From Longimicrobiales bacterium (GTDB lineage Bacteria; Gemmatimonadota; Gemmatimonadetes; Longimicrobiales; Gaopeijiaceae), in contig CAXXCM010000001.1 of NCBI GenBank assembly GCA_963662845.2, positions 275,241 through 339,240 of the forward strand: DNA of 64,000 nucleotides. Reading direction: 5' to 3'. The notes beneath the pieces were generated by a model that had not been told where the DNA came from, searched no databases, and worked only from the letters and a program-made list of their open reading frames with translations. Shown here piece by piece: positions 1 to 64,000 of this stretch; the first letter of the stretch is position 1, and the number at the start of each line of letters is the position of its first letter. Position numbers and translations under genes: made by a program.

Positions 1-17517: not shown

Positions 17518-19425
17518 ATGAGGGCTCAGCGCACGCCAACGGCCGGCCCGACCCGTCGCGCCGCAATCCCGCTCCTCGCGGCCACGAGCGCCGCCGTCCT
17601 GAGCCACCCCGCCACCGCCCAGGCCGGTGCCGCAGCGAATGCCGCAGGCTCCGCCGGGTGGGAACGCGTTGTGTACGGGATCGAGGTTCTGGACGAAGCC
17701 GGCGTCCTTGTCGACCACCCATTCCTCGGTGGCTTCAACCTTCCGCGGCCCCAGCTCGCCGACGCCGACGGGGACGGCGACCTCGATCTCTTCATTCAGG
17801 AGGCGTCCGATCGCGTCATGTACTTCCGCAATGTCGGAGAGGGACCTCGGAGCGAGTACAGGTGGATCACCGACACCTTCGAGAACCTCTCGGTCGGGGA
17901 GTGGTTCCGGTTCACGGACGTCGATCTCGACGGCGATCTGGACCTCCTCGCCGAGGAACCCTTCAGCTACATCCGCTACTATCGGAACGACGGCGGCTCG
18001 GGGCCGGCCTCGTACGTCCTCGCGGCCGACACCCTGAAGGATGTCAACGGCGAGGCCGTCTTTTCGGACCGGCAGAACATCCCGAATGCCGCCGACATCG
18101 ACTGCGACGGGTACCTCGACCTGCTGATCGGCCGCCTCACGGGCACGATCACGCGGTACGAGGCCGAGACCATCGACGAGAACGGCGTGCCCCGGTTCCA
18201 GCACGTCACCGACTCCTTCGAGGACATCGAGATCATCGGCGCCATGCAGGGCAGCATGCACGGCGCGAACACCATGGCGCTCGGCGACTTCGACCAGGAC
18301 GGCGACCACGATCTGTTCTGGGGCGACTTCTTCGAGCCGGGCCTCCTCCTCATCGAGAACACGGGGAACTGCCGCCGTCCCGTGCTGCGGGGCACGCCGC
18401 GACCCTTCCCGGTGGGCGATCCGGTGGCGACCTCGGGGTACAACGCCCCGGCACTGGGCGACGTGGACCAGGACGGCGACATGGACCTGACCATGGGCGT
18501 GCTGGGCGGCGCCTTCAATCCCAACCGCAGCAGCGTCGAGAACCTGTACCAGTTCGAGCAGAGCGGAGACGGTGACTTTCGGGTGGCGACCTCGCGGCTG
18601 ATCGGCACCGTCGACGTGGGCAGCGAGTCCTTCCCCGCCTTCTCGGACCTGGACGGCGACGGCGATCTGGACCTCCTGATCGCGAACAAGATCGAGACCG
18701 ACAACACGCGCAGCGGCGGAATCTACCTGTACGAGAACACGGGATCGGCGGCGGCGCCCTCCTTCGCCGCCCGGGGCCCCTTGCCGGGACTGCCGGACGC
18801 CTACCACTACGCCCCGGCCTTCGGCGACCTGGACGGTGACGGCGACGACGACGTCATCCTGGGCGAGTGGCGCGACCGGGTCGCGTACTACCGCAACGAC
18901 CGCGACCGGAGCGGTGCCGGGGACGGGGACGGGCAGGGCGACGCGATGCCCCGGTGGACCCTCGTCGATTCCGCCGCCGCCACGCTGACCCGGGGCCGCA
19001 ACACCACCCCCGCGCTCGGCGACCTGGACAACGACGGCGACCTCGACCTGCTGATCGGCGAGTCGTCGGGAGCGCTCAACTACTACCGCAACGAGGGATC
19101 CCGCGAGCGGCCCGACTTCCAGCTGGTCTCGGACGAGTTCCAGGACATCGACGTGGGGCGCCGGAGCATCCCCACCTTCGTGGACTGGGACGGCGACGGC
19201 GATCTGGACCTGGCCGTCGGCTCCGAGGCCTCGGGAATTCGACTTTACGTGAACCAGGGTTCGCCGGAGGAACCGGTTCTGGTGGAAACCGACCCGTTCG
19301 CCCACCGGGTTCCCACCTTTGCCGCGCCCGCCTTCGTCGATCTGGACGGCGACGGCGATCTCGACCTGGTTTCGGGAGGGGGCGGCGGCGGGTTGACGGT
19401 CTACCGAAGGACGGGATCTCGATGA
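17518..19425 (+). CDS. FG-GAP/VCBS repeat protein (CRTAC1/ASPIC-like)
   Basis: Track ORF of 635 aa. Many D-x-D-G-D-G-D-L-D-L calcium-binding FG-GAP repeats (ADADGDGDLDLF, VDLDGDLDLL, GDLDNDGDLDLLIGE) and a signal peptide. Confidence 0.8.
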   Translation: MRAQRTPTAGPTRRAAIPLLAATSAAVLSHPATAQAGAAANAAGSAGWERVVYGIEVLDEAGVLVDHPFLGGFNLPRPQLADADGDGDLDLFIQEASDRVMYFRNVGEGPRSEYRWITDTFENLSVGEWFRFTDVDLDGDLDLLAEEPFSYIRYYRNDGGSGPASYVLAADTLKDVNGEAVFSDRQNIPNAADIDCDGYLDLLIGRLTGTITRYEAETIDENGVPRFQHVTDSFEDIEIIGAMQGSMHGANTMALGDFDQDGDHDLFWGDFFEPGLLLIENTGNCRRPVLRGTPRPFPVGDPVATSGYNAPALGDVDQDGDMDLTMGVLGGAFNPNRSSVENLYQFEQSGDGDFRVATSRLIGTVDVGSESFPAFSDLDGDGDLDLLIANKIETDNTRSGGIYLYENTGSAAAPSFAARGPLPGLPDAYHYAPAFGDLDGDGDDDVILGEWRDRVAYYRNDRDRSGAGDGDGQGDAMPRWTLVDSAAATLTRGRNTTPALGDLDNDGDLDLLIGESSGALNYYRNEGSRERPDFQLVSDEFQDIDVGRRSIPTFVDWDGDGDLDLAVGSEASGIRLYVNQGSPEEPVLVETDPFAHRVPTFAAPAFVDLDGDGDLDLVSGGGGGGLTVYRRTGSR

Positions 19426-19934
19426 ATCTGGCGGACGTGCAGGCGGTCATCGACAGCGCGAAGGTGCGCGACGACGGGAAGCTCGAGGAATTCATCCGCA
19501 CCATTTGCCCGGAAGCCAACGAGGACGATGTGGCGGACGCGGCGTCGGTCGCGGTCGAAGTGGTGGAGGCCGTGCCGCTGCTGCTGGCTCGCGCGGCGCA
19601 GGCCGCGGAGCAGCGGGGACTGAAGGTCGTGGTCATGCCGCTGCTGGAGCACGCGGCCGAGTACTTCGTCAACCCGATCGACCTGATCCCCGAGATGACG
19701 CAGGGAATGGCGGGGCTGTTGGACGACACCTATCTTGCCCTGCGGATTCTGGAGAACCTGAACCGCGGACCCGAGCCGCTGTTCGACGCCGACTTCCAGG
19801 AGCCTCTTCGCTTTCTCAAGAAGCTCGTGGGTACAGAGATCACAAGAAAACTGGATGCGGCGTCGATCTTCGCGCTTCAGGACGTGTCCACGCATGTGAG
19901 CCGCGCCTGGAGCGAGATGGCTCGAATGTCGTAG
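19422..19934 (+). CDS. Hypothetical protein, DUF1232/YkvA-like segment
   Basis: Track ORF 18867..19934 trimmed to ATG 19422, which makes an ATGA overlap with the upstream stop. NPIDLIPEMTQGMAGLLDD resembles the DUF1232 core. The upstream part of the track ORF is an Arg-rich shadow. Confidence 0.55.
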   Translation: MNLADVQAVIDSAKVRDDGKLEEFIRTICPEANEDDVADAASVAVEVVEAVPLLLARAAQAAEQRGLKVVVMPLLEHAAEYFVNPIDLIPEMTQGMAGLLDDTYLALRILENLNRGPEPLFDADFQEPLRFLKKLVGTEITRKLDAASIFALQDVSTHVSRAWSEMARMS

Positions 19935-20042
19935 CCAGGCTCGGTCGTCATTCCCGGACCCCGGCGCGCGAAACGAAGCAGCGGCGCTTGCCGTAGACAT
20001 CGGAACGACGGGAGATGGCCTCCCGAGAAAGGAACGCGAAAA

Positions 20043-20303
20043 ATGCTGGAGCTGCTGACTCTCGGTGCCGCCGGTGCCGCTGGCCTGTTCGGACACGTCA
20101 AGTCGAAGGATTTCATCAACCGCAAGCTGCGCTACACGAGCATCGTCGAAAAGCCGGCGGTGGGCTTGGGTGTGGCCGCCGGTGCCGCGACCGCCATCGC
20201 CGTGGCCGCTCTTCCGGTGTTCACGTTGGGGCCGGGCCTGCTGGTCGGCGCCGGCGTCGGCACTGGTGTCGCGGCGGGAATCAAGAAGGCGCGAAGGGGC
20301 TAG
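20043..20303 (+). CDS. Small Gly/Ala-rich membrane protein
   Basis: Track ORF of 86 aa with two hydrophobic Gly/Ala-rich helices and good GC3. The RBS is weak. Confidence 0.45.
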   Translation: MLELLTLGAAGAAGLFGHVKSKDFINRKLRYTSIVEKPAVGLGVAAGAATAIAVAALPVFTLGPGLLVGAGVGTGVAAGIKKARRG

Positions 20304-20316
20304 CGGGCCGCAATCC

Positions 20317-21558
20317 GTGAAACACAACAAGCGGACCGTGAGGTCGTGGATCCTCTACGACTTCGCGAATTCCATCTACCCGGCGGTCGTCACGACGGCG
20401 GTGTTTCCGCTCTTCTACCGTGGTGCCATCGTCGGTGGTGAAGCGGGGCTGGGCGAGCTCTGGTGGGGATGGGCGGTCGCCGCTTCGGCGCTGATCGTCG
20501 CGTTCACCTCGCCGTTCCTGGGCGCGGTCGCGGATCTCAGCGGGGCTCGCAAGCGCTTCCTGGGGTTCTGGGTCGTCACATGCCTGGTCGGCGTGGCGCT
20601 CATGACGAGGCTGGAGCCGGGGATGATCGTCGCCGGCTTCCTCTTCTTCGTCATCGCCAACGTCGGCTTCGAGAGTGCCAACGTCTTCTACAACGCCTAC
20701 CTCCCAGACATCGTGCCTCCCGAGCGCCTGGGTCGCACCTCGGGCCACGGCTACGGACTGGGGTATCTCGGATCGGCGGTCGGCCTGCTGCTCGTGCTTC
20801 CGTTCGCCCAGTCCGGGCGCTTCGAGCTCGTTTGGCTCTCGGTCATCGCCTTCTTTGCGGTGTTCTCGATCCCGGCGTTCCTGTTCCTGCCAGGTGGCGG
20901 CGGTGCCGGACTCGGGATTGCGCAGGCCGCAGCGAAGGGGTTCGCCGACTTCAAGCGGATCGCGGCAGAGGTGTGGGGCCACCGGAACCTCAGGCGCTTC
21001 CTCTTCGCGTTCTTCTTCTACATCGACGGGGTTCTGACGCTCATCGTCATGGCCGGCGTCATCGCGCAGGGAACGTTCGGCTTCGACCAGCAGCAGGTGA
21101 TCATCCTGTTCCTGATCGTGCAGTTCTCGGCGCTTGCCGGGGCGTTCGCACTGGCCAAGCCGACCGACACGCTGGGGCCCAAGAAGGTGCTCACGGGGGT
21201 GATCTTCCTATGGGTCGCGGCGGGGGTCTCCGCCTACTTCGTCGAGGATCCGAACGTCTTCTACGGTCTGGCGGTCGCGGCCGGATTCGGTCTGGGCTCG
21301 GTGCAGTCCGCCAGCCGTGCGCTCATGGCGTCGCTGATTCCCGACGGCAGGGAGGCGGAGCTGTTCGGCTTCTACGCGCTGTGCGGCAGGTCGTCGTCCG
21401 TCATCGGCCCGGTGCTCTTCGGTGGAGTCACCTATCTGGCCGGCGGCAACCAGCGCCCCGGCTTCCTGGTGCTCACCGCCCTCTTCCTCATCGGCCTTGT
21501 CCTGCTTCAGCGGGTGCGCGATCCCAAGGCCCCCGTCGCTCAAGGAGGTGCAGCATGA
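20317..21558 (+). CDS. MFS transporter, UMF1 (Atg22-like) family
   Basis: Track ORF 20065..21558 trimmed to GTG 20317 (alternative GTG 20338). It has the SWILYDFANS signature near the N-terminus and about 12 hydrophobic helices. Confidence 0.8.
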   Translation: MKHNKRTVRSWILYDFANSIYPAVVTTAVFPLFYRGAIVGGEAGLGELWWGWAVAASALIVAFTSPFLGAVADLSGARKRFLGFWVVTCLVGVALMTRLEPGMIVAGFLFFVIANVGFESANVFYNAYLPDIVPPERLGRTSGHGYGLGYLGSAVGLLLVLPFAQSGRFELVWLSVIAFFAVFSIPAFLFLPGGGGAGLGIAQAAAKGFADFKRIAAEVWGHRNLRRFLFAFFFYIDGVLTLIVMAGVIAQGTFGFDQQQVIILFLIVQFSALAGAFALAKPTDTLGPKKVLTGVIFLWVAAGVSAYFVEDPNVFYGLAVAAGFGLGSVQSASRALMASLIPDGREAELFGFYALCGRSSSVIGPVLFGGVTYLAGGNQRPGFLVLTALFLIGLVLLQRVRDPKAPVAQGGAA

Positions 21559-22370
21559 CCATAGCCGCCGCCGAAAGGCGCGCCGCCGTAAGACAACGCT
21601 ACGCACGGGCCGCCGTGACCGGGGATGGATGCTGCGGACCGTCGGACTGCTGCGACGACATCAGCCGTGCGGTCGGGTACGACCGGGAAGAACTGGACCG
21701 CGTCCCCGACGGGGCCAACCTCGGTCTCGGGTGCGGGAATCCCGTCGCGCTGGCGTCGCTGGCCCCGGGCGAGACCGTGCTGGACCTCGGCTCGGGCGCC
21801 GGGTTCGACTGCTTTCTCGCTGCGGAGCGCGTCGGGCCACAAGGCCGGGTCGTCGGCGTGGACATGACCCCCGAGATGGTGGAGCGGGCACGCGCCAACG
21901 CTGAAAGGGGCGGCTTCGCGAACGTCGAGTTCCGGCTTGGCGAGATCGAGGCGCTCCCGGTGGGCGACGCCAGCGTCGATGCGGTCATCTCGAACTGCGT
22001 CCTGAACCTTTCGGCCGACCGTCCGGGCGTCCTGCGCGAGGTGATGCGCACGCTCAGGCCCGGCGGTCGGGTCATGATCTCGGACCTGGTGTCGGACCAG
22101 CCCATGCCCCACTTCATCGCGAACTCGAAGGAGTCGCTGGTGGGCTGCCTTCCGGTCGGCGTCGAAGAGTACCGGGCCGACCTGGCCGCCGCCGGCTTCA
22201 CCGAGATCAGCGTCGAGAGGCGTCAGCGCTATCCCGCCGAACACGTCCTGGCCGATCCGCGGGTTCAGGAGGTCATCCGGCGCGAACCGGGGCGCGAGGC
22301 CGATGTGCGCGCCTTCGTCGACTCGATTTGCAGCGGGGTGATCGAGGCGGTGAAGCCGGACGCAGGATGA
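21555..22370 (+). CDS. arsM: Arsenite S-adenosylmethionine methyltransferase-like
   Basis: Track ORF 20463..22370 trimmed to ATG 21555 (ATGA overlap). It has N-terminal Cys pairs (GCCGPSDCC), SAM motif I VLDLGSGAG and GLGCGNP, as in ArsM. Confidence 0.75.
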   Translation: MTIAAAERRAAVRQRYARAAVTGDGCCGPSDCCDDISRAVGYDREELDRVPDGANLGLGCGNPVALASLAPGETVLDLGSGAGFDCFLAAERVGPQGRVVGVDMTPEMVERARANAERGGFANVEFRLGEIEALPVGDASVDAVISNCVLNLSADRPGVLREVMRTLRPGGRVMISDLVSDQPMPHFIANSKESLVGCLPVGVEEYRADLAAAGFTEISVERRQRYPAEHVLADPRVQEVIRREPGREADVRAFVDSICSGVIEAVKPDAG

Positions 22371-23614
22371 TGATGAGACTGGCCGGCAAGGTCGGGTGGG
22401 CGGCAATGACCGCAGCCTCGGCGCTGGTTGCGGGACTGGCCCTGGTGGCCTTCCCAGCGCCGGTGGCTTCCCAGCAGCGCGGGGACGAAGCGGACGCAGT
22501 GGGCAGCCCCGCGCAAATGCAGGAGATCGTCGAGGGCGTCCAGACGCCGAACCGCCAGGGGTTGGACGTGCTGACGCTCGAAGAGGTCATGGAGCGGTTC
22601 GGCGTGCCCGGCATCAGCGTGGCCGTCATCCACGACTTCGACGTGCACTGGGCGAAGGGCTACGGCGTCGCGGACGTGGAGACGGGCGCCGCGGTCGATG
22701 TCGAGACGCTCTTCCAGGCCGCGTCGATCAGCAAGCCCGTGACGGCCATGGCGGCGATGGTGGCCGTGCAGGAGGGCCGCTTCGCGCTCGACGACGACGT
22801 CAACACGATCCTCCGGTCCTGGCAGCTGCCCGGCAACGGCTTCACGGACCTGCGGCCGGTCACGCCGCGCCTGCTCTTCAGCCACACCGCCGGGCTCGGC
22901 GACGGGCACGGCTTCCCCGGCTACGACCCCGGGACGCCCCGTCCGACCGCGGTGCAGATCCTGGACGGCGAGGAACCGTCCAACGTCGAGGCCGTGACGA
23001 TGGTGCGGTCCCCGCTCGCGGGCATGCACTACTCCGGCGGGGGCACCACGATCATGCAGCTCGCACTCACGGACGTGTACGGCGAGCCCTTCGCGGACCT
23101 CATGCGGAAGACCGTGCTCGAACCCGTCGGCATGACCACCAGCACCTTCGAGCAGCCGCTTCCGCCGGACCGCGATGCCAACGCCGCCCGCGCGCACGGC
23201 AACGGTCGCGCGATGGGCGACGCCAAGTGGCATGTCTACTCGGCAATGGCGGCGGCAGGGCTCTGGACCAACGCCCGCGACCTCGCGCGCTTCGCCATCG
23301 AGGTGCAAAGGGCCGCGCGCGGCGACCCGGATCGCGTCATCACCGCCGCCTCGGCCGCCGAAATGCTCAGTCCGGTCGGCGTGGGCGACTTCGCCGTGGG
23401 GTTCAGCATCGCCCGGCAGGGCCAGGGCTGGTACTTCAGCCATTCGGGCGGCAACTGGGGCTTCACCTGCTTCCTCATCGCCCACAAGGCGAAGGGCTAC
23501 GGCGCCGCCGTCATGACCAACGCCTCGGGTGGCGGCCAGGTCTTTCGCGAAGTGGTCGAGCGCATTCAGCGCGCGTACGGCTGGGACTCGCTGGACAAGC
23601 CGGTGTTGAGGTAG
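22367..23614 (+). CDS. Serine hydrolase (beta-lactamase/PBP4* family), secreted
   Basis: Track ORF 22328..23614 trimmed to ATG 22367 (ATGA overlap with arsM). It has the SxxK motif ASISK and a signal peptide. Confidence 0.8.
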   Translation: MMMRLAGKVGWAAMTAASALVAGLALVAFPAPVASQQRGDEADAVGSPAQMQEIVEGVQTPNRQGLDVLTLEEVMERFGVPGISVAVIHDFDVHWAKGYGVADVETGAAVDVETLFQAASISKPVTAMAAMVAVQEGRFALDDDVNTILRSWQLPGNGFTDLRPVTPRLLFSHTAGLGDGHGFPGYDPGTPRPTAVQILDGEEPSNVEAVTMVRSPLAGMHYSGGGTTIMQLALTDVYGEPFADLMRKTVLEPVGMTTSTFEQPLPPDRDANAARAHGNGRAMGDAKWHVYSAMAAAGLWTNARDLARFAIEVQRAARGDPDRVITAASAAEMLSPVGVGDFAVGFSIARQGQGWYFSHSGGNWGFTCFLIAHKAKGYGAAVMTNASGGGQVFREVVERIQRAYGWDSLDKPVLR

Positions 23615-23754
23615 CTGGGGGTCGTGGGCGTGCTTCGGTCCGTGCGGACCGCGCTCCGATCTGTTGCGATCCAAAGGGGAATGTCGGCATCTTGGAGTCC
23701 GCTACCGCTTGGCCAATGGCCAGCGTCTCCCCGTCACGCCTTGGACCGTTCGCA

Positions 23755-24936
23755 ATGCTGATTCAACGACTGGACGCCCGAGGGCTGCTCTCGTTCGGGC
23801 CACAGGGAATCGACCTGGGTCTGCGACCGCTGAACGTCCTGATTGGACCCAACGGGTCCGGCAAGTCCAATCTGTTGGAGAGCATCACGCTCCTGAAGGC
23901 AGCTCCACGGGATCTTGCCGGAGCCATTTTGCGGGGCGGCAACGCGGTGCGCGACTGGATTTGGAGTGGGGAGCCGGCGGTGGCCGGGGCGGCCATCGAG
24001 GCCATACTGGAGAACCCGGAAGGCCGCCAGAACCTGCGTTTCGATCTGAGGTTCACCGAGCGCGGGCAGCGCTTCGAGGTTACCGAGGAGCGAATAACGA
24101 ATGAGCATGCATACGAAGGGTTCTCCAGTCCCTACATCTACTACGAGAACGCGGCCGGCCGGGCGACGCTCAACTATCGCGACACCTCCGGCTCGGATTC
24201 GCAGCGCCATCTGCGGATTGAGAGCGTCGACAGGGAGCAATCGATTCTGGCCCAGCGTAGGGATCCGGACCACTATCCCGTTCTGACCTACCTTGCGGAA
24301 ACGCTGGACCGCATCCGCTTCTACCGAGAATGGGAGTTCGGACGGGACACCGTGCTGCGAACGCCGCAGAAGACCGACCGGCCCAACGACTTTCTCCGCG
24401 AGGACGGGAAGAACCTGGGGCTCGTATTGAACAATCTGCGCCGGTCACCGAAGGTCAAGAGCCGGCTCCTAGAGGCCCTGCGCAGGTTGTATGACGGGAT
24501 CACGGACTTCGAAGTCATCATCGAGGGCAATACCGTTCAGGTGTGCCTCTATGAAGGGGAGATCGAGGTCCCCGCGACGCGGCTGTCCGATGGAACTTTG
24601 CGCTACCTCTGTCTCCTCGCCATCCTGTGTCACCCGAATCCGCCTCCCCTGGTGTGCATCGAGGAACCGGAGCTGGGTCTCCACCCGGACGTGCTGCCGA
24701 CACTGACCGAATTGCTCCTGGAAGCTTCCGAGCGAGGCCAGTTGATCGTGACGACACATTCGGAAGTGCTGGTCGACGCGCTGACACATCAGCCAGAGTG
24801 TGTCGTGATCTGTGAGAAGCACCAGGGGCAGACGAGGATGCGCCGCCTGAAGGCGGATGAACTGGCGGAATGGCTCAAGCGCCATGGTCTCGGAGAGCTC
24901 TGGCTCAGTGGCGAGATCGGGGGCAACCGCTGGTGA
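23755..24936 (+). CDS. ABC-type (AAA_15/AAA_21-like) ATPase, candidate defence ATPase
   Basis: C-terminal part of track ORF 22396..24936. Walker A GPNGSGKSN, signature-like LSDGTLRYL, Walker B LVCIEEPELGLHP and H-loop VTTHS. The start is uncertain: ATG 23755 (MLIQRLDARGLLSF, typical of the family), ATG 23716 or TTG 23692. Confidence 0.8.
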   Translation: MLIQRLDARGLLSFGPQGIDLGLRPLNVLIGPNGSGKSNLLESITLLKAAPRDLAGAILRGGNAVRDWIWSGEPAVAGAAIEAILENPEGRQNLRFDLRFTERGQRFEVTEERITNEHAYEGFSSPYIYYENAAGRATLNYRDTSGSDSQRHLRIESVDREQSILAQRRDPDHYPVLTYLAETLDRIRFYREWEFGRDTVLRTPQKTDRPNDFLREDGKNLGLVLNNLRRSPKVKSRLLEALRRLYDGITDFEVIIEGNTVQVCLYEGEIEVPATRLSDGTLRYLCLLAILCHPNPPPLVCIEEPELGLHPDVLPTLTELLLEASERGQLIVTTHSEVLVDALTHQPECVVICEKHQGQTRMRRLKADELAEWLKRHGLGELWLSGEIGGNRW

Positions 24937-25541
24937 CGGTCAAGATCTATGTGGAGGGTGGTGGAGACGCCAACGCCCTCAGGCGAGACTGTCGGCTTGG
25001 GTTTCGGGAATTCTTCCTGAAAGCCGGTTTGGAGGGTCGGATGCCACGAATCGTCGCGTGTGGCTCACGGGACAGCGCCTTTGACCGTTTCCGTACGGCA
25101 GTACGGGGCAAGAGCGGCAACCAGTTCGTCATGCTCCTGGTGGACAGTGAAGAAGGCGTCGCCGAGTCCGATGGGCCGTGGCAGCATGTGCGAAGGCGGG
25201 ACAACTGGACCCAGCCCGCAAGCGCGGCGGACGACAGCCTGTGCCTGATGGTCCAGTGCATGGAAGCTTGGTTCGTCGCGGACCGCGAGTGCCTGAGGGC
25301 CTACTGTGGCCCGGGCTTCAACGCGGGAAGACTGCCGGGTACCCGTGAGGTCGAGAGAATCGCGAAGGCCGACCTCTACGCGGCGTTGGATGGCGCGACG
25401 CGGAACTGCAACAAGGGGACGTACACGAGGAACAAGGGGCGGCACTCGTTCCGCATTCTGGCTACGGTCGATCCTGACAAGGTGGCTGCGGCGTCTCCAC
25501 ACGCTAGGCGGCTGTTGCAGACGCTGCGCGAGGTGTCGTAA
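24933..25541 (+). CDS. TOPRIM-like / DUF4276-like protein partnered with the ATPase
   Basis: Track ORF 24870..25541 trimmed to GTG 24933, overlapping the ATPase stop (GTGA). It has VKIYVEGGGD (TOPRIM-like Glu), MLLVDSEE (acidic DxD-like) and CMEAWFVADRE. My memory of DUF4276 matches this pattern, but it needs HMM confirmation. Confidence 0.65.
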   Translation: MTVKIYVEGGGDANALRRDCRLGFREFFLKAGLEGRMPRIVACGSRDSAFDRFRTAVRGKSGNQFVMLLVDSEEGVAESDGPWQHVRRRDNWTQPASAADDSLCLMVQCMEAWFVADRECLRAYCGPGFNAGRLPGTREVERIAKADLYAALDGATRNCNKGTYTRNKGRHSFRILATVDPDKVAAASPHARRLLQTLREVS

Positions 25542-25568
25542 ACAATCGGATCCCGCTACCGCCCGGCC

Positions 25569-26126
25569 TTGTCCCTGCTCCTGATCCTAGCCGCGACTGG
25601 CTTGGTGGTCGTGCCCCCGTCCCGAGGCATCGCACAGCCCACTCCGGCCACGCCCGAAGAGGTCGCCCAGCGCTTCTTCAACGGGCTGAGCAGGCTCAGG
25701 TGGGGGGCGGTGTCGGCCCAGCTCCACACTGGCGCGCTCGACGAATTCCACCTCATCTCGCGGCAGCTCGTGGAGAGCCTTCGGGGCGACAGCATACTCA
25801 TCCAGCTCTACGACGCGACGCGCGAGGAATGGGAGGGGTGGTCGGGGCGGGAGGTGTTCGAGCGCTCGATGTCGGGGCTGACGCGATACGCGCGCGGGCT
25901 CATGGAGTCGCAGGTCATGACCGACTTTCGGGTGCTGGGCACGGTGCCCGAGGGCGACACGATCCGGCACGTCGTGTACCGGGAGACGACCGACCACATG
26001 GGCACGGTCATCGACGCGGCGCCGACGACGACCCTCGTGCTGGAGGAGGGGAGGTGGCGGGTGCGCGAGAACGCGGAGCTCGCTGTGCTCAGGGTTGCGC
26101 TGCGCGGGATCCCGATCGGGCGATGA
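25569..26126 (+). CDS. Hypothetical secreted protein
   Basis: Track ORF of 185 aa with a TTG start. The frame opens directly after the upstream TAA. It has a hydrophobic N-terminus (LLLILAATGLVVV) and good GC3. I recognise no family. Confidence 0.5.
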   Translation: MSLLLILAATGLVVVPPSRGIAQPTPATPEEVAQRFFNGLSRLRWGAVSAQLHTGALDEFHLISRQLVESLRGDSILIQLYDATREEWEGWSGREVFERSMSGLTRYARGLMESQVMTDFRVLGTVPEGDTIRHVVYRETTDHMGTVIDAAPTTTLVLEEGRWRVRENAELAVLRVALRGIPIGR

Positions 26127-26303
26127 TGCGGTCATGGCGGGGCTCCGTCGCCGCGCCAGGGGCCGCGCATGGACCGTACCTGTGCCGCGCCGCTGTTCCG
26201 ACGCCGCTCGTCGCGATACCTTGAACCGGCTCCGGGCCAACGGCCCGCCAGCGCCACGACAACGAACCACAGTACCACTCGCAAACCCGAGAGAGAGCCC
26301 TGC

Positions 26304-29300
26304 ATGAACAGGATTCCGGCCCTCGCCGGCATCGCCGCCGCAATCGCCATCGCAGCTGCCAGCGCCCTGACGCTGCCCACCCCGGCCACCGCCCAGGACG
26401 GCACCCCCCGCTTCGACAACGACCTCTTCGGCAGCCTCGGCTACCGCTACGTCGGCCCGTCGCGGGGCGGTCGCGTCACGGCGGTCGCGGGACACGTCGA
26501 CCAGCCGTCCACCTTCTACATGGGTGCGACCGGCGGCGGGGTGTGGAAGACCACCGACTACGGCCACGTCTGGCGCAACATCTCGGACGGCTACATCGGC
26601 ACCGGCTCGATCGGCGCGATCCGCGTGGCCGAGTCCGACCCGAACGTCGTCTACGTCTCGACGGGATCGGACGGGCTGCGCAGCAACGTGATCATCGGCG
26701 ATGGCGTCTACAAGTCCACCGACGCCGGGGCCACCTGGAACCACGTGGGGCTGGAGGGAACCGGGAACAGCGGGGCCATCCTCATCCACCCCGACGACTC
26801 CGAGCTGGTGTACGTCGCGGCCATCGGCAACCCCTTCGCGCCGAACCCCGAACGGGGCGTCTATCGCAGCCGCGACGGGGGCGCCAACTGGGAGAACGTG
26901 CTCTTCGTCTCGGACAGCACCGGCGCGGTCGACCTGGAGTTCGCGCCCGACGACCCGACCACCATCTACGCGAGCATGTGGCAGGCCGAGCGCAAGCCCT
27001 GGACGATCATCTCGGGCGGCATGCAGGGCGGCGTCTTCATTTCGCGCGACGGCGGCGACAGTTGGGACCGGGCGACCGACGGGCTGCCCACCGGCCTGCG
27101 CGGCAAGTCCGACCTCGCGGTCAGCGCCGCCGACCCCGACCGCGTCTACGCGCTCTTCGAGGCGCCGGCCGACACCGGGGGCGTGTACCGCTCCGACGAC
27201 CGGGGCGCCACCTGGCGTCAGATCACCGACTTCCAGCCGATCCGCAACCGGCCCTTCTACTACAACAACCTGGACGCGCATCCGACCGATCCCGACATCC
27301 TGTGGGGGATGGCCGAGGGTCACTGGATGTCGACCGACGGCGGCGAGAGCTGGGTGCCGCAGCGGACCCCGCACGGCGACAACCACGACATGTGGATCAA
27401 TCCGGCCAACCCCGACATCTTGATCCAGTCCAACGACGGCGGCGCCAACGTCTCTCTCGACGGCGGCAACACATGGTCCACCCAGTACAACCAGCCGACC
27501 GCCGAGCTCTACCAGGTGGACGTCTCGGACGACTTCCCGTATCGCCTCTACGCGGGCCAGCAGGACAACTCGACGATCTCGGTGCCCAGCCTGCCCGAGC
27601 GCTCGGAGCCCGGCGGCTCGCAGTCGGCGTGGGAGGCGCACGGGGGCTGCGAGACCGGCCCGGTGGTGCCCAAGCCCGGCGATCCTGACATCGTGTATGC
27701 CAACTGCAAGGGCCGGTTCGGGCTGTACAACCGCCGCACGGGTCAGGAGGCGCAGTACTACGTCGGCTTCGGCAATCTCTACGGGCACAACCCGCGCGAC
27801 CTGGAGTACCGATTCCAGCGCGTGGTGCCGATCCACGTCTCGCCGCACGATCCCAACAAGGTCTACCACGGTTCGCAGTTCGTCCACGTCACCACCAACG
27901 GCGGCCAGCTCTGGGAGACCATTTCACCCGACCTGACCGCCTTCACCCCCGAGACCCAGGTCGTCTCGGGCACGCCGATCACCATCGACGTCACCGGCGA
28001 GGAGCACTTCTCGGTCCTCTACGACATCCAGGAGTCGGTGCTGGAGCCGGGCGTCATCTGGGCGGGGGCCAACGACGGTCCCGTGCACATCACGCGCGAC
28101 GGCGGCCGTAACTGGACGGACGTGACACCCCCGGGCGTGGGACCCTACGGGCGCGTCCAGACGATCGAGGTGTCGCATCACGACCCCGCCAAGGCCTACG
28201 TGGCCATCCTCCGCTATCAGATGGGCGACTTCACCCCGCACACCTACCGTACCGACGACTACGGCGAGAGCTGGACACGGATCACCACGGGTGACAACGG
28301 CGTGCCGAATCACCACCCCGTGCGCGTCGTGCGCGAGGATCCCGACCGCGAGGGGCTCCTCTACCTCGGCACCGAGTTCGGAATGTTCGTCTCGTTCGAC
28401 GACGGCGGGGCCTGGCAGTCCTTCCAGATGAACCTTCCGGCGACGCCCATCACCGACATGAAGGTCGTTCACGGCGATCTGGTTTTGTCGACAATGGGTC
28501 GGGGATTCTGGATCATGGACAACCTCACGCCGCTGCACGAACTCAGCGACCGTGTAGCCGGCGCGGACGCTCACCTTTTCGAGGTGCGGGACGCGCACAG
28601 GTTGCGCTACGGCGGTGGCTTCGGCGGCTTCGGCGGACGGCTTCCGCACGAGCCCGAGTACCCCCAGGCCGGCGCCAACATCGACTACATGCTGGCCGAG
28701 GCGGCGCGGGGACCGGTCACGCTCGACATCGTGGCATCGAGCGGCGAGGTCGTGCGCTCATTCTCGAGCGAGAGCCCCGGCGAGTACACCGTTCCGGCCG
28801 AGCCCGGCATGCGCGAATGGCGGCTGGAGCAGTTCGGCACGCCCCGCCTGCCCTCGGACGCCGGCACCCACCGCTTCACCTGGGACCTGACGTATCCGGG
28901 GCCGTGGGACGCGAACCCGGCGCGGGCCGGGCGCGGCGGACCGATGGTGCCGCCCGGGACGTACACGGCGCGCCTGACGGCCGGCGACTGGAGCGCGAGC
29001 CGCACCTTCGAGGTCATGCTCGACCCGCGCGTCGTGGCCGAGGGGATCGGCGAGGAGGTCGTGCGGCGACAGGTGGAGCTGGCCCTGCAGGCACGCGACG
29101 CGCTGAGCGAGGGACGGCTCGCGGTGCACCGCATCAACGAGGCGCGCCAACGCGGCGGCGGCAACCTGGCCGCCGAGATCGAGGCGATCGAGCGCGAGCT
29201 GGTCACCGCGCCGATCCGTTACTCGCGCCCCATGCTGGTCGACCAGCTCCAGTACCTGTACAGCAACCTCACCCGCGCCGACCAGGAGCCCGGCCAGGAC

Positions 29301-29390
29301 GCGATCGTGCGCTACGACCAGCTCAACACGGCCCTGGAGGAGCACGTGTCGCGGCTGGAGCGGCTGCTGCGCGCCAACATCTCGGAGTAG
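26304..29390 (+). CDS. Sortilin/VPS10-like BNR (Asp-box) repeat beta-propeller protein, secreted
   Basis: Track ORF 26169..29390 trimmed to ATG 26304 (MNRIPALAGIAAAIAIAAASA). It has about 10 Asp-boxes of the form SxDxGxxW (STDAGATWN, SRDGGANWE, SRDGGDSWD, STDGGESWV, TRDGGRNWT...). Confidence 0.85.
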   Translation: MNRIPALAGIAAAIAIAAASALTLPTPATAQDGTPRFDNDLFGSLGYRYVGPSRGGRVTAVAGHVDQPSTFYMGATGGGVWKTTDYGHVWRNISDGYIGTGSIGAIRVAESDPNVVYVSTGSDGLRSNVIIGDGVYKSTDAGATWNHVGLEGTGNSGAILIHPDDSELVYVAAIGNPFAPNPERGVYRSRDGGANWENVLFVSDSTGAVDLEFAPDDPTTIYASMWQAERKPWTIISGGMQGGVFISRDGGDSWDRATDGLPTGLRGKSDLAVSAADPDRVYALFEAPADTGGVYRSDDRGATWRQITDFQPIRNRPFYYNNLDAHPTDPDILWGMAEGHWMSTDGGESWVPQRTPHGDNHDMWINPANPDILIQSNDGGANVSLDGGNTWSTQYNQPTAELYQVDVSDDFPYRLYAGQQDNSTISVPSLPERSEPGGSQSAWEAHGGCETGPVVPKPGDPDIVYANCKGRFGLYNRRTGQEAQYYVGFGNLYGHNPRDLEYRFQRVVPIHVSPHDPNKVYHGSQFVHVTTNGGQLWETISPDLTAFTPETQVVSGTPITIDVTGEEHFSVLYDIQESVLEPGVIWAGANDGPVHITRDGGRNWTDVTPPGVGPYGRVQTIEVSHHDPAKAYVAILRYQMGDFTPHTYRTDDYGESWTRITTGDNGVPNHHPVRVVREDPDREGLLYLGTEFGMFVSFDDGGAWQSFQMNLPATPITDMKVVHGDLVLSTMGRGFWIMDNLTPLHELSDRVAGADAHLFEVRDAHRLRYGGGFGGFGGRLPHEPEYPQAGANIDYMLAEAARGPVTLDIVASSGEVVRSFSSESPGEYTVPAEPGMREWRLEQFGTPRLPSDAGTHRFTWDLTYPGPWDANPARAGRGGPMVPPGTYTARLTAGDWSASRTFEVMLDPRVVAEGIGEEVVRRQVELALQARDALSEGRLAVHRINEARQRGGGNLAAEIEAIERELVTAPIRYSRPMLVDQLQYLYSNLTRADQEPGQDAIVRYDQLNTALEEHVSRLERLLRANISE

Positions 29391-29394
29391 GGCC

Positions 29395-30174
29395 ATGGAT
29401 CTGGGACTTGCCGGGAAGGTCGCGGTCGTCACCGGCGGCAGCCGCGGGCTCGGGTTCTACAGCGCGCGGGCGATGGCCGCCGAAGGTGCGCGGCTGGCGA
29501 TCTGCGCGCGTGGGGAGGCGGGGCTGGCGAAGGCCGCCGAGACGCTGCGGGCTGATGGGGCCGCTGAGGTGCTGACCGTGGCGTGCGACATCGCCGAAGA
29601 GGGCGGCGCGGCGACGCTGATCGAGGCCGTGCGGGAGCGCTACGGCACCGTGGACGTGCTGGTCAACAACGTGGGCGGCAACCGCCGGGGCCGCTTCGAG
29701 GAGACGAGCGACCAGGACTGGCTGGACATCATCCAGCTGAACGTGCTGTCGGGGTTTCGGGCGGCGCGGCTGGCGATCCCGCTGATGCGCGAGGCCGGTG
29801 GCGGCTCGATCGTCTTCGTGTCGTCGGTCTTCGGGCGCGAGAAGGGCGGGCCGGGGCTGTCCATCTACAACACGACCAAGTCGGCGCTGATCTCGGCGGC
29901 CGGAATCATGGCGCTGGAGCTGGCGAAGGACGGCATCCGCGTGAACTGCGTGGCGCCGGGATCGATCCAGTTCCCGGGCGGAAGCTGGGACAAGCGCGTG
30001 AAGGCCGACCCGGACGGGATGCGGACGTTCGTGCGGGAGAACCTGCCGCTCGGGCGGTTCGGGAAGGGGGAGGAGGTGGGGGACGTGGTGGCGTTTCTGG
30101 CGTCGGAGCGGGCCGGGTTGATCACGGGGGCGTGCGTGGCGGTGGACGGGGCGCAGGGGAGGTCGCTGGTGTGA
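29395..30174 (+). CDS. SDR family oxidoreductase
   Basis: Track ORF of 259 aa with TGGSRGLG (TGxxxGxG), NNVG, and the catalytic S...YNTTK. Confidence 0.85.
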   Translation: MDLGLAGKVAVVTGGSRGLGFYSARAMAAEGARLAICARGEAGLAKAAETLRADGAAEVLTVACDIAEEGGAATLIEAVRERYGTVDVLVNNVGGNRRGRFEETSDQDWLDIIQLNVLSGFRAARLAIPLMREAGGGSIVFVSSVFGREKGGPGLSIYNTTKSALISAAGIMALELAKDGIRVNCVAPGSIQFPGGSWDKRVKADPDGMRTFVRENLPLGRFGKGEEVGDVVAFLASERAGLITGACVAVDGAQGRSLV

Positions 30175-30352
30175 AGTGGTTGCGGGGGGCTGGAGCGGGA
30201 CGTACCGTGACTTGAGTTACGATTCGGGGATTCCAAACAAGTGGAGCGGAGGGTCCATGACCGGAAGGACCGAGACAATGGCTCCTGACGCGCAAATCCG
30301 GTATTCGCGCGTGGCGGACCAAGGTTGTCAGCGGTTCATGCGTGGCCAATCG

Positions 30353-30383
<31 letters not shown>

Positions 30384-30554
30384 TATATATCGCCGTATCT
30401 TATTGTACAACAACAACTTACGGCGTATGTAGGCACAAAACACGGGATTGGGGTCGAGCCCGTACCCCGTCCTTTCCTGCTCTCGGCGATAGGACTGGGC
30501 CATACACGCTGTCGGTTCATTAGCGTATGACCTCGCTACGGAACCGGCAGGCTG

Positions 30555-32720
30555 GTGAAAGCCTGGGTGGCAGCAACTCTGGCCACCGGCTGCGGCGACG
30601 AGGCCACCGAACCAGCGTCATCGTTGCCGACTTCCATCACGGTTCTACCAGCCACGGCCACATTGCAGTCGTTGGGGGAGACCGTCCAGCTGGTCGCGAC
30701 CGTCCAGGACCAGAACGGGCAGATGATGTCGGGTGCCACGGTCACGTGGGCAAGCGGCGATCCGTTGGTGGCGACCGTGGACGCATCGGGCTTGGTGACG
30801 GCGGTAGCGAACGGGACAGCGAGCGTGACGGGCACTGCCGGTTCGGCGTCGGGCTCCGCGACGGTGACCGTCGATCAGGTCCTCGCTGCGGTGGTGGTCG
30901 AGCCTGCGAACGACACGCTGCTGGCGTTCGGCGACACGCTGCGGCTGTCGGCCGAGGCGGTCGACGCGAACGGGCATGCGGTCGCGGGTGCGAAGTTCGC
31001 GTGGGCGAGCGAGGACGAGCTGGTGGCGACGGTGGATGCTAGGGGTTTGGTGACGGCGGTGGGCAGCGGCTCAGCGACGGTGAGGGCCACTGCGGGCACG
31101 GTTGCCGGAACCGCCACGGTGACGGTCGACCAGGTTCCTGTGGGCGTTGTCGTTGAGCCGGACTCGGTGGCCTTCGACGCGATTGGCGACACGGCGCGAG
31201 TGGCCGCGACGTTCGTCGATGCCAACACCTACGAGATCGCGGCACCCGAAGTGGAGTGGGCAAGTGCGGACGCGTCGGTGGCTACCGTGGATGCGTCAGG
31301 GCTGGTGACGGCAGTGGGGAACGGAACGGCGACCGTTACGGTGGAGGCGGGCTCCGTGTCTGGAACATCGGCGGTCACAGTTGAGCAGGCAATCGCCACC
31401 GTGTCGGTGACGCCCGCGACAGCTGAACTCCGCAGACTGCGTGAAACGGTACAGTTGACCGCCGAGGTCCGCGACCGGCGTGGGAGGACCATTGCCTCTG
31501 CCACCGTGGAGTGGAGAACCGAGGACCAACGCATAGCCACCGTGGACTCCACGGGATTGGTAACGGCGAGGAGTAGCGGGTCGACGACGATCACGGCGAC
31601 CGCAGGCTCCGCCTCGGGAAGTGCCACTGTGCTGGTTGCCGACCTGCGACGTGTCACGGTGGCTTCCGTGCCGACCAACGGAGGAACATCGCTCGGCTCG
31701 GGCAGGTGGTTCGTGTTCCCGGGACAGGCCGCCACGACCACTCTGGCGGCGGAAGCGAACGCGGGATACGACTTTGATCGTTGGACTACGGAGAATGGCA
31801 GGACCCTGTCCACCGACCCGGTCCACGTCATGGACGTCTTGGACGATCATGCGGTCAAGGCCCGTTTCTCCGTGAATCAGGAGCGAGGGAAGTGGACACC
31901 CGGCGGCACCTACACCTGGTACGAATTCCCGCCGGGTAACTACGGGGTCGACAGCATATCGTGGACTTTCCTGCCCGTGACCGATCCGCCTCCGAGCCTT
32001 CGCAACAAGGGGCTGTTGCACTACTACGCGATGAACTTCGGTGTAACCAATTCCGTCAATGGGTTCGGACGCGGCTACGCAGGCCTGCAGTCCAACGCCT
32101 ACATGCACGGAAGGCAGTGGGGCAAGGCCATCAACTTCTCGATCTGGCGGTCGAACGGCGGGCGAACCGATGGCCAACTGGAGCAGGACAACTTCGAGTG
32201 CTTCTGCTATCGGATCATGTACGAGTTCCCGTGGGTGGAGGGACGGGCGTACCGGTTCGTCCTCAAGCAGGGACCTAGCGGAACCGATTCCGACGGCAAG
32301 TGGTGGGGACTCTGGGTGACGGATCTCACCACTGATCGCCAGACCTTCGTCGGAGAACAGCGAGTGCCGACCACCATCCAGGGCCGCCCTTCCAGAACCC
32401 TTTCCCCCAGGGGCATTCACGTGTTCGGCGAAGACCTGTACTGGTGGCGGGCGTTACCGGGGACCGAGCCGTACGTCTGCAGCGATTTCGACCCTTCCTC
32501 ACTGGCAATTCTGGACGTAAGGGCCGGCTCACGAGAGCCGACGGGTGTCACGAACATCACGAACAGTGGCAACACATTCAAATATCCCAATGGGTACGTG
32601 ACGGTGGGTTGTCACGTGACGATTACGGAAGGTGGAAACGGCAACGTCCAGCACAATCTCGGATTCTGGCCGGAGCCACCAGTCAACGTCACCGGAGGGT
32701 CATTTCCGAGGCGAGAATGA
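30555..32720 (+). CDS. Lipoprotein: 4x Big_2 (Ig-like) domains, InlB-B-repeat-like segment and a lectin-like (DUF3472-like?) C-terminal domain
   Basis: Track ORF of 721 aa with a GTG start and lipobox LATGC. It has four repeats of the Big_2 pattern (TLQSLGETVQL.A.V.D.NG......V.WAS.D..VATVD..GLVTAV.NGTA.VTA). The C-terminal part has YAGLQSN...AINFSIW. The C-terminal family assignments are tentative. Confidence 0.8.
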   Translation: MKAWVAATLATGCGDEATEPASSLPTSITVLPATATLQSLGETVQLVATVQDQNGQMMSGATVTWASGDPLVATVDASGLVTAVANGTASVTGTAGSASGSATVTVDQVLAAVVVEPANDTLLAFGDTLRLSAEAVDANGHAVAGAKFAWASEDELVATVDARGLVTAVGSGSATVRATAGTVAGTATVTVDQVPVGVVVEPDSVAFDAIGDTARVAATFVDANTYEIAAPEVEWASADASVATVDASGLVTAVGNGTATVTVEAGSVSGTSAVTVEQAIATVSVTPATAELRRLRETVQLTAEVRDRRGRTIASATVEWRTEDQRIATVDSTGLVTARSSGSTTITATAGSASGSATVLVADLRRVTVASVPTNGGTSLGSGRWFVFPGQAATTTLAAEANAGYDFDRWTTENGRTLSTDPVHVMDVLDDHAVKARFSVNQERGKWTPGGTYTWYEFPPGNYGVDSISWTFLPVTDPPPSLRNKGLLHYYAMNFGVTNSVNGFGRGYAGLQSNAYMHGRQWGKAINFSIWRSNGGRTDGQLEQDNFECFCYRIMYEFPWVEGRAYRFVLKQGPSGTDSDGKWWGLWVTDLTTDRQTFVGEQRVPTTIQGRPSRTLSPRGIHVFGEDLYWWRALPGTEPYVCSDFDPSSLAILDVRAGSREPTGVTNITNSGNTFKYPNGYVTVGCHVTITEGGNGNVQHNLGFWPEPPVNVTGGSFPRRE
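30636..31060 (+). repeat. Shared N-terminal Big_2 cassette, copy A (approximate limits)
   Basis: Nucleotide-level near-identity by eye to 38752-39190 and 44018-44460 over two Big_2 domains, and to 32918-33125 over the first domain. Confidence 0.8.
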
Positions 32721-34642
32721 GCGCTGAGCGACACGAGTCGTCCCTTCTCAACAGGAGCCATCCACGCATGACAGACCGGCGTCCACAGACCCCCTTCCGT
32801 CTGTTCACTTCGGCAGCCGCCTTCACCGTGATCGCGCTCCCGGTCGCAGCCTGGGCTCTCGTATCCGCGTGCGGCGACGGAGCCGTGGCACCGCCGACCC
32901 CCGATCCGGCGCGGCCAACGACGATCACGATTTCGCCCGCCTCGGCGACGCTCCAGTCGCTGGGCGAGACCGTCCGGCTGGCCGCGACCGTGCAGGACCA
33001 GAACGGGCAGACGATGTCGGATGCCGCAGTCGCGTGGGCGAGCGGCGATCCGTCGGTGGCGACCGTGGACGCCTCGGGCCTGGTGACGGCGGTGGCGAAT
33101 GGGTCCACGACCGTGACGGCAAGCACCGGCGCGATTTCCGCGACCGTCGGAGTGACTGTGGAGCAGCGGCCAGCGAGCGTCGACGTTGGCCCCGCCACCA
33201 GCACGCTCGCATCTGTTGGCGATACGGTTCGGCTGTCCGCCCAAGTCCTGGACGCCAAGCTGAACCCGGTGGGGGCAGTGGAGGGCGTGACGTGGTCCTC
33301 GGACGACCCGTCGGTGGCAACCGTGGACGCGGACGGCCTGGTCACCGCAGTGGAAAACGGTTCGGCGAGCGTGACGGCCTCGTTCGAGGACTTCAGCGCG
33401 ACGGCCACCGTTGCTGTCGCTGACGTAGAGCGATTGCTGGGAGACAGGCCGGGCATCGCGGCCGGCATGGTCTGGCTTGGCACGGACAATCAGTCGAGAC
33501 CGTACGCCGACTGGCCTCAGCCGATGAAAAAGAAGCTCGTCCTGGCCGTCAGCCAGTTGGTCGGCGAGGGGACGGGGCTGCCCGATGTGATGGACAATCA
33601 GGCCGCCGATTTCCTCGCAGACGATGCGCGCCCCGTCACGGTGTTTTCCGAAAAGGACGCCGAAGACATCTACGTGGCGAATGTCGCGCAGTCGCTGATT
33701 CTCGAGGCAACAGAAACGCTGCCTTGGTCACTCGATGACCTTTCGGACAGCGAGATGGAGCTGCTCCTCGGGTGGCGCGGTTTCTTCCTTGGCTACAGTT
33801 CCCCCGAGTCTCAACACCGGTCTGTCCCGCCCGAGGTCACTGGCTACTTCCACCGCCACGGTGCATCCCCCGCGCCTCCTGAACTCGTCCGCGAGTTTGT
33901 TCTGGACAATGGCCTCGTCGGCAATAGCCGTTACGAGACGATCATCAGCGTCATCGAGTGGGCCCGGCAACATCTGACGCACTTCTGTGGCCGCAGCACC
34001 GCCCGAAACTACGAGGATCACTGGGGTTACCGGGGGATTCCGCCATTGGCGCGCATGTTCGTAGGGACGACCCGTTTCGGGAACCCCGACTGCCCATCAA
34101 GCAAAACCGCCCGTTTTACGGCGGGGTGCGGCGGCACGACCTGGTTCTTCATACATGTGCTGAGAGCGGTCAACATCCCCGTCGAGGACGTCGACATGCC
34201 CGATTCGGGGCACGCTACCCCGGGCTTCCCCTCCGAGGGATTGTACTTGTCCCACGGAGACGACCCGTATGGCAAGGGAGGCTGGTATTCGCCGCCGTTC
34301 CCCGAGCCGTATCCCTCGACCGAGATTCCGATCTCGGAGGCGACGTTCAACGACTGGTTCAGCCCATCCAACTCCCGCCGGGAGAACGACGAAAACGTTG
34401 GGAGGAGAGAAACCGAGCTAATCGTCGAATACCTGCCGCAGTACCTGCTGCATATCCGATGTGGGGATCGTGCCAGGGGGGTGTCCAAGGAATCCAGCGA
34501 CGTATACAGGCCCGGAAGCATGGGGATAGGCCGATACTGGACCATCGCCGAACTCGACGCCATGCGCTTCTGGGAGCGGATGGATGCCAAGATCGAGCGG
34601 TACGGGGGTTGTCCGATACCGCACCCGACGCGCGGGGGATGA
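32717..34642 (+). CDS. Lipoprotein: 2x Big_2 domains plus a C-terminal domain with transglutaminase-like Cys-His-Asp motif
   Basis: Track ORF 32444..34642 trimmed to ATG 32717, which makes an ATGA overlap with the upstream stop. Lipobox LVSAC. The C-terminal part has FTAGCGGTTWFFIHVLRAVNIPV ... SGHATPGF ... SHGDDPYG. Confidence 0.75.
   Translation: MSAERHESSLLNRSHPRMTDRRPQTPFRLFTSAAAFTVIALPVAAWALVSACGDGAVAPPTPDPARPTTITISPASATLQSLGETVRLAATVQDQNGQTMSDAAVAWASGDPSVATVDASGLVTAVANGSTTVTASTGAISATVGVTVEQRPASVDVGPATSTLASVGDTVRLSAQVLDAKLNPVGAVEGVTWSSDDPSVATVDADGLVTAVENGSASVTASFEDFSATATVAVADVERLLGDRPGIAAGMVWLGTDNQSRPYADWPQPMKKKLVLAVSQLVGEGTGLPDVMDNQAADFLADDARPVTVFSEKDAEDIYVANVAQSLILEATETLPWSLDDLSDSEMELLLGWRGFFLGYSSPESQHRSVPPEVTGYFHRHGASPAPPELVREFVLDNGLVGNSRYETIISVIEWARQHLTHFCGRSTARNYEDHWGYRGIPPLARMFVGTTRFGNPDCPSSKTARFTAGCGGTTWFFIHVLRAVNIPVEDVDMPDSGHATPGFPSEGLYLSHGDDPYGKGGWYSPPFPEPYPSTEIPISEATFNDWFSPSNSRRENDENVGRRETELIVEYLPQYLLHIRCGDRARGVSKESSDVYRPGSMGIGRYWTIAELDAMRFWERMDAKIERYGGCPIPHPTRGG
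32918..33125 (+). repeat. Shared N-terminal Big_2 cassette, copy B (first domain only, approximate limits)
   Basis: Near-identical by eye to the first Big_2 domain of copies A, C and D (…ctccagtcgctgggcgagaccgtccggctggccgcgaccgtgcaggaccagaacgggcagacgatgtcgg…). Confidence 0.8.
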
Positions 34643-34757
34643 GATGTCCCGTGCTTCCCTCGCGACCAGGTCGATGGATCGGCGGGACCAGCCGCTGGTC
34701 AGGGTCTTGAAGTGCTACACAGTCGCGATATGCCGAACCTTCAACTTGGAGGCTGCA

Positions 34758-37700
34758 ATGCCAACGATCTCAAGAAACCCTGCTGCCTCAACTAATGCCA
34801 CCATCGAGGGAAGTAAACGGTTTTCGGGTCTGGATTGGTTGAAGTTTGTCAGTCGCGGGTGGTCGTCGGCACGGACTCTTCCGGCTCTCGCAATGATCGC
34901 GCCCCTTGCGATGGCGACTTGCAGCCGAGAGCCAGCATGGGAGTTCTCCATTGAATCGGCCCTCGAGATCGTCGATTCGCTTGAGAGCAAGGATCCACGA
35001 GTGACGCTCTCCGAGAATCCAGACGAGTGCCGGTCGGTACCCGACTCCGGGTCTGCCACCGTGGCAACGGGAGTTTCCCAATACGTTGCCAGCTATCTGA
35101 CTCGGGAGGACCTCGGCTTCAAGTGTGCGGCCCGCCTTGTGACCCACGCGACCGAGAGATCGGGAACCATCAGCATCGACGAGGCGACGGAGCTGGTGGC
35201 TTGGCACAATGGTAACGACCCTGCGGGCGGCACGGTGTTTGCACGGCTCTTCTATGAACAGCGGGCCGACGACACCGCCAACTTGGAGACGTTGTGGCCC
35301 GTCGCGGTAGGCCTCGAAGGCCTCCGGAGCGTTCTGGAATCGGCCGACACCACCACCGACATCGTCATTACGGTGTCCGACATCTCGCTGTGGAGCGCGC
35401 CTGATCCGAGCTCCCTCACCGACTCCGCCCAAACCAGCGAACACGATCCGTACTTCACCAACCTCGGCGTGAGCGGCGATGACGGACCGGTGCTTCCCGC
35501 GACCCTTGTGTCGGCACCGGGCTGGATGCTGAGGTCGAGTCCCTATCCCATCGGAGACGGCGCATCCTTCCTTTTTGGTCGCCATGAACCTCCCACGGCT
35601 ACGACGATGGCGACGGAGGCCACAGTCCCAACTGCGGGAGCAGGTATAGACTACTTGCCCGTGTCGTCGCCGTTCTTGGCAAGCGACTTCCAGCCCATTG
35701 CCCTAGTGAACGACAGCGCACTGCTTAAACGCGGCACGGACTTTGCTAGGGAGCTAGGTGCCGCAGTACAAGCAAGGCCTGTTACCTATGCTTCAACATT
35801 GAACAAGTCCATCCTCATGAGTGTCATTCAGACGCTTCTCCCATTCATCCTTCTCGGGCTGGCAATTCGCGCAACAGCCGACGCGGCACGTGGTCGCCGC
35901 AATCGTATCCAAGGTGAATTGAAGACGATCCAGGGTTTCCCACCTAGAGACGATCCACATGGGCCCAAGGAGAGCTTGTTCAACTACTCCAAGAGCCATG
36001 AGTCCATACACCTGTGGGCCGCACGAATCGAGGAGACGGCAGGGAAGTTGACCGGGGCAGAGTCCTCGCTCGCGCAGACGATTGACGACGCTACCGAGGC
36101 GAGACGCCCAGATACCCTCCTTGCGAACCTGAAAGAACTTGAGCGTCTCGTCATTCCTCCCAGCGTCGAGCCACCGACCACCGATGGCCGTTTGCCAGAC
36201 CCTGTGCGGTTGCCTTGGGCACCAAAGTGGATCAGGAGGCCGTTGGCATGGATCTTGGTGACGTTTGGCCGCTCGCCCCAAAATGCATCATCCGATGGTG
36301 ACCCTAACGGTATCACTGAACAACAGGAGGGAATACTTAGTTCAATCAACGAAGGACGAGGGCGGATCGAAGACTGGGAACAGGCCGCGCAAAAACTCAG
36401 TGTCCTAGTTGCTAGCCAGTCAGTCAACACCCAATTGCGTACACTGACGATGCTGGCTAGCCGTCTACACAAATCACTGGCGAAAACAGATGAATTGACC
36501 GAAAAGGTGGCGACCTGGTGGATTGAGGCCAAGGGTCCGCTTGGGCAGTTTGTGCGAGGTTATGCCGCTGGCGAGATGGCCGAGTCGGAATTAGAAGACA
36601 TCCGAAGGAAATCAATCGAAGTGAATAAGAAACTTGACAAAGTGCAATCTTTGTTGCCTTCCGATTTGGACGAAGATGTGAATAGAGTCTTTAAGGCGAT
36701 CGATGCACTAGACAAGATAGTGCAAACAGCGACCCAATACTTGAACGACCTTAGTCAATGGGCGCACATTTACGACGGACTCGGCAATCTGGAAGAGGCA
36801 ATACGACGCCTGAATAGGGCAGGCACGTTCGGAGAAGCGGCAGGGTTGAAAGAAAAGATCGAAACCACTTGCAAAATGCTACGCAATTCAATGGACGCGG
36901 GTCGTGGTGAGGCTGACGATCTTGTGACAGTTAGGAATGCAGTGGGAGTGATCCGGGGTGCGATCCCGAACCACAACGAAAGGCAACATCTCGAGCAGCT
37001 TGGTGGGAAGATCGAGGCAGCCATGCAAGCGATCAAGGAGGCCGATGGACGGATCGATGCAGAGTTCAAGAAGGCTTGCCGACAGGCTTTCCTGAAGATG
37101 CGCAAGCAGAAGCTCGAAGACGCGATGAGGAAGAAGGTAGATCGGATCCTGCAGGGAACGCCGCAGAGACTCGGCCAGATCGTCATTCGGAAGGGTTCGG
37201 TGATACCTGTGCTGGTTGGCGTGGTGGCGACAACGATGACGGCAGTTGCTGGTTGGCAGCTGCTTGGTGCCGGGAAACAGGTGCCGGCACTGATAGTCCT
37301 GGCTGCTACATTTGCGGCACTGTTGTTGGTTGGACGGTGCGTAGCGTTCTCGGGAGGGAAATGGATCGCTAAATCAAAAGGGTTGCCGGAGCACGGATCG
37401 CGAATCCAGACTAGGCGACGTAGCATGCAACTGTGGTTTGTTGGAGGTTGTGGTCTTGTGACATACGGGGCACTCAAGTCCTTCGAGCGAGCGGGTTCGG
37501 CGGCAGGATTGGATGGAATAGGTTTTCATGGTACAATCGAGATGTTCTCGATGTTTGCTACAGTATTGGCCGCTTGTAGTGTGCGCGATGGTGTACAATG
37601 GGAGCCGGAAGGGCGTAACACGACGCTGTGTTTGGAGTGCGATGATGAGACCGAGCGGGATAGGTGGAAGGCATGTGGTGGTGATGCTTGTGAGCTATGC

Positions 37701-38063
37701 GGTTGTGGCAACCGCTGCGTCAGATGCCTGGAGAACGAGGCTATGGAAGGCGAGCCACCCAGCAAAGGTAATGGACGGACATTGTGGAGTTTCTTGGCCC
37801 TAGTGTATATGCTAGCTGTTGCGCTATTTGTTTGGTGTGGATGGCTAGCTAGCGTTGGCGTTGGGAGTGGAACGGGCTGGTCTGAGTTCGAGTTGGAGGT
37901 GATCAAACTGGTGGCTCCAGGAGTGTTGCTGGTGCCGCTGGGATTTGTGGTTGACGTGTTGTTGCGGGGTCAGGGCACAACTGTCAATACGAAGCGGAGG
38001 CCCGGACCACCTGAGCTGGAGGCCGGGCAAAGCGATGCTGGGTCAAGGAGTAGGGGATCGTGA
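34758..38063 (+). CDS. Orphan large membrane protein: lipoprotein-like signal, extracytoplasmic domain, long charged helical region, multiple TM helices and an eight-Cys cluster
   Basis: Track ORF 34584..38063. The preferred start is ATG 34758, with ggagg 7 nt upstream (MPTISRN...LAMIAPLAMATC). An alternative ATG at 34644 lies 1 nt after the upstream stop. It is visibly AT-richer than its surroundings. TM segments include SILMSVIQTLLPFILLGLAI and VIPVLVGVVATTMTAVAGW. I recognise no family. Confidence 0.65.
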   Translation: MPTISRNPAASTNATIEGSKRFSGLDWLKFVSRGWSSARTLPALAMIAPLAMATCSREPAWEFSIESALEIVDSLESKDPRVTLSENPDECRSVPDSGSATVATGVSQYVASYLTREDLGFKCAARLVTHATERSGTISIDEATELVAWHNGNDPAGGTVFARLFYEQRADDTANLETLWPVAVGLEGLRSVLESADTTTDIVITVSDISLWSAPDPSSLTDSAQTSEHDPYFTNLGVSGDDGPVLPATLVSAPGWMLRSSPYPIGDGASFLFGRHEPPTATTMATEATVPTAGAGIDYLPVSSPFLASDFQPIALVNDSALLKRGTDFARELGAAVQARPVTYASTLNKSILMSVIQTLLPFILLGLAIRATADAARGRRNRIQGELKTIQGFPPRDDPHGPKESLFNYSKSHESIHLWAARIEETAGKLTGAESSLAQTIDDATEARRPDTLLANLKELERLVIPPSVEPPTTDGRLPDPVRLPWAPKWIRRPLAWILVTFGRSPQNASSDGDPNGITEQQEGILSSINEGRGRIEDWEQAAQKLSVLVASQSVNTQLRTLTMLASRLHKSLAKTDELTEKVATWWIEAKGPLGQFVRGYAAGEMAESELEDIRRKSIEVNKKLDKVQSLLPSDLDEDVNRVFKAIDALDKIVQTATQYLNDLSQWAHIYDGLGNLEEAIRRLNRAGTFGEAAGLKEKIETTCKMLRNSMDAGRGEADDLVTVRNAVGVIRGAIPNHNERQHLEQLGGKIEAAMQAIKEADGRIDAEFKKACRQAFLKMRKQKLEDAMRKKVDRILQGTPQRLGQIVIRKGSVIPVLVGVVATTMTAVAGWQLLGAGKQVPALIVLAATFAALLLVGRCVAFSGGKWIAKSKGLPEHGSRIQTRRRSMQLWFVGGCGLVTYGALKSFERAGSAAGLDGIGFHGTIEMFSMFATVLAACSVRDGVQWEPEGRNTTLCLECDDETERDRWKACGGDACELCGCGNRCVRCLENEAMEGEPPSKGNGRTLWSFLALVYMLAVALFVWCGWLASVGVGSGTGWSEFELEVIKLVAPGVLLVPLGFVVDVLLRGQGTTVNTKRRPGPPELEAGQSDAGSRSRGS

Positions 38064-38644
38064 TGAACATCTGGCAAGGGCTTGGAGCAATCGTGGTGAT
38101 CGTCGTTGTGACTTTGCTTCCCGGGAGCGCGTGGGAGCAGGCGGAGGGGGCTACGGAACCGGCGGAAGGGCCGGAACCCGACGTTGGCGATGCCGTGGCC
38201 GTTGAGGACTCGGTGACGCGCACCGATGTGCTGACTTGGGATGATCGAGGCAAGGACAGGCGGGGTGTCGTGGTCACCCTGACCATTCCACGTGGGAGGA
38301 GCCTCGTCGCAATCGAACCCATTGAAGCCGATTCAGGGTTGGGAGGTGAGGTGCTTGAGTTCGTCCGCATCAACTCTACCCTAGTGCTCGATCCTTCAAA
38401 GCTGCGTCGAATCCGTTTCAGGGCAGTGGATGGGGGTGAATCGAAGGTCACCATATCGGTGCGGCTCAAGCGGTGTGCGCCACTGCGGCTCGCGGTCCGG
38501 GAGTATGTGGGCGACATCGGTATTCGCCGGGTGCTGGAGCAGGACCATGACTTTCCGAACTGCTGTCCCACCTCACTGGCGGCTGCTCCCACCGCTGAGG
38601 ATGCACAGGCCACACGATCTGATCGCGATAGGTGGGGCTCATGA
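38063..38644 (+). CDS. Hypothetical signal-anchored protein coupled to the orphan membrane protein
   Basis: Track ORF 38060..38644. ATG 38063 overlaps the upstream TGA (TGATG), and GTG 38060 is also possible. It has an N-terminal hydrophobic helix (GLGAIVVIVVVTLLPGSAW). Its stop overlaps the next gene's start (ATGA). Confidence 0.55.
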   Translation: MNIWQGLGAIVVIVVVTLLPGSAWEQAEGATEPAEGPEPDVGDAVAVEDSVTRTDVLTWDDRGKDRRGVVVTLTIPRGRSLVAIEPIEADSGLGGEVLEFVRINSTLVLDPSKLRRIRFRAVDGGESKVTISVRLKRCAPLRLAVREYVGDIGIRRVLEQDHDFPNCCPTSLAAAPTAEDAQATRSDRDRWGS

Positions 38645-41600
38645 GTCGCAGCGGAACCATCGGGCTGGTGAAGGCCTGGTTGATGGTGGCATTGGCTACC
38701 GGCTGCGGCGACGGCGCGGTCGAGCCGGTTCCGCCCCCAGCTCCAGTGCCAACCACGATCACTATCTCCCCCGCTTCGGCGACGCTTCAGTCGCTGGGGG
38801 AGACCGTCCGGCTGGCCGCGACCGTACAGGACCAGAACGGGCAGACGATGTCGGGTGCCACGGTCGCATGGGCGAGCAGCGACCCGTCGGTGGCGACCGT
38901 GGACGCATCGGGCTTGGTGACGGCGGTGGCAAATGGAAACGCGATGGTCACGGCCACTGCCGGTTCGGCATCGGGCTCAGCTGCGGTGACCGTCGATCAG
39001 GTGCTGGCTGCGGTGGTGGTCGAGCCCGCGACGGACACGCTGCTCGCGTTCGGCGACACGCTCCGCCTTTCGGCCGAGGCCGTCGACGCCAACGGGCACG
39101 CGGTCGCCAGCGCGGAAATTGCGTGGGCGTCGGGCGACACTCTCGTGGCCGTCGTGGACCAGCAGGGCCTCGTGACGGGGGTCTCCCCAGGCGAGGCGGA
39201 GGTGACTGCCAGCTCGGCGGAAGTGACGGGACAAGCGCACCTCGCGGTGCTGGCTCCGGCACCGACAACGCTCGCGATCAGCCCGGACACGGTCGGGTTC
39301 GACGCCCTTGGGCAGACCGCACGGCTCGTGGCGGAGGTGCGCGACCAGGCCGGACGCGCAATGGAAGGCGTGACGGTCTCGTGGTCGAGCGGCGACACGA
39401 CGGTCGCACTGGTGGATTCGACGGGTCTGGTGACGGCTGCGGGCACGGGGACGACGACGATCGCCGCAAAGGCGGACTCGGCATCCGGCGATGCTGCGGT
39501 CACGGTGATGCAGTTGGCGGGCTCGGTTGTGCTGTCGCCGTCAACGGACACGATCTCTCCCGGCGACACCCTGCGGCTGGGAGCGGATGCGTTCGACGGG
39601 AACGGTCATGTGATTGAGACGACGGAGTTCGACTGGTCGTCGAGCGATGTCTCCGTGGTGCGGGTCGACGCCTACGGGCTGGCGACAGGCGTGGCCGAGG
39701 GGCGGGCGACGGTCACGGCGGTCGCAGGAGATGTGCATGGGACGGCCGAGATCACGGTCGAAAACCCCGACCGAGCGGCGCTGGTGGCGTTGTACAACGC
39801 AACCGATGGTCCGAACTGGGTGAACAACGAGAATTGGCTGACGGACGCGCCGCTGGGGGAGTGGTACGGGGTGGACACGGACGCTTCCGGTCGTGTGGTG
39901 GGACTTAACCTGGGGGGCCGGTGGGACGAGGTGGCGAGACAGTGGATCCCGCACGGCTTACTTGGCCCGATTCCGCCGGAACTGGGCGATCTGGCTCGTC
40001 TGGAGCGGTTGGATCTCTCCAACAACGGCTTGTGGGGCGGGATCCCACCGGTAATCGGCGGCTTGGCGGATCTCCAAGGTCTGTATGTCCGAGGGAATGA
40101 CTTGACAGGCACAATCCCGGCGAGTCTAGGCGACTTGACGAGTCTGAAGTGGTTGGATGCCCGCTACAACGCGCTGACGGGTGGGATCCCGCCAGAACTG
40201 GAAGGCCTGTCGAATCTGCGGATCCTTCGTCTCGGCTTCAACGATCTGACGGGTGCGATCCCGCCGAAACTGGGCAAGCTATCAAGTTTACAGGTACTGA
40301 ACCTTAGGTACAACAGACTAACCGGCGTGATCCCTTCGGAGCTGGGCAACTTGACTAACCTTATTGAGCTGCTCTTGGACACAAACACTCTAACGGGGCC
40401 GATACCGCGAATTCTGGGCAATCTGTCAAGTCTGCGGTGGCTCTTGCTATATGACAATCAGCTCTCCGGCGCGATTCCCCGGGAGCTTGAGAAGCTGAGC
40501 CATCTGGCGTTTCTGAGCCTCTGGGGGAACGACCTCTCCGGCACGATTCCGCCGTGGCTCGCCGATCTATCGAATCTGACCTACTTGGATCTTGGAGAAA
40601 ACCAGCTCTCGGGCCCGATTCCGCCGGAGCTGGGAAAGCTGAGCCATCTGACGTATCTGAGCCTCAGTTCGAACTCGCTAACGGGTACGCTGCCGCCGGA
40701 ACTCGGCAATCTCTCCAAACTGAATCGGCTTGTGATCGACGACAACGACATCTCGGGCCCAGTGCCACGAACCTTCCTGAACTTGCCGCTACAAAGGTTC
40801 GGCTGGTATTGCGGTGACGCGAAACATGACGTGTGCGTGCCCGGCACATCCGAGTTCGTGGATTGGCTGGAGGGAATTGAATGGCTCGGGCGTTTCTGCA
40901 ACGCATCGGATGAGGCCACGCTGTCCAACCTGTTCGACTGGACTCACGGGCGCAAGTGGACCGAGTCCGGCGGGTGGCTGGGCGGCCCTGTGCTGGAGGA
41001 GTGGCACGGTGTGCGGACCGATTCGCTGGGCCGGGTAACGGCCCTGCATCTGAGCGACAACGGCCTCGAGGGCGGCTTGGCAAGTGATCTCGCCGAGCTC
41101 GATCAGCTGACCACCCTTCGGATCGATGGCAACCCGCTGGCCGGACGGCTGCCGGTTGCCTTTACCCAGCTTGCGCTTAGCGATTTCCACTACCATGGCA
41201 CCGAACTGTGCACGCCCACGGACAAGGCGTTCCAGAGCTGGCTGGCGGGAATCGAGTCGCACGAAGGCACGGGCGTCGAATGCGCGCCGCTGACGGATCG
41301 CGACGTGTTGGCGGACCTGTACAGGAGCAATGGGGGGCGAGACTGGAAGAACAACCGGAACTGGCTCGGCGATGGCCCCCTCCGTCGCTGGCAAGGAGTC
41401 GAAGTCAATGACAAGGGCCGCGTCGTAGGCTTGGACCTCTCCGAGAACGACATTTCGGGCGCGATCCCGCCGGGGCTGGGCGACTTGTCGGATTTGGGAT
41501 ACCTAGACCTTTCGCACAACGAACTGGCGGGTCCGATTCCGCCGGAACTGGGCGATCTGGCCAATCTGCGGATACTCGATCTCGCCTTCAACGGTCTGAC

Positions 41601-43857
41601 GGGCGGAATACCGACAGCACTGGGCAACCTGTCGAATCTGCAACGACTTCACTTGGGCTGGAATGGCCTGACGGGCCCAATACCAGTGGAACTCGCCAAC
41701 CTTGCCGATTTGGAAATGGTGAATCTGTCCGACAACGATCTGACGGGTGCTATTCCTCCAGAACTGGGCGATCTGTCTAATCTGCGGTGGTTGTACTTGG
41801 CTTCGAACGACTTTTCGGGCACGATTCCTCCAGCGCTGGGCGATCTGTCTAATCTGCGGTTGTTGGACTTGGCTGCGAACGACGTGACGGGCGCGATTCC
41901 TCCAGCGCTGGGCGATCTGTCTAATCTGCAGGTGTTGGACTTGGCTTCGAACGACGTGACGGGCGCGATTCCTCCGGAGCTGGGCGATCTGTCGAATCTG
42001 CAGCGGCTCTACCTCGGTTGGAACAGCCTGACGGGCGCGATACCTCCGAAGCTGGGCGATCTGTCTAACCTGAGGCTACTCGATTTGGCAGAGAACAATC
42101 TGGCGGGTGCGATCCCGAGGAAGTTGGGCAATCTGGCCAATCTGCAGCGCTTGCAGCTTACCCAAAACAACCTTTCCGGCCCGGTACCGCCCGAGTTTGG
42201 TGGACTGGCGAGGCTCGAACAACTGGGGTTGGCGAACAACGGCGAACTGGCGGGCACCCTGCCGGCGAGCCTCGTCCGTCTCCGCCTCGAGTCGTTCCTG
42301 ACCGGGGGCACGGATCTGTGCGCACCGTCCGACCCCGCCTTCCAGGCGTGGCTGGGCACGATCCCGAAGAGGTGGATCGCCAGTTGCGGCGAGGCGAAGG
42401 CGTACCTCGCCCAGGCGGTGCAGTCGCGCACCCATCCGGTTCCGCTGGTGGCGGGCGAGAGCGCGCTGCTGCGGGTCTTTGTCACCGCCGGGGAGGCCAC
42501 GAGCGAGGGCATTCCCGCCGTGCGCGCCCGTTTCTATCTGGACGGAGTCGAGCGGCATGTGGTGGAGGTCCCCGGCAAGGCCGTGCCGATTCCGACGAAG
42601 GTCGAGGAGGGCGAACTGTCGAAGTCCGCCAACGTGGAGATACCGGGCCGGATCATTGGACGGGGCCTGGAGATGGTCGTCGAGATCGACCCGGAGGGCA
42701 CGCTGGATCCCCGACTCGGTGTTCCGAAGCGGATCCCGGAGACGGGTCGGCTGGCAATCGAGGTGGGGGAGATGCCCGCGCTGGACCTCACGGCGATCCC
42801 CTTCCTGTGGCGCGCCGATCCCGATTCGGCGGTAGTGGAGGCGGCGAAGGGTATGGCAGCCGACCCGGAGGGCCACGGCCTTCTGGAGGACACCCGCATC
42901 CTGCTGCCCGTCGGCGAACTCGACGTCACCGCGCACGACCCCGTGCTCAGCACCAGCAACGACGCCTTCGACCTGCTGGGTCAGACAGAGGCGCTGAGGC
43001 TCCTCGAGGGTGGAACGGGCCACTATGCGGGCATGATGTCCGGACCGCTGACCGGGGGGGTGGGCGGAGTGGCCTATGTTCCCGGTCGATCCAGCTTCTC
43101 GACGCTGCATTCCCCAACCATCGCCCACGAGCTCGGCCACAACATGGGGCTGGGGCACGCGCCGTGCGGTGTTGGGGGGGACCCGTCGTTCCCGGATCCA
43201 GCCGGCAACATCGGTGCCTGGGGGTACGATTTCCGGAACGGGCTCCTGGTACCACCGCACCGACCGGATCTGATGAGCTATTGCGCGAGGCACTGGATCA
43301 GCGGCTACCACTTCGCCAACGCGCTCGCCCATCGGCTGTCCGACGAAGGCGGGTCTGCCGGTGCGGCGGTCGTCGCCCCGTCCAGGTCGCTGCTCCTTTG
43401 GGGCGGGGTCGACCCGGACGGTCATCCATTCCTCAACCCTGCGTTCGTCGTCGAGGTCCCGGCCGCGCTGCCGGACTCGGCAGGCGACTACACACTGACC
43501 GGGCGCGACTCAGGCGGCGGCGAAATCTTCTCGCTGAGCTTCGCCATGCCGGAGGTGGCTAACGAGGCGGAAGCCGGTTCCTCGTTCGCATTTGCACTGC
43601 CGGTACGGTCGGCGTGGGGCGACGCGCTTGCCTCCGTCACCCTCTCTGGGCCCGATGGCGACGTTGAGCTGGATGGCGGCACCGACCGTCCCATGGCCAT
43701 CCTGCGCGATCCCCGCACTGGGCAGGTGCGTGCGTTCCTGCGCGACTTGCCGCAGGCAACCCAGGCAGCGATGGGCGCGGCGAGACGGGCCGCCGGCCCC
43801 GGGATGGAGGTGCTGTTCAGCCGCGGGATTCCGGAACCCTCAGCTTGGAGGCCGTAA
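38641..43857 (+). CDS. Giant lipoprotein: 5x Big_2, two blocks of plant-type 24-aa LRRs with N-caps, and a C-terminal metzincin-like zinc protease domain
   Basis: Track ORF 38632..43857 with ATG 38641. Lipobox LATGC. Big_2 repeats are followed by LRR caps (ALVALYNATDGPNWVNNENWLTDAPLGEWYGV). The LRR consensus is LxxLxxLxLxxNxLtGxIPpeLGnLsn. The zinc motif is HELGHNMGLGH (43126-43158), with DLMSY downstream. Confidence 0.85.
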   Translation: MSRSGTIGLVKAWLMVALATGCGDGAVEPVPPPAPVPTTITISPASATLQSLGETVRLAATVQDQNGQTMSGATVAWASSDPSVATVDASGLVTAVANGNAMVTATAGSASGSAAVTVDQVLAAVVVEPATDTLLAFGDTLRLSAEAVDANGHAVASAEIAWASGDTLVAVVDQQGLVTGVSPGEAEVTASSAEVTGQAHLAVLAPAPTTLAISPDTVGFDALGQTARLVAEVRDQAGRAMEGVTVSWSSGDTTVALVDSTGLVTAAGTGTTTIAAKADSASGDAAVTVMQLAGSVVLSPSTDTISPGDTLRLGADAFDGNGHVIETTEFDWSSSDVSVVRVDAYGLATGVAEGRATVTAVAGDVHGTAEITVENPDRAALVALYNATDGPNWVNNENWLTDAPLGEWYGVDTDASGRVVGLNLGGRWDEVARQWIPHGLLGPIPPELGDLARLERLDLSNNGLWGGIPPVIGGLADLQGLYVRGNDLTGTIPASLGDLTSLKWLDARYNALTGGIPPELEGLSNLRILRLGFNDLTGAIPPKLGKLSSLQVLNLRYNRLTGVIPSELGNLTNLIELLLDTNTLTGPIPRILGNLSSLRWLLLYDNQLSGAIPRELEKLSHLAFLSLWGNDLSGTIPPWLADLSNLTYLDLGENQLSGPIPPELGKLSHLTYLSLSSNSLTGTLPPELGNLSKLNRLVIDDNDISGPVPRTFLNLPLQRFGWYCGDAKHDVCVPGTSEFVDWLEGIEWLGRFCNASDEATLSNLFDWTHGRKWTESGGWLGGPVLEEWHGVRTDSLGRVTALHLSDNGLEGGLASDLAELDQLTTLRIDGNPLAGRLPVAFTQLALSDFHYHGTELCTPTDKAFQSWLAGIESHEGTGVECAPLTDRDVLADLYRSNGGRDWKNNRNWLGDGPLRRWQGVEVNDKGRVVGLDLSENDISGAIPPGLGDLSDLGYLDLSHNELAGPIPPELGDLANLRILDLAFNGLTGGIPTALGNLSNLQRLHLGWNGLTGPIPVELANLADLEMVNLSDNDLTGAIPPELGDLSNLRWLYLASNDFSGTIPPALGDLSNLRLLDLAANDVTGAIPPALGDLSNLQVLDLASNDVTGAIPPELGDLSNLQRLYLGWNSLTGAIPPKLGDLSNLRLLDLAENNLAGAIPRKLGNLANLQRLQLTQNNLSGPVPPEFGGLARLEQLGLANNGELAGTLPASLVRLRLESFLTGGTDLCAPSDPAFQAWLGTIPKRWIASCGEAKAYLAQAVQSRTHPVPLVAGESALLRVFVTAGEATSEGIPAVRARFYLDGVERHVVEVPGKAVPIPTKVEEGELSKSANVEIPGRIIGRGLEMVVEIDPEGTLDPRLGVPKRIPETGRLAIEVGEMPALDLTAIPFLWRADPDSAVVEAAKGMAADPEGHGLLEDTRILLPVGELDVTAHDPVLSTSNDAFDLLGQTEALRLLEGGTGHYAGMMSGPLTGGVGGVAYVPGRSSFSTLHSPTIAHELGHNMGLGHAPCGVGGDPSFPDPAGNIGAWGYDFRNGLLVPPHRPDLMSYCARHWISGYHFANALAHRLSDEGGSAGAAVVAPSRSLLLWGGVDPDGHPFLNPAFVVEVPAALPDSAGDYTLTGRDSGGGEIFSLSFAMPEVANEAEAGSSFAFALPVRSAWGDALASVTLSGPDGDVELDGGTDRPMAILRDPRTGQVRAFLRDLPQATQAAMGAARRAAGPGMEVLFSRGIPEPSAWRP
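38752..39190 (+). repeat. Shared N-terminal Big_2 cassette, copy C (approximate limits)
   Basis: Near-identical by eye to copies A and D over two Big_2 domains. Confidence 0.8.
41752..42039 (+). repeat. Four near-identical 72-bp tandem units (24-aa LRRs) inside the second LRR block
   Basis: Units lie at 41752-41823, 41824-41895, 41896-41967 and 41968-42039. The two middle units differ at only about 3 positions (attcctccagcgctgggcgatctgtctaatctgc[g/a]g[t/g]tgttggacttggct[g/t]cgaacgacgtgacgggcgcg). Weaker 72-bp periodicity extends over about 41440-42250. Confidence 0.85.
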
Positions 43858-46800
43858 TGGCAATGATCGCCGGCGGTGCCGCGAACGTACGAGGCGGACG
43901 GTCCTCGCAACCGTCCAAGGGAAACGCGCCACTACTTGCCGCGTTGCTGGCCACGTGCCTGACCACCGGCTGTGGCGACGGCGCGGTCGAGCCGATCCCG
44001 CCCCCAGCTCCGGTGCCAACCACGATCACCATCTCCCCCACCTCGGCGACGCTCCAGTCGCTGGGGGAGACCGTCCGCCTGGCCGCAACCGTGCAGGACC
44101 AGAACGGGCAGACGATGTCGGGTGCCACGGTCGCGTGGGCGAGCGGCGACCCGTCGGTGGCGACCGTGGACCCTTCGGGTCTGGTAACGGCGGTGGCGAA
44201 TGGAACCGCCAGCGTGACGGCCACAGCCGGTTCGGCGTCGGCATCCGCAGCGGTGACCGTCGATCAGGTGCTGGCTGCGGTGGTGGTCGAGCCCGCGACC
44301 GACACGCTGCTGGCCTTCGGCGACACGCTCTGGCTCTCCGCCGAAGCGGTCGACGCTAACGGGCAAGCGGTCGCGGGTGCCGAGTTCGCGTGGGCATCAG
44401 GCGACACGCTGGTGGCGACCGTGGACCAGCACGGTCTCGTGACGGGGATCTCCCCAGGCGAGGTGGAGGTGACTGCCAGTTCGGCGGACCTGACGGGACG
44501 GGCGCAGCTCGCGGTGCTGGCCCCCGCACCGACGGCGGTGGCGATCAGCCCCGACACGGTGGGGTTTGACGCCCTTGGGCAGACCGCGCGGCTTGTGGCG
44601 GAGGTCCGAGATCAAGCCGGACGCGCGATGGAGGATGTGGCCGTGTCCTGGTCGAGCGGCAACCCGATGGTCGCACTGGTGGACTCAACGGGGCTGGTGA
44701 CGGCGGCAGGCACCGGAACGACGACGATTGCCGCGACAGCGGACTCGGCCTCCGGCGAAGCCACGGTCACGGTGACGCAGTCGGCGGGCTCGGTCGTGCT
44801 GTCGCCGGCAACGGACACGATCGCTCCCGGCGACACCCTGCGGATGGGAGCGGAGGCGTTCGACGGGAACGGTCATGTGATCGACGCGACGGAGTTTGAC
44901 TGGTCGTCGAGTGATGTCTCCGTGGTGCGGGTCGACGCCTACGGGCTGGCGACAGGCGTGGCCGAGGGGCGGGCGACGGTCACGGCGGTCGCGGGAGACG
45001 TGCATGGGACCGCCGAGATCACGGTCGAATACCCCGACCGTGCGGCTCTGGTGGCACTGTACAACGCCACCGATGGACCAAACTGGGTGAACAGCGAGAA
45101 CTGGCTGACCGACGCGCCGCTGGGGGAGTGGTACGGGGTGGATACGAACGCTTCCGACCGGGTAACCAGCCTTTACTTCAGGGGCAGATGGGACGGCTGG
45201 CGGGGACAGGTATTGGTGCCCCACGGTCTATCCGGGCCCATTCCGCCAGCCCTTGGCGACCTTACCGAACTGCGACGGGTCGATTTCTCCTTGAACCGAC
45301 TGTCGGGCCCGATTCCGTCCGAACTGACCAGTCTCATCAACTTGGAGCGTCTCGCACTCGGTGTCAATGATCTGTCGGGCCCGATTCCGCCGGAGCTGGG
45401 CAACCTCGTGAACCTCCGTTATCTCTCACTCGGCGATAATCGCCTGTCGGGCCCGATTCCCTCAGAGCTGGGCAACTTGGTGAAGCTCGAACACCTCGAC
45501 CTCGGCAATAACGGCCTGTCGGGCCCGATTCCGCCCGGACTGGGCAACCTCGTCAACTTGTACAATCTCGTGCTCTTTGGCAACAGCCTGTCTGGAACCA
45601 TTCCGTCGGAGCTGGGCAATCTCGTCATGCTGGGGTCCCTCTACCTCAACGTCAACGATCTGTCCGGTCCGATTCCGCCGGAGCTGGGCAACCTTCGCCA
45701 ACTGAACACACTGTGGCTTCACTACAACGAGTTTTCTGGTCCGTTCCCACAAAGCCTGTTGACCCTGCCGCTGGAGAGGTTGGCTTGGAACTGCGGCGTC
45801 CATGGGCTTTGCTTGCCCGGCACCTCCGAGTTTGTCGGATGGTTGGAGGGGATCGCCAAGGACGGTCCTTTCTGCAACGCGTCAGACCAAGCGACGTTGA
45901 CGAGCCTCTTCGACCTGATGGACGGGGAACGATGGAACGAATCCACCGGCTGGCTTGGCGGTCCCGCACTCGAGGAGTGGCACGGGGTAGAGACCGACTC
46001 CCTGGGCTTGGTGACCGTCCTTGACTTGAGCGACAACGGACTCTCGGGCGGCCTTCCGGGAGGCATCGCCAACCTCGGCCAGCTTACCCGGCTGCGCATC
46101 GAGGACAACAGCCTCACGGGACGCCTGCCACTCGCTCTGACCCACCTCTCCCTTGACGAGCTTCATTACGAAGGAACGGAGCTGTGCGAGCCAGCGGATG
46201 ACGCGTTCCGGGCTTGGCTGGACGGCATCAAGTCGCACCGGGGGACGGGCAAGCAATGCCCCCCAATTGCCGGCGACCGCGATGTGTTGGAGGCGCTGTA
46301 CGAGGCCACGGGCGGCGCCAACTGGCGCAATGACCACAACTGGCTTAGCGAGGCGCCGCTGGGACACTGGCACGGGGTGCAGACGGACGATCGGGGTCGG
46401 GTAGTCCGGTTGGACCTGGGGTGGAACGGACTGTCCGGTGTGATTCCGCCGGAGCTGGGCGGGCTCGACGAACTGCGATCCCTCGCGCTCTACGGCAACG
46501 ATCTGCAGGGGCCGATCCCGCCTGAAATCGGCGAGCTCAAAAGCTTGGTGTCACTACATCTGTGGGGAAACGGCTTGAGTGGCGCAGTCCCGTCGGAACT
46601 TGGCAACCTCGCGAGCCTAAGGGAGCTGAGGGCTGATGTCAATCGCTTGTCCGGTCCGATACCATCGCGACTCGGCAGACTCACTAGACTATCCTCGCTG
46701 AGGTTTGGTTACAACGACCTATCAGGCCCCATTCCCTCCGCCCTAGGCAATCTCTCCAACCTGGTTCGATTGGAACTCGCCGAGAACGGCCTTTCCGGTC

Positions 46801-64000: not shown

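What the first reader, a model, noticed from the sequence alone, without database searches (positions are those of the whole stretch)
23692..25541. Overlapping two-gene ABC-type ATPase plus TOPRIM-like (DUF4276-like) module: a PARIS/OLD/Gabija-like candidate defence system
Seen in sequence: a protein of about 390 aa has Walker A GPNGSGKSN, signature-like LSDGTLRYL, Walker B IEEPELGLHP and H-loop TTHS. A 202-aa protein follows, whose GTG start overlaps the ATPase stop (GTGA). It carries KIYVEGGGD, LLVDSEE and CMEAWFVAD. Established knowledge: OLD nucleases and Gabija GajA fuse an ABC ATPase to a TOPRIM nuclease, and PARIS splits them into AriA (AAA_15) and AriB (DUF4435 TOPRIM). Inference: this pair has the same logic with a different, DUF4276-like partner that as far as I know has not been experimentally characterised. 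It is wedged between unrelated housekeeping-type genes, as solitary defence modules often are.
Basis: partly seen in the sequence, partly recalled or inferred. Interest (0 to 1): 0.7.

Follow-up and report, generated by a model that had tools for sequence, protein, structure and literature searches.

The report
Solitary HEC-01 ATPase–nuclease defence candidate
This is an intact two-gene cassette, an ABC-type ATPase translationally coupled to a small DUF4276 protein with a probable metal-dependent nuclease site, that already has a name as the candidate anti-phage system "HEC-01", so it is a real but fairly ordinary new copy of a catalogued, mechanistically unsolved system.

Summary
The ABC ATPase runs from ATG 23755 to 24936 (393 aa), not from 23692. 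It is followed by a 202-aa DUF4276 protein (GTG 24933-25541) through a GTGA stop/start overlap, and every quoted motif is present.

The pair is not an uncharacterised novelty. Both proteins match the PADLOC models HEC-01A and HEC-01B over their full length (4e-169 and 8e-77). HEC-01 was described in 2024 as an ABC ATPase plus TOPRIM-like candidate. It has been challenged with phages twice, once with no protection and once with protection. Its relatives Mad3/Mad4 are required in the MADS defence system.

- All 80 related genome loci keep the A-to-B order, and 68 of 80 keep the same GTGA overlap.
- dN/dS is about 0.11-0.12 for both genes.
- The cassette is lower in GC than its flanks in 66 of 69 loci, and its tree disagrees with taxonomy.
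- In 16 of 80 loci it sits between brxC and pglX of type-1 BREX, next to other defence cargo. Elsewhere it is solitary among housekeeping genes, as here.

My fold searches did not independently confirm a TOPRIM fold. The only suggestive match was an RloB-like protein.

The most likely function is a sensor ATPase that restrains and then releases a nuclease during infection.

The parts
23664..23693 (+). Promoter-like element TTGCGA-N18-CATCTT, 61 nt upstream of the ATPase ATG.
   Evidence: The element is conserved upstream of the cassette in Gemmatimonadota copies that sit in different genomic contexts (window, L084, L001, L002, L003). It is absent from BREX-embedded copies, where A follows brxC directly. 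The generic sigma-70 scan did not report it because it scores below that scan's threshold. Its function is inferred, not shown.
23755..24936 (+). HEC-01A: OLD/AAA_21-type ABC ATPase, 393 aa. Walker A is G31-N39 (23845-23871, with K37). The signature is LSDGT 277-281 (24583-24597). Walker B is CIEEPE 301-306 (24655-24672). The H-loop is H335 (24757-24759). The conserved C-terminus ends ...GGNRW.
   Evidence: Pfam AAA_21 3.6e-38 and AAA_15 3.1e-15. PADLOC HEC-01A model PDLC04177 4.4e-169, covering 1-393 of 393. All motifs are at least 95% conserved across 74 A+B pairs. The best PDB sequence match is an OLD-family nuclease, 6p74, in the N-terminal region only.
24933..24936 (+). GTGA overlap: the GTG start of B overlaps the TGA stop of A, consistent with translational coupling.
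   Evidence: Read directly from the sequence. The same GTG/TGA 4-nt overlap occurs in 68 of 80 related loci, and 77 of 80 overlap by 4 or 7 nt.
24933..25541 (+). HEC-01B: DUF4276 protein, 202 aa, a putative TOPRIM-like metal-dependent nuclease. Conserved acidic residues are E8 (24954-24956), D71-S72-E73 (25143-25151), E111 (25263-25265) and D117 (25281-25283).
   Evidence: Pfam DUF4276 2.5e-17, covering 7-199 against model positions 1-192 of 192. PADLOC HEC-01B model PDLC04201 8e-77. E8, D71, E73, E111 and D117 are invariant in 39 homologues and at least 90% conserved in 87 representatives of 50%-identity clusters. The AF2 model has pLDDT 91.9 with a beta-alpha-beta-alpha-beta-alpha-beta core, and the acidic residues sit at the C-terminal ends of beta1, beta3 and beta4.

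Best explanation
The locus is a functional, horizontally acquired two-gene conflict module of the PADLOC HEC-01 family.

What is shown:
- A 393-aa OLD/AAA_21-type ABC ATPase (A) carries intact Walker A, signature, Walker B and H-loop motifs.
- A is translationally coupled through a conserved GTGA overlap to a 202-aa DUF4276 protein (B).
- B has an alpha/beta core that presents five conserved acidic residues: E8, D71, E73, E111 and D117.
- The two genes always travel together and are under purifying selection.
- They move between phyla and repeatedly occupy the cargo slot between brxC and pglX of type-1 BREX systems.

What is inferred by analogy with PARIS (AriA/AriB), OLD/Gabija, AbiL and Mad3/Mad4:
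- A oligomerises and holds B inactive.
- A phage-derived cue, possibly an anti-restriction protein given the BREX link, triggers an ATP-dependent change in A.
- That change frees or activates B.
- B is a Mg2+-dependent nuclease that cuts nucleic acid. Whether the substrate is tRNA, as for AriB, or DNA, as for OLD and probably MADS, is unknown.
- Cleavage stops phage replication, probably at the cost of the infected cell.

In this sponge-associated Gemmatimonadota genome the cassette is solitary. It appears to carry its own promoter-like element and has no BREX or restriction-modification partner nearby.
For: Family assignment: full-length matches to HEC-01A (4.4e-169) and HEC-01B (8e-77), and to AAA_21 and DUF4276.

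Obligate pairing: A lies directly upstream of B in 80 of 80 loci from at least ten phyla. The GTGA overlap is present in 68 of 80. The 185-aa downstream gene has no homologue in any of those loci, so the module is two genes.

Selection: dN/dS is 0.11 for A and 0.12 for B against L084. ATPase motifs and B's acidic residues are conserved.

Mobility: cassette GC is below the flanks in 66 of 69 loci, with a median difference of -6 points; in the window it is 0.61 against about 0.68. The A+B tree disagrees with taxonomy. Some genomes carry several copies.

Defence association: 16 of 80 loci have brxA-brxB-brxC-[A-B]-pglX. The same slot also carries ThsB-TIR plus 8xMP, STAND NTPases and a second AAA_21/DUF4276 pair. 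The syntenic orthologous site in L084 additionally holds an HTH_3+RES toxin-antitoxin pair.

Literature: HEC-01B is reported to share the OLD TOPRIM metal site. DUF4276 and RloB have been assigned to the Toprim superfamily, and Mad4 is a DUF4276 homologue. One HEC-01 protected E. coli B against at least one of T7, T5 and T4. OLD-type ABC plus TOPRIM pairs have been proposed as BREX backup effectors. mad3 and mad4 deletions reduce MADS defence.
Against: No experiment exists for this locus or its close clade.

The first published HEC-01 test showed no protection against the phages used.

My own fold searches did not retrieve any TOPRIM structure from the PDB, either with the full model or with the 1-128 core. 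The best E-values were 0.26 and 0.048, all to generic Rossmann-like folds. Profile searches against PDB sequences found nothing.

The only suggestive links are a BFVD RloB-like hit (probability 0.96, E 0.015, TM 0.45) and RloB Pfam hits at E 0.025 in 2 of 87 family members.

The motif after beta3 is DxE rather than the canonical DxD.

In this window there is no neighbouring defence gene and no transcription evidence.

The trigger, the substrate and the stoichiometry are all inferred.
Confidence: 0.6

Rival explanations
1. The cassette is a selfish addiction module of the toxin-antitoxin type. B would be a toxic nuclease and A its ATP-dependent antidote. The cassette would persist and spread because losing it kills the cell, with no net anti-phage role.
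For: It occurs as a solitary two-gene cassette among housekeeping genes in about 64 of 80 loci, with no recognisable mobility genes. Its GC is low and its phylogeny disagrees with taxonomy. Some genomes carry several copies. It shares a chromosomal slot with a RES/Xre toxin-antitoxin pair in L084. Coupling is tight and the gene order is fixed. One HEC-01 test found no protection.
Against: It is repeatedly placed inside BREX operons beside other immune cargo. A different HEC-01 gave protection. Mad3/Mad4 are required for MADS defence. The two roles are not mutually exclusive, since many abortive-infection systems behave as toxin-antitoxin pairs.
Confidence: 0.15
2. The pair is an accessory effector that only works together with a methylation-based system such as BREX or MADS. 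The solitary copy in this window would then be an orphan that is inactive, or that depends on a partner encoded elsewhere in the genome.
For: 16 of 80 loci lie inside BREX, directly after brxC with no promoter gap. Mad3/Mad4 act within the eight-gene MADS system, and the lethality of deleting mad5 is relieved by deleting mad3. The BREX survey interprets such pairs as backup effectors.
Against: Most copies, about 80%, are solitary yet intact. BREX-embedded and solitary copies are interspersed in the tree. The window copy and its orthologue are under purifying selection. The Gemmatimonadota clade has its own conserved upstream promoter-like element. PARIS, which is similarly embedded in Salmonella BREX, works autonomously.
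Confidence: 0.12
3. The pair has a housekeeping role in DNA repair or chromosome maintenance, as a RecF/SbcC/SMC-like ATPase with a small partner, and has nothing to do with genetic conflict.
For: A gives weak SMC_N, RecF and SbcC N-terminal matches. The immediate neighbours in the window are housekeeping genes.
Against: Those matches cover only the P-loop region. The distribution is patchy and horizontally transferred. Copy number varies between genomes. The cassette associates with BREX and other defence cargo. It is assigned to dedicated defence-candidate models.
Confidence: 0.03

Closest known systems
PADLOC candidate system HEC-01 (HEC-01A ABC ATPase + HEC-01B TOPRIM-like protein; Payne et al. 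2024, bioRxiv 10.1101/2024.01.29.577857)
   Same: Both proteins match the family's own HMMs over their full length (4.4e-169 and 8e-77). The genes are adjacent and in the same order. The domain content is the same, AAA_21 plus DUF4276.
   Different: HEC-01 was defined from copies embedded in Hma systems. This copy is solitary in a sponge-associated Gemmatimonadota chromosome. In my sample the clade's recurrent immune host is type-1 BREX, in the brxC-pglX slot. The experimental record for the family is mixed, and none of it concerns this clade.
PARIS (AriA ABC ATPase + AriB DUF4435 TOPRIM nuclease)
   Same: It is a split two-gene design with an AAA_15/21 ABC ATPase followed by a small nuclease with an acidic active site. 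It is also found embedded between brxC and pglX, in Salmonella BREX. It is placed in the same AAA15/21 defence ATPase radiation.
   Different: B matches no DUF4435 or AriB model. A's AriA hit is only the generic AAA_21 profile, at 2.5e-37 against 4.4e-169 for HEC-01A. The trigger (Ocr) and target (tRNA-Lys) are known for PARIS only.
Mad3/Mad4 of the methylation-associated defence system MADS
   Same: An AAA-family ATPase is paired with a DUF4276 homologue. Deleting either one weakens defence.
   Different: A scores 107.9 bits on NCBIfam MADS3 against a cut-off of 420. B does not hit any mad4 model. None of the other mad genes, including the DNA methyltransferase and mad6-8, is nearby.
AbiL (AbiLi ATPase + AbiLii RloB-like) and RloB proteins linked to type I restriction-modification
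   Same: It is a two-gene ABC ATPase plus small TOPRIM-superfamily partner. The best structural neighbour of my B model is an RloB-like phage protein. A hits AbiLi at 1.6e-25.
   Different: B has no significant RloB Pfam match; only 2 of 87 family members reach E 0.025. The HEC-01 models fit far better than the AbiL models.
OLD nucleases and Gabija GajA
   Same: They have an OLD-type ABC ATPase; the best PDB sequence hit for A is the OLD-family entry 6p74. The logic of an ATPase controlling a metal-dependent nuclease is the same.
   Different: In OLD and GajA the ATPase and TOPRIM are fused in one polypeptide, and Gabija adds the GajB helicase. Here the two are separate genes and no helicase is present. 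There is no Toprim_Old match.

Membership tests
PADLOC HEC-01 | The protein matches an HEC-01A ATPase model. | tested here: met
   PDLC04177 scores 4.4e-169 and 560.6 bits, covering 1-393 against model positions 3-393 of 393. It is the best of 134 hits.
PADLOC HEC-01 | An adjacent protein matches an HEC-01B model (DUF4276). | tested here: met
   PDLC04201 scores 8e-77, covering 1-200 against model positions 1-198 of 202. Pfam DUF4276 scores 2.5e-17. The two genes overlap by 4 nt.
PADLOC HEC-01 | The system confers anti-phage activity. | not testable with these tools
   The literature is mixed: no protection in Payne et al., and protection against at least one of T7, T5 and T4 for a cold-seep representative. 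There are no data for this locus.
Toprim superfamily (for protein B) | An alpha/beta core with four parallel strands and alternating helices. | tested here: inconclusive
   The AF2 model (pLDDT 91.9) gives strands at 2-7, 39-42, 64-71 and 103-106, alternating with helices. Strand order could not be checked because no coordinates were available.
Toprim superfamily (for protein B) | A conserved Glu after beta1 and a DxD-type motif after beta3. | tested here: met
   E8 is invariant directly after beta1. D71-S72-E73 lies directly after beta3; this is a DxE variant. E111 follows beta4.
Toprim superfamily (for protein B) | Significant structural or sequence similarity to established Toprim proteins. 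| tested here: inconclusive
   Foldseek against the PDB returned no Toprim hit, with best E-values of 0.26 for the full model and 0.048 for the core. HMM searches against PDB sequences found nothing. The top BFVD hit is an RloB-like protein with probability 0.96 and TM 0.45. RloB reaches E 0.025 in 2 of 87 members and DUF4093 reaches 0.24 in 1 of 87. Published structure-based assignments say Toprim.
PARIS | An AriB nuclease of the DUF4435 family. | tested here: not met
   B gives no DUF4435 or AriB hit at E up to 1 in Pfam or PADLOC.
Gabija / class 1-2 OLD | The ATPase is fused to a Toprim_Old domain, and Gabija also has a GajB UvrD-like helicase. | tested here: not met
   A is 393 aa with no Toprim_Old match. 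The neighbours are a beta-lactamase-fold protein and a 185-aa protein with no Pfam hit, so there is no helicase.
MADS | Mad3 at equivalog level, plus the mandatory mad6-8 genes and a DNA methyltransferase in the operon. | tested here: not met
   NCBIfam MADS3 scores 107.9 bits against a cut-off of 420. The only methyltransferase nearby is a small-molecule UbiE/ArsM-type enzyme two genes upstream.
BREX-embedded OLD-ABC/TOPRIM backup effector | The pair is located inside a BREX operon. | tested here: not met
   No BREX genes lie near the pair in the window. The feature is met in 16 of 80 related loci, between brxC and pglX.

The most novel reading that the evidence does not exclude
The most novel reading not excluded is as follows. 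This HEC-01 clade would be an autonomous, promoter-carrying cargo cassette that shuttles between the brxC-pglX slot of BREX and solitary chromosomal sites across phyla. It is especially common in sponge-symbiont lineages. It would work as a stand-alone sentinel for phage anti-restriction factors, using a DUF4276 nuclease whose fold and DxE active site form a distinct, biochemically unexplored branch. Its substrate and activation mechanism would differ from those of AriB and OLD.
Probability: 0.3. Interest if true: 0.55.

Novelty: new member of a known kind. Interest (0 to 1): 0.3.

Why it matters
For genome annotation, the pair should be labelled as an HEC-01 candidate defence system (ABC ATPase plus DUF4276), not as a new type.

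The family itself is large: 2453 clusters at 50% identity match the B profile. It is mobile and still lacks any biochemical characterisation. The nuclease activity, the substrate, the trigger and the A:B architecture are all unknown, and the two published phage tests disagree.

The comparative results here give concrete handles for experiments. These are the strict GTGA coupling, the recurrent brxC-pglX embedding beside other immune cargo, the interspersion of solitary and embedded copies in the tree, and the list of conserved catalytic residues. They also suggest that Ocr-like anti-BREX proteins are worth testing as triggers.

The value lies in the family, not in this particular window.

Tried and rejected
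1. Foldseek of the full B model against the PDB and of a 1-128 core model (pLDDT 77.7) against the PDB. Both returned only generic Rossmann-like folds, with no TOPRIM hit. The fold question therefore stays open, not refuted.

2. HMM profiles of 39 and of 87 family members against PDB sequences. There were no meaningful hits.

3. Bridging through divergent family members to other Pfam families. Only sporadic sub-threshold hits to RloB, DUF3226 and DUF4093 appeared.

4. A search for an empty site, using the upstream beta-lactamase-fold protein against metagenome contigs. Only two short orthologous contigs were found, and both end before the junction. Laying contigs from sponge metagenomes on the region showed no deletion variant.

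5. Transcription evidence. No clear RNA runs were found, and depth was flat across the region as in a DNA sample.

6. Flanking direct repeats as insertion scars. The window's 21-nt pair (23694-23714 and 25548-25568, 81% identical over 21 nt) falls within the range of shuffled controls, and loci in general show no excess. It was rejected as chance.

7. The generic sigma-70 and terminator scan found nothing. The promoter-like element reported here comes from cross-locus conservation instead.

8. The 185-aa downstream gene as a third component. It was rejected because it has no homologue in any of the 80 loci.

9. The Pfam label "AbiEii toxin" on AAA_21 was treated as a naming artefact, not as evidence of toxin function.
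Full report
**1. What is in the sequence**

The window is GC-rich, about 0.68 around the locus.

Translation of 24933-25541 gives a 202-aa protein with KIYVEGGGD, LLVDSEE and CMEAWFVAD.

The GTG start of the second gene (24933) overlaps the TGA stop of the first (24934-24936).

The only correction is the ATPase start. 23692 is the first in-frame TTG, but the protein begins at ATG 23755 and is 393 aa long. Three results support this:
- Homologues from 80 loci align from residue 1 of that form.
- Nucleotide conservation among Gemmatimonadota copies starts just before that ATG.
- An independent gene call on a 97-100% identical contig gives 393 aa.

**2. Family assignment**

In Pfam, protein A matches AAA_21 (3.6e-38, full-length model) and AAA_15. 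Protein B matches DUF4276 (2.5e-17, model positions 1-192 of 192).

In PADLOC-DB, both proteins match the dedicated models of the candidate system HEC-01 end to end. HEC-01A model PDLC04177 scores 4.4e-169 and HEC-01B model PDLC04201 scores 8e-77. B hits nothing except HEC-01B models.

In NCBIfam, the nearest named family for A is the MADS3 ATPase. It scores 107.9 bits against a cut-off of 420, so A is not a member.

HEC-01 was described by Payne et al. (bioRxiv 2024) as an ABC ATPase plus a TOPRIM-like protein found embedded in Hma systems. In their E. coli assays it gave no protection. A 2026 cold-seep study reports that a randomly chosen HEC-01 protected E. coli B against at least one of T7, T5 and T4.

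A 2025 NAR paper assigns DUF4276 and RloB to the Toprim superfamily and names Mad4 as a DUF4276 homologue. [quoted passage not shown] In the MADS preprint, deleting mad3 or mad4 reduces defence, and mad5 can only be deleted if mad2 or mad3 is also removed.

**3. Is it a real, selected, two-gene unit?**

The B family is large. There are more than 1290 homologues in the 90% identity clusters, nearly all about 201 aa and covering 99-100% of the query. At 50% identity, 2453 cluster representatives match the profile.

In 80 genome loci recovered with a B profile, A lies immediately upstream in every one. These loci come from Gemmatimonadota, Latescibacterota, Alpha- and Gammaproteobacteria, Binatia, Acidobacteriota, Planctomycetota, Nitrospirota, Desulfobulbaceae, Kiritimatiellia, Lentisphaerae and Chloroflexota.

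The identical GTG/TGA 4-nt overlap occurs in 68 of 80 loci, and 77 of 80 overlap by 4 or 7 nt.

Against the syntenic orthologue L084, dN/dS is 0.11 for A and 0.12 for B. In L084 the flanking genes are 80-92% identical to the window's, A is 90% identical and B is 80% identical.

Across 74 concatenated pairs, Walker A, the Q-loop region, the signature LSDGT, Walker B CIEEPE, the H-loop TTHS and the C-terminal ...GGNRW are at least 95% conserved. In B, the residues E8, D71, E73, E111 and D117 are invariant in 39 homologues and at least 90% conserved in 87 cluster representatives.

The downstream 185-aa gene has no homologue in any of the 80 loci, so the module has exactly two genes.

**4. Mobility**

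The cassette's GC is lower than its flanks in 66 of 69 loci with full flanks, with a median difference of -6 points. In the window it is 0.61 against about 0.68, and the B ORF's GC3 is 0.75 against about 0.9 in neighbouring genes.

A neighbour-joining tree of A+B disagrees with taxonomy. For example, Gemmatimonadota copies fall in three separate places, and a Nitrospira copy pairs with an Acidobacteriota copy. The tree has no bootstrap support values.

Several genomes hold two or three copies, and one locus has two pairs within 8 kb.

Flanking direct repeats are not a general feature. The window's own 21-nt flanking pair (81% identical) lies within the range of shuffled controls.

The Gemmatimonadota clade carries a conserved upstream element, TTGCGA-N18-CATCTT (23664-23693). 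It travels with the cassette into different genomic contexts. I read it as the cassette's own promoter, which is an inference.

**5. Genomic context**

I clustered 1137 neighbour ORFs from the 80 loci and annotated representatives of the recurrent clusters. In 16 of 80 loci the pair sits between brxC and pglX of a type-1 BREX operon, in the order brxA-brxB-brxC-[A-B]-pglX-pglZ. The median gap to brxC is 13 bp.

That same slot also carries other defence-type cargo:
- ThsB-TIR plus an 8xMP membrane protein
- STAND or NACHT-like NTPases
- an extra AAA_15 ATPase
- a second AAA_21/DUF4276 pair

In the remaining 64 loci the nearest two genes on each side are mostly metabolic or housekeeping genes. 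These include oxidoreductases, sulfatases, glycoside hydrolases, acyl-CoA enzymes and tRNA-synthetase subunits. Only scattered restriction-modification or HerA-type neighbours occur.

This is exactly the situation in the window. The gene order there is FG-GAP protein, DUF1232, MFS transporter, SAM-methyltransferase, beta-lactamase-fold protein, [A-B], a 185-aa protein of unknown function, Sortilin/BNR protein and an SDR.

In the orthologous site of L084, an HTH_3+RES toxin-antitoxin pair sits just upstream of the cassette. This inter-genic slot therefore collects accessory modules.

BREX-embedded and solitary copies are interspersed in the tree.

The link between OLD-type ABC ATPases with TOPRIM partners and BREX has already been published, with the pairs read as backup effectors. 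PARIS is embedded in Salmonella BREX. This context is supportive of a defence role, but it is not new in kind.

**6. The fold of B**

With a 39-sequence alignment, AF2 gives a confident model (pLDDT 91.9, pTM 0.89). It has a beta(2-7)-alpha-beta(39-42)-alpha-beta(64-71)-alpha-beta(103-106) core followed by a helical C-terminal half. E8, D71/E73 and E111 fall directly after beta1, beta3 and beta4, as expected for a TOPRIM-like metal site.

However, Foldseek against the PDB found no TOPRIM protein. This was true both for the full model (best E 0.26, TM below 0.3) and for a separately predicted 1-128 core (pLDDT 77.7; best hit a designed Rossmann fold at E 0.048).

Against BFVD, the top hit is an RloB-like phage protein, with probability 0.96, E 0.015 and TM 0.45.

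Profile searches against PDB sequences were empty. Among 87 diverse family members, only 2 touch RloB, at E 0.025.

I therefore rate the TOPRIM assignment as plausible. It is supported by the residue geometry and by published superpositions, but it was not independently demonstrated here.

**7. Mechanism**

What is shown is an intact ABC ATPase that is obligatorily and translationally coupled to a small protein with a conserved acidic cluster. The pair is mobile, under selection and associated with defence loci.

The rest is inferred from PARIS, OLD, AbiL and MADS. A would act as sensor and scaffold that restrains B. A phage cue would trigger ATP-dependent release or activation of B. Nucleic-acid cleavage would then halt infection.

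The BREX association makes anti-restriction proteins a reasonable candidate trigger, as the BREX survey also argued. The substrate is unknown. PARIS cuts tRNA. The MADS genetics, in which the lethality of deleting mad5 depends on mad3, would fit a DNA target.

**8. Origin of the window**

Near-identical sequence occurs in sponge metagenomes. The closest genome loci are Gemmatimonadota MAGs. No transcription evidence could be obtained.

**9. Verdict**

The locus is a new member of a known candidate family, HEC-01. Interest is modest for this locus. The family as a whole remains an open mechanistic problem.

Noticed in passing
window 9916-10946 (+), preceded by ORF 8738-9919: Four tandem paralogous small ORFs of 79, 73, 78 and 80 aa. 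Each has a signal- or leader-like N-terminus (MKK..R.ALSGA...LQVAEPT..AQ) and a Cys- and aromatic-rich C-terminal part. They lie directly after a protein of about 345-393 aa with no Pfam hit. Local GC drops to 0.59. This could be an array of RiPP or bacteriocin-like precursors.
   Followed up: partly
window 30555-48551 (+): Five consecutive large genes of 721, 732, 1159, 1741 and 1568 aa. Four of them begin with Big_2 Ig-like domains; two of those have long LRR arrays and a weak C-terminal Peptidase_M66-like stretch. The 1159-aa gene (34584-38063) has no Pfam hit, a GC3 of only 0.62, and the window's lowest GC together with strong GC skew at 36-38 kb. Eukaryote-like repeat proteins of this kind are typical of sponge symbionts.
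   Followed up: partly
L084 7853-8725: In the syntenic orthologous site of a related Gemmatimonadota genome, an HTH_3 (Xre-like) plus RES-domain toxin-antitoxin pair sits between the beta-lactamase-fold gene and the A-B cassette. The window lacks this pair. The slot therefore varies in its accessory content.
   Followed up: yes
L059 10593-11497; L012 10618-12234; L070 12928-15783; L065 7657-8802 and 10619-12435: The brxC-pglX gap of type-1 BREX operons that hosts the A-B pair also carries other cargo. This includes ThsB-TIR plus an 8xMP membrane protein, STAND/AAA_16/NACHT-like NTPases (one with DUF4062), an extra AAA_15 ATPase and a second AAA_21+DUF4276 pair. The gap behaves as a defence-cargo hotspot.
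   Followed up: partly
L017 and L032 (Defluviicoccus MAGs), within about 150 nt of each side of the cassette: Exact direct repeats of at least 20 nt with tRNA-like sequence (TAGCTCAGCCGGATAGAGCA) flank the cassette. This suggests either insertion at or between tRNA genes or an att-like duplication. L063 has a 19-of-20 flanking repeat. Other loci show no such repeats.
   Followed up: no
L085 986-2844 and 8814-10606: Two separate AAA_21+DUF4276 pairs lie within 8 kb of one chromosome, separated by glmU/glmS-type and acyl-CoA genes. The second pair is followed by a Phage_Mu_Gp27-domain gene. One Gammaproteobacteria genome (OY761822) has both a BREX-embedded copy (L069) and a solitary copy (L072).
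   Followed up: no
window 23700-25541 and the related loci: Near-identical sequence is found in sponge metagenomes, and more distantly in seawater and coral metagenomes. Several related loci appear to come from sponge-derived MAG sets, judging by isolate names such as RHO, IRC and APA bins (an inference from the names). This hints that the clade circulates among phylogenetically distant sponge symbionts.
   Followed up: partly
non-BREX loci among L001-L080: PheS-type domains are the immediate upstream neighbour in 2 loci, and PheT-type domains are the downstream neighbour in 2 loci. This suggests the cassette can sit inside the pheS-pheT gene pair. Whether these are the same loci was not resolved.
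   Followed up: no
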